Assembly: GCF_964213995.1 (NCBI RefSeq) | Contig: NC_135819.1 | Span: 52,204,001 to 52,268,000 of the forward strand | Source: Mustelus asterias | Taxonomy: Eukaryota | DNA: 64,000 nucleotides | Direction of reading: 5' to 3' | Shown here: one piece after another, positions 1-64,000 of the stretch | Layout: the number at the start of each line of letters is the position of its first letter | Position numbering within the stretch: position 1 is the first letter of the stretch | Made by a program: the position numbers and the translations under genes | Notes under the pieces: generated by a model | Told to the model about the DNA's origin: nothing | The model's database searches: none | What the model saw: only the letters and a program-made list of their open reading frames with translations

Positions 1-1205
1 CAAGAAAAATTTAAGAATTTAATATGACAATATTTAATATTGTTTTATTTTAATCCATAAAATAGAATCCCCACAATGCAGAAGGAGGCCATTCGGCCCA
101 TCAACTTAGCATGGTCAATCATGCCAAATGTAAGAATGTGTAAACACCACACAGACAGTGACCCGAGGCCGGAATTGAATCTGGGTTCCTGGCGCTGTAA
201 GGCAGCAATGCTAACTACTGTGCCACTGTACCGTTCTCCCCATATCTGCATGGGTTTCCTCCGGGTGCTCCGGTTTCCTCCCACAGTCCAAAGATGTGCG
301 GGTTAGGTTGATTGGCCATGCGAATCTGACCCTAGTGTCAGGGGGGATTAGCAGGGTAAATATGTGGGGTTACGGGAATAAGGCCGGGGTGGGATTGTGG
401 TCGGTGCAGACTCAATGGGCCAAATGGCCTCCTTCTGCACTGTAGGGATTCTATGATATAAGAACATAGGAGCAGGAGTAGGCCATCTGGCCCCTCGAGC
501 CTGCTCCGCTATTCAATAAGATCATGGCTGATCTTTTTGTGGACTCAGCTCCACTTACCCACCCACTCACCATAGCCCTTAATTCCTTTACTGTTCAAAA
601 ATGTATCTATCCTTGCCTTAAAAACATTCAAAGAGGTAGCCTCAACTGCTTCAGGGCAGGGAATTCCACAGATTCACAACCCTTTGGGTGAAGAAGTTTC
701 TCCTCAACTCAGTCCTAAATCTGCTCCCCCTTATTTTGAGGCCATGCCCCCTAGTTCACATGCCAGTGGAAACAACTTCCTGCTTCTATCTTGTCTATTC
801 CCTTCATAATCTTATGTTTCTATCAGATCTCCCCTCATTCTTCTGAATTCCAATGAGTATAGCCCCAGACTACTCAATCTCTCCCCATAAGCCATGTTAA
901 TGTTTAACAACAATTTTCAAAAACTCTAATGTAGCAAACACTTTTCAATCACTTCTTTCTTTGTTTTTAAAGAAGTTCAGAAAACGCAATTGAATTCCCG
1001 ATGAGCAAACTAATTTCTGTCTAAACATAAAGTAATCAACATCCACTTATCCAATATGTTTACATATATAAAACAAAGGAGCATTTTTACATTTTCCTGA
1101 TGTTATCAATATAGAATATACATATAAAATTTATGGACCTATCATAGTTTAATTAATCTGTACTTGAATAATGGGGATGTTTTAGCATAGCTCCGTATCA
1201 TTTAC

Positions 1206-1336
1206 CTGCTGCAATTCTAGCTGCTTTGGCAAAATTACCATTTTCAATGCAAGCAATCAACTCATTTCTGTCTTCTGAGGGGTTTCTTCGAGCCAATGCT
1301 GGTTTTCCTTTGCCACATTTTGGAAGGCTTATTGTG
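1206..1336 (-). CDS. BRD1: BRD1 coding exon 9 (TISLPKCGKGKPALARRNPSEDRNELIACIENGNFAKAARIAA); gene continues beyond the left window edge
   Basis: CTGTCAG acceptor, GTAAA donor, 131 nt; phase consistent with the previous exon. Confidence 0.93.
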
Positions 1337-1739
1337 CTGACAGAGGGGAAAAAAAATCAGAAATATTTTCATTGCAAGTATGCTCAAACCTGGAATGATA
1401 ATGTAGCAATAAAAGGCACAATATTTTAAAGTGCCCATGTTTGGTGAAAGAAAATAGGCAAATGGATGTTATGTTTCCATTTCTCCAACAAGGTGGAGGA
1501 GAAATAATTTAATAATCACAACAGTAAGTAAATGGTAAAACCTTGAAAAGTCTATATTTAAATTTTACAAGCACATATTGACAATCTCAACATTAAATTA
1601 AATGTAATATAGGTTTCTGAAGTCATATTTGACTCTCACCAGAGACGTTGCCAGATCTGCTGAATATTTTCAGCACTTCATTTTTATTTCAGATTTACAG
1701 CATCCACGGTATTTTTATTTTATATTATTGTAATATAAG

Positions 1740-2100
1740 TTCAGTTAGTAGCACTCGTGCTGGAGTCAGATGGTAGTGGGTCCTACTCCAGGACTTCAGC
1801 ACAAAAATCAAGGCTGACACTCCTGTACAGTACTGAGGAAGAGCTGCATATCAGAGGCAACTGAGGCCCCATCTGCCCTATCAGGTGGAGGTAAAAGAGC
1901 CCATGATACACTGGGGAATTATACCCAGTGTCTTGACCAATACCTATTCTTCAATGAACATTACAGAAACAGATTACCTGGTCTTTATCATGTTAGTATT
2001 TGTGGAAGCTTGCTATGCACATTACAAAAAATGTTACACATCAAAAGTACTTAATTGACTGTAAAGTCCAGAGATTGAGAAGGGTGCTGTTGCAATGCAC
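1740..2100 (+). mobile_element. Old Deu-domain SINE (SacSINE1/AmnSINE-like); other copies at about 22270-22570 and 53125-53430
   Basis: AGGCTGACACTCC.GT.CAGTACTGAGG...GAGGCCCC.TCTGCCC..TCAGGTGGA.GTAAAAGA.CCCATG resembles the remembered Deu core. Confidence 0.6.
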
Positions 2101-2713
2101 TTTTTTTCTTTTCACTGTTCGAATGAAAAAATGCTACAACAATTTTAAAATAGACCAGATTTATTACACACGAATAAAAGTACTTGCCGCAATGTGGGCA
2201 AATTTTCTCTTCAAATTTGAATTTTTCCATTTAAAATACAACTTCCTTATATAAATCTGCACAAATTGGTTACTGTAGCTGAGTCATTTTATTCTCTTAT
2301 TCCATCAGCTCAGATGCCACAGTAAATCTCATCAAGTAACTACTGTTGAAATTTTTAAATCTAAAAACTCCTTTCTTTATTAGCATTTTATTTTCCACCT
2401 GGTTATCAAATAGCACCATGCTATACCAGCCTTCAGGCCTCCTTTCTACTATTGATGGCATTTTTGCTTAAGGCTGGCATTTTAGTCATACCATTCAGAT
2501 ATTAAAGTATAATAAATAATTAGCTTGGATTCTACGTCTTTGAAGGACTTCCTCACAAATTATATTAGCCCATTAGCAAACATGCTACAAGAACAAAAAT
2601 AAAACATTCAATTTCTTTAAAAAAATTATAAATTCAGCATTGAACAAATAATTTTGCCATTCCTCCCAAAATCAACATAAAATGCCTTTTGGTTTATGTA
2701 GTAATATAGTTAC

Positions 2714-2846
2714 CTTGCATGGTTGGAAACCACACTGGCACTGGTGCAGATACTTGACTCTGAAGCACAACGACGACGGTGATGATCAGTTGTATTGGTT
2801 TGTGTGGTTTCTGGCTTTTCTTCATTGCCAAATCCATTGGATAATG
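2714..2846 (-). CDS. BRD1: BRD1 coding exon 8 (ALSNGFGNEEKP...HRRRCASESSICTS...)
   Basis: TTCTCCAG acceptor, GTAAC donor, 133 nt; RRRCASESSI motif. Confidence 0.92.
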
Positions 2847-4698
2847 CTGGAGAAATAAAAATTGGTTAAGCATAAAATTAAAACACCTCAATACCTCAAG
2901 TCTTCATCAATTCCTGGACTGAAATTTCGTTTGATCAAAATTTTGTCAAATTAAACAATGAGATCCTGAACAGACAAAGATTTATTGCATTAGAACATTT
3001 TTATTGCTCCACATTGGATTGATTTTCTTTTGAGAAACCGTAAAGGATCATTTTGCCCAATAAATATTTCCCTTTTAACACAATTCTCAATCCCACCCAA
3101 CTACTCAACTTTCCTTCAATTTCAAAAACATTGACTAATTGTTTCTTCAAATCAATTCATGCTATTAATAATAAAGAAAGCCAGGTTATCAACTGAAATG
3201 GTTTTGAATAAATTAGGAAAACTGCCAACAGGCAGTTACTGACTAAACTAGAAAAGTGAGACTGAGGAAGGAGAATAAGTTTCTTTAGTCTTTGATAGGA
3301 TGTGGACGTCACTAGAAAGGCCAGCATTTGTTGTCCATCTCTAATTGCCCTTGAACTAAGTGGTTCGCTTCAGAGTCAGCCATGTAGACTGGGCCAAGTA
3401 AGGACAGCAGATTTCCTTCTCTGAAGCACAAACTTTTTATAAGTCATGGCACACCCCTATACTATAAAAAAATTGAGGCACAATTTTGAGACATTTTCTC
3501 TGCCTTAATTAGGACTTTGTTTTAACCGCTCCCTGTCTCTCTTTCTTCTCCCAGGGATTTTGTGCCCTTTAAGAGTTTTGGCTGTTTACAGGCGCATGGA
3601 ACCTCTGCTCCAAGTCCCGTTGATCATGCGCATGGGCCTGACCAACATAAAAAAATCTAAACAACGCATATCCAGCTCTTTCCCAGCCAGTACATGTGCA
3701 GGAGGTCTTGGAGATGTCAACCACAGAGCTGAAGACGAAGATTAGCTTTAGTTTAATTTCATTAATTTTGAATCTTTTTTCACAGCACACTTGGAGCGGG
3801 GGGGGGGGGGGGATCTTCATGGCACACTGGTGTGCCATGAAGATGGGAAACACTGCTCTAAAAGGCATTAGTGAACCAGACGGGTTTTTAACAACAATTG
3901 ACAATGGTTTCATGGTCATCATTAGATTTTTAACTGAACTCAAATTCAACCACTGGCCATGGTGGGATTGAAACCCAGGTCCCCAGAGCATTACCATAGG
4001 TATCTAGATTACTAGCCCCGAGACAATACCAGTCTTAGTTACCGCCTCCTCAGAACAATAGAATACATTTTAAACCTATAATATGGATCTGGTTGTACCA
4101 ATGTATACTCAGTAAAAGTATCACTACAATGCACAATCTCATTGCACAACCTAATTAAAACTAATTAGACCTTGTGGAACAGAAGCAAAAAAGAAAATAA
4201 GTTTAAGAAAGTGAGATTAAGTTGAATTTTAACATCAAGAACAAATTTAGCAGAGATTTTGGACCTCTCACTATGCTGGAACAGAGCGCAGCTGGAACTA
4301 GACTAGTTATTGGGTAGTAAATGTAGGAGCCCCATGCCTGTACAATCAAGGTCTGCAATATGTCCCAACAGTCTAGCACGGAGTGTCTGCCAAATAGATT
4401 TTACAAATTGTGAATTTCTAAACTAGCTCCAGTGTTTTGACATTGTTCTTCAAAATTACTCTTTATAACCACTACCTTTGGGATCAACTTAGGATATCTA
4501 TTCCACTTTGGAAGTCTATTTTATAAACCTGATATTAGACTTGATAGACCAAGAGTATGAAGGAAGATGGCAGATGTAAACAGTATTAATTGATCTCAAA
4601 GGGTTTTTGGAAAGCAGAATTGACAGAATTAAAAAGAAATGATGAAAATATTTGGAGTAAGTCAGGCACCAACCGTGGAGGGAGAAAACAGACTTAAC

Positions 4699-4820
4699 GG
4701 GCAGAACTGTCCCTTCGCCATGGGAATCATAGCGGATGGGGACACAAACCATGCAAAGGTCCATTGACCTCAGGTGGGATTTTCCAGTTTTGGGGCGAGC
4801 GTGGCCAGAAAATCCCACCC
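4699..4820. mobile_element. Short (~120 bp) MITE, TSD AAC; family copies at about 49128-49250 and 57393-57503 (TSD GAT)
   Basis: GGG...CCC termini with imperfect TIRs, shared internal ACCATGCA...GACCTC.GGTGGGATTTTCC, 3-bp flanking duplications. Confidence 0.65.
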
Positions 4821-5250
4821 AACATTTGAAGTTAACAACAAACAAAGTGTCAATAACCTTAAATTTTACTCTGTATTTCCACAGATGTTGTCTGACCTAC
4901 TGAGCATTGAGCATTTTCTGTTTTTGCTCTAGATTTCCAGTATCTGCAGTTTTTTTATTCATTTAGGAATTGAAATACACAATTAGAATGACAGCAGGTG
5001 GTAATCCTCATTGGGCCCAAGGATCTTTGCATGTTCTTGAGAAAAAAAAAATAAACTGGCGGTCCTTAGGGACTTCAGAGATATCTTTGAAGGTCAAAAG
5101 ACTACTTTTTAAAAAAACAACACTTTCAGGCAATAGTTGCATGTATATATTGTACTGGCATACAAAGGATTGTCCTAGATTAATATATTTAAAAGAGCAA
5201 TATTTAAAAGATTCAAATTGCAACAATTCTTAAGATTTCCAGATATTTAC

Positions 5251-5751
5251 CTAGGTCAGGTTTTTTGAGAGGCAACTTTTCACCATCTCCCTCAGAGTCA
5301 CCACACAAGCTACGTGACCTCTTCCTTGGCTGCAACAGTGTCTCTAGTCTGGGAATTACCACGGATAAGAAGGTTTTTGTTCCAAGCTGCCCCTGAAGTG
5401 GTTGAGTGTCTGCATTTTTTGTTTGTTTTTGAGAGTTCACACTTTGGGGTTTTCGGAAAAGACCAGAGGAATGCCGACCAATATCAACTGACGAATCAGC
5501 TACAGTCGTTTTTGAATTACTGACATCACCATTACTCAGGTCATCTGTAGTATGTCCATTCATTGTAACATTGTGCACGGAAGCACTACTCACTTCACTG
5601 TCAAATTTAACTCTTTTGTGTAGTCTACCCTGGTCAGTGCTAGGTTCTATTGGTTTGAGGGTAGGTGGTTCGGATGGAGTTTCTGAAGATGGCTGAAGAG
5701 GCAAAGAATCAGATGGCTCAAGAGTAGGCGGCACTGAAGACTTTGAATCAC
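5251..5751 (-). CDS. BRD1: BRD1 coding exon 7, long form (...PPTLEPSDSLP...QLGTKTFLSVVIPRLETLLQPRKRSRS...)
   Basis: GTTTCAG acceptor, GTAAA donor, 501 nt, phase 1-1; resembles the BRD1 long-isoform segment. Confidence 0.92.
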
Positions 5752-6245
5752 CTGAAACAGTACATACAATATTTACAAAAATCTTTAAAATAACAGTACA
5801 AGTAGCTTAACAGTATTATCACTTTTCTACTATACAAGGTCTGCCTGCATCAGGTTTTAGTTAAATAGTGTTTGCATATGTAAAACCATACCATCACAAA
5901 GTAGTTACATAAAAGGGCATCTCAAGAGAAACTAGCACAATGCAATTTTATTTTGTATGAATCAGTAGTTAATTCACTTCCCAGATTTGAAATGCCTAGA
6001 CACAACCAAAGTTAAACTGCAGAATAGAATGTGTTAACTGGGCACAATTATTCTCCATAATTCCTGGGTGCTGACTTCAACTTTGGAGTGATTGATTTCT
6101 GTGGAGCTTTTGCTCAAAGTAAACAACAGCTTCTCCAATGGTTAATCAGCAATCTTCCTCATCCCATGCAGTAGATGGCTTTAGCAAAGGATTAAAGGCA
6201 ACTGCATCAAATGTATTCAAAAATGATATTCATTGCATTCCTTAC

Positions 6246-6491
6246 CATCATGTTCTGTTTTTGTCCCATTTTCAACGACACTGCTTTCAGTCTGTAGCTG
6301 TTCACTCTGAGCCTTCTGGTGGCTTAACCTTAAGCGGATATTATTAATTTCTTTCCGCAATAACTTGGCACGTCTAGATCTGGCACCACAGGATTTCATC
6401 GCACATGTCATGTCCAGTTTGTCAAGCAACTCCTTGAGCTGCACTTCCAATGACATGTGCTCTCTATTTGCAGGTACTAATATTCTATCCA
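6246..6491 (-). CDS. BRD1: BRD1 coding exon 6 (VDRILVPANREHMSLEVQLKELLDKLDMTCAMKSCGARSRRAKLLRKEI...)
   Basis: TTGTAG acceptor, GTAAG donor, 246 nt, phase 1-1. Confidence 0.93.
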
Positions 6492-6676
6492 CTACAAGGA
6501 AACAAATGATCAATTAACAGACAATTTTAAATCAAGGGTTAACATTAAAATAATCACTAAGTGACAGATATGAGGTAGAGTTTCTGCTAGTTTTTGTACC
6601 CAGATTCCAGTGCAATTGGTGGAACTAACAGAAGACTGGGAATCTGAAACATTGTGAGCTGTGCTCAAATGCTTTA

Positions 6677-7629
6677 AGTGATAGCTGGTGCGGTATTATA
6701 GTGGCATGGTAGCACAGTGGATTCTGTTGATTTTGAAAGGCTCTTTAAATTGTACTCCTTTCTTCCCCTAACACACAGACAACAGTAGGTACATACTGAA
6801 GTCTTTCGCATCTCAAAAATGTGAAAGGGCTGGGTGGGTGGGATGTTTAGAGGATCAGTTTTCTACAATTGTTTAAACAGATTTAAAATCCAGTTTGCCC
6901 GAATTACATCCCAGTCACAAAATAGTCCATCACTGCCCCCCAAATTGTCACAATTAAAATTCTGTTGATTTTGAAAGACTCTTTAAATTGTACTCCTTTT
7001 TTCCCCCCCAACACACAGGCAACAGTAGGCACATACTGAAGTCTTTCGCATCTCAAAAAATGTTTAATTTATCTCTAAAGCGTACACCAATTAAACCATC
7101 AAATAGTACAGTATAGCTACTTTAGATCATTTGCAGTGTATTTAAGATGGAGGATTGGACTTCATTAATAACACCTACTTCTGGTCATTTTCTTTGTCAT
7201 TATTCTCCATTTCCTTCATTAATCTTTCCCAGCTATAAAGGTTATTTATTAGTCACAAGTAAGGCTTACATTAACACTGCAATGAAGTTACAGTGAAATT
7301 CCCCATGTCACCAAGCTCCAGCGCCTGTTCAGGTCAATGCACCTAACCAGCACGTCATTCAGAATGTGGGAGGAAACCGGAACATCCGGAGGAAACCCAC
7401 GCAGAAATGGGGAGAACGTGCAAACTCCACATAGTGATCCAAGCCGGGAATCGAACCCAGGACCCTGGTGCTGTGAAGCTTTCGCATTTCTGAGATGCGA
7501 AAGACTTCAGTATGTGCCTACTGTTATCTGTGTGTTAGGGGAAGAAAGGAGGACAATTTAAAGAGCCTTTCAAGATCAACAGAATCCACTGTGCTACCAT
7601 GCCACTATAATACCGCACCAAGTATCACT
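6677..7629. repeat. Local triplicated segment: direct copies at 6721-6828 and 6960-7062; inverted pair 6677-6828 / 7478-7629
   Basis: TTCTGTTGATTTTGAAAG.CTCTTTAAATTGTACTCC...GAAGTCTTTCGCATCTCA is present twice on + and once reverse-complemented. Confidence 0.85.
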
Positions 7630-10509
7630 CTTAAAAGGATATCTCTCTCAGAGTTCATTTTAATGGTAAAAAGAAACAATTACATTGTACTGCACTGATC
7701 AATGGAAAATTATACATTTGCGATTATGCAAATATTTGGAAATTTGAATTGTAATCTAAACAACACAATTTCACATTCATATTGAAAATAATTCCCAATT
7801 GCAATCAAAGCAGCAACTCTACCTCATGAAGTAAACTGAAGGCTGGCATCAATACATCAATATTAACATCCTAATCTTTTTCATAACTGTAACAAATTGT
7901 AGTTACGCAGCAGTTTAACCTAAAATTTTGTAATTCCTGTGATAGAATTGGAATTCTTATTCAACATACTTTCATTTGTGAAAACATAATAGAAAATGCA
8001 CATTTTTATTTACTGAACATATTGGTATTTGGTAATTTTTAAAGTAAAACTATCAGCAAAATGGAAGCCCTCAATATAGAGATGATTTTACTAGTTGAAC
8101 AGTTACTATGAATATTTATGTTTAGAATTTTAAAAAAGGGCAGGAGGGCAAACTAACATATCCTACCTTGAAGCTGCTTAGCCAGAACCTTGTTGTATCC
8201 TCGATTTATTAAAATAATTCATTTCAATGGAATGAAACAGTGCAAAAAGTAGTAATTCAGCCCATCACTTCTGTACTCTTTGTTAGGTAATCCAACTAAT
8301 CTCATTCCCCTGCTCTTCCCCACAGCCTTGTAATTTTTTTCCCTTTGAGTTTTTAGTTAATTCCTTTCTGAAAGTTACATTTGTTTTCACCGTTTGAGGG
8401 CGTGCATTCCAAATCACAACTTGCATTAAAATAAATTCCTCCTGTTGCCTTTGTTTCTTTTGCTAATTGCCTTTAATCTACTGGCTGTCAAACCTTCTGC
8501 TACTGGAACTAGCTTCTCTATTTATTTCATAAAAAACATTTATGATCCCCAGTGTTATTCCAAACAAACCACTCTCTTGTCAACATACCCAGATGCAAGA
8601 TAAGATACTAATAAAATTAAAATCTCCTTCCCATTGAAAATAAAAGTCTAACGTCTGAAATTTTTGTGGAGTTTTTCCAATCGTGTGCTGTAACTTCACC
8701 CAGAAATACGTATGAACAACAACAGAATTTCTCCAAGGTTTCTGCTGTACATATGACAGATAATAAGTTGAGAGAAATTTAAAGTGAACTGCACTTCGGA
8801 ACAAACGGCAAAATCCTTTAGCTAGACCTGTTTCTAAATTATTTAGTCTTGAAATACAAATCAACTACTGATGTTACCTAAAAAAAAAGATTATGAATGA
8901 AAAGTAATTATTGTCCACGCTAAGGTGACAAATGTAAGCTTAGGGCAAAAAGGAGGTTCCTTTCCATTTGCAGTAGCTTCAGACCTCTCAGTCCTAGGTC
9001 ACTTATGACACATTCTCCACACTTCTGAAAGCCTTTCACCTTTAATTATTACACACTGTTTCACAATTAAATGTTAGTACTTGTTGCGGTTATCGCTGTG
9101 ATTTCTGTGCCTAGTTAGTTCTGTGCTGTGATTTTACATCACTAGTAGGTAATTGAGCCCTCTCATAAGACAGCATAAGTAACTGGAGCAGAAGTAGGCC
9201 AGACGGCCCATCAAGCTTGATCTACCAGTCAATTAGATCATGGCGGATCTGATTGCGGTCTTAACTCCACTTTTCTGTCTGTTCACCTTGTTGATTAAAA
9301 ATCTGTCTAACTCAGCCTTTAATATATTTAATGACCTAGCCTCCACTTCTCTCTGTGAAAGTGAATTCTAAAAGTTAAAGACACCGAGATATTCCTCCTC
9401 ATCTCCATTTTAACTGGGACAGACCCTCTACTTTGAAACTGTGCCCCAGAAGAGGGGAGTTCCTCTCAGCACTGACCTTTAGAATCTTGTACGTTTCAAT
9501 AAGATCAACTCTCATCTTTTAAATTCTAATGACTTTGGGCCCAACTACTCAACATTTCCTCATATGACAACTCCTTCATCCCAGGAATTGGCCTCAATGC
9601 AAGTATACCCCTCCTTAAGCAAGGAGGATAAAACTATACAGCACTCCAAGTGTAGTCTCACCAATGTCCTGTAGAGTTGCAGCAGTGCTTGCCTACTTTT
9701 TAACCTCATTCCCCTTGCAATAAAGCTACTATATCATCCTAACAGTCTCTTCCACTTAGAAACCTTAATTTACTGAAATATTTCATTCAATTTCAGCCAG
9801 ATTTTAAAGAGGCTCCAGGATTGAAAGGGCATTGGTTGAACTCAATTTACAGCCTAAGCCTGCCATTGCAACGCATAACATTTACAGTTGTGATGTTCAA
9901 TCCAATCTAGATATTGACAACTGGTGTTCCAGGTCCAAAGAAGAAACACAGATCTACTTCCGAATTACAATCTTTTCAAAAATTGACTTATTCTGGCTCT
10001 GGAATATCTGACACTACTTTCCTGGTCATGCCAATCCTGGCTTAAATTCACGTGTCAAAATGACATCAAAAAGCCACAACGTTTTAAACATTTGGTGCCT
10101 TTGTCTGCCTGTTGTGAGACGTGCGAGCACTCTGACCCAATTTATGCCCAAAGCATGTTATGGAGATAGGGTTAAATTGGGGCATGTGTCTAAATTGGGT
10201 TCTTCTCTTGGTTAAGAAACCCTCTGTCAAACTGAACTTTGGGAGTGTTGCTGCATTCATTCTCAAACACACCCACTAATCCTTCAAGGCAGCTTTCTGC
10301 CCAGAGACTTGTGCAGAAAGTTGTTGAAATGAAGTGCTGCTCTGTCTACCACTGGACTGAAATATGAGAAGAGCAACATGTCACACTCCAGCTGCTGGGA
10401 GAATATCTGCCACCACTGTAACTTTGCAAGAATGACGGTGAACCTTTAAAAGGCATCGCTTACTGCTCGATTCTCTGCCCACTCACCATCCCTGCAGTGA
10501 GCTGCCATA

Positions 10510-11595
10510 AAACATTACAGCGCAGTACAGGCCCTTCAGCCCTCGATGTTGCGTCGACCAGTAAAACCAATCTAAAGCCCATCTAACCTACACTATTCCA
10601 ATATCATCCATATGTTTATCCAAAGACCATTTAAAAGCCCTTAATGTTGGCGAGTCCACTACTGCTGCAGGCAGGGCATTCCACGCCCTTACTACTCTCC
10701 GAGTGAAGATCCTACCTCTGACATCTGTCCTATATCTATCACCCCTCAATTTAAAGCAATGTCCCCTTGTGCTAGCTATCACCATCCGAGGAAAAAGGCT
10801 CTCACTATCCACCCTATCCAATCCTCTGATCATCTTGTATGCCTCTATTAAGTCACCTCTTAACCTTCTTCTCTCTGACGAAAACAGCCTCAAGTCCCTC
10901 AGCCTTTCCTCATACGACCTTCCCACCATACCAGGCAACATCCTGGTAAATCTCCTTTGCACCCTTTCCAATGCTTCCACATCCTCCCTATAATGCGGCG
11001 ACCAGAACTGTACGCAATACTCCAAGTGCGGCCGCACCAGAGTTTTGTACAGCTGCAACATGACCTCCTGTCTCCGAAACTCAATCCCTCTACCAATAAA
11101 AGCTAACACTCCGTACGCCTTCTTAACAACCCTAACAACCTGGGTGCCAACTTTCAGGGCTCTATGCACATGGACGCCGAGATCTCTGTTCATCCACACC
11201 ACCAAGTATCTTACCATTAGCCCAGTACTCTGCAATCCTGTTACTCCTTCCAAAGTGAATCACCTCACACTTTTGCGCATTGAACTCCATTTGCCACCTC
11301 TCAGCCCAGCTCTGCAGCTTATCTATGTCCCTCTGTAACCTGCAACATCCTTCCGCACTGTCCACAACTCCACTGACTTTAGTGTCATCCGCAAATTTAC
11401 TAACCCATCCTTCTACGCCCTCATCCAGGTCACTTATAAAAATGACAAACAGCAGTGGCCTGAAAACAGATCCTTGCTGAACTTCAGGATGAACATTTCC
11501 CATCAACCACCACCCTCTGTCTTCTTACAGCTAGCCAATTCCTGATGCAAACCGTTAAATCACCCTCAATCCCATGCCTCCGTATCTTCTGCAAT
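10510..11595 (-). mobile_element. CR1-type LINE 3' fragment (RT C-terminus plus 3' UTR), frameshifted
   Basis: QGSVFRPLLFVIFISDLDEG...KFADDTK; LYKTLVRPHLEYCVQFWSP...LERVQRRFTRMLPG...RRLRGDLIE. Confidence 0.92.
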
Positions 11596-11878
11596 AAGAT
11601 AAACAGTTCTCTGTAGCATTAGCCCTTCAATCATAATTAAAATGAACCATGGCAACTAATTTGGTCCAGGCCTTTCACAGACATCATTGAGCATGTTTTT
11701 CAGCTGCTTCATCTGCTTTTAGCAAAAGTTGAATTTCGCAGCCATCAGGAGCTATTCGCCAGAGGAGAAATAAAATGCAAGCAAAAAAAATGCTGTTTTC
11801 TTGATCATATGAAATAGTAGAAAAAGCATTATAGCACTGGATCAATGTATTCCTAGAAGTAGAAATAAAAATAAATAC

Positions 11879-12191
11879 CTTCATCCCATGTCAAAGGCTT
11901 AGTTGTTTCACACTTTGGTGGTTCAGGCAAATGCATTGAACTTTCATAGTCAAAACCAATTCGGTCAGCTTCACGACGCGCCTGTCTTAATATGACACCT
12001 CCCTGATCTCTCAGTCGCACAGCTGCTCGGTAAAATATAGTATCCTTTGCATTGTATTTCATACAATTATCTACAATGAGGTTAACATCAGCTTCAAACT
12101 CATCTAGATTATTATAACCATGATCTTCTATCCTTTTTCTCATTGTGGAGAAATCCATTGGGTGCGTTATATGATCTAAATAGTCCGGAAC
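11879..12191 (-). CDS. BRD1: BRD1 coding exon 5, bromodomain ([20 protein letters not shown]...[24 protein letters not shown])
   Basis: TTTCAG acceptor, GTATT donor, 313 nt; bromodomain PMDF and CMKYN motifs. Confidence 0.96.
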
Positions 12192-12727
12192 CTGAAAGTT
12201 GAAAATAGATTTTACTTAATGATGGGCTTTCAAGTGCATTATAAACAAATGTTTGCTGACTGCAAAAGATGCCAAAATATTTTGAAGAAATATACATTTC
12301 TAGCAATCTAAAAACTAGTTTAATGAACATAAATTTTAGAAGATGCAAGTGGCATAAAACTCAATTTGTAGGTATTCTAGAACGGTAAAACCTGCAGGAC
12401 CTTTATATGGTCAACTTTCCCCAAGCCCATCTGACTGCAGATGAGCACTCAATCCTGTTAAGAACAAATTTGTTATTAACAATTGCAAATGCTGTGGGAA
12501 ATACACATTGTCCTCACATCATCAATATGCAAAATGTTGAATCAAGATTTTGTTGATTTTTGTTTGGGACAGGGAATGCAGTTAGGCGAGGTGGATGGTG
12601 AGGATTGGGGGAGTAATCAGATTCTAAAGTAGCTGTATTAACAATGTACGTCAGTAGCCTCTATGCCCCACAAAAACAATCAGCCTACAAATGGAGGCAC
12701 AGACATATAGACAAGGATGGCAATTAA

Positions 12728-13336
12728 GGGCATGGTCTTATGATCTCATCCCACCCGCCGTTTGGCAAGGTGAGGTAACACACCTGGTTTCTCACATTGC
12801 CCAATCATACCTGTTTTGTTGGTGAAATCAGCTTCACACTGAAGCCAATTTCAATGACATGGTTTAGATGTCGTTAATCAGTCCCAGGTGCTATTAGCTT
12901 GCTCGCTGGTCAAACTTCTGGTCGGCAAGAATCATAGCTGGTTTCCATCAGTGAAGACCAGATGCGATCGCCTCGCCGGGGGGAAATCTGATGCCTGGGT
13001 GGTTGGGGGTAGGGCTGGGTCTGGCAGGGAGAACTCTGCAGACGGGGGTGATCGGCAGGAGGGTTTCGATGCCCAAGGGGTGGGTGGGGCGGCTGCAGAT
13101 CTCCCAGTCCACTGAAGAATTGGGATTCCTGTGTAATGGCGCCCCAAGAACTCAACAGCCGGCTTCACTACTGACCTGAGGCTTAGCCCTCTGCTGCTGA
13201 CAAGAATCATATCCTGGCACATTTTTGCATTTAGTGCAGTAAGATCATGACTCGCAGCCCGCCGAAAAAACCGGCGTGATTTTCTCTAATTTTCTCACTC
13301 GTTCGGCATTTAGAATTTTTTCACAAGATTGTGCCC
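12728..13336. mobile_element. TIR MITE-like element with 3-bp TSD (TAA), PIF/Harbinger-like
   Basis: TAA-GGGCATGGTCTTATGA ... TCACAAGATTGTGCCC-TAA. Confidence 0.7.
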
Positions 13337-14112
13337 TAAAACTCCAATGCCTGTGAAGGACTCAATTTCCTTCACCCCCCCCACCATGCAAGCAATGATA
13401 GAATTTTGATTTTTCTGTTAATGTTTCCTCTTGCTATTTGTAGAAATCATGACAAAATAAGCTGTTATTTTCTTTAAAGATAAATATAATCAAAAACTCA
13501 TAACAGGGTTTCAACTTGCACCTAAATGGACACAAAGTGGATAGCCTGATCCCGCTGTCCAACCAATGATACTGGCAAGAGGCAGAAAGTCTTTTCAGGT
13601 TTGCACCGAAATGCTGTATGATCAGCAAACTCCTGGTGCAATTTTTTGACAACACACCTGTGCTGGGGGTGGTGGAGAGCACAGGAGTGACAATATTTAA
13701 ACATGTGTTCATACTACATGTATGTGTATGGAGAATAAAGTCAGAATAAAGATGGCAAGGGATCAAAGATTTTCAGAGAGCACCAGGAGGCTGTTGTGGA
13801 GAGAATCAGCAGAAGGAAGAAAGTTCTATATTTTGCTGATGGGAAATTTGCCAAAGCAAATTTCTCAGCAACAGTGACAAAGCTGGCTGAGCATGCGATT
13901 GTACATAGTATCCTGAAACAATGTTTATTATAGGGTTACCAGTTTTTCTTTCCCATCTGAAAGTATAAAATAATCCATCCCAGAAAATGTGCCAACTTTT
14001 ATTACTCCCAAGAAACTGCATTAAAATTAATCTTGAGCAGTTAAATAGAAATAATCTGATTCTGGCCAAAACAAACATTGGATTCTTATGTTCAAAATTG
14101 GGAGGTTCATAC

Positions 14113-14241
14113 CTCTTTCAAGCTCACAGGCTGTGCAAATATGTGCGCCGTGTCCTTTTCCTGAAGCTGCTCCAAAATTGAGCGCAACATAACAGTTAAT
14201 GGTGTCAGCTGGAGCTCCATAGCCACCTGGTGAACTTTGAC
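14113..14241 (-). CDS. BRD1: BRD1 coding exon 4 ([43 protein letters not shown]), start of bromodomain
   Basis: Translated by hand (not in the ORF track frame); GGCAG acceptor, GTATG donor, 129 nt. Confidence 0.94.
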
Positions 14242-14375
14242 CTGCCAATATTTAATTAAATATGTTTAAAATAAAGTATCTAAAGCTGCATCAAATCACA
14301 AAAGTTAAACTTGAGTAACACCCCTTAATTTGAAATTATCCTAGAAATTTTACAAGAATGGGCATTGAACAGTAC

Positions 14376-14507
14376 CTGTTCACGTTTTAACTTTTCACGT
14401 TTACGAATAAGTTCAACCAGTAACCGTGCTCTTTCTAGGTCATGTCGTAGCCTCTGCCAGTACTTCAGCTGTTCTTTCATGCCATTTTTCTGCTCATCAT
14501 CTGTTCT
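14376..14507 (-). CDS. BRD1: BRD1 coding exon 3 ([44 protein letters not shown])
   Basis: Polypyrimidine tract plus AAG acceptor, GTACT donor, 132 nt; conserved [11 protein letters not shown] motif. Confidence 0.94.
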
Positions 14508-17292
14508 CTTTTCCAATCGGGAAGGAAAGAAAAAGGGAGAGAAAACAAGCAAGAATTCAGAGTACAATTCTCTGGTTAAAAAAAAATTGCGTATAATAGT
14601 TTATATACAAAAATCATTATTTTCTTTCAGTTCCCCGCTAATTTCACTCCGTTCCCCCTTAATTCCACAAATGAAACCCTTTCTCTGTAGCAAAAATCTA
14701 TATATCTATTCAATCACTCTTTCATGCGATCTCTTTGTTCCAGTAAAATTCCTCTTGGATCACCTCTTGGTATGAATCCCATTTTAATTCTTCAAGTCCA
14801 AGAACTGCAGATTGAACATCTATGGTGTGCAACTATTTTAGCCATTCATCATTAGATTTGCTTGAACCACTTAAAACACCATCAGGCCTGCTTTTGCTCA
14901 ACTGTCAAAACTGGTCACTAATCAGGAATCACCCTGGAATGCAAAAATACCAATTCCCTGCTCAGAGTCCTTCAACATAAATGCCTTCAATTAAAAGAAG
15001 CCAACATTTAAAAGCCCATACGTAGCACTGAAAAAAGTCCACGTTATGGGACAATTTTCAGAAGCTGGCCAAACCTTGCCCCTCAGTATTCCACGGAACC
15101 TTGAGATTGAACCTAAAGAAAATTGATGCTAATCAACAGATAGCAGTTCATGTTTGTAAGTTACCGGTGGCAAACAGCATTTGTAAGTACTGATCTAACA
15201 GAAGAGAAACAGAACACTTATGATTGTAAGCTTATCAACAAACTTTTTTTTAAGTTGTAAGCCTTGACCATTTGTTCACCCAGACAGTTCAGACCAAACC
15301 TTAGGATTAGGAATATTAGAGGAGAGAGGGGCAGGTTCACATACCCACACCTCTCTCCTGCCTCCATTAAAAACTATAAATCAGAACCTTCCTGTTCACC
15401 ATTAAACCCTCTTTCCCTCGCATCCTGAGTTAATACACACAATTAGAGATAGGCCATTCAGCCCCCTTGTGTTATGCATTTCCTGATATTTTCAAGCCTA
15501 TTCCCACTGAACTGTTCACCAACCAATTTTCCTCCCCAATCCACATGCTTGTTGACATTGTGAACAACTCCCTCTTCTTAGGTAATGCACTCTCCATTTT
15601 CAAATGTTATCACTCACTTTCCAACAGACACACCCTTGATCTCTTCACCCTTGCAGACCACCACATCTTAAAGTTGAAGTTTATTTATTAGTGTCACAAG
15701 TAGCTTACATTAACACTGCAATGAAGTTACTGTGAAGCTCCCCTAGTCGCCACATTCCGGTGCCTGTTCGGGTACACGGAGACGGAGGGAGAAGTTAGCA
15801 TAGCCAATGCACCCAACATCTTCTACCGTCTTTTCTCTTCCATCATCCTCGAATGTGTTGTTACCTCCCAAATCTGTACCCACTTTCCCCCAACTTCCCC
15901 TCTGCCACAGCACTGAAATGACACTGCCTCAATCAGAAATAACATTGTGATTAGGACGGTCTTGCACTTTCATGCCCCTACTTTGTGACCAGTCTGCAGC
16001 CTTTCACTTAATCACACCTCCTTCTTCAATGCCTCTCTTCCATTGTCCGCCCAGTACAACTGCCCTCACCTGGTTCCATCTTATCTATCTAATTGTAGTC
16101 AGAAAATCTCCGACAATGGATTTTATTACTGCATCAGTACTGTTACCTCTGATCCCCCTAGTACCGATTCTTGGCTTCCTTTAATTGTTTACATGCTGCC
16201 AAGGGGCAGCAACTTCTGAAGAGAGTGTTGTGTTCCATATATACACTTACGACACACAGTTCTACGCCAGTTCCACATTAAACCCACCCCCCACCACCAC
16301 CTTCGCGCTCCCCCCCCCTCACCGTTAACATCTTAGGTTGACCCAGACAGTTTGTAAACTCAGCATCCTCAAACTGAGTTTCCAACCATATCATCACAAT
16401 TACAAAGATTATCCACTTCTACCTGCATAACAGGACAATGTTATGCAACTTTTGAGAAAAACAATTGAAGAGTAATGTGTATTTTACTAAAGTTCACTGC
16501 ATAATGTTTCATGAATTCTTGGAATCACTGCCTTCCAACAAACAGTATCTCCTAAATTGATGAACAACTTGCACTTCTTTCACTTGTATGTTAACATCAG
16601 TAACACAAAGACACACACGGATACATGCACACACAGACACAAAGCATGGACAAACAAGCATATTATTTTCATATTTGAAAGATTTCCATTGGCATTTTCA
16701 ACAAGAATATTACATATCTTAACAGTAGGAACATTGACTTTTCACTAAGAGCAGCCATTACAAATGGTTACTTTGCCTATTTTTAAAAAGTCTTATGGAT
16801 ATCTCCCCATCCATGTGCATCCTGTTCAAACAGTAATTGTGGTTGAAAAGATAAGTGCACTTGAGTCTTGGTCTTTACCAATATCACTATTTACTAATGA
16901 CAAGGTATAAATAAATAAGACAAAATGGCTCTCATTAAAATTTTCCTTTCTTGCACAGAAATATTTGGCCTGAAGTCAGAGATTAGAAACTCAGAACAGA
17001 CAGAACAAAAATCTAATTTATGACCCAGGCATTTCACAATAGGACATGTCAAAGCAACCACTTCTTTAAAGAAAATTCTATTTCAATATTGGCATATGCA
17101 GCCTGTAATGCAACACTAAATATCTTCATAGTTTAAACCCAAAATGGATTTGTGACGAGTCAAAACAGGAAAGTAAATTCAACTTTCTAGATCAGGTACC
17201 ATCTCAAATCAGATGTAATCTTTTCACAAACAGCTGGTTTGACAAGTCTGAATACGGAGGAAAAGGAAAGAAAAGCAATACATAACCAATAC

Positions 17293-17449
17293 CTGCTGTG
17301 CACTTCTCGGAGTCTGCAAGTGTGACTGTAATCGTCGAAGTAGGGGTACACCATTTCTTGATTGTCGTTTAAGTGTCCAGTAAACATATAATCTCTGTAT
17401 AAACTGTTTCTTTCGTGGCACTGACACCTGACACATGATTTTGTTTAGC
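17293..17449 (-). CDS. BRD1: BRD1 coding exon 2 ([53 protein letters not shown])
   Basis: TTTGCAG acceptor, GTATT donor, 157 nt, phase matches the previous exon; BRPF-type YWxLKRxSRNGxPLLRRLQ motif. Confidence 0.95.
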
Positions 17450-17929
17450 CTGCAAAGAAAAAGCATCCTAAAGTAATAATTTACTGTCATAAACAATCAT
17501 AAAGACGTTTTGGGAAACTGAAGTCCAAGTGGTGAAGATGCTTTATTTAATATTGCATCAACTTTCTTTTTGCCCATTATTTTAATTATTTTTAGTCAAA
17601 GCCTGTGCCCTCGTATTTTGTTCCACAAGCAAAACAGAGATCCAAGGAAGAGTCAAAAATGTTAATTTTGCTTCTCTCTCCACAGACACTTCTGAACCTG
17701 CTGAGTTTTTCCAGCACTTTTGTTTCTACTTCAGATCTCCAGCATCCACAGTATTTTGCTTTTACATTTTGTAGATGTTCATGGATTCATTAAAACAAAG
17801 GAAAACGTCAGAGACTATGATAGTAATTTGGCAATGCTTTTACAATTTCTTGCTCTTACTACAATAAAAATGCAATTAATACTTTTTGTATAAAAGTATG
17901 AGTAGAAACATGAAGCAATCCTTGTCCAA

Positions 17930-18710
17930 GTGCAGCAAGACCTGGACAATATCCAGTTTTAGGCTGACAAGGGGCAAGCACCACACAAGTGCCAGGCAAT
18001 GACAACATTGAACAACAGAGAATTAACCAACTTGACATTCAATGGAATTACCATCACTGAATTCCCCCACTATCAACATCCTGGGGGTTACAATTGACTC
18101 AAAACTGAACTGGATTAGCCATATAAATACTGTGGCTGCATGAGCAGGTCAGAAGGCTAGGAATCCTACGGCGAGTAATTCATCACCTAACTTAAGCCGA
18201 CTCACCATCCATAAGGCACATGCCAGGAGTGTGATAGAATGCTCTCCACTTGCCTGGATGAATGCAGCTCCAAGAACACTCAAGAAGCTCGATGCCATCA
18301 AGGACAAAACAGTCTGCTTGATTGGCACCTCTTCCACAGTCACTCCACAACGACGAACAGTGGCAGCAGTGTGTATCATTTACCTGATGCACTGCAGGAA
18401 CTCAGCAAGGTTCCTTAGACATTATCTTCCAAACCCATGACCACTACCATTCAAGGCAGACAAGAACAGCAGACATATGGGGAAGTTCCCCTCCAAGCCA
18501 CATACCAGCCTATCCCAGAAAGATATTGCCATTACTTCACTGTTGCTGGGTCAAAGTCCTGCAACTCTTTCCCTAACAGCACAATGGGTGTACATACACC
18601 ATAAGAACTGCAGCAGTTCAAGAAGGCATCTCCACCACCACCTTTTCAAGGGCAATTAGGGATAGGCAATAAATGCTGGCCTAGCCAGCAATATCCACAT
18701 CCCATAAATT
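17930..18710 (+). mobile_element. Degenerate CR1/L2-clade LINE 3' fragment; inverted 3' ends at about 3290-3420 and 51320-51590
   Basis: Fragments such as ECSPLAWMNAAPRTLKKLDAIKDK; shared CCACCACCTT..CAAGGGCAATTAGGGA tail. Confidence 0.65.
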
Positions 18711-19039
18711 AATTTTAAAAAAACGAAAGAAATGAGTGGGCTGAGGAGCTTGAAATTAAAAAAGATACCTTTGCATGTTATGGTTAATTCAAAAATATAA
18801 TTGGAATGTCACTGCACATTATTTGTTTAAAGTAGGCTCCCATGCAACATTCTATAATATTTAACGATCTTGACACTTTATTGCAATCTTACAATAAAAC
18901 AATTTGCAACTGCATTACATGACAAGATTTGAAAGGAAAAGTACAGGTCAATAATGCAGCACAGATGTGACTGTTAGACTAATTACAAAGATTCTTCACT
19001 AATGTCCAAAAATAATGAAAATTTAGTCAACCAATTTAT

Positions 19040-19779
19040 GGGGGCGAACTTACGAAAAAAAATTTGAAGTCCAGGATGAGCACGAAAACGGGAGAGTTTC
19101 TAATCTGTTTTTTGGATGAGTCCAAATCTGCAATCGTATCCACTTAGACTAAAAAAAATCAAAAACCATTTCTCGCCTGTCGGGGAGGGGATGGAGCTTG
19201 GTCCCTCTGCTGAGAGGGCAGAGATGCTGTTACTCAGCCTCTGCTACTGTCAGCCAGCCTCAACTACAGCAACCCACCCCCACACAGCGAGCCCCTTCCC
19301 GCTCAGACTGAACGACCTCACGACCCCTCACCCCTGGATTGACCCCCCCCACGCACCATCACAGATCAGCCACACCCCCCCCCCCCCCCCCCCCAAAGTT
19401 TGGCCCCACTTCCCCCAGTAGGCTCTGCCCTCCCCTCAGGTCCCACCTGATGCCTGGTGGCAGTGCCAGGGTACCAGGCTGGCACCGCCCAAGGGGCACC
19501 CCCCACTTTTTCTCGACCTCTCCATGGTCTCTGATTCTGGTCCAGATGATAATGTCCCGGGCTCATTAATTCAATACAAAATACATTTAAATTTAATTTA
19601 AATAATTTAATCAACCGTGTGCCAGAAATGGGCGTGAAGCTGACATCATCAGGTTTCTGGTGCCTGTAAGATCCCGAGAGGCAAGAAATCAGGTGCGAAC
19701 CCAATTTCTCACCTCTCTCGCAATTTTACTGGCTCGCCCCGCCCATCAGCTAGCACGGCGCAACGGTAAGATTGCCCCC
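19040..19779. mobile_element. TIR MITE-like element with 3-bp TSD (TAT)
   Basis: GGGGGCGAACTTAC ... GTAAGATTGCCCCC imperfect TIRs, TAT on both flanks. Confidence 0.7.
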
Positions 19780-22700
19780 TATATCTGCAACATAGGCATG
19801 TGTGCTATGAAATTATTTATCTGATATTCAGTCTTGGGAGATACTCAGCAGATTAAAGCCATCATCTTTGGTCCACAACACAAATTCAGTATCCTTGCCA
19901 TCAACCCCACACCCATAACCCAACATCGTCACAAACTGATCCAGGTTGTCCATAATTACATGCTCCTATTAAAACACAAGCTAAGCTTCCAGCCCCAAAT
20001 CATCACATGAATCATCGCCTACTTGAACTCAAATATAAAGACTTACCCTCAATACCAGCTCTCCTGCTGCTGAAACCCATATCCATGTCGCCCTTCCAGG
20101 TGTGATTACTCCAATACTTTGCAGCTTGGCCTCCCATCCTCTAAAAAAGTGCAGCTAGCTCATGAAAAACTCCACAGTCCAAACTTTATTCCTCACCATA
20201 CTGCTCCTCTTCTCTTGTAACATCCTCCTTCACGCCCACCTCAAAACAAGTTTTGGTCAATCAGCACAACTCAACACCCCTATGAAGGATTGTATAAATC
20301 CTCAACACCCCTACAAACACACTGTATTAATGCAAATTATTACTGCAACTACATACATGTGCACTCTGTTGCAGCTTGTCAAAATAACATGGCTAAAACA
20401 TGCATTTATGCTGCATTGACCAAATGAGCCCTCCTCGTCGATAACATTTTGAAATGGAGAAACATTCAATCAAAATGACAACACAATAGTACAGGACTTT
20501 TAACTGTTCAATTGTGAAACTGCTAACTTTTGTTGATGAAAGCAGTCAGTAGCTAGAAAGTACCTCCAATGAATACCGCAGATCTTAAAATGGGCAAGAA
20601 TCGAATATTAAGAACATCTGAAAGAAAGGCTTTCAGACAAACTACATTTCACCATTTCAGAACATCCAAAAACTAATTTAAAGTCAATGAAGTTCTCTTA
20701 AAGTGCACTCAGATTGCAATACAGGAAATTTATCTTGGACTTCAAGTCTTCAGAGGCTGACATGACAAACATGCACTGACTAAGAAGATGGAATCAGTAT
20801 TTAAATATAATCAAAATGCACTCAAAATAAGTTAGCATCCTCATAGCTGCCCAGCTTCATTTCATACAAGAATTATTCTTGGGATGAGAAACTTCAGTTA
20901 TGAGGATTGGCTGGAAAAGTAGGGACCCTTCCTTGGAGAAAAGAAGACTGGGAAGAGATTTGATAGAAGTATTCAAAATTATGAGGAGCCTGGATGGAGT
21001 AGACAGGGGAAACTGCTCCCACTCAAGAAAGAATCTAAAGTAATTTAAAGTAATCTGTTGAAGAAACAAAAGTGATAAGAGAAAAAAGCCTTTTCACACA
21101 GCAAGTTTTAAGGAACTGGAATGCATTGCCTGAGAGTGCGGTGAATGGAAGTTCAATTGAGGCATTCAACAGAGAATTAGACGATTATCTGAAAAGAAAA
21201 AATCTACAGTGTCACTGGACAAAGGCAGGAGAATGGCTGTGGGTGAAATGGTCATTTGGAAACAGCACAGACATGATGGGCCAATTCTTGATCTTGCTGA
21301 ACTAGCTGACCTCACTCAGGGCACAAATACAGATACAAATGTCCTTAACCTCCAGCTAAAAAGGAGATAAATTAGCCAAAATTATAATTTCTGATTATTA
21401 CTCCATTACATGTGCACTAGTTTACTCCTGTTTGACAATGATCAATGGGCTAAATAGACCGTCAATTCACCCTGTCCTTTTGCCAAATTATTGGAGGACT
21501 GTCACTTGTAAAACTGAACTGCAGCGAGTATGCAAATATATTTTGCAGAATTAAAAATAGACATAAAATGCTTCTTTAAAAAAAACGCAATGAACTATAA
21601 AGTATATTATGAAAGCTCAAAACCTGAAATGTAAACAGAAAATGGCAATAGTCAACATTTGAGGGATGATCTTTGCCACAGCTGTTTTCAGGTCAATGTC
21701 CTTTCATTCTGAAATGGCAACCAGAAACATTAACTCAATTTCTCTCTCCACAAATTCTGCTCGACCTGCTGAGGAGTTCCACTATTATCTGTTTTATTAA
21801 TGGAGTACATTGAAATTCAGGAGAACTTTCGCCCTTGCCAAAATTATAAAAAAGCATGGATGTTGTCTTAAAATAGCGTACCTAGTGTTTTCTTTCTGTT
21901 TTATATGCAGTTGAATAATTGATCTTTGAAATATTATTGTAACTTTCTTTTCTATTAAAGGATATGGAGGGGGGGAAATGGGAAGAGATGTTGCAATATT
22001 TTCCATCCAGCTACTTTTGTTGATCATTACACCATCCAAATTATGCCATCTGTAATATTTATTCTGCGGAGATAAAAACAGTAGGCTGCTCGATCCACAA
22101 TTTTGTCATAATTAAGCTATATGCTCAAATGGCACTCAGTAAGATTTTCTTTCATGACAGTCATAAAATGCAGTCTCGGCAAAAAGTGAACTAAACCCAA
22201 TGTAACAGTAGTAATGAACCAGGTATTTATCCAAACAAACAATAAACTGAAGGTTATTTATTGTTGATAGCGCGTCTTCCTGATGAGGAGACCCTCATCT
22301 GTCCTCTTGCGTAGGTGTAAAAGATGCCTCAACACTATTTAACAAAAAGCAGGGAGTTCTTGCCAGTGCCCTAGCTGATACCTACCCCTCAAGCAATACC
22401 TAAACATATTAGCCACTCATGATATCATTGCTGTCTGGGGGCCCTTGCTGTGCAAAAATTGGCTAGGACTATTACATTACAACAGTGACAGTAATTCCAA
22501 AATATATACTAGCTGTTAATACTTTGGGATGCACCTGAGGAAGTGAATGGAGCTATCAAAATGCGAGACATGTTTTTTCTTTAAAATTACAATGATCAAA
22601 AAAGAGGCAAAAAAGTAGGAAGTCCAGTTAGTCACAAATTAAAGGATTAAGACAGCATGAAAAATTAAAGATCTGCATCAAGGCCTGGAATTTTCTGGAT

Positions 22701-25700
22701 CCCTTGGGCAGAAAAGATGGAAAAAATTATGCCTGTTTCTATGCCAAACGAAGCTGCATGAATTTATGTCCAAATTTGTGGATAATTGCAGCACAGGGGC
22801 TGAGACAATCCGCAACATTTTAAACGTGAAGAGGACACTCAGTAGAGCGCATATCTTCACTACGCTGTGTTAACCCAATATTATTACAATTATACAGCTC
22901 TTGATTGAGGCTCGTCCCTGCCTGGTTGATGCTCTGTAACTACAAAGCTAAAAAATCTTATTAAAAGCTTCTATTTCACTGAGCAGATTTCAGAGCAGTC
23001 CACATCCAACAACCTACTTTGAAAACTCTGCTCACGTTTTGACAACTATGACAAATTTCACCACACAAAAAAAATCAATTCATCCTATGTTAATGGATCT
23101 TCTAAAAATTCCAGGATTCAGATCTTCAATAATTAATCACTTCTTCCTTGGGCCAAACCCGAACTGTGTTTGAATGCTTTTTTGCTACATTGTTTACAAA
23201 CAGACTAATTGGGATGAAAACATAACCTCCATTCACCTACAGTGGCAGAGATAACCAACAGGAATCAGGATAAACAATCAATGCCTGAGGGAGATGTGGA
23301 CGATATGCCAGCTTCCTTCTTTAAGCTTGTATATCTTATTAATGTAATAAAAATTAAGTTTGAAGTCATCAAAGCATACCTTATGCACACTAAGCAGAGC
23401 ATGTTTACAAAAATGCTGCTGTAGAAGCTTCTCTCAAATGTCCACATTAAAAAAAGGAAAATACAGTATAATCTCCACGTGAAATACAGAGAATAAAGAC
23501 ATTTGTAGGAGCCAAATAACATTCCAGTAATTCAGGAACGGCGTTAGTGATTGAGGACATTCACACGTATGATCCCAAATCAGTAAAGAGTGAGTTTTCT
23601 TGGGGGTGGAGGGGCGATTAAAAACCGACATAATCTCACTCTTACTGTCATTATGCTAAAATGTTGAACAAAGTCTAGGCCAGAATTTTGCTAGGAAATG
23701 AGGCAATTAGCAATATTGTGTTGCATTCTTACTTTACATTCTCAAAATATAATTCTACAGCAGTACAAAAGTATTAAAAGTAAAAACAAAACACTTGCAT
23801 TTGACTTTTGTACCATGAGTAGATCTAATAATCCACAATGTATTTGTTTTCATCACTGGGAATTAAAAAATACACAGTACTATATTTGCCTGGGTCTGAA
23901 GTATTTTAACAACAAGATTAACTGGATGGAATTTGGGACACTTCTTCTACATCTCCTCCATCCATGTTTTTATTTAATAGTTTAAACAAACAACTTCACT
24001 TCAGTTTTAATTATTCAACTGCATTATAAATTGAAAGAAAGCACCAGAAATTCGATTCAAGATCTCTGGCATGAGATCATTGGGTGGTCGTCCATACCTC
24101 CATAAACAAAACATGATCCCTGAAAGTATCAGTGATTTGTTTCCCAAAAGTCTACATGTGTACTGTGACATAAGGGCAGCACTTTGGCATAGTGGTTAGC
24201 ACTGCTGCCTCAGCACCAGGGACCTGGGTTTCATTCTAGCCTTGGGGAGACTGTGTGGAGTTTGCACATTCTTCCTGCATCTGCGTGGGCTTCCTCCAGG
24301 TGCTCTGGTTTCCTCCCACAATCGAAGGATGTGCAGGTTAGGTGGATTGGTCATGCTAAATTAATGTCCTTAATGTCCCAAGATGTGTAGGTTAGGGGGA
24401 TTAGCGGGTTAAATACGTGGGATTATGGGGATAGGGCCTAGGTAAAATGCTCTGTCGGAGGCTCAGTGCAAACTTAATGGGCTGAATAGCTTCCTTCTGC
24501 ATTATTGGAATTCTGTGACATGCAACACTTTTTAATTCTGGCTTAAAACGTCCCAAGGAGCTTTACAGGGGTGTAAGAAAAAATAAAAAAGGCAACAAAT
24601 CAAAGATGATATCAGAAAGCTGACCAAGGCCTGGACAAAAAAACTAAAATTTAAAAGAGAATATGAAATTAAACAAGACAGACAGATCTCCTGAAATGTG
24701 GACTCTAAACAGCTGAAGACATAGTGAGCCAATGGTAAAAATGTAGCACTGGAGGTAGTTACATGGCTAGGGAGAGGCAAGATACCGGTAACATTTATTT
24801 ATATTAGCCCTTATGCCCATGTTCTCCATTGTAATATCCATTTCTTGAAAGCTGTCTGTAATATTAAGAGTCAAAAGTTTGCCTTCTATTTTCTTTGTCC
24901 TCTCCACCTTGCCAAATCAAACAACTCCTTCAACTCACCAACTAAATCAAAGCATAGTGACTTTGCTGCATAACAATCTGGGAGAGTGTTTCACAGACCT
25001 TGCATGAGGTGGAGTAATCCAAGTGTTCCTAACAAGTTTTTGCAGCCATCACCCCAGATCCACTAAACTGCATTGGTTTCTGGCCTGGCAAAGCTTTAAT
25101 TATAACATTCTTATTGTGTTCAAGCTCTCCAAGACCTCACACTCCCTATCTTTGCAACCTCTTCCAGTCATACAAACTTCCTCCAACTTTGCACTCCTCC
25201 CAACTCTGGCCTCTGGTGCATTTCTCATTTTCTGCACCACATCATTTACGAAAATGGCACCAGCCATCCAGACTACAAGATTTGAAAGGTTTTCTCTCAA
25301 TATCTCCCAACTGAAACCCACCTCTTTAACCACGCTTTTGGTCACATGTCCTCATGATTTTCTTCGATTTAGTATCAAATTTTGTCTGACTACTCTGAAA
25401 TACCTTTGTGGACATTTTACTATATTAAAATATGCTTATAAAGTGCAAGTAATTATTGGTGACCCACATGGAAGTTTACCTTAAAAGAGGAAATCTTAAG
25501 AAGTGCACTTAGCCAAATGGTAAGTTTCATGCAAGTTGATCTGACATGTTTTAAAAATGTCAATTCCTTGTTACCACACTCACAATCAGGGTTTACTTGC
25601 CAAAGTATTGTTCTAAAGTGCCACCATTTACAGACGGGTGGTAAAACTTCAAACTGGTTCAAGAATGAATCTGAACTGTTTGGTCTTGAAGAAATATTGT

Positions 25701-26828
25701 CATCTCAGTGTATAATTAATGACTTCACAGCAGAGGGAAAAAAGACAACGTTTTAGGTTTTCATTGTCAGGTATACAGTCAATTAAATGTGTTAATAATT
25801 TCTTCCGCGTGAGACATTCTTCTCCTTCATGCACTAACAGTTTCTGCATTGCTCGTTTGAGTGCGGGACCTCATTTTGCCTTTAACCTGTTAACTTTCTA
25901 TCCATTTTTAAAGATCCGAACACTCTCAATAAATAAAAGATCTCACATCGCATTATACCAATAATTTGGGGCATAGAGCTCTGTGCAGATTACCTTCATT
26001 GGGCTGATGTTGCTGTCTCAAAATCTTGCACTGGTTTCTCAGAGTGAATGAGTACTCGGAGCTCTCAGAAATGGGCTTTGACCGACAAGATCTTGGTGCT
26101 GGAAAGCTTTGTTTTCTGGAGGGGTGTCAAGGGGATATGTCACTGCAGTGCAGCTTGTGCATATTGGAGGCTTAAGTGTATTAGGCTGAGCAAAGTTTGG
26201 AAGTTTCCAGAGAGCTGCTTTGTGCTCAAGCATGTAAATGGCTTCTTTCCTTTGCTGCTTCTCTCGACAGTCTTTCCATTCTACTTTACTCTATTTCTAT
26301 CTCCTAATGCTGTCACTTTCCTCCTTTCTCTCTAGTAACCTGGTCTTGTCACTATCCCTTTCTATATTTTTTTCTTCCTTCAAGGAGAGTGCAGGAGTGA
26401 AAATGAGGAGCAGCATTAGCCAGCAGCATAACGTAACAAGAGTGAAATAGCTATAATGCAAGTGAGTTAGATTTACACAACCTTTATTTTACAATCACTT
26501 CATATAATCAACATTAGTTGGGGGGAGTTCAGGACAGTGAATGGATGTGGTGCCAACTGCTAACAAAGTGCAGTGTGTACACAAATTCAAGGCTGTTGAT
26601 TTGTGTGGTGGGAGCGAGAAAGGTTTGAATAGGGGAAAGGGCAATTTAAAAATCAGAAAGTATTACTGAATTGCCTTCAAAGTTTACGTATTGTATGACT
26701 GACTGCATACCACAGATTTTTTTCAGAGTATGATTTGTTTGGAAAGAGAGTTCATTTCAGAGGCTGCAGATTTCATAACAAAGCCTAAAATGAAAACATG
26801 TATTGAACAAGTTTGCAAAGACACTCAC

Positions 26829-28195
26829 CTGTCAGGCTGAATGCATGGGACAGATACTACCGGCACAGCAGTACATTTTTCAACTAAGAGTTTACGAGCT
26901 TTCTTGGTCTTCTGCCTTGCCTTACATTTTGTTTTAGTTGCCTTGTTAGGTGAATCTTTTTTACATATGCCATTTTTCACTTCAGCTGGCTCATAAATGT
27001 TTAATGGCCTTCTCACGCACCCAGGAGGCGTGTGCACAGCACAGAAAGCAGTCTTTTTCACAGTGAATGTTGTTGTTCCATTGGATGCAGTTTCTTTAAC
27101 AGGCTCCATTTTCATGTACAGACCTGCTTGTTGAGCACAAGTTACATGGAATGCTGTATAACAATTTGCCTTTTGGCACTGGATGCAAGCACCAAGCCCT
27201 TTCTGTTTGCAGAGGTAGCATGTCAATTTCCACCTGGCTGCTGGAATGTTCTTGACACCATCAATAGGCTCTATGAATACAGTGTTAGCAAATCCAACTT
27301 CAGGAACCCATAGTGCACAAACAACATGACCCCACTGACCATCATCTGTCTTCTTGAAAGCACCACCCTTATTTGGGCACAAGATACAATCAACAGGTCG
27401 CGAAGGGGATTGCAAACAACGACGGCACAACCACTGTCCTTCGGGTATATAAGGAACTCCATAGCATTCCTGATGCACTGCTAAGTTACACATGTCGCAA
27501 AACAATATTACATTACTGTTTTGACATTCGCCATCCATGCAAATACAACAAACAGCATCTTCATCAATTAGCGACTGAGGATCACCTTGATTAGAATTTT
27601 CAAAGTAAGATTCCTTCTCTAGTTTATCCATGAGGAACTCAAACACATTCTGCGAAACTGCACTCAAACCATCACTTTTGCGCCTTTCATTAATCATTTC
27701 CAACCATGCATAATCCTCTTCATCCATATCGTATTCAACTTCATTATTGAGCTCCTCTGGAGATTTCTCAATGAGTCTGTAATAAGATGAAGGCCGACGA
27801 GGTGCTGAAGGTGGTTCATAATCTACTATTCTAAATCTGGGTTCTGGCAATGCATTCACTTGTGTTGGAGCTCCATGTGTACTCGGAGTAGTGGCATCCT
27901 TCTTTTTCACTTTATTAGATTTGTACCTTTTAGTCTTTACGAAAACAAGAGGACGCTCACTATTTTCCTTGTTGCTGTTACATTCAACAATTTCTTGGGC
28001 AGTTAGGTCATCTTCTGAAATGATTTCCAAAGGATCATAAATACTGATCCTGTGCAGCCGACCATCAATCTCCATTTCAACCATTCGCTGTGCTTGAGCA
28101 TATGTTAGCATTTCACGGCTTGGTGAATGCTTCAGGCTGCAAGGTGAAGCTGGACGCCTTGCTGTCCCTCGTTGGCACCTTCCTTTCCTTCTCAT
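26829..28195 (-). CDS. BRD1: BRD1/BRPF2 first coding exon (EPC-like N-terminus, PHD-zinc knuckle-PHD module)
   Basis: ORF 26825..28195 reads MRRKGRC...[24 protein letters not shown]...[13 protein letters not shown]...[50 protein letters not shown]. Ends in an AG|GTGAG donor (exon end 26829); acceptor about 15 nt upstream of the ATG. Confidence 0.97.
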
Positions 28196-29836
28196 CGTTA
28201 ATAAGGAAGTCTGCTGAAAAATTAATCAAAAAGTCAAGAATAGCTATGCTACCAAAAGTTACAAAAGCATCACAATGACTGCCCAGAAGTTAGAATGGAT
28301 CAAGTAATAAGACAAATAGGATGCAATTGGACAACTCCACTCCTGTGATCCCACTGTTAAATAAATCCTGGGTTATTTTTTCAGTACTGTTTTTGATCTA
28401 CAAAAGAGTCAAGGATTATTGGGGTGGGTAGGGGGCAGGTAGGAAAGTTAACACCATAATCAGATCAGCCATGACCTATTGAATGGTGGAGTAGGTTTGA
28501 TGGGCCAAATGTCCTAATCTTGCTCCTAACTCTCATGCATAAATCCAGCAACACCTTTCCATAACTGTTTCCACTTCAATTATTTCTCATTACTAAACAA
28601 CCCAAGACTAATCTCACTGACCTATGCCCCTTCCAAGTATTTATCCATTTTCCAATAAAATATGGAACCACTGTGTTAATTACTCCTATGGTAAAGCATT
28701 TTATGCTCTACCAACCTGGAGTAAACTATTTTTTTCTAACCTCCTTCTAGCTTTTCCTGTTCCTATGAATATAGTATAAGCATCTCAGGATGTTGCAGTT
28801 GCTTGCAATTCCTTGTATCAGCTTGGTTGAGGTCTGCACTGTACACTTTTTATGGCTTTAATGACCTTTCTACAATAAGGTGCCAAACTTTATGGATACT
28901 TGAACTGGCCTAACAAATAGTTTGTACATTTTAATTATATTAACTCCAGTATTCTATGCCCATAAAAGCCAAAACGCTTTATTTGTTTGAAAAAATGGTT
29001 TTATCTAACTGCAAGTCTGAAGTTCTAACATTTATCAGATCATTTATCAATAATTGTTGAAATTATATCCAGTAAAGTAAATCTCAAAGTAAATGGTACT
29101 ACTTTTGTTTCTTGTACTGTAATATATAAATTTCATAATTTAATCCCTGTACAAATTATACTAAATGTAACTGTTATTGAGGTAAAGATAATCAAAGTGA
29201 ATGTCTATGTTTAGTTCCAAAATGCACCCAAGATGTTGAGTTTGGATGAACTTTGCTCGATTCCTGCATTGATCACGGAAAGTGGCAAACTTCTAGTTTA
29301 AGTTTTCAAATGTCATGGTTCCTTGAGCACATCATCACCAAAAATCACACATGCACTTCCCACTGGGTGATGAATAGAATGAAATCAATTTCTCCCTTTC
29401 TAAGCAAAGCTGGAGGCATACTATTGTGCCCAATTACCACCCAAGCTGAGATCAACTAACCGATTACAAAGCAAAAATTAAAATTGGGATCATTGAACAG
29501 TAGCACTCACTTTACCAAGTGAAACAGAGGAACCCCTGGGTATTTTTTTTCTAAATGAACCTCAATGAACCTCAGTTTCACAAAAAAAAATTTTGAAGTC
29601 AACATATTTGGTTCCCGCTATATACTTTGTATCCTTGACACCAAACCAAGCCCTTAACTGTCATAGCCTGAATTAAGACTGTTTTCAACCATGGCAACCC
29701 TAATCAATATTCTAATCCAATACCTGCTCCAGCACAAGATTTGCCTACTTCCATCGAACATTGCATGCATTCACTCCACTATGGCCCATCTGCAGCTGAA
29801 ACCACCATTGTGCTCTTCACTGGGCTAATGATAGGA

Positions 29837-30236
29837 CAGTAAGAAGTCTGACAACACCAGGTTAAAGTCTAACAGGTTTATTTGGTAGCACAAGCCACAA
29901 GCTTTCGGAGCGCTGCCCCTTCATCAGGTGAGTGGCAGTTCTGTTCACAAACCGGGCATATAAAGACACAAACTCAATTTACAAAATAATGGTTGGAATG
30001 CGAGTCTTTACAGGTAATCAAGTCTTAAAGGTACAGACAACCTGAGTGGAGAGCGTTAAGCACAGGTTAAAGAGATGTGCATTGTCTCCAGCCAGGACAG
30101 TTGAGATTTTGCAAGCCCAGGCAAATCGTAGGGGTTACCAAATAAACCTGTGCTACCAAATAAACCTGTTGGACTTTAACCTGGTGTTGTGAGACTTCTT
30201 ACTGTGCTTACCCCAGTCCAACGCTGGCATCTCCAC
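29837..30236. mobile_element. Non-autonomous Penelope-derived insert (3' repeat plus inverted terminal segment) with hammerhead motif at 29895-29931 (-)
   Basis: Homologous to the 59.2/62.0 kb termini (CCAAATAAACCTGTTGGACTTTAACCTGGTGTTG); flanking duplication CTAATGATAGGA (29825-29836 and 30237-30248); minus strand reads CAC-CTGATGA-A-GGGGC-AGC-GCTCC-GAAA-GCTT-GTG. Confidence 0.8.
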
Positions 30237-32999
30237 CTAATGATAGGATGCAGTAGTAGAGTTCTGGAGCAGCTGAATTTTGTGGAGGGAGTGTCAGCCA
30301 GAAAGGACGAGGATGTCAGGACTGGAGAGGGCAAAAGCATTGATGAGTCTTAAAAAACATCTTGTGGATGATAATGTTTATTGGAGCAGTCCACCATATT
30401 GCTGAATTCTGAAAATTATTAAGCAGCTACCCATCAGACATAAAATACTTGAAGATGAACATTACAATAAAGGAAAGAGATAATTTCGTCTTATTATCTA
30501 GACTTATTAAAATTTCTATATGAACCCTGACTTAGCTTTAAAGGAAATGTGCTTACTAAGATAAAGCAGCAGGTTAAATACTAGGGAGGGAGTTGAAGAA
30601 GCTGAATCTTAATATTCATGCTCAAGTAACAATTTAGACTTCAAAAGCATGTGTTTAATTATCTGGTCCTGAAGAGTTTCTAGCAGTTTGCTTTCCACAA
30701 GTCTGCATGAAAGATGATTTTAAGCTAGAACACTGTGGATACCAGCATTAAAAACATCTAAAACTGACTTCTGCAGGATATTACCTGCAGTAGCACTATT
30801 CTACTGACCCAATCTTCAGATGTTCAAGTACTTTTTTATGGAATAAAATGTATTTGGTAAGCAGTCTTTTACAGTTAACTGTAGTTTCCTCTAATGTCAC
30901 TTGCTGGAATTATCAAACTGTCAATCTTCTTATATGGATAGACTGAAACTTTTGCTTACCCTGGGGATTTTTCAAATGAGCCTGGACTTGGAAAACACAA
31001 CAAAATTACACAGGCAGAATGAGGATCTTTGGTGCCAATGAGAACTTAATAAATGTAATCAAGTTAGGACACATCTGATCTAAAATCTATCCACATTTCT
31101 TCCTCACAGCCCATAAGCAAGTCCACACGAATGGATGTGTCAATTATGAAAAAAAAAGTTTAACTTAAAGCATAACTGAAAAGAACTAGAGGGCCATTTA
31201 AAATGAACAAAATAATTTAAGCGTTACAATGGAAAATCATGACAACCTAATATCCTGCTTTGCATCTGTGTTCCAGCCATTATTCAAAATAAAGTGCTCG
31301 AGTCAAGGGCATAGCTCACAATAGAATGTGGGAATGAACAATCTTCAGACTATATACTCTTAAATTCTAGAACATAAAGCCAAATAAAGAAATGTGACAC
31401 CACTGTCATTAAGATTTCAGAAATCAACAGTACAAGGAATAAAATGTGTCTTAATGACAGAAACAGACCCAGAATATATTTAGAAAATGCTGTTTCCTTT
31501 CCACACCAAACAGACTGTGTTCCTTCTAAGTGCAGTAAGTTTAACCACCAACCTGTTGATATAACCTACTGCACTTACGAAGGTACATCTTAAACATGGC
31601 TAAGTTCTCAGGATAAACAGAACATGATACATACGCCAATCCTGTGGAAGATTTCACATTGCAAATACTAACCAATGCAGCGAATTGTCCACAAAACTGA
31701 CAGTTTGTTTTGAAAAGCTGAAGCCAAGATTGGCAGTTAACATGGGGAGAGATTCTTGGAAAGGGCAGGGTGTTCTCACCACAGGTTGTGGGGCTGGGTA
31801 GGGGAAAGCACAGCCCACTTGCAGACAAGTAAAATTCCATACAGAGAGGGGGAGGGAAGGAAACAAAACAAAAAATGCTGGGAAAAACTCAGCAGTTCTG
31901 ACAGCAACTATGGAGAGAAAATAGAGCCACGGTTTTGAGTTTGGACGACCCTTGGTCAGAGCTTGTGAATGAATGAACTAATGAATTAGGAACGACTTAC
32001 TGAATCCCTAGAGTGCAGGAGGCCATCAGGCCCTACCCCCGTAACCCCACGTATTTACCCTGCCAATCCCCCGACACTAATTTAGCATGGCCAATCAACC
32101 TAACCTGCACAGCTTTGGAATATGGGAGGAAACCGGAGCACCTGAAAGAAACCCATCCAGACACATTGAGAATGTGCAAACTCCACACAGTCACCCAAGG
32201 CCGGAATTGAACCCAGGTCCCTGGCACTGTGAGGTGGCAGTGCTAACTATCATGTTGCTCTATTCTCTCTCCACAGATGCTGTCAGACTTGCCTGGTGTT
32301 TTTTTTAAGTTTCAAGAAGGAGACAGATATATTTATATTAAGAGGATAAAGTGACATGGAGAACAGGTGGATTTGGTACCAGTGAGAGATCAGCCATGAT
32401 CTGATTGAATGTCAGAGCAGGCTCCAAGGGCTGATTTTGCCTACTTCTGCTCCTAATTCCTCTGTTCCTATTTTGCCTTTATCTTAGGGGAGAGGAGAAG
32501 GAGGCATAGAATCATATAATCCCCCACAGTACTGAAGGAGGGCACTCGACCCAATTGAGCTTGCACTGACAACAATCCCAGCCAGGCCCAATCCCTGTAA
32601 CCTCATGGATTTTCCCTAGATAATCCCCCTGATACTAAGGGATAGCTTAGCATGGACAATCAACCTAACCCGCAGATCTTTGAACTGTGGAAGGAAACCC
32701 ACACAGACACGGGGAGAACGTGCAAACCAAGCGAACCCACTGAAGCACAAGTAGCCAAAAGACTGAACGTTTGAGGAAACAAGCTCCAGCTTCAGGGCGC
32801 CTAAAGTTTTGTCAGCAAGGCATAAGTAGGAAGTAGTGGATGGAGGGAGTATAGCAGGGAGGGAGTGTCCACTGTGTGTGTAGGTGGGGGGAACAGCGAG
32901 GGAACCCTGAGCTAGGAGGGAGGGGAGAGCTGAGCATGTATGTATGTGGAGGGGGGGGCTGGGCGATAGGAGGGGAGGGGAAGGAGAGAAGAGAAAGTA

Positions 33000-34400
33000 C
33001 TAAACCCGGAAGTGGCTCGAGGCCCGTGGGGGGGGTGACGTCAGCGCGTCCCCCGTTTGAATGGAGCGGTGGTAGCAGCGGCGCGCGGCCCCGAGGAGTG
33101 GGGGCGAGCCGCGGGAGCGACTCCGCGCGCATGCGCGCAGGCCCCCCACACCCCCCCCCGCCACACCAACAAGTACCCGCTCCTCCCAACAACAGCTTAT
33201 ACGCGCCATCCATCCCGCCCTGTCCTTAAAAAACTCCCCGACACAAAACCCACCCACACTCCCAGCGAAAAGATAAAGCACACATTACAAAATAAAATGG
33301 CGTCCGACAAAAACAAGGAGCTGGAGGTGGTAACAGCCTCCCTCCTTCCCCTATTCCAGTCAGGTTAAACAGTCACCCCACTCCTCTCACATTCGAGGGG
33401 GGGGGGGGATTGGTTTAAATAAAATACGACAAACTTACCCCCGGCCGATTGGTGTTTTATTTCCTCTTTCTTCCCCCACCCCCGCGTGTCTGTGTGTGTG
33501 TGTGTGTCAGCCCCGGTAGCGCCCTCTCGGTGCAGGCCCCGGCTCCGATCGCCTCTCTTTCCCCCCTCTGTCTCTCTCTCTCTCTCTCTCGGCCGTTCAT
33601 CAAACGGACCGAGCGCGTTGCCCGACGCTCCCCGGGCGAATGAAAACACGGCGGCCTCCAGTCCGCCCGCCGGCCGGCCCGCGCGCGCGCCCTCTCCCCG
33701 CGTTCCACGGCCAACTGTCACGGAACGTGCCAACATTCGACAGCACTGACCCCTTCCCCCCCCACACACACACACACACACCCACCCCCCAGCTATCTCC
33801 CCACTCGGGCTGCAAAGCCTCTCTCTCCCCTCCCCCCACTCTTTTTGCGTTTCTTCAACAACAATGCACCGTTTCGCTGACGCAATACGTCGGAGGGCAT
33901 CTACGTCACACGCAGCACGGCCTGTCAGATGAACGGCTGCCCCCTCCCCCGCCCCCGAAGAGCCTTCGTCCACCAATGGGCGGACCCGGCGCCCTCTCCA
34001 CCAATGGGCGAGCCCCTGGGCGTCCTCTCCACCAATAGGGTGAGCTGGCCCGGGGTCCTCTCCACCAATGGGCGAGCCCCTGGGCGCCCTCTCCACCAAT
34101 GGGTGAGCTGGCCTGGGGTTTTCTGTAAGGGGGGGCGGGGGAGTGATTTTCCGTGGCGGTTGCAGCGCGCGCAGTTAAAGCCCATGGGAGGAAACCCCGT
34201 GGTTGAGCGTGAGGAGGGAGCTGGGAGTGGCGGTTTGGGCTGGAAGCGCAACCACAATGTTTATTGAATAGACCGGCGGGGGGAGGGTGCCTGCTTTTTT
34301 AAAAAAAATGTTCCCTCCGTGGGCGTGTGTCAGGGAGGTCTGGTTGTGAGCGGAAGTGTGTAAATCTGCGTGGTTCCATTCGGGCCCTTTAAACATTAAA
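33000..34400. promoter_or_regulatory. CpG island / BRD1 promoter region with non-coding first exon(s); probably the ancestral divergent BRD1-ZBED4 promoter
   Basis: Sharp GC/CpG enrichment. Motifs: CCGGAAGTG (ETS/GABP) 33006-33014, TGACGTCA (CRE) 33036-33043, GCGCATGCGC (NRF1) 33127-33136, AAAATGGCG (YY1) about 33294-33302, five CCAAT boxes 33973-34100, GGGGCGGGG about 34132. A minus-strand GG|GTAAGT donor puts a candidate exon end at 33439. Confidence 0.8.
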
Positions 34401-37400
34401 CCGGGTGACACACTGGTCAGCACTGCTGCCTCGCCGCGCCAGGGACCCCGGGTTTGATTCCCGGCTTGGGTCACTGTGCGGAGTTTGCACGTTCTCCATG
34501 TGTGGGTTTCCTCCGGGTGCTCCGGTTTCCTCCCACAGTCTGAAAGACGTGCTGGTTAGGGTGCATTGGCCATGCTAAATTCTCCCTCAGTGTACCCGAA
34601 CAGGCGCCGGAGTGTGGCGACCAAGGGATTTTCACAGTAACTTCAGTGCAGTATTAATGTAAGCTGACTTGTGACACCAATAAATAAACTTAAAACTTAT
34701 CCTACACATGGCTATAAGAAAAGCAAATAGTCCAAGGTCTGACAATTGATTCTCCACACCCTTAATTTCTTTTGAATAGTATTTAAATGGATTGTAATCT
34801 TCTTCATTCAACATTGTGCCAAGTAAATTCTCCCTCAGTGTACCCTAACAGGCGCCGAGTGTGGTGACTAGGGGGTTTTCACAGTAACATTGCACTGTTA
34901 ATGTGAACCTACTTGTGACACTAATAAATAAACTTTCAACAACACACGTTTATATATGGCAGCTTTTTGTCAACAGCCATGAAGCGGTGCCTCTGTCCAG
35001 TTTACATGGAAAAGAAGGTTTACAGTGATTCCTGTGATGGCAGGTCGGTCATATGAGAAGATGAAGTTGGTTAGGATTATATTCACTGGAGTTTAGAAGA
35101 GCGAGAGGGGAATCTCACAAAAACTTATAAAATTCTAACGGTTAGACAGGTAGCCACAATGTGGAGATGTCGGCGTTGGATTGGGCTGGGCACAGTAATA
35201 AGTCTTAAACACCAGGTTGTGAGACTTCTTACTGTAAGATAGGGTAGTTTCAGAAAGAATGTTCCCAATGGTGAGGGGGTCCAGAACTAGGGGTCATAGT
35301 TTCAGGATAAGGGACTGAGGTGAGGAGAAATTTCTTCACTCAGCGGGTGGTGAATGTGTGGAATTCACTACCACAGAAAGTAGTTGAGGCCAAAACGTTG
35401 TCCAATTTCGAGAAGAAATTAGATATAGCCCTTGGGGCTAAAGGGATCAAAGAATATGGGGAGAAGATGGGATTAGGTTATTGAACTTGATGATCAGCCA
35501 TGATAATGAATGGTGGAGCAGGCTCGAATGGCCTACTTCTGCTTCTAGTTTCTATGGCACTGGGAGCTGCTGCACTCTTATTCAACCCGCAGCATGGTAA
35601 AGGATGAAGTGCTGGGAGGGAGGCGGGGGGTGACTGCTCAGTATCGGTCAGAAATCCGGGAGAGGGATTTACCTGATCCTCATGTGGCTGTCAAGTGAAC
35701 ATGCTCAAGGGGGAAGCAAAAGATCAACAACAAAAACACTCTTGATATTGGTAGCTTCCACCTTCCCTTGATGTCTTTATTTGCTTTTGAGAGAACTGGT
35801 TACGGTTGATTGGGCAGATAGATAAGAAAGATATGACTATAAATGAACAGTGGGAACCATCAAAATATCAAACGAAAATGTTCATAACAAATGCATTCCA
35901 TTGAAAAACAAAAACTCTGCATGAAAGACCCCTCTTGGCTCACTCAGGAATTTAAGGATTGTAGATTAAAAGAAGAGGCCTTTAATTTGCAAAGTCTGGA
36001 GAATTGGGTGCATTTTAGAAACCAGCAAAGGACTACCAAAAAATTGATTAAAAATAGAAGAGGGTAAACTAGCCAAAGATGTATATTAAAAACAAAACTT
36101 AAAAAACCTTTAAAAGTCTATGAAAAGAAAGAGGAGCTAAAGTAAACTTCCATCCCTCAGGCAGGAAAAATTATCATCGAATCTCTACAGTGCAGAAGGA
36201 GGTCATTCGGCTTATAGAGTCTGCACCGACTCTTCAACAGAGCATCTTGCCCAGTCCATGCCCTATTTTTGTAACCCCACATATTTATCCCACTGCTCCA
36301 CACATATTTGGACACTGAGGGGCAATTTAGCATAGTTAATCCACCTAACCTGCACATCTTTAGACTGGGAGGAACCTAGAGGTAACCCACACTGACATGG
36401 GGGAACATGCAAATTCCACACATAGTTACTCAAAGTTGGAATTGAACCCAGGTCCCTGGAGCTGTCCTTGTACATATTTAAGGCTGAGATGGAATCAAGG
36501 GTTATGGAGAAAGGGCAGGAAAGTGCATGTGGGGAATGTTGGATCAGCAACGATCCCAATGAATAGTGGAGCAGGCTCGAGGGGCTAAATGGCTTATTCC
36601 TATTTCTTATGGTCTTGCTCTCTTTCTAAAACTTTGACGTAATTCCAAGAGTTAAACACAGAATTCCAGATATGGCCTAACCATTATTTTGTTTTATTAA
36701 AGTTTAGCATAACCTTCTCACCTGTGTGCTCAACTTTCTTTATAAAAGTCAAGGATCACTTTTTATTAGCTTTCTCAACTTGTCCTGCCACCTGTTAAAG
36801 ATTTGTATACTTATAATCGCTAATTCTTTGTTTCCCTTGTTATGATCAGGTGAGGAGAGGTTGATTGGCTCTCCACTTTGCCCTCGCTTCATTTAACGCA
36901 AGTTTTTTTGTTTTCAAAAGGATATACTTGCCAATTCCGTCAGTATTTAACTGTTTATACAGTGTAATCATAAAAGGACCAGTAAGACAATGGGGAAGGA
37001 TAGATTGTTCAAATTAGAGTCCATAAAAATAATTTAACTTTTAAAGTTGGATTACAAATAATTATTCTGCATAAAGCACACCTTATGCACTGCAGAGTTT
37101 AAAATTTGGAACTATTGGTTTACATTTCCTCTCTTCATTCCTCCTTCCAAAACGTACCAATTTTTATTTGTGCTAAATTGCATCTGTCATGCGTCTGTCC
37201 ATTTCACCTGTCTTTGTCCTGAAGCTTGTTACTATTCTCCTCACCGTTTGCTGCATCTCTTATGTTACCTCCCATCTGCAAACTTTGAAATTATGCCCTG
37301 TTTACGTAAGTTCAAGTCGTTTAATATATCAAAAAGAGCAGTGATCCCAATGCCAATCCCTGGGAGACAGCACAATATATACCTCCCTTAGTCTGGAAAA

Positions 37401-37984
37401 AAATACTACCTTTTATTTACTGTATCCAAAAAAAGCACTGACCCCTTAATGCTTCAGGTTTACTGCTCCGCATTAGTTTGTATTTTATTGAATGTCTTTG
37501 GAAGTTCACATACATCACATCAAATAGACTACCTTCATCAATCCTCTTGATTACTTTCAGGAAATATTCCGTGGTAACATTTTTGCAGCTAACTATATAC
37601 TAAACTTTCGATTCACTTAAATTTTACTCAGTCCAACCACTAGCTAGCCTTTGGCCCTTTATTAGCCACAACAGTTCTCCAGTCATTGATTTGCACAATC
37701 TTTCATTCACCTTTATCTTTGTCCCATTAAAACTTTTAAATATCCTCTACCTCTATGCAGATATTGTGACCATGTCTCTTTCCATTTTCCTGCTCGTTGG
37801 ACCTCCTCTTACTTGATTCCACTCTTACCATTACAATTCTCGCAAGAGCACATCCAGCAATTACTTCATATCCTGTCCCGGCACCCTCACATGCAAGTTC
37901 ACCAACTCTGATCTATTTCACCAACATCTTGATCTTTTGCAACACTCTCTACCACTTTGAGCAATTGAACCTTTACTAAAATAA

Positions 37985-40320
37985 AAGGCCACAAACCTCA
38001 GGAACGTGGAGTAATTTTACTGTGTTCCCATTCAACTGTACAGAGGCGGTGAGTATGCATTGTCACTGTATATGAGTAGAAGGAAAAGGGATTATCCTGG
38101 TATGTTATGTTTAAGACACCTATATCAGTTCTATGCTTCTGTTCTTAAGCATGGCAAAGATCTTTCCTAAGGAACATCTCACTCAGACACCCATCTTATG
38201 GCCACCTTACCTTCTCGTTCAGGACATTTGGCCACAAATCTATTCTTGATCTATGTTTCATTTGTTGCAACAATGAGACAAAATGCTATACTTATTGATA
38301 ATATCAAAATTAAGGAAATATTTTTCTATGTTCCACAGATCTAACCAAAATAACATGCATCCACTGTAACTATACAATCAGTTCAGGAAAGCAAACCTCT
38401 CTTCTATTTTCACTTTGGCATCTTCGGACATTTCAACATTTGCTTGTGCACGGTGTTGATCTATTAGATGTTTCATTTTCATCTTCATCCTGTTTCAGAG
38501 CTGCTATTTGAAACTCAACTTATAGCAGCAGCCTCTGACCACAATAATGTATGGATTTCTCCAGCAAGTGCCAACAATGTTGCAAGTCTAATTGCTGAAA
38601 TGATAGTATTAGAGCTCCAGCCACTTTCTGTTCTGAAGAATGTTGATTTCACTCGGAGGTTATTGTCATATTTACAGTTACAACATTCTGTATCATATGC
38701 ATCTTCTCTCGGATTGCTGTGTCAATAATGCTGGACTGTGTGAGGGCTTTAAATCTGACAGAGACAAGAGTGAACGGTGCATCTTATAACTGGCGTATGG
38801 ATGAGTAACAAAATTAGGAAATACGTAAATGACATCTAACTGGGAATATTTGATTCTTCTTTATGCTCAGTGAGTCAGAAAAATTATTATTGTTCTACTT
38901 TACTAAATGTATCACATATTGACTGTGACCACATGTTATCAACATCCAGAAACATTTGGAATCCTCACGGGTCAGTTTGGGTCAACTCATCTGGACTGGA
39001 GATTGGTTTCACTATTGCTGACAATGAGCAAAATGTCCTGAAAACGCTGAAGGGGAGTGGATGTGCAGTTGTTCAACATTTTGCTCGTACTATTTATATA
39101 ATTGATGGTTCAAGATATGGATAATAGTGCAGACCTCAGTCACTCGGAAAGCATGTGAATTAATATCCCTAACATTACCAAAAGCCCATAAAATTGGAGG
39201 GGATAACTCTGCAGCAAGTTCTAGAAGTAATGAGTTGCAGAATTCATTGGTTCAGATTAAAGAGTGGCATGGCGGCACAGTGGTTAACAGCTGCTGCCTC
39301 ACAGTGCCAGGGACCTGGATTCGAATCCCAGCTTGGGTCACTGTGCGGAGTTTGCATGTTCTCTCCATGTGTGCATGGGTTTCCTCCCGGTTCCCTCCCA
39401 CGGCCTGAAAAATGTGCTGGTTAGGTGCATTGACCATGCTAAATTCTCCCTCAGTGTACCTGAGCAAGTGCTGGAGTGTGGTGACTAGGGGATTTTCACA
39501 GTAACTTCATTGCAGTATTAATATAAGCCTATTTTTGACACTAATAAACTTTAAGAGAGAACAGCTACAACCATACAAATAAGTAAACTTTAATAATCTT
39601 CTTGCACGAGAAAAAATTCACATGTAAACACTGGTATTATATTGCATTGCAGAGGAAGTTCAACTCAAAGTCTCAGTTTAAAATACAGTTTAAACTGTAA
39701 CCAGCTTGCACATAATTACTGTGAATTTATTGTGAAAATATCAATTTATGTGGATGCCATAATAGATGAACGGTGGTTAATAACTTGCTCTCTTCAGATT
39801 TAGTTTTCTTGAAGAAGGACCAAGTCTGCTTCACAACAGTAAAAAAAAATCAAATAGAAAAGCCTTTTAAAACTTGGACCCTCAACTATTTTCCAGTGAT
39901 TTTCTGAGAGATTCTGTACAAAGATTATAGCAGTGATTGGTTTGGTTTCCATTCAGGCATGGTGGCACAGTGGTTCGCAATGTTGCTTCACAGCGCCAGA
40001 CACCCAGGTTCGATTCCCGGCTTGGGTCACTGTCTGTGCAAAGTCTGTATGTTCTCCCCATATCTGCGGGTTTCCTCCGGGTGCTCTGGTTTCCTCCCAC
40101 AGTCCGAAAAACGTGCTGGTTAGGTGCATTGGCCATGCTAAATTCCCCCTCAGTGTACCTGAATAGGCGCCAAAGTGTGGCGACTGGGGGAATTTCACAG
40201 TAACTTCATTGCAGTGTTAATGTGAGCCTATTTGTGACACTAATGAATAAACTCTAAGAAAAAAAATTACAGATGCAGATTGTTAAAGTAACTAGCATTT
40301 TGTTCCTCTGGCAGAATTTA
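37985..40320 (+). pseudogene. ZBED4: ZBED4 pseudogene (BED finger and hAT transposase-derived relic, frameshifted, interrupted by two SINEs)
   Basis: Collinear peptide fragments in shifting frames: WSNFTV...MHC..MSRRKRDYPGMLCLRHLYQFYASVLK (BED finger); VASLIAEMIVLELQPLSVLKNVDFTRRLLSYLQLQHS; FSRIAVSIMLDCV; VHLITGVWMSNKIRKY; YCSTLLNVSHIDCD...WVNSSGLEIGFTIADN...VQHFARTI; RKACE. They follow remembered ZBED4 sequence (SLIAEMIALDLQPYS, IHFTSGIWMSNQTREY, CSALLDVSQVDCD, WVTSTGLQVGITVTDN). Position and strand are syntenic. Core 38000-39260 is strong; the 3' extent is weaker. Confidence 0.88.
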
Positions 40321-41473
40321 CTGTTTCAAATGTATGTACAGAATTCATTTTGGAAATATTAATAACTGCTCAACAGAGTGGATATGAATAGAGCCATCAA
40401 TTATTAACCTTAGAGATCAAAAGTATGAACTAGACATTCAAATCTGTCAAGTTGTCTTTTCATATAAAATGTATTGGTACATGTCTGAGGTATATAGGAT
40501 GGTGTTTCAAGGGTTATTTACTAAGTTTAAATCCATATAAGCTACTGAGGATAATATTACTTTGATTTAGAATTTATCTAACACTAAAGTAACACAACTC
40601 TTCTCAAATTCCAGATTTTTAAAGTTCAAAGAGGATAATGAGATAAGAAATATATAGCCTCAAATAGGAATGAGCTAACTAGATGTTGAGACCTGTTTTT
40701 GCAAGCTAGGTCTATGCTACATTAGCTTCTAGATTCAGTGTAAGATTTGACCACTTTTACCTGTAAATCGGAGGGTCAATTTAGTCCAATTTGTTTAGTC
40801 CTATGATTCCAAAACAACTTTAACAATTCCCAATAACTTCAGAAAGCTACAATGAAAGTTATTTTTATCATTTCAAATTCAGCCAATAGACCCAGAAGTA
40901 GATATATCACTGCTTTTCATCCGATGAAGGCAAAAAAGAGATTGGACAGGTAAACCAATTAAACGGTCTTGTGTGCAGAATGATTTGTAGAGCAGTAAGG
41001 CGTAACTATCATGAAGTTATGTTGCAGTAAATGCTGAAAGTCTGAGAGATATACAGAGATTAAAGTTCGATTCCTGTACTCATCAGTATGAAATTTTCTG
41101 GCCATTCACTTCAATGGATGGAAAATTATGGGCTGGAAACATAGAAGCACATTTCTTATCATATGTTGTTGATTGTAAAACTGAGGAGGAAGGACATGAT
41201 TCAGGTTTTAAAACCAGGAAGGAAACTGGGTAGGTGTAGAAACTCTGAGTAAAACTAGAAGTGAGCAAATTAGTCTACTCAATGTTTTTTAGCTTGACGC
41301 AAGTTAAATAGCAAAATCCTCACAGTTATCTTATTCCATAAGTACCCATGTAACATTGTGATCAAACACTAATAAAACAGATAGATTGTTGAATAAAGGG
41401 GAAATGAGCAAAATGCTGTCTGTGAATTTTAAATTTTGAATAGAATGGTGAGGTGGAATCAGCTGGATAATTC

Positions 41474-41720
41474 TTATCCTTTTCTCCTTTGTTCATTATG
41501 CGTGTATATTTTTTCTAATACCACTAATTTTGTCTCAGTTTTAATATAAAATGGAGGTAGTTGAGATAAGTTAAATCCAATTCCACTAAAACCAGAAATA
41601 TTAAACATTATCCTATGGGTGTTTCTATACTGCAATATATGTCCTGGATTCATTTCCATTAGGTAGTGTGTATATGTATTGCCTTCAACATCTGGTTTAA
41701 GATCTTCCCTCTTGTCATAT
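41474..41720 (-). CDS. ALG12: ALG12 last coding exon (RYDKREDLKP...YTHYLME...NLSQLPPF...TKLVVLEK...stop)
   Basis: ATATAG acceptor; stop at the ORF end 41474. Summed CDS is 1488 nt, i.e. 495 aa plus stop. Confidence 0.94.
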
Positions 41721-41829
41721 CTATATATCAAAAGGGGAAGGAGGGGGGAAAAAAAATCAAAATTACAATCTTTTCACACCAAAACACGAGTAAACACACT
41801 CAAATTAGGCTTCTTGAATTTCCTTATAA

Positions 41830-42300
41830 CAAAGAACAAAGAAAATAACAGCACACGAACAGGCCCTTCGGCCCTCCAAGCCTGCACCGACCATGCTGCC
41901 CGACTGAACTAAAACCCCCTACCCTCCAGGGACCATATCCCTCTATTCCCATCCTATTCATGTGTTTGTCAAGACGCCCCTTAAAAGTCATTATCGTATC
42001 CGCTTCCACTACCTCCCCTGGCAACGAGTTTCAGGCACCCACTACTCTCTGTGTAAAATCTGCCTCGTACATCTCCTTTAAACCTTGCCCCTCGCACCTT
42101 AAACCTGTGCCCCCTAGTAATTGACTCTTCCACCCTGGGAAAAAGCTTCTGACTATCCACTCTGTCTATGCCTCTCATAATCTTGTAGACTTCTATCAGG
42201 TCGCCCCTCAATCTCTGTCGTTCCAGTGAGAACAAACCAAGTTTCTCCAACCTCTCCTCATAGCTAATGCCCTCCATACCAGGCAACATCCTGGTAAATC
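41830..42300 (-). mobile_element. CR1-type LINE 3' end
   Basis: RFTRMLPGMEGISYEERLEKLGLFSLERQRLRGDLIEVYKIM plus GGGCCGAAGGGCCTGT tail. Confidence 0.88.
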
Positions 42301-44723
42301 TAAAGCAAAATGGAGATTTTAAAGACTTCCCGTCGAACAGTTTATTTTCTTCCCAGCAAAGACAATGGGCCATAACTACTTTGGAGTCGCAATCAGAGTC
42401 AGATTGCCACTCTGTACCTGGCTTGGGTCACTGTCTGTGTAGAGTTTGCATGTTCTACCAATGTCTGCGTGGTTTTCCTCCAGGTGCTCCAGTTTCCTCC
42501 CACAATCCAAAGATGTGTGTGTTAGGTGCATTGGCCATGCTAAATTCTCCCTCAGTGTTACCCGAACAGACAGCGGCAGAGTGTGGCAACTAGGTGATTT
42601 TCACAGTAACTTCATTGCAGTATGAATGTAAGCCTACTTGTGACCAATAATTAAACTTTAAATTTCATTGGTGCCAGTATTATCCAGCCTTCCTGACTCA
42701 GGCCGGGTGAGATCCAAGTATCGCAGCTATCCACGAGGCCTACTGTTGAAGGCTTAGATGGTCAGTGAAGAAGGACCCTCCCCTTTTTTTTGTCACACTA
42801 ACTACTATAAAGCAGGCAAGTTTAAAGGCCCCACTGAAAATGACAGGCCAGGGAGAAGGTAGGGGTGAGGGTGTCAGTTTGGAGGGGTGTGCTCCAGCCT
42901 GGTCATGTGGGTGAGGGCTGTGACGGAATCCTGCCACGATAGGTTGGGGATGAGAGTCAGGCCCGTTGGGATGGTGGGACGGTTAGTTGTCAGGGGGTGT
43001 GAAAGGGAGGGTCGGGATGTGCGGGCATCGGTCTGGGTAATTAAAACAGTTACAGAGAAGTGTGGAGAGGTTTAATTCTAACTTTTTCTGAGCACAACGC
43101 TGGCAGAACCATCTGAAGTTGATGACTTAAATCACTTTCTTAGATGGTGCGCAATGCCCAGGGGAAGTTAGTGCTTCTGGACAGTTGCCATGCAAATGCT
43201 CACCTGGGAAGTTCAGAGAGAGATTGCCCAGTGTGTCTTTGGGGTACCCCCCGTTTCCCCCCCCGCCCAACCCTCCCCGCAAATCCAATCCCAGGGAGCC
43301 CAAATGTTAGCCCAATTATGACCAAGTCTTGAATTCTCACAAACATCATGGATTTGTGACTATTTATTATTTAGAGATATCTCTACTTGTAAAAAAATGA
43401 GTGCCATACCATTTACCATTCCAATTCAGAATCATGGGGAAACTTTCACTTCCAGCAGAAGCACTTATGGATTAGCCACGCTTCATATATGTCACTCAAT
43501 TTTCCCTTTCTATTGTCTTTAAAAATTGGATGGAATGAACAACAGAGAGCCAATTCATAGCTAACTGCTTCCTGCCCACACCAAAAGTAAAAATTGGCCC
43601 ACTTAATCTTAAAGCAGAGGAGCACAAGAATCCCTCCCCTTGTGTCAGCTCACAGTTCCACTATCCATAAGCTATTTTCCAAATTGATCCATTATCAATT
43701 ATCTATTGGAGGCACTAGAATTGGGGACACAGTTTAAGAATAAGAGGTCTCCCAGTTAAGATGGTATGGGCGGCACGGTGGCACAGTGGTTAGCACTGCT
43801 GCTTCACAGTGTCAGGGACCTGGGTTCAATTCTCAGCTTAGGTCACTGACTGTGCGGAGTCTACACGTACTCCTCCTGTCTGCGTGGGTTTCTTCCGGGT
43901 GCTCCGGTTTCCTCCCACAATCTGAAAGACATGCTGGTTAGGTGCATTGGCTATGTTAAATTCTCTTTGTGTACCCGAACAGGCGTATAGCCAATGCACC
44001 TAACCAGCACGTCTTTCAGACAGTGGGAGGAAACCAGAGCACCCGGAGAAAACCCAGGGTGCACAGGGAGAACGTGCAGACTCCACACATAGTGACCCAG
44101 GGAGAATGTGCAGATTCCGCACAGACAGTGACCCCAAGTCGGGAATCAAACCGTGTGAGGCAACTATGCTAATCACTGTGCCACCATGCCACCTCTTAGA
44201 TAAGATCCTAAACAGTCTTCACAAGGTGGATGTGGAGAGAATGTTTCCTCTTGTGGGAGAGTCTAGTGGGCACTATTTTAAAATTAGAGGTCACCCTTTT
44301 AGGACAGAGGGGGGTCATGTAACTTTGGAACTCCCTGCCTCAGGAGGCAATGGAGGCAGTGTCACTGAATATTTTTAATATGGAGGCAAGATTGATTCCT
44401 TTGCCTAACAAGAATCTAAGGTTATCGTGGGTAGATTGAATGTGGATCAGCCATGATCTTATTGAATGACAGAGCATGCTCGAGGGCTCAAATGGTCTAC
44501 TTCTACTTGATAATTAGTTTGAGCTGTTTCACTAAAGATAAAAGAAAAATGGACAGAATACAAAATGAAATGAAATGGAGGGGAATTGGAGAACAAAAGG
44601 ATAGGGGGAGGTAATTAATGCAACTGTAATGACATTATTTCAAATAAGGAAATGCCTTTGTTTCATTAAAAATTCCAATTAATACCAAAACAAACATTGA
44701 ATATCCATTAGAAAATAACTTAC

Positions 44724-44799
44724 CTCCAACTTGGACTGAGTTCAAGGAATCGGGTAACACCAGTCTGTGCAGAAGCAACATCAATGTGCATGGAAACAG
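44724..44799 (-). CDS. ALG12: ALG12 coding exon 8 (AVSMHIDVASAQTGVTRFLELSPSW)
   Basis: CCACCAG acceptor, GTAAG donor, 76 nt; HIDxxxAQTGVxRF motif. Confidence 0.94.
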
Positions 44800-47700
44800 C
44801 TGGTGGGAAAGATGGAGGCGAGAGTGAAACTAGGAAGAATCCTCATGAAATATTCACTTGAAATTTGTTTCACAACTGTTAATAAGCAATATTGTGCATA
44901 ATATAGGAGAAATAGAACAAACGCAATTTAAGACACCAGTAAAAAAGTTGAGACACACAATTTAAAACTAAAAGGAAATATTAAGGTGTGAAGGGTAATT
45001 AACTGGAAGGATAGTAGAACTATCGCGTTGTATGAAGTTGGCAATACTAAGCGTCAAAAGTTGGGAATTCAAATGAATCTTGTCTACACTGAAATGCAAG
45101 GCATAGTATGCAGACTGGGTCAGTGCTGGACTAGAAGCTCTGGGTTTGAATCCAGTTGTTGGCCACAGAAGGAGTGTTCATAACATGGATTCAATGGACT
45201 GATAATCACCTTGGGAATCCTTCCACCACTGTCTCCATCATTCCCCAAAGGGTATAAAACAGTGTGGGTGTGAAGATGGGCTAAAAGAAACCCGAGGCTT
45301 CAGATGAAGACTTGCTGACTGGATGAGACTTACCAAGGAATCAATGGAGTGCTCTGGCTAACGCCTGAAGACCATCTGTGTAACTGCATATGAAAATGTT
45401 CACTAAACCTTCACGTCGTGAGTGAACTCTGAATTATGAAACTTTATTAGTCACATATTTGAAGTTGACAGCCACACCTATATAGGTCATGTCAAGGTGG
45501 CTGCAATTGATGTAGATCGAAAGAACATTCCTACATGCATTCAAATGTTGTTCCAATTCAAATTCCCAATAAAGATATTTCCTCAAAGCTGGACAGTTTA
45601 AACCTGCAACTCCTACAGACATTATATGAATGAGACTATAACTTTCCACAGGAAGTATATGATCTCCATCTTTTTCAACCAGTGGGGACGCAAAATAAAG
45701 ACAAAGGAAAATCACATTTCCTCTTGCACAACTCCTACTGACCAGCCTCAGAATGGTGGCTGCGTAACACAGACAACACATCACTCGCCTAACCCCTCAC
45801 CTAAAAACCTTTAAATGACCAAGGGAAATTGGCTTGATTATTTAGTTAATGTGCAAATTATGCCAATAAAGCATTAATCGTTTGCAATAATCAGGAAAAA
45901 ATATAAATAATGCAATGTTTTTTAACTATAATAACCAAAACAATTCATGACTAAAATAAGAACACAAGAACTAGGAGCAGGAATAGGCCATCTGGCTCCT
46001 CGAGCCTGCTCCACCATTCAATAAGATCATGGCTGATCTTTTTGTAGACTCAGCTCCACTTACCCGTCCGCTCACCATAGCCCTTAATCCCTTTACTGTT
46101 CAAAAAATTTATCTATCCTTGCCTTAAAAAACATTCAATGAGGTAGCCTCAACTGCTTCACTGGGCAGGGAATTCCACAGATTCACAACCCTTTGGGTGA
46201 ATCACATATCAAAAAACTCGAGGCTAAAATGAATTCATGTAACTATACAATGTTGTGATAGATTCCTGATGACATAGTGGCTCATTCCAGAAAAATAGCT
46301 GCCTTTAAATGCTTCACATATTGCTCACTATTTCACGCTCGTGAGTAAATTAGAGGCTGATTCGCCAAAACACTAAGCACCCAGATGTTGTGTAACAGAT
46401 CCCGATTTATTATCTGCATAAACTCTTGGAGCTCCATCTCAGCGGACGAGTTTTCCTACAACAGCAATTTTGATTAAGTCTTAATTGTATATGTGGACTG
46501 GGTGTTCTTCAGTTTCATTGCTGATATAATTGAGGTGACAGTTCATATTGTTGTTTAGCCTCCTACACAAAACAATGGAAGTGCCAGTACACATGTAAAT
46601 GTCATCCAGCGCTTGTTTTGCTGACTCTGCCGTGCTCTAATTCTTGGTAGCAAGCATGCAACTGGTTGGTTTATGAATAGGTAATATCAAATGTTTGTCA
46701 GTGACAGTTCTGACATAATACATGGGCAGCCCTTAGATAGTTCTAAGGAATTGGAAGCTCGATGCGCTGGCCCTTTATTTTTGTGCACCCTGACACCAGG
46801 ACAAACTTAAGCACTACAATAAAGCAATATTATTATCGTAATATTAACACAAAACTACTAAAATAAAAACACTTCAATAAAAGTGCACTTGCCCCTTCTT
46901 CATTTCACTCCCTCATTATTCTCCCTTTGTTTCAACTTTTAATTTTATTAAACTTAAATGCATTATTATGACCTAACAGTTCTTTCTTTTGTAACATTAA
47001 TTAAATAATACTATCTGTGTTGTTCTGCCTCAAGTTTATCTGTTTTGAAGACAAGATCTGAATTGAACAATTTCATCTTTGATTGGCTATGAATCATTTT
47101 TGATATTTAAAGTTTATTTATTAGTGTCACAAGAAGGCTTACATTAACACTGTAATGAAGCCACTGTGAAAATCCCCAAGCCACTGCACTCTGGTGCCTG
47201 TTCGGGTACACTGAGGGAGAATTTAACATGGCCAATGCACCTAACCAGCACGTCTTTCGGGTTCTGGAAGGAAACTGGAGCACTCGGAGGAAATCCATGC
47301 AGACGCGGGGAAAATGTGCGGACTCCACATAGACAGTGACCCAATCCGGGAATTGAACTCAGGTCCCTTGCGCTATGAGGCAACAATGCTAACCACTGTG
47401 CCACCCCAAGCTCAGATGTACGAGGAAACAATGTGGACGGAAGTGTAAAGAGCACAATTGCTGTAAATGCAAGTCAATGTTGTAATATCAGTCTTACCAC
47501 ACTCAAACTTATATTGTGGTGTACCGATATCTTATTTCGCAAAGGTTGGCAAGTCACGCCATTAATGGAGGACACCACTCATTGTAAACAAACTATCCCT
47601 AATTAAAAATCATTACCAATGGGCTTATTTTTACACAACTGTAAAATGTAATATCTTGCAGTGTCCGCCAACCTTCATGGAAAACAGATCGTGAACAGGT

Positions 47701-47872
47701 GGACACCACACACTCATATGTCATGGTCAGCTGGGCATGTACCGAAGATCTAAGCATGAATAAGCAGTCATAGAGATCTTCCCCAGTCACTTTACATAAC
47801 CTGTATTTGTACGACATATTTCACAAGCATGGTTTCCTTATCAAGATATTTTAGCATAGCAGGGTAACAGAC

Positions 47873-48042
47873 CTGTTGCTGGAGGCACAGTCTCATGTAG
47901 CTTTTGCATGGCGACTCCACCAGGGTAGTTGTGGTGGGACACATACAGTAGCATCCCAGTGTAGCAGGCATTTGCCAGTAGATGTGTGATCACAACCAAG
48001 GATCCTAACTTGTACAAAAGTGACTTGCGGTAATTGATCATT
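47873..48042 (-). CDS. ALG12: ALG12 coding exon 7 ([14 protein letters not shown]...[24 protein letters not shown])
   Basis: GCACAG acceptor, GTCTG donor, 170 nt; NYPGG motif. Confidence 0.93.
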
Positions 48043-48759
48043 CTGTGCAACAGAAGAAATATAATTAACAATGTGCTTTTACCAGTCATTATATTTAGGA
48101 ACACAGGCAGAGTATGCTATTCACACCCTCAAATCCATTGGACCATGGCTGATCTGTACTTCAAATTCCCCTCTCCTGGCATTTTGCCATATCCTTTAAT
48201 AATTTTACATGATCCATTTCAGTTTTTCAAATTTCAAATGACCAGAACCCACAAGCCTTTTGAGAGAGCAAGTTCCAGACTTTCTCTATCCTTCTCTGTC
48301 AAGAAGTTTTTTTAAATTTCAGTTCAAAATGGCCCAGTTCCAATTTAAAGATAATGCTATTTTGGTTTGGAATCCCCAATCGGTAGAAACTGCTTCTCTA
48401 TATCTATCTTACTGAATCTCCTTATCATTTTGAACACCCTGATTAATTAACCATCAATATTCCAAATGTTCAGAAATAAAAAAGTCAAGTCAAGCTTGGG
48501 ACTAGTAATATGCTATTGAATCTATACGATACCCTCCCAATATAAACTTCCAAGTATATATTTCCTAATATTTGGTGATCAAAACTTAATGCAGTGTCCC
48601 AGAAGAAGTCTGACCAAGGCTACACAAAGCATAAGCATCATTGCTTCACTGTTCACCCACCATTAGATAACGATCACATCCTTTTAGTTTTGTGTGCATG
48701 GACATCTAAATTCCTTTGCTTCATTATAGCCTAAAATCTTTCACCATTATTAAAATATC

Positions 48760-48995
48760 CTGAAACAAAAGCAGAAAATGCTGGAAAATCTCAGCAGGTC
48801 TGACAGCACCTCTGGAGCGAGAATAGAGCCAGCGTTTCGAGTCTGGGTGACCCTTTGTCAGAGCAACGAAGGGTCATCCAGACTCGAAACATTGGCTCTA
48901 TTCTCCCTCCACAGATGCTGTCAGACCTGCTGAGATTTGCCAGCATTTTCTGTTTTTGTTTCAGATTCCAGCATCCACAGTATTTTGCTTTTATT
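48760..48995. mobile_element. Fold-back (palindromic) element made of two inverted Penelope-type 3' ends with degenerate hammerhead cores
   Basis: Arms of about 105 bp are near-perfect reverse complements around about 48862; each carries a decayed version of CTGACGA-A-GGGTC-ATCCA-GACTC-GAAAC. Related pieces at about 1630-1720, 4875-4960, 17660-17770, 21620-21795, 31860-32310, 58150-58369 and 62027-62082. Confidence 0.75.
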
Positions 48996-50018
48996 TTAAT
49001 GAAGTATTCTGTTCTGCTTTCCTCAGATCCAAAGTCTATGACCACACTCAACTCTATCTGCCACAGTTTTGCTCACTCACCTAGTTTATCGCCGTTGCCA
49101 CTGGCTGCTCCTATATATGCCAACATTGGACAGAATTTTCCCATCCCATCCACAGGAATTGTAGTGGGTGGGACATGGACCATGCAGAGTATTGCTGACC
49201 TCGGGTGGGATTTTCCGGCATTGTGGTGAGCATGGCCGGAAAATCCTGCCAATAGTGTCTCCTAATTTAGTGTAATCCGCAAGGCATACAATTCTCTATT
49301 GCTTTATCCAGGCCATTGGTACACAGGGTGAAAAGCTGAGGCCCTTGTCCAGATCCTTGGGAACATCACTGGTCACATCCCACCAAATAGAGAATGGAAG
49401 CTTTAGCCTGTTTCTTCCACCCAACTAACCACTCTTGGCACAAGTTTACCTCTAATTTCATGCTTTAGCTTTGCACCCTTGTACAAAAGATACTGGGTCT
49501 GATCCCAGTTCATCACAAGTACAATGAAGGCAGTTACTTCATTCTGCTAAGAGTAGGTTTTTATAAAGAATTAAGTTCAGGAAATTTGTCTCATATATTT
49601 GCACATTATAAGAAAATACCACTTTGCCATTCTGAAACTATTGCTGTATTAGCATATTAAAAATACAATCAGGCTATAACTAATATAATGTAAATTCCCC
49701 AATAAGATCCTTGCAATTTTGTTTTCTGTCCATCTCACAGTCCTTTCTAAATTGAATTAAATGAACACACATCTGCCATTTTGGGTGGGAAAATATACTT
49801 GGGAGGGCAATTGTTATTGGAGAAACAATAATACGAATAAATTTGCACAGACTTATTCAGTGTTGCACAGCCAGATAGCATGTGAAAATGTGGGCTTAAC
49901 ACTCCTACTAAAGCAGTACCAGTTTATGACAAATCTCTCTCACCACCTGCATTTGCCTTCCAAAAAATAGTCAAATCAAACTCCTGACTTTTTAAGTTCA
50001 ATGACATTGAGTACTTAC

Positions 50019-50242
50019 ACGGACGAACACCCAATCGCTGCAATGATATTCAAGATAGGAAAAGTGTAAATTATGAAGCGCAACTCCTTGTGAGGTAGGA
50101 ATGAATATAGAAAGATGAAACCAAGTGTTGGGAAGAGTAACCTCCAACTCCTTCGATCCCTGGCCCCAAGAGGCAGAAAGGTTATACTGCAGCCAAGGGC
50201 ACGAGGCAGCACCGAGTAAAAATACCAGAAAAAGGGTAAGGT
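50019..50242 (-). CDS. ALG12: ALG12 coding exon 6 ([17 protein letters not shown]...[11 protein letters not shown]...)
   Basis: PHKELRF motif; U12 branch site TTCCTTGAC upstream of the AG; GTAAG donor; 224 nt. Confidence 0.95.
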
Positions 50243-52510
50243 CTGAATAGATTCTCAGTCAAGGAAACACAAAAAACTTAAGTCATTAAAGTAAAATTAC
50301 ATTTGGAGAGCCAGCAAGTAATGGTGCAGCCTATCAAATGGAAATCAATTGAAATTAGTCAAGGATAGTGAGTGATTGTCAAGCCCATAGAACTCAATTG
50401 ATCCTCAAATTTCTTTCAAGAGACAACTTCCAATGCTCTCATTAATGGGTTAGATACAGAGAAAAGCTCCCTCAACTCTGTTCCAAAAATGTTTTCCCCA
50501 GCCAAAGGATGTGGTAGGCAATGGAACATTTCCCAGACCAGGCGTGCAGGAGTCTAGTGAGTGATAAATCATGGATAGCTTATGTTGTGGATTCCAAGTC
50601 CATTAACAACTAGAATGGTTTCACAGATTCTTATAGCCAGAAGGTAATAGACGTTTGCAACATTAATCTACACTGGATTTGAGCCTATACCCATCAGGGG
50701 AAAGAAGTGTAACCCATGGTATCAATTAGTTCCACTGGCATCACCTCTAAAATTAAAACTTTTTTTTGATAAAGCAATCTGTTTCTCAAAGCCATTTGGT
50801 ACTGAGAAGCAGAACGTTTCGTTGAAAAAGATCACACTTCTCTGAACAAATCACAATCTCACCATGACAATTTTATAGGGATAACTTTTACGATTATGCT
50901 TTCCTATCACAAAAAGCTCACCTGCCAGAAATGTACATTAGGAATTCTCTGTTTGTAGCTCAAAATTTTCCACCTACTAATTTTACTTGATGAAAAATCC
51001 CAGACTCCAAAAAAGAATTCCTAAAGTATGCTCCCGGCAGTAGATGCTATGGCAAATGCATGCAATTAGAACATTTTCAGGTTATAAACAGAATTGTGTG
51101 ACAAAGCTACAAACATCTCGATCATTTTAGTGAAGTGATCTAGTGTTAAGTGGCAGAAAGTGACTTCTAGCACATAGCTTTATAATTACTGGTGAACCTT
51201 AAAATCATATTAGAAGCAAGAGCCTAATGATATTTTTTCCTTCGATTCTAATGCTGACAATAAATGATGGAGATGGTATCACACAAGCTTTCGTGGTTCA
51301 CAACCTTCAGTTTTTCTTTATCTGTTCACAGGATATGGATGTCGCTGGCAAGGCCAACATTTATTGCCCATTCTTAACTGTTCTGAGAAGGTAGTGGTGA
51401 GCTACCTTTTGGAACCATTGTAGTCGGAGTGGTGTAGGTGCACACACAATGCCGTGATGTAGAGTAGTCCATCTGGTTTTGACCTTGTTGCAGTAATCTG
51501 ATGCAATTGAGTGGCTGATATCGTTTCAAAGGACAAAGGTCAATCAGGTTGCTGTGGGTTTTTGATTCACATGGAGACCAGACTATGTATGTGTTAATTG
51601 TATAGTAATTTGAGTGTTTAATTATAGTCAGGTGGTGGGCATTAGCTAGGGACTCACTTGTGTTCCTATTTATAGTGCGGTCTGAAACTGTAGGGATGGG
51701 GTTTGGATTTGTACTTTTGTAATATGTATTTCTGTAAATACAAGTTCAGAGGTTACAGATGGAAGATTAGGTTCCAGTTTTATCCTTCATTGCTTGATTT
51801 CTGGATAGCAGAGTAAGACTTCACTTAAGGACACTGGGAAATCAGAAAGGATTTTATGACAACTTGATGATTAAGTAAATAGGGAATTATCTGTTCCCCA
51901 ACTACCATGTCTTAAGATCATTAGTCCAATAACATAACCATTAAGCTACCAGGTTTCATTCTCATTCATGCTGATTTTTCTATGCTGGCAACTGCCATTA
52001 TAATAATGCCTTCACCCTTTGTTTTTCTCACCAATGTGTGACAACACCCACACTAATAAATGAATAATTGTAATATTTCAAGTTAATAGTGATAATCGCA
52101 GATTGCATGGAAATAAGACAGTCAGCATATCTCATATTTAACCTAATATGTAGTGAGATCTTCAGCCAGAGAGTGGTGAATCTGTGGAACTCTTTGCCGC
52201 AGAAGGCAGTGGAGGCCAGGTCATTGAGTGCCTTTAAGACAGAGATAGATAGGTTCTCGATTAATAAGGGGGTCAGGGGTTATGGGGCAAAGGCAGGAGA
52301 ATGGGGAGAGAAAAGTATCAGCCATGATTGAATGGCGGAGCAGACTCGATGGGCCGAGTGGCCTAGTTCAGCTCCTATGTCTTAAGGTCTATGGAGATAT
52401 AAATTATATATTCCCAGTGAAGACAATCACAATTAAAATAAACATTTTAACTTTTAAGAATTTTGTTTTTGAGTTCTTCTACAGTGATCTGAAGACCGTG
52501 TAAAGGATAG
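50243..52510 (-). other. U12-type (minor spliceosome) intron of ALG12 with apparent CT...AG termini
   Basis: 5' end CTATCCTTTA against the consensus RTATCCTTT; branch TTCCTTGAC at 50258-50266 close to the AG; no polypyrimidine tract. Confidence 0.85.
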
Positions 52511-52614
52511 TCCCCATTTGGAGCTCTTATTCAAGACTGTGTTGTACCAAAGTACTTCTCCCTCAGGCCATAGAAGACGTCGCCAAAATATAGAATCCAC
52601 ACACACAGTTAGGC
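52511..52614 (-). CDS. ALG12: ALG12 coding exon 5 ([35 protein letters not shown])
   Basis: TTTCAG acceptor, 104 nt, hand translation; followed by the U12-type donor CTATCCTTT. Confidence 0.93.
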
Positions 52615-52717
52615 CTGAAATGAAACACATCAGATGTTACTATTTGTGTTCATTTGGTTGTATGCACAAGTCTTTCAATTCAAGTCACTGTCAAAGAACA
52701 AACAGTAAATGACTTAC

Positions 52718-52912
52718 CCAACCACACCAAACCAGCTGGCACTGCATGGCACAGGGTTTTGGAAATAGAAATACGATGGGTCACTAATGATAGCAGCAGC
52801 ATGAGGCCCAGGAATACGCAAAGTTCAGATCGGAACACAATGATAGATAAAGCAGAAAGCCAGATAAAGGTGCCGTGGTTCTGTTTCATCCAGGCAGTAA
52901 ACGCCAAGATAA
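52718..52912 (-). CDS. ALG12: ALG12 coding exon 4 (VILAFTAW...[14 protein letters not shown]...AVPAGLVWL)
   Basis: TTGCAG acceptor, GTAAG donor, 195 nt. Confidence 0.95.
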
Positions 52913-53717
52913 CTGCAACATACATAAAATAGACAGTTTTCAAATCAATGTGCCCCCTTAAAGACTATGTGCCTATAGAAATGTTTCCCAGAGAAAGCCT
53001 TCTCTGGAAGAAAAATGTTTGCATATGAACATGTAATAATTTAGAACAATTTCAAATCTTAATTTCAGTCCAGCGTAGTTCCATTATTAGACATATTTTC
53101 AGTCATTACCTTCACTAGACAGCCTTGGCTCACCAGCAAGCAGTTAGCTCTGTCAGAAGATTGTGAGTTCATGTCCCATTACAACAGTTGAGTGTATAAT
53201 CTAAGCTGGCATGTTGGTGCAGTTCTGAGGGAGTCCTGTGCTCTGCGAAGTTTTGACTTTCAGATGAGACATTAAGCTAAGGCCCTGTTTTCACACTCAT
53301 GGACAAAAAAGATCCCCAGGCCCAATTCAAAGAAGTTCTCCCAATTACTACACCTCAAAAAGTACTTAATTTTTTATTAAGTGCTTTGCGAAGTCCTGAG
53401 ATTATGACAAGTACTATATAAATGCAGGCACTTTTTATTATATATATATATTATATATTAATTTTAAACATGTTTATTTTTAATTAAACATCTAATTTCA
53501 GGTGATACTGTCCCAGAGTGTGAACCAAAGATGGAGTCTGCTCCAAGATGAGCATCCAGCCTCATTACCTCCACCCTTCTAGTAAGGTTTCAGTAAGAAG
53601 ATTTGAGCCATATGATGGCAAAAACTTCATTTTGTGCCTTCTACTATTTCAATGTGACTCATGAATGGCACAAAACAAATGTATTTCCATCACCACATTG
53701 CTACACTGTATTTAACA

Positions 53718-54060
53718 GGCACGGTAGCACAGTGGTTAGCACTGCTGCTTCACAGCTCCAGGGACCTGGGTTCGATTCCCGGCTTGGGTCACTGTCTGTG
53801 TGGAGTTTGCACATTCTCCTCGTGTCTACGTGGGTTTCCTCCGGGTGCTCCGGTTTCCTCCCATTGTCCAAAGATGTGCGGGTTAGGTTGATTGGCCATG
53901 CTAAAATTGTCCTTAGTGTCCTGAGATGCGTAGGTTAGAGGGATTAGTGGGTAAATATGTAGGGATATGGGGGTAGGGCCTGGGTGGGATTGTGGTCGGT
54001 GCAGACTCGATGGGCCGAATGGCCTCTTTCTGTGCTGTAGGGTTTCTATGATTCTATGAT
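53718..54060 (+). mobile_element. Full-length tRNA-derived V-domain SINE (HE1-like) with CR1-type tail; similar copies at about 60-230(-), 231-455(+), 24175-24520(+), 32005-32255(-), 36180-36460(-)
   Basis: A box GGTAGCACAGTGG, B box GGTTCGATTCC, central GTGGAGTTTGCACATTCTCC...GGGTTTCCTCCGGGTGCTCCGGTTTCCTCCCAC, tail GATGGGCCGAATGGCC...CTATGATTCTATGA. Confidence 0.85.
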
Positions 54061-54285
54061 AAAAGAGATTGTTAAGAAATATATTATAAACAGCTTACTG
54101 TTAAATTATAAATACGTACAGACATTTTTCAGCACTCATGATATCTCCTGAACTTCGCAGAATCCATTATAGAAATGAAATACAGTTTATATATTTACAA
54201 ATTTATTAGTGTGGCAAGCCAGTTTACAATGGACTGCATTTCCACAAAAAAATTAAACTAATAAGAATGGCAACACTGCACTCAC

Positions 54286-54459
54286 CAATAGGAAATGCAA
54301 ATATATTTGGGAGAGTTCTAGAGCAATAGAAGAGAAGATGAAACTGGGTTGCTGAGATCCAACAGTAAAAAGAAGCTGCAGTCGAGCCAAACTGCTTCCT
54401 AACTTCTTTCTGAAGCATCCACAGTGCGTAAATCACACAGAGACCCAGGCATCCTCGAA
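54286..54459 (-). CDS. ALG12: ALG12 coding exon 3 (VRGCLGL...[20 protein letters not shown])
   Basis: AACAG acceptor, GTGAG donor, 174 nt. Confidence 0.95.
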
Positions 54460-54523
54460 CTGTTAAAAAACACAGAGGAAGCTGAACACAATTCAATATT
54501 CTTTCATTAACAGGCATCATGAT

Positions 54524-54830
54524 TAAAAGTTTAAAGTTTATTTATTAGTGTCACAAGTAGGCCTACATTAACACCGCAATGAAGTTACTGTGAAAATCCC
54601 CTAGTCGCCACACTCCGACGCCTGTTCGGGTACACTGAGGGAGAATTTAGCATGGCCAATGCACCCTAACCAGCACATCTTTCGGACTGTGGGAGGAAAC
54701 CGGAGCACCCGGAGGAAACCAACGCAGACACGGGGAGAACGTGCAAACTCCACACAGACAGTGACCCAAGCCGGGAATCGAACCCAGGTCCCTGGTGCTG
54801 TGAGGCAGCAGTGCTGACCACTGTGCCACC
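54524..54830 (-). mobile_element. tRNA-derived V-domain SINE, second tail type; copies at about 7240-7477(-), 34412-34690(+), 39264-39552(+), 39956-40254(+), 42415-42660(+), 43770-43985(+), 43990-44190(-), 47108-47405(-), 57570-57860(+)
   Basis: Same head and core as above, but the tail is CTCCCTCAGTGTACCCGAACAGGCG..GGAGTGTGGCGACTAGGGGATTTTCACAGTAACTTCATTGC...GTGACACTAATAAATAAAC. Confidence 0.85.
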
Positions 54831-56129
54831 GGTGATGCTTTTTGGAAGATGGACACTTTGCTTCAAAAAAAAGCAGTATAGAATATGCACACTGTACCTT
54901 GATCAGGTGTACTCTAGAGGGGTCAGTTGACTTTTTATGGTTTCTATGCAGACAGGGACTAACTTCATGTCTGTACAAATCTCTGAAAAGTCAATAAATG
55001 TAAATGGCCTCCAAGTGCTTATGACCGCCCTATCTGTTTGAACTGAAAAGACTTAAATTAACAATGGCTGCCATACTTGCTGACACAATGAAGATGGGAT
55101 TTCAAATAAAGACATATGGGAGGCTGGAATGTTGATGGGATATCATTCATTCTCCATTTTGCGTCAATTTTATCTGCCATATTTTCTTTTCATTCTATGG
55201 ACAATGAAAAGCATCAATGCTGTTGTCACATTGCTGAAACTGGCTGGAGTTAGCCAATATGTTATTAATCGATAAGAGCAGCCCAGTGGGTCAGTCTGAG
55301 ACACAACGACAAGAAGGGAACCATTTCTCATCCAGCATAAGATTGGACCCTGCTTCAAAAAGAAAGTAATCTCAGGCAGTGAAGTGAGGCTAATTCATTT
55401 TACCTGCAGGATCATAAATTGTTACTACAGGAGCTCGGCCACAATTTCATCTCAAAGAGCCAGAAATCTCCAACCTCCACTGTCTGCAGTGAACCAAGAG
55501 AGAATCATTCAAGCCTGCAACATTTCAATCATCATCTTAAGGACTGTTTAAAAATGTGATGTGATTCTTTTACCCTTTTCAGTAATTTAGATGTTACCTC
55601 TGAGGAAATAGTTTTTCTTGAGTATGTGTGTATTTAGTATGTGTTGTGATTACATTTCAGGTATTGTGCAAAATAAATATTTACCCTCTCCTTTGATTTA
55701 AACTTACGTGATGGCCTGCTTCCTGTCTATTCTATAAATCAAGCGGTTAAAATACTCCTTCTCAAAAATTTTTTTTTTTTGTGCTCAGCCAAGGCATGAG
55801 AAAAGGGGGGGAAACTATCCCACTTCTCTCCCCATATGTAACAATAAGTATTACATCTCTGATTAAAAAAGCTGAAGATCACAAGGTGCACTTATTATAT
55901 AGTCCGATTATACCCTGTTTATCAACTGGAAGCAGTCATTAATTAGAAATTATAACAACTCTTGTATCTTCAATTCTCTGGTACTAAATGGCTTCCAGTC
56001 AGATCTGTTAATGGATGGGAGATCATGGAGCATAATTTGCTGTGACAGGGTATCAAACGAGTCTGCCTTTATTAGATTCTCTTTGTGTATTTAGGTTTGT
56101 GTATTTGGATGGTGATCTGAACTGATATC

Positions 56130-56590
56130 TGGGATGAGGGAGTTATCTTATAAGGAAAGGTTAAAAAGGCCCAGTCTGTATCCATTGGAGTTTAGAAGAT
56201 TGAGAGGAGATCTTATTGAGACATGTAGGTTCCCAAAGGGATTTGACAGAGTGGATGCTGAAGGGATGTTCCCCCCTGTGAGAGAGACTAAAACAAGGGG
56301 ACACAGTTTAAACATAAGGGGTCCTCCATATAAGACAAAAATTAGAAGGTTTCTTCTCTCCGAGGGTCATGAATCTTTGGAACTTTCTTCCCCAGAGAGC
56401 GTTGAGGGAGGTTCAATTAATATTTTTAAGGCAGAGGTAGATAGATTCTTGACTAACAAGGGAGTTAAAGGTTAACGGAGTAGGCTGGATGTAGAATTGA
56501 GACCACAACAAGATCAGCCATGATCTTGTCGAATGGCAAGAACAGGCTGGAGGGGCTAAATGGTCTAGTCCTACTAGTTCATTTTTTGTA
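56130..56590 (+). mobile_element. CR1-type LINE 3' end; similar fragments at about 455-895(-), 9170-9720(-), 20870-21290(+), 35060-35560(+), 45960-46200(-), 52155-52390(+)
   Basis: LSYKERLK...LEFRRLRGDLIET; shared GATCAGCCATGATC..GAATGG..GAGCAGGCTCGAGGGG 3' UTR. Confidence 0.8.
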
Positions 56591-58369
56591 TGTTTTAAGA
56601 ATTTTCACCTAGTGAGTTATTGAAAAGGTAAGTTGATAATGTTGTATTGAGGGAAATAGGGCATTTGGAAACTGAGTGAACAGGGAAGACAACTCTGCAT
56701 CCCCTTAGCCAAATTGAAGGATTGTGAAATTATCAGCAAAAGTGCAAATTAGAGTAGTTGAATTGGCTATGCTAAATTGCCCCTTAAGTGTCCCAAGATG
56801 TGTAGGTTAGGGGGATTAGCACCTGGGTAAGATACTCAGTTGGAGTGTTGGTTAATGGGCCGAATGGCCTCCTGCTGCACTGTAATTGTTCTATGTTTTA
56901 GGTTAGCAATGTAAAACAACCCAACAACATAAATTTAGCATCAAACACATGTGGTGTAGTCAAACAAGACATTTTCCAATATATTTTGTTTATCAATTGT
57001 ATCAATTAGAAAACTAGAATATTCCAGCTATCATCCCCTTTTTAACATCCAGCTGATTTTTGAAAATGGAATATCTAGTCCTAAGAGGATCTCAGTGCTT
57101 TGGTCCAAAATGAGCACCAACCATTCTGACACAGCCTGCACACTACAATATACTACTCTGTGTGAATGTGCCAACGTTGAATGTTTTGTTGGGCCACAAC
57201 CAGAATCAGGCCATGAAAGCCATGTTATAAGCTGAACCAATCATTTCTATTTAGAAATAGCTCAGAAGGATTTACTGACAAGATGTTCATTTACTATAAT
57301 GATTCATACACTTAAATAATAAACTGGATCAACCACTGAGAGTATTTTCACTGAGGCAGGAATAGAGGGTGAAGAGAGATTCCAAATACGATGGGTGGTA
57401 TTTTCCGGCCACGCTCGCCCCAAAATCCCACGTGAGATCAACGGACCTTTGCATGGCTGTGACCTGCTACAATTCCCGTGGTGGGCAGGACAGGAAAATT
57501 CCCGATATCAATAAGACAGCATTCGTTATACTAGTGTCAATAGTCAGGAGTGGGGCTGTCTATGTATAGTAGCACAGTGGTTAGCACTACTGCCTCACAG
57601 TGCCAGGGACCCGGGTTCAATTCCCAGCTTGGGTCACTATCTGTGCGGAGTCTGCACGTTCTCCCCGTGTCTGCATGGGTTTCCTCCGAGTGCTCCAGTT
57701 TCCTCCCACAGTCTAAAATACGTGCTGGTTAGGTGCATTGGTCATGCTAAATTCTCCCTCGGTGTACCCAAACAAGCACCAGAGTGTCGTGACTAAAGGA
57801 TTTTCACAGTAACTTCAGTACAGTGTTAATGTAAGGTTACTTGTGACATTAATAAATAAATAGTATAGGTCTCACAGACCGTTCACTCCACAGTGGAAAC
57901 AACTGATTAAAGCAATTTCTCGAAAATAAAATTGAGGCAATAGAACTGCAATTATTACAAACACACATACATGCAGTTGTAGTAAAAATATCTCAATGTC
58001 ATGCAGCATATTAAACTGTTTTTGTCAAGTTTCATGCAAAAAATATGAAACACAGCGTTTTTTTAAAAACATGCTTCGACCATTCCCGAGATTTCTCTCC
58101 ATTTCGAAATCAACTGCATAGACTAAGACTGCAATGAAATTTAACTTAATAAAGGTAAAATACTGCATATACTGGAATCTGAAACAGAAAATGTTGGAAA
58201 AACTCAGCAAGTCTGACAGTATCTGTGAAGAGAGAATAGGGCCAATGTTTCGAATCAGGATCACAGCTAAAAGTAAATAAAGAGCTAAAGACATCCCCCC
58301 ATAGTATAAATCTCATCCTATTTTCTTTGTCTTTAGCTCTGACTGAGGGTCATCCAGACTCGAAATATT

Positions 58370-59198
58370 GGGCCCCATTTTACCATTTTGATTCTAAGTG
58401 CTGGATGGACTTGAATCTAGGAGTGTTTCAGACCCGACCTTTAGACCCATTCTCAAGACGGGCATACGCACTTTGCCTGAAAAAATATCAGTGATTCCGA
58501 ATCGCGCTGCACAAGCCTGTGGGTGGGACTTAACGCGTTCGAAATCCTGCAGCTCCGATCAGCACCTCCAACTGCGCATGTGCAGAAAAAAAAGATAGAA
58601 TGCAGCTCCCCTGCCACATCCCTCCCAGGCCGAATAATGCCTCCCCCTGGCCCCCACAAACATTGCTCCGCCCCACAACATTACTGACCCCCTTATTCCC
58701 CCAACCCCTGCCACCCAGACCGATCGCGGCCCCCAGCCCATTTCCCCCCCACCGATCTCAGGCAGTGTGGCAGCGGACCCCCGCCTTCCCCTTCATTGAT
58801 CACAGGCAGAGTTCGAGCAGACCACCCCCCCACCGATCTCAAGCAGAGAGCCGTCGGACACTCGGCACTTACCTCCTCACTAACTGGAGCACCCAAATCG
58901 GACTTTTGGAGAGCATGTCTGTTTCACGCCGATTCTGGATGGGCGAACGTGGTGGTAAAGGGGGAAATATCAGTGAGGTTGGGGATGCAGCCCATTAAGT
59001 CAATTTAAATGCATGCAAATATATTTAAATGGCGGTCACGCCAGTTTCGGGCACGGTCCTGATCGCAGCCATTTTCGGGCCTTGGTAAAGGGGGAACTGG
59101 CGCGGAGTTGGGCGCAGATCGCGCTACTCTCTTCACGCCCGACTTTACCAAGTTTTCGCACCTGAAAATAGGTGCAACACAATGGTAAAATCGGGCCC
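58370..59198. mobile_element. Non-autonomous TIR DNA transposon (PIF/Harbinger-like MITE)
   Basis: TIRs GGGCCCCATTTTACCATT ... AATGGTAAAATCGGGCCC (one mismatch); no transposase ORF. Confidence 0.75.
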
Positions 59199-59310
59199 GC
59201 TGGCTCTATTCTCTCTCGATGTGGAGATGCCGGCGTTGGACTGGGGTAAACACAGTAAGAGTTTTAACAACATCAGGTTAAAGTCCAACAGGTTTATTTG
59301 GTAGCAAATG

Positions 59311-59347
59311 CCATTAGCTTTCGGAGCCCTGCTCCTTCGTCAGATGG
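59311..59347 (-). ncRNA. Minimal type I hammerhead ribozyme motif, inverted-arm copy
   Basis: Reverse complement is identical to the 61931-61967 motif. Confidence 0.75.
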
Positions 59348-61930
59348 AGTGGATATCTGCTCCCAAACAAGGCACGCAGAGACACAAAATCAATTTACAG
59401 AATACTGATTAGAATGCGAATCTTTACAGCGAATCAAGTCTTAAAGATACAGACAATGTGAGTGGAGGGAGCATTAGGCACAGGTTAAAGAAATGTGTAT
59501 TGTTTCCGGACAGGACAGCCAGTGAGATTCTGCAAGTCCAGGAGGCAAGCTGTGGGGGTTACCGATAGTGTGACACGAACCCAACATCCCGGTTTAGGCC
59601 ATCCTCATGTGTGCGGAACTTGGCTATCACTTTCTGCTCAGCGACTCTGCGCTGTCGTGTGTCGTGAAGGCCGCCTTGGAGAACGCTTACCCGAAGATCA
59701 GAGACTGAATGCCCGTGACCGCTGAAGTGCTCCCCAACAGGAAGAGAACAGTCTTGCCTGGTGATTGTCAAGCGGTGTTCATTCATCCATTGTCGTAGCA
59801 TCTGCATGGTTTCCCCAATGTAGCATGCCTCGGGACATCCTTTCCTGCAGCGTATCAGGTAGACAATGTTGGCCAAGTAGGTACCATGTACCTGGTAGAT
59901 GGTGTTCTCACATGAGATGATAGCATCCGTGTCGATGATCCAGCACGTCTTGCAGAGGTTGCTGCGGCAGGGTTGTGTGGTGTCGTGGTCACTGTTCGCC
60001 TGAAGGCTGGGTAGTTTGCTGCGGACAATGGTCTGTTTGAGGTTGTGCGGTTGTTTGAAGGCAAGAGGTGGGGGTGTGGGGATGGCCGTGGCGAGATGTT
60101 AGTCTTCATCAATGACATGTTGAAGGCTCCGGAGGAGATGCCGTAGCTTCTCCACTCCGGGGAAGTACAGGACGACGAAGGGTACTCTGTCCACCATGTC
60201 CCGTGTTTGTCTTCTGAGGAGGTCGGTGCGGTTTTTCGCTGTGGTGCGTCGGAACTGTCGATCGACGAGTCGAGCGCCATATCCTGTTCTTATGAGGGCA
60301 TCTTTCAGCATCTGGAGGTATCGGTTGCGATCCTCCTCATCCGAGCAGATCCTGTGTTTACGGAGGGCTTGCCTATAGGGGATGGCTTCTTTAACGTGTT
60401 TAGGGTGGAAGCTGGAGAAGTGGAGCATCGTGAGGTGATCCGTGGGCTTGCGGTACAGTGAGGTGCTGAGGTGACCGTCCTTAATGGAGATGTGTGTGTC
60501 CAAGAATGCAACCGATCCCGGAGAGTGGTCCATGGTGAGTCTGATGGTGGGATGGAACTTGTTGATGTCATCATACAGTTGTTTCAGTGATTGTTCACCA
60601 TGAGTCCAAAGGAAGAAAATGTCATCGATGTATCTAGCGTATAGCATTGGTTGAAGGTCCTCTGCGGTGAAGAAGTCTTGTTCGAACCTGTGCATGAAGA
60701 TGTTGGCATATTGAGGTGCGAATTTGGTCCCCGTGGCTGTTTCGTGTGTCTGGATGAAAAACTGGTTGTTGAAGGTGAAGACATTGTGGTCCAGGATGAA
60801 GTGGATGAGTTGTAAAATTGCATCTGGAAACTGGCAGTTGTCGGCGTTGAGTACTGAGGCTGTTGCAGCGATCGCCATTTCCGACGCGCCACAGCGAAAA
60901 ACCGCACCGACCTCCTCAGAAGACAAACACGGGACATTGTGGACAGAGTACCCTTCATCGTCCAGTACTTCCCCGGAGCGGAGAAGCTACGGCATCTCCT
61001 CCGGAGGCTTCAACATGTCATTGATGAAGACGAACATCTCACCAAGGCCATCCCCACACCCCCACTTCTTGCCTTCAAACAACTGCAGAACCTCAAACAG
61101 ACCATTGTCCGCAGCAAACTACCCAGCCTTCAGTGACCACGACACCACACAACCCTGCCACAGCAACCTCTGCAAGTTGTGCCGGATCATCGACACGGAT
61201 GCTATCATCTCACGTGAGAACACCATCTACCAGGTACACGGTATCTACTCTTGCAACTCGGCCAATGTTGTCTACCTGATACGCTGCAGGAAAGGATGTC
61301 CCGAGGTATGGTACATTGGGGAAACCATGCAGACGCTACGACAATGGATGAATGAACACTGCTCGACAATCACCAGGCAAGACTGTTCTCTTCCTGTTGG
61401 GGAGCACTTCAGCGGTCACGGGCATTCAGTCTCTGATCTTCGCATAAGCGTTCTCCAAGGCGGCCTTCACGACACACGACAGCGCAGAGTCGCTGAGCAG
61501 AAACTGATAGCCAAGTTCCGCACACATGAGGACGGCCTAAACCGGGATGTTGGGTTCGTGTCACACTATCGGTAACCCCCACAGCTTGCCTCCTGGACTT
61601 GCAGAATCTCACTGGCTGTCCTGTCTGGAGACAATACACATTTCTTTAACCTGTGCCTATTGCTCTCTCCACTCACACTGTCTGTATCTTTAAGGCTTGA
61701 TTAGCTGTAAAGATTCGCATTCTAATCAGTATTCTGTAAATTGATTTTGTGTCTCTGTGTGCCTTGTTTGGGTGTGGAGATGCCGGTGTTGGACTGGGGT
61801 AAACACAGTAAGAAGTTTAACAACACCAGGTTAAAGTCCAACTGGCTTTTGCTACCAAATAAACCTGTTGGACTTTAACCTGGTGTTGTTAAACTTCTTA
61901 CTGTGCCTTGTTTGGGAGCAGATATCCACT

Positions 61931-61967
61931 CCATCTGACGAAGGAGCAGGGCTCCGAAAGCTAATGG
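61931..61967 (+). ncRNA. Minimal type I hammerhead ribozyme motif in the Penelope 3' repeat
   Basis: CCAT-CTGACGA-A-GGAGC-AGG-GCTCC-GAAA-GCT-A-ATGG: stem I CCAT/ATGG, CUGANGA and GAAA cores, 5-bp stem II, palindromic AGCT stem III. Confidence 0.75.
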
Positions 61968-62109
61968 CATTTGCTACCAAATAAACCTGTTGGACTTTAA
62001 CCTGGTGTTGTTAAAACTCTTAGTCCATTCTCTCTCCACAGATACTGTCAGACCTGCTGAGATTTTCCAACATTTTCTGTTTAACTTCATATAAGTTCGT
62101 CAGACATAC

Positions 62110-62242
62110 CTAGAAGTTGTGAGTAAAACTTGGACACGCCTAGAGCTGAGAGGATGGCAGCTGCTGGAGCAGACAGCAGTGAAATAAAAAGTGGCCCCAC
62201 GAAGGTCCTGGGGACGACACCGGGAAACTCGTGGTGGTCGTA
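62110..62242 (-). CDS. ALG12: ALG12 coding exon 2 ([17 protein letters not shown]...SKFYSQLL)
   Basis: TTCGCAG acceptor after an 87-nt intron, GTATG donor, 133 nt; [14 protein letters not shown] motif. Confidence 0.95.
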
Positions 62243-62329
62243 CTGCGAAAAAGAGAAGCCTCAGTAAGTGAAACAGACAAGAAATGGATAGCGTGCCAAT
62301 TGCAGTCTGGCTAGCTGGTGAACAAGTAC

Positions 62330-62494
62330 CTTGTCCAGGTGCAGGCGGTGGTACAGCAAGTCGTGCGCCGCTTGCAGGTTGAAACTTTCCTCCACTTTAG
62401 TGAAGGGACAAGCCAGCAGGTGAAGGGAAGCGAGCAGAAGCAGAAGTAGCAGGAGAAACACTTCCCTTTGCGCATCCCGGCTCCTCTCAGCCAT
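62330..62494 (-). CDS. ALG12: ALG12 first coding exon (MAERSRD...[27 protein letters not shown])
   Basis: [13 protein letters not shown] motif of the ALG12 alpha-1,6-mannosyltransferase; ATG at 62494, GTACT donor. Confidence 0.94.
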
Positions 62495-62999
62495 GCTGGA
62501 GTGGAAGCACACAGTGCTGGGAGTGGCAATGCAATCCCCAAAGTTAGCACCAGCGCCAAATACACCGGAGTGCAATTGCAATGGCTGTCTGCAGTCAGCA
62601 AATATTTCAGAGGGGATACTGTTATCGAAATCTGGTCTTCTACACGTTTATTACAGAGCCATTGGGTGCCCTGATATGCCACATTGCACTCTAAAGAGGA
62701 GATGGGCTTGAAGCAGGAAGCCACATAAAGCAAAGGAAGGAAAATCAAGCAACTATCCAGCAGAGGGATCCCCTCCCCCTCTCTCAATGACGGCTAACAA
62801 CATCCAGTTCAAAGGAGACCTACACAGGATGTCACGGCTCACAATGTGCGTTCTGGCCGCGATTGAGCCCGACATTCAGTTGGTTATTTATCATAAGGGC
62901 AGGCTATTCTTTTAACGCATCTGTTGTCATTTTCCGGCATTATCAGTAATAAGACAGTCTGCTTGTTAACTACATGGATTGTGTTCGCCTGCTTATTAC

Positions 63000-64000
63000 A
63001 TAGATGTGCATTTCTGCATACATTTCTGTTTGCCTTATATTATGCTGAGATCTGTATTTCTGCATAAATTCCAGTTCAGTCTATAATTATGGATCTGCAT
63101 GCATAACTTTTGGTTTTGTATATAATCATAGATCTGCATTTACGTATAAATTTCTGATTGCCTCCATATTGTGCAGAGATCTGTATTTATGCATAAATTA
63201 CAGTTTTGTCTGTAAGCAGATCTGTATTTATGCATACATTTTCGTTTTGTATATAATTATGTATAGATCTGTATGCTAAATGTCTATTTACCTTTATATT
63301 CTATGATTATGCATGAATCTGTGTTTATGCATACATTTTCATTTTGTATATAGTTTAGTATAGATCTACATATTAAATTTTTGTTTACCTTTATATTATC
63401 CAGAGATCTGTGATCTGTGTTAATGCATGAATCTGTTTGCCTGCAGTTTAATCTATTCCTATCTGCACACATTTTCGTTTTGTGTGTAATTATGCGTAGA
63501 TCTGTATATTAAATTTCTATTTACCTTAATATTATCGAGAGATGTGTTAGTGCATGAATCTGTTTGCCTTCAATTTATGCATCTATTCCTATCTGCATAC
63601 ATTTTCGTTTTGTATGTAATTATGTACAGATCTGTATATTAAATTTCTAATTACCTTTATACTGTACATAGATCTGTGTTAATGCGTGAATCTGTTTGCC
63701 TGAAGTTTATGCATCTATTCCTATCTGCATACATTTTCGTTTTGTATGTAATTATGTACAGATCTGTATATTAAATTTCTATTGACCCTTATACTGTACA
63801 TAGATTTGTATTAGTGCATGAATCTGTTTGCCTGCAGTTTATGCATCTATTCCTATCTGCATACATTTTCGTTTTGTATGTAATTATGTATAGATCTGCA
63901 TATTAAATTTCTATTGACCCTTATACTGTACACAGATCTGTATTAGTGCATGAACCTGTTTGCCTGGAGTTAATGCATCTCCTATCTGCATTGATTCATT
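63000..64000. repeat. AT-rich tandem repeat; 132-bp higher-order unit built from about three ~44-bp monomers
   Basis: TGCRTGAA anchor recurs at 63551, 63683, 63815 and 63947 (period 132); AGATCTG-type monomer starts recur about every 44 bp and are more diverged at 63000-63420. Confidence 0.85.

Follow-up and report, generated by a model that had tools for sequence, protein, structure and literature searches.

A unitary pseudogene is the relic of a gene at its ancestral site in a genome that holds no working copy. The gene considered here, ZBED4, derives from hAT transposases, and intact orthologues were found in teleosts, coelacanth, lungfish and tetrapods. We take the human gene order to be BRD1-ZBED4-ALG12-CRELD2. 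The ZBED4 orthologues listed in Table 1 of a phylogeny of the ZBED family all flank ALG12, and domestication was inferred there to have taken place in the jawed-vertebrate ancestor; sharks and cartilaginous fish are unmentioned in that paper (PMC3606216). Coelacanth ZBED6 (XP_005986354) and the sister clade of ZBED6, ZBEDX and C7orf29 belong to the same domestication clade and likewise combine multiple BED fingers with a hAT core (PMC3606216). According to a review from 2021, bony vertebrates have zbed4 (PMC7786948).

ZBED4 raised reporters for vimentin, for rhodopsin and for both the blue and the green opsin in HEK293 cells (PMC3365051). It was also described that sws1 and sws2 were lost in all cartilaginous fish examined, in a study that does not mention ZBED (PMC12361510). 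Shark terms are absent from PMC9859435, and the term ZBED is absent from supplementary files 1-12 and 19 of a whale-shark study (PMC8455134). No published report of a shark ZBED4 or of its loss was found; supplements and subscription journals may bear on this point.

Position and content of the relic

The DNA analyzed is a window of 64,000 nucleotides from Mustelus asterias, a triakid shark. By frameshift-aware alignment to a frog/teleost ZBED4 profile, a collinear, frameshifted ZBED4-like relic was detected on the plus strand (37998-39195). It lies head-to-head with a BRD1/BRPF-type gene and tail-to-tail with an ALG12-type mannosyltransferase gene, which runs on the minus strand from about 62490 down to about 41470. 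The window contains the following features:

26825..28225, minus strand: first large coding exon of the BRD1/BRPF-type gene (EPL1, PHD, zf-HC5HC2H)
37708..37913, plus strand: putative upstream BED finger relic (BED2 position), weak, with a Pro/Ser stretch after it
37998..38164, plus strand: BED finger 3 relic (score 79, shuffle maximum 44, 0/200)
38165..38303, plus strand: BED3-BED4 linker relic with the only in-frame stop (ends 38170) and a frameshift
38304..38450, plus strand: BED finger 4 relic (score 96, shuffle maximum 39, 0/200)
38570..38827, plus strand: N-terminal dimerisation region plus the beginning of the RNase-H fold (score 141, shuffle maximum 36, 0/200)
38830..39103, plus strand: relic of the RNase-H core as far as the second acidic motif, IADN (score 150, shuffle maximum 38, 0/200)
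39136..39195, plus strand: last weakly supported block, ARKICE-like (1/200 shuffles reach its score)
39266..39556, plus strand: SINE copy 1 (up to 15 matches within the window)
39954..40259, plus strand: SINE copy 2
41470..41725, minus strand: last coding exon of the ALG12-type gene, ends approximate (E 4e-15 to PDB 9s6t)
62261..62647, minus strand: open frame with the first coding exon of the ALG12-type gene (E 2e-15 to PDB 9s6t)

For the gene at 26825-28225, the name BRD1 (not BRPF1 or BRPF3) is our assumption from synteny. Similarly, we take the mannosyltransferase to be ALG12 within the family PF03901; its other exons match PF03901, and the chain of PDB 9s6t is labelled only Mannosyltransferase. 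Beyond the window, after the ALG12-type gene, a Cys-rich exon resembling CRELD2 was found (L025:8520-9011). A GC-rich stretch is located at 32001-34000. Only the interval 39200-41470, about 2.3 kb, separates the last part of the relic that can be recognised from the stop of the ALG12-type gene; the 3' UTR of this gene could overrun the lost 3' half of ZBED4, and a minus-strand AATAAA is found near 39726. Near the 5' end of the ALG12-type gene, retroelement-like ORFs were seen at 58500-61600, with a reverse-transcriptase-like frame on the minus strand at 60099-60986.

The alignment of the relic spans residues 451-859 of frog ZBED4, and 145 of the 367 aligned codons are identical; to coelacanth ZBED4 the identity is 41% over 351 aligned codons. 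A score of 362 was reached, whereas 12 shuffles gave 34-48, the reverse complement 50 and the reversed sequence 53. The aligned part consists of two BED fingers and the first third of the hAT core. Its coding frame is disrupted by 10 frameshifts, four of them between 38828 and 38980, and by 1 stop, and the longest ATG frame inside the relic has 86 codons. Sub-blocks were also tested singly against 200 dinucleotide shuffles each. The four comprising BED3, BED4, the N-terminal dimerisation region up to GVWMSN and the RNase-H part scored 79-150, which was equalled by none of the shuffles (0/200). None of 11 translated relic pieces matched Pfam, the sequence being too decayed, and no Rfam match was obtained within 33000-46000. 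As MAFFT misplaced several of nine relic pieces on frog ZBED4, a three-row alignment was used instead.

A first-pass annotation of this DNA had described one BED finger with lost Cys/His ligands. This loss applies to BED3, in which the first Cys and the last His are missing and a frameshift is present near 38072; however, two clear fingers were detected, and the ligands of BED4 are mostly intact (CxxC and the first His are retained, with a frameshift near 38328). Whereas the finger at 37998-38164 fits BED3 (77) and BED4 (76) about equally (ZBED6 fingers: 25-26), that at 38304-38450 is clearly BED4 (91 vs 44-55 for the other fingers and 34-40 for ZBED6 fingers). The weaker similarity suspected upstream to about 37690 corresponds to the weak finger at 37708-37913, which scored 40.6 against a shuffle maximum of 40.4 (0/200), but whose score with the frog profile is reached by 3 of 40 shuffles. 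This block abuts a repeat present in other contigs. BED1 was not detected, and a candidate near 36718 was rejected because 24 of 100 shuffles do as well. Two clear fingers and one weak finger thus precede the core, compared with four in intact ZBED4.

Collinear blocks had furthermore been claimed as far as 40320, comprising a dimerisation region and the transposase core. Collinearity holds over 37998-39195, which includes the N-terminal dimerisation region and the first third of the core, but the remainder is at chance level. Between 39195 and 40400 nothing rose above it (27-50 of 60 shuffles in four tests, 98 of 100 in another), and the C-terminal blocks out to 40320 were rejected since shuffles score as well. 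PF05699, the C-terminal hAT dimerisation domain, was undetectable; since its decay or deletion is expected in a relic, this fits all of the readings alike. Regarding the breaks, which had been attributed to frameshifts, stops and SINEs, the frameshifts are numerous and the stop is a single one, whereas both SINEs, although present, are located 3' of the last significant ZBED4 homology. It is plausible that they interrupted the ZBED4 coding sequence. The 5' start of SINE copy 1 is also present in X15, one of the related sources compared below.

Relationship to ZBED4 and to hAT transposons

With 38558-39121 as query (X at stops), the only match among 754 candidates was frogfish ZBED4 (E 1e-17). 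In a search of 1.84 billion representatives, the same query gave 8 matches, of which the top four are named ZBED4; matches 5-8 are a coelacanth protein named ZBED6 and three unrelated repetitive proteins. ESM Atlas matches carry taxa at phylum level only. When the same DNA was compared to individual proteins with one aligner, the highest scores were obtained for ZBED4 of coelacanth (XP_006007424; 423), lungfish (XP_043922908; 407), frog (393), human (NP_055653; 372) and tarpon (371), compared with 132 for coelacanth ZBED6 and 38-78 for four hAT/ZBED1-like ORFs of the shark itself.

The claim that the relic is an orthologue of ZBED4 and not a free transposon was upheld by phylogeny as well. In a tree of 17 rows the relic groups with 13 ZBED4 proteins (support 99/98), and the AU test rejects both its grouping with ZBED6 (p-AU 0.021) and its grouping with two of the shark's own hAT ORFs (p-AU 0.020); the read-through of the relic in these trees was derived from the alignment to ZBED4, which favours the ZBED4 grouping. 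Its placement outside bony-vertebrate ZBED4 received a support of only 60/4. The relic branch is very long (1.27-1.5, compared with 0.04-0.14 for coelacanth and lungfish), and support for the relic with ZBED4 falls to 90/74 in a core tree of 26 rows, one of which is the partial relic L006 described below.

The GxWMSN motif that had been reported as typical of ZBED4 was recovered as GVWMSN at 38792-38809 (TGVW at 38789-38800). Hermes IDLW, which contains the first catalytic Asp, aligns to AGIW of ZBED4, and the relic likewise has Gly in TGVW. Of the DDE triad, the first Asp is therefore Gly in the relic, the second acidic residue is kept (IADN) and the Glu region is undetectable. Coelacanth ZBED6, in contrast to the relic, keeps the Asp (TTDMW), besides its lower score. 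More distant homology to the relic, in the RNase-H core and a BED finger, is found in the Hermes hAT transposase (PDB 4d1q, 2bw3) and in the four open ORFs of the shark (L001-L004); unlike the relic, Hermes keeps the catalytic Asp, and L001-L004 have one BED finger and open frames of 669-702 codons. With bony-vertebrate ZBED4, the relic shares the order BED3-BED4-hAT core, Gly at the first catalytic position and the location beside ALG12. Unlike bony-vertebrate ZBED4, it is broken and without a detectable BED1 or C-terminal third; in this state it cannot encode the protein and, judged by its sequence, likely makes no ZBED4 protein.

ZBED4 derives from hAT transposases and the genome has another decayed hAT-type relic (L006), so that one might think of the fossil of an ordinary free hAT transposon that lies between these genes by chance. 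This is the least credible of the readings considered, and its probability appears negligible. A multi-copy hAT family with TIRs had been named as the outcome that would speak for it; instead, the relic DNA has 1 match in the 3.68-Gb genome, and no TIRs flanking it were found among the 25 longest of 141 inverted pairs in 35000-43000, all of which are either pairs of SINEs or short stretches matching at 70-89% (TIRs of old age could have decayed beyond recognition). Moreover, at least two BED fingers are present, Gly replaces the catalytic Asp, the ZBED4 scores are three to ten times those of ZBED6 or of the shark's own hAT ORFs, and the AU test stands against a grouping with the latter. Taken together, the scores, the tree, the Asp-to-Gly change and the ALG12-type neighbour support the assignment of the relic as an orthologue of ZBED4.

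Searches for an intact ZBED4 and related copies of the relic

Three ZBED4 protein queries of the genome gave 6, 6 and 7 matches. In each case the best match was the relic locus (33-36% identity), and the other matches, at 20-32% identity, were four open ORFs and one other relic. With the zf-BED model, 4 single fingers were found, all in the four open ORFs (150 of 349 candidates scored). An intact ZBED4 elsewhere in the genome, an outcome that the first-pass annotation had considered, was thus not found with the three protein queries and the zf-BED model. These searches are seeded and give lower bounds, one of the protein searches was stricter at its first look, and gaps may exist in the assembly.

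Such gaps and lower bounds leave some room for a relocation, in which an intact ZBED4 survives elsewhere in the shark and the relic is an abandoned donor copy. We consider this very improbable. Bony-vertebrate ZBED4 orthologues are 67-93% identical to each other in the core, so an intact orthologue would dominate the searches and would be missed only if it were absent from the assembly, whereas the best match of the three protein searches reached 36%; in addition, no BED finger cluster was found among the zf-BED candidates scored. The relic is therefore very probably a unitary ZBED4 pseudogene, in agreement with the annotation: it is disabled and single-copy, it has an ALG12-type neighbour, and no intact copy was found. 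Like other unitary pseudogenes it is syntenic and has functional orthologues in other lineages. A difference is that the lost gene is itself a domesticated transposase, one kept from teleosts to mammals.

Apart from the four open ORFs L001-L004, no intact zf-BED match was obtained from the genome among the candidates scored. Two of the ZBED1-like proteins of this genome are identical, letter by letter, to NCBI entries labelled Mustelus asterias. L002 (L002:1453-3423; G000:C3:92.63 Mb) is a one-finger hAT-derived ORF of 657 aa, labelled only ZBED1-like. At 90% identity it falls into one cluster with proteins from 11 further shark/ray entries, it forms a branch separate from that of L001, and it looks like a further domesticated transposase. 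L003 (G000:C21:1.47 Mb) and L004 (G000:C24:60.39 Mb) are open one-finger hAT-type ORFs of about 670-700 codons. L006 (G000:C4:31738374-31739504, plus strand) is another decayed ZBED present in a single copy and is of the ZBED4/ZBED6/ZBEDX type, with scores of 253 for frog ZBED4, 228 for coelacanth ZBED6 and 96 for the ZBED1-like L001. It keeps TTDIW with the catalytic Asp, has several stops, and could be either an old hAT element or what remains of a further domesticated ZBED; within 50 kb of it no host gene could be recognised. At 30 kb from L006, an uninterrupted ORF of 1349 codons with a gag-like start, lying in a CpG-rich stretch (G000:C4:31768445-31772491, minus strand), is probably a young LTR retroelement. 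Elsewhere, two single-exon PF03901 ORFs form a tandem pair 23 kb apart (G000:C3:26341052-26342344 and 26364231-26365535; 563 and 585 codons).

Part of the relic stretch is present in 20 of the 21 runs listed, which carry several organism labels. The sources X3, X15 and X19 were compared, while X10 was patchy (14 of 30 bins) and left out. In X3 the stretch lies in one contig, with 48 substitutions (2.9%) and 44 gap letters. X15 and X19 cover 37600-39209, with 111 and 110 substitutions (6.9% and 6.8%) and 86 and 97 gap letters, respectively. Of the differences from these sources, 12 of 59 indels and 40 of 161 substitutions were listed, and 10 of the 12 listed indels are not multiples of three. 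Both X15 and X19 carry a +1 at 38588 inside SLIAEM, the best-conserved motif, and a 14-base loss after BED4; applying the listed indels to them results in 4-5 frameshifts before 38790. The BED3 frameshift near 38072 is private to the window lineage and is not present in X3, X15 or X19. These further frameshifts in X15 and X19 indicate that the loss is neither an assembly error nor private to this genome, and we infer that the X3 copy is broken too. Among window-private substitutions in aligned codons, a small sample, 5 of 12 are silent, which is consistent with a neutral expectation of 27% (P 0.19).

No intact chondrichthyan ZBED4 was seen in the 754-candidate search, among the best 120 of 363 matches in either of two lists, or among the 8 representative matches; the protein collection includes shark and ray proteomes. 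In one of the 120-row lists, 15 of the 16 unnamed rows are nearest to tetrapod rows and one is lungfish. ZBED4 of gar, bichir and sturgeon is likewise absent from both best-120-of-363 lists, and of the 5 known ZBED4 proteins with 3 separate words in common with the query, the 754-candidate search returned only 1. As evidence, the protein searches are weak: the one thing they speak against is an intact relative with about 73% or more identity to the relic.

Age and mode of the probable loss

Neutral decay was simulated with lungfish or tarpon ZBED4 as stand-ins and random back-translation. If all divergence was neutral, the observed score, identity and frameshift count are matched at about 0.18-0.33 substitutions per site, which exceeds the distance to X15/X19 per lineage (about 0.035) five- to ninefold. 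The simulations gave 5.7-8.1 stops, compared with the 1 observed. Of 420 simulations, 410 aligned 300 codons or more, and only 3 of these had at most one stop. The stop count is thus poorly matched by purely neutral decay that starts from a conserved protein. The shortage of stops suggests that part of the divergence was built up with an open frame, and hence that the breakage is younger than the protein distance suggests; this simplest reading, by which part of the divergence predates the breakage of the frame, depends on the stand-ins and on random back-translation.

The large divergence, if all neutral, and the lack of an intact chondrichthyan ZBED4 among the matches listed, with shark and ray proteomes present, would also be expected for an element that was never functional on the cartilaginous-fish line, having been inherited at this site and decaying since about the bony-fish split. 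We give this explanation very little credence. In the relic the catalytic Asp is already changed to Gly and more than one BED finger is present, features that arose after domestication according to Hayward et al. (PMC3606216), the stop shortage points to open-frame evolution on the shark line, and an intact chondrichthyan gene may exist, given that two of the searches listed the best 120 of 363 matches each. As no intact chondrichthyan ZBED4 was seen, function of ZBED4 on the shark line after the split is something we infer.

The proposal that domestication predates the cartilaginous/bony fish split agrees with the multiple BED fingers, the Gly and the ALG12-type neighbour of the relic, and ZBED4 was likely domesticated from a hAT transposase before this split. 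Its loss, too, likely took place long before the separation of this shark from its close relatives. We propose that in the gnathostome ancestor a hAT transposase would have settled beside ALG12, its first catalytic Asp would have been lost and its BED finger multiplied; the latter two events are placed in this ancestor since both of these features of ZBED4 are already found in the relic. Selection would then have relaxed on the shark line, perhaps first with the frame still open, a stage proposed because stops are fewer in the relic than expected from neutral decay. Small indels would then have broken the frame, the 5' and 3' ends may have decayed or been deleted, and the SINEs would have landed where the 3' half would have been. 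The relic would now drift neutrally.

The split between skates and sharks has been placed near 259 Mya (PMC12361510). It is conceivable, although we hold it to be rather unlikely, that ZBED4 was lost by two successive steps, fast open-frame evolution and then breakage, in the stem lineage either of sharks and rays or of the cartilaginous fish as a whole. If it were true, then together with L006 it would mean that sharks discarded the whole ZBED4/ZBED6/ZBEDX domestication clade and kept ZBED1-type genes.

Unitary gene loss is an event of a known kind; the relic adds a new case to it and involves no new mechanism. As an orthologue of ZBED4, it would provide direct sequence evidence that a multi-finger ZBED4 with a dead active site was located beside ALG12 in the common ancestor. 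Its loss would mean that a long-lived vertebrate lineage can do without a domesticated transposase that has been kept from teleosts to humans, which would offer a natural knockout of a retinal transcription factor with a poorly known function.

Follow-up and report, generated by a model that had tools for sequence, protein, structure and literature searches.

A U12-type intron with CT-AG termini in the ALG12 gene of the shark Mustelus asterias

The ALG12 locus

The stretch of DNA analysed here, hereafter the window, comprises 64,000 nucleotides of the Mustelus asterias genome (NCBI RefSeq assembly GCF_964213995.1, contig NC_135819.1, positions 52,204,001 to 52,268,000). It houses on its minus strand a gene that had been predicted from the sequence to be ALG12, the loss of which causes a glycosylation disorder in people. 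The identity is borne out by the exon downstream of the intron under study, which matches ALG12 and PF03901, and by the names in NCBI records, the best match being XP_078091672.1, labelled Mustelus asterias. A coding region of nine exons, running from 62494 to 41474 and specifying 495 amino acids, was modelled from the window as follows (exon boundaries from the gene model).

41474..62494, minus strand: ALG12 coding region (gene model, PF03901, NCBI names)
62494-62330, minus strand: exon 1
62242-62110, minus strand: exon 2
54459-54286, minus strand: exon 3
52912-52718, minus strand: exon 4
52614-52511, minus strand: exon 5, ending ...KSSKWG (no other letters in the contigs X3 and X9 described below)
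50242-50019, minus strand: exon 6, starting TLPFFWYF (no other letters in X3, two in X9)
48042-47873, minus strand: exon 7
44799-44724, minus strand: exon 8
41720-41474, minus strand: exon 9

The ALG12 gene here is intact and single-copy, exon 5 having one match across the 3.68 Gb genome. Apart from intron 5, all of its introns (7/7) are GT-AG, and the donor of intron 7 at 47872 (GTCTGT) is a weak U2-type site. Intron 6 contains a MITE-like self-inverted repeat of 205 bp, 88% alike, at 48760-48964. Intron 2 contains, at 59559-61575, disrupted frames of reverse transcriptase and GIY-YIG-like type, which occupy both strands as an inverted pair and are presumably Penelope-like. Elsewhere in the window, minus-strand exons of a PHD-finger gene, taken from their translation to be of BRPF/BRD1 type, lie at 26825-28225 and 5213-5806, with a GC-rich start near 33-34 kb. 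In humans ZBED4 lies between BRD1 and ALG12; between 34 and 41 kb of the window no long ZBED4-like open reading frame was seen.

Termini and splice signals of intron 5

The features of intron 5 are these.

50243..52510, minus strand: ALG12 intron 5, 2268 nt, phase 0, U12-type, CT-AG termini (spliced-contig joint 50242-52511 and gene model)
52502..52510, minus strand: 5' splice site CTATCCTTT, U12 consensus at +2..+9 with C at +1 (52510)
50258..50266, minus strand: U12-type branch site TTCCTTGAC, predicted branch A at 50259 (-17), from the motif and its pairing with U12
50243..50245, minus strand: 3' splice site CAG, no polypyrimidine tract (sequence and spliced contigs)

Read on the minus strand, the intron starts at 52510 with CTATCCTTTA and ends at 50243 with TTCCTTGACTGAGAATCTATTCAG. 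Exon 5 ends ...AAA TGG GGA (52511), the intron then follows as CTATCCTTTACA, and exon 6 starts ACC TTA CCC (50242), which places the phase 0 junction between Gly257 and Thr258. The original prediction had described a CT donor with no GT or GC at the junction, a missing polypyrimidine tract and U12-type signals, and all three hold. The nearest GC lies 14 nt upstream of the donor junction and the nearest GT 14 nt downstream, both out of frame; pyrimidines make up 0.53 of positions -20..-4, where the other seven introns have 0.65-0.82; and TATCCTTT occupies +2..+9 of the junction fixed by the contigs, with TATCCTT at +2..+8, while TTCCTTGAC, the sole TTCCTTRAC of the window, occupies -24..-16. 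Neither motif is rare alone, since the window contains nine copies of TATCCTTT against 3.55 expected and one TTCCTTRAC against 1.68 expected. Their placement at an independently fixed junction nevertheless exceeds chance: the probability of finding both so placed is, by the authors' own estimate, about 7e-5 x 4e-4 = 3e-8 per junction.

The U12-type class is defined not by the terminal dinucleotides but by the donor and branch site (PMC3584512, in the part consulted). Judged by its donor, its branch site and the missing pyrimidine tract, intron 5 is U12-type and fits neither standard subtype, the GT-AG and AT-AC subtypes having a purine at +1 where this intron has C (52510). Both the GT or GC donor and the pyrimidine tract of a U2-type intron are absent. 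From the predicted branch A to the end of the intron is 16 nt, a short distance that nonetheless exceeds the optimum of 11-13 nt given in the same part of PMC3584512. Two further dinucleotides nearby are candidate 3' ends, an AG whose last base is at -11 and an AC whose last base is at +2. RNA folding around the donor was unremarkable (z 0.25).

Spliced contigs and the exact joint

Continuity of the protein had been held to fix the junction, but it does not, because an in-frame AT-AC junction also exists 2 nt further on; it is the spliced contigs that decide. Four of the 21 public runs listed were examined (X3, X5, X9 and X12), all as assembled contigs and none recorded as RNA. X3 and X9 were taken as RNA because their contigs are spliced across two introns, and X5 and X12 are DNA-like. 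X3 derives from organism A (also the label of the best-matching runs), X5 from organism B, X9 from organism C and X12 from organism D. X3 and X9 thus represent two organisms and two studies, and X3 comes from another sample than the assembled individual.

In X3 a contig of 1938 nt (depth 9.87) aligns as three pieces, 52913-52717, 52613-52511 and 50242-50019, with no other letters; in X9 a contig of 3000 nt (depth 18) has the same three-piece structure. Both contain the 52511-to-50242 joint that had been proposed as a check, skipping 2268 bases with ends CT..AG and no ambiguous letters, so that a CT donor is joined to an AG acceptor in an intact gene, as had been predicted. The joint is present in both runs with spliced contigs (2/2) and in neither DNA-like run (0/2). 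Among the 15 joints listed (there are 23 weaker ones besides) no other joint was seen near the donor or acceptor, though contigs drop rare forms, and minor products may accompany the main one, for example a frameshifting CT-AC product removable by decay. Intron pieces occur in X3 and X9 at depth 3-5 with no contig bridging the donor, and contig depth is no measure of intron retention.

Two artefacts were considered and rejected. A retrocopy as the source of the spliced contig is at odds with the single genomic match of exon 5 and with the lack of the joint in X5 and X12. The reverse-strand artefact known for CT-AC introns does not apply: the motifs share the minus strand with the gene, and the reverse complement of CT-AG is again CT-AG.

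The public gene model and a 2-nt slide

If both ends of the intron are slid by 2 nt, an in-frame AT-AC intron results, and the peptide across the junction becomes WG-L-LP instead of WG-T-LP.

50241..52508, minus strand: shifted AT-AC intron implied by the NCBI model, giving Leu258; absent from the spliced contigs; the sole consensus junction reproducing P0001

The NCBI protein XP_078091672.1 (P0001) equals the translation across this shifted junction at 495/495 residues, and the CT-AG translation differs from it at residue 258 alone, with Thr for Leu. The public model therefore avoids the CT donor, and the expectation that standard annotation would mis-model the intron was correct. It could be argued instead that the model is right, the true intron being the AT-AC form at 52508-50241, with a Gly-Leu-Leu peptide and the RNA junction GGACTCTTA; such an intron is in frame, has consensus termini and accounts for every residue of the NCBI protein. 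Very little credence can be given to this, however: both spliced contigs (2/2) join 52511 to 50242, where they show neither ambiguous letters nor mismatches, and neither gives the Gly-Leu-Leu junction; ATCCTTTA, the donor after the shift, does not line up with the U12 consensus; and Thr stands at this position in 239 of 253 spliced-type homologues. The junction is accordingly placed at CT-AG rather than AT-AC because X3 and X9 both join 52511 to 50242, and low-level use of the shifted junction may accompany it.

The error is of a repeatable kind, in which a non-consensus minor intron is slid by 2 nt to a false AT-AC intron, leaving one residue wrong in public records. Introns slid in this way would be hidden from surveys based on annotation.

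Authenticity of C at +1

The contigs of X3 and X9 stop short of intron base +1 and those of X12 short of the donor, so the C and the joint are never seen together in one run. It might be supposed that the C arose in assembly or marks a rare allele, and that the transcribed allele carries GT or AT, since X3 is from another sample and does not cover +1, and the runs compared consist of assembled contigs. The DNA of organism B differs by about 3% in the intron. A contig of X5 spans the donor (52340-52930) with nine other letters and no gaps, and the tally of all changes in X5 contains one G>C, at 51170, and no G>T. The plus-strand letter at 52510 being G, both G and A are excluded at +1 in organism B; T would still fit, there being 21 places with G>A, few of them among those listed. 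Assembly error is therefore an unlikely source of the C. Furthermore, Leu stands at the junction residue in the models of three other species, and a skate-like read-through carries Leu as well, so that an error or rare allele is scarcely credible.

Of the 185 places at which X5 differs, 40 were listed, and none of these falls between 50238 and 50305, though neighbouring differences from the same contig appear among them; this hints that the branch site and AG may be kept in organism B. The preferred reading, to which a probability of about 0.9 is assigned, is that intron 5 is an ancient minor (U12-type) ALG12 intron whose first base is here C, and which is cut at CT...AG to give the normal Gly-Thr, presumably by the minor spliceosome.

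At 50238, in codon 2 of exon 6, Leu is encoded here and in organism C, and Ser in organisms B and D and in most homologues, a lineage-specific change beside the acceptor.

Age and spread of C at +1

To place the intron among its homologues, 403 distinct proteins (clusters, not species) were compared, 398 of which carry the junction motif, 253 as spliced-type and 145 as read-through-type sequences. The junction residue of the spliced type is T in 239, V in 9, L in 4 and I in 1. The first residue of the read-throughs is V in 121 (GT), I in 22 (AT), L in 1 and T in 1, and the tripeptide is VSF in 90, ISF in 21 and LSF in 1. VSF and ISF together, the signature of RTATCCTT, make up 111 of the 145, which marks the orthologous intron as U12-type elsewhere. 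VSF in the lizard Lerista (P0038) and in the beaver (P0173) indicates GT at +1, and ISF in paddlefish and sturgeon sequences (P0050, P0152, P0161, P0162 and P0165) indicates AT. The mis-models of the latter splice a later GT directly to TSPF; so far as gene models can be relied on, the acceptor would then be AG and the termini AT-AG.

NCBI and UniRef models were available for 22 elasmobranch species; one cluster of 21 has 15 members among those listed. Thr stands at the junction residue in 18 of the 22, as it does in the chimaera Callorhinchus, and Leu in four, Mustelus asterias, Cetorhinus maximus, Heptranchias perlo and Narcine bancroftii, which span four orders (Carcharhiniformes, Lamniformes, Hexanchiformes and Torpediniformes). 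Since, after the 2-nt slide, the codon consists of base +1 followed by T and C, Leu in these models would imply C at +1 if the same artefact is at work. The lone LSF read-through, P0263, is a 60-residue peptide from one contig that reads WG-LSF and is identical at 34/34 residues to exon 5 of the skate cluster, which includes Leucoraja erinacea; its Leu codon could be CTA or TTA. The full-length models of the skate cluster read Thr where P0263 reads Leu, so Thr models do not prove canonical ends. No further LSF read-through was present among the best 150 of 737 representatives, no V or I read-through came closer than 29/34 to any elasmobranch, and no non-elasmobranch among the 398 proteins had Leu at the junction. 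Taken with the models of the four species, this indicates indirectly that C at +1 is probably old in sharks and rays and not peculiar to Mustelus asterias.

The simplest explanation of this distribution, and the one towards which the evidence leans, would be a single substitution to C before sharks and rays diverged, roughly 250-300 million years ago. The splice could also be real and the C donor recent and of multiple origins (or the Leu residues true replacements of Thr), with most sharks and rays having GT or AT. The majority of Thr models favours such a history, as do the gecko models with Val or Ile at the junction residue, where changes evidently occur, and the finding that non-canonical minor intron termini often switch between human and mouse (PMC1557818, in the part consulted). 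However, a skate model reads Thr where a skate-identical read-through reads Leu, Leu is confined to elasmobranchs among the 398 proteins, ACC to CTC takes two changes, and four or five separate origins at one site of a state with a frequency of 0.04% are improbable. Repeated origin is accordingly regarded as unlikely, though far from negligible.

A single ancestral change would fit a broader picture, judged slightly better than an even bet, in which a C-starting ALG12 minor intron has been fixed since the shark-ray ancestor with the AG-spliced form as its main product, tetrapods then having GT-AG, sturgeons AT-AG and elasmobranchs CT-AG termini, so that matching of first to last base would be dispensable here. 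On the homologues compared, this intron seems unusually tolerant at +1, with G in tetrapods, A in sturgeons and paddlefish and C in this shark, the AG 3' end apparently being kept.

The geckos Sphaerodactylus (P0034) and Euleptes (P0048) have Val and Ile, respectively, in place of the near-invariant Thr, through either true changes or a 2-nt slide over non-consensus ends.

Relation to known minor introns

A C at the 5' end of a minor intron was reportedly called highly deleterious in the mutational work of Dietrich in 2005. According to the parts consulted of Lin et al. 2010 (PMC2831892), CU-AC was spliced correctly but less well in Dietrich et al. 2005, and natural CT-AC minor introns exist in mouse and rat Trappc9. 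Like the shark ALG12 intron, that of Trappc9 is a natural minor intron with C at +1 whose orthologues elsewhere have consensus termini. It differs in ending with AC, whereas the shark intron ends with AG and the AC 2 nt downstream is unused in the contigs seen; and it is reported there in two rodents, while the C of shark ALG12 is probably common to sharks and rays.

Among conserved animal minor introns, numbering 73,671 by the present summation of Table S1 of Larue and Roy 2023 (PMC10639083), the material consulted contains two CT-AG, 24 CT-AC and two CT-AT introns. The two CT-AG entries have the same terminal pair as shark ALG12, but are given there with no gene or species names and no transcript check; none of six chondrichthyan genera is named in the available supplement text, and the two entries could be shark ALG12 or others. 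In the portion consulted of Sheth et al. 2006 (PMC1557818), non-canonical RT-RN U12-type introns make up about 5% of minor introns, are often mis-mapped and switch termini frequently; all 66 listed (66/66) start with a purine and none with C, unlike the shark ALG12 intron. Human ALG12 is itself listed as a minor-intron gene (chr22:49907945-49909243; PMC7507305, listing consulted in part), and the listed intron would be the same as shark intron 5. Mammals and lizards read GT at +1 (the beaver P0173 has WG-VSF at the same position), where the shark has C. ALG12 was not found in the searched text and supplements of PMC1557818, PMC2831892, Moyer 2020, Parada 2014 (PMC4176328) and de Wolf 2021 (PMC8280824). 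No report of the shark ALG12 intron was found in the literature searched; subscription journals, bioRxiv supplements, U12DB, IAOD and MIDB, which lay outside the search, may list it. C at +1 of a minor intron was thus already known, and the CT-AG pair is about as rare as any tabulated; shark ALG12 adds a case that is backed by transcripts, probably deeply conserved and demonstrably misannotated.

In mutational work a C at +1 makes for a poor substrate; the housekeeping gene ALG12 nevertheless uses such an intron, with transcript support. Loss of CENATAC affects minor introns starting with A and few of those starting with G, on a basis described as unknown in the parts consulted of PMC11874965 and PMC8280824. 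If the present reading is true, the shark ALG12 intron is a natural third ('C-type') substrate for studying how +1 is read, and the G, A and C found at one orthologous intron form a ready-made experiment on that reading, which also bears on the judging of +1 variants in human minor introns.

Proposed mechanism of splicing

The genome contains matches to the genes of the minor snRNAs, two for U11, 22 for U6atac and six for U12 (four of them over the cut-off). The U6atac matches include head-to-head pairs on C25 and C20, and many are probably retrocopies. The 5' end of the genome's U11 pairs with the donor over 7 bp (+3..+9, with one G-U), U6atac over 6 bp (+4..+9), and U12 pairs with TTCCTTGAC over 10 bp with A50259 looped out. 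The pairing stretches are ordinary and no compensating snRNA change was seen in them. The zinc finger of shark SNRNP48 keeps the C/H metal ligands in comparison with the human chain. In the alignment C+1 faces G19 of U6atac, with which it could pair. This G19 later joins the catalytic triplex. It is tempting to speculate that pairing of C+1 with G19 might either help the hand-over from U11 or slow activation, thus braking ALG12 output.

On these grounds, intron 5 would be removed by the minor spliceosome, which would set the cut through pairing of U11 and then U6atac at about +4..+9 and of U12 at the branch site. The first three intron bases stay unpaired with U11 and are read by U11-48K (PMC3584512, in the part consulted); a residue map for +1 was not found in the available part of the U11 structure preprint (bioRxiv 10.1101/2023.12.22.573053). 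Since the register would be set independently of +1, a C there may be tolerated in an intron whose branch site and remaining donor bases are near-perfect. Downstream of the branch A, the first AG with a workable spacing would serve as acceptor: the AG at -11 follows that A by just 5 nt and use of the AC at +2 would cause a frameshift, which leaves the AG at -1. Splicing would probably be less efficient than that of a GT-AG intron, and sufficient for a housekeeping enzyme.

The joint might alternatively be made by the major spliceosome, by recursive steps or by RNA editing of +1 (C to U, giving UU-AG), and A-to-I editing of non-canonical termini has been reported (PMC4176328, in the part consulted). 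Any such route appears very improbable, given that the joint has no U2-type donor or pyrimidine tract, that the U12 branch site is strong and pairing with the minor snRNAs full, that neither G nor A can be made from C by simple editing, and that no intermediate joint occurs among those listed. Removal by the minor spliceosome thus remains the preferred route.

As a control for relaxation of minor splicing in general, 35 loci of two families and one further stretch were inspected. They contain two recognisable U12 donors at exon ends, one AT and one GT-AG, a sample too small to argue against general relaxation. Loci L040 and L049, taken to be ALG6-like (AT donor) and ALG8-like (GT donor), respectively, have their U12 donors at matching places.
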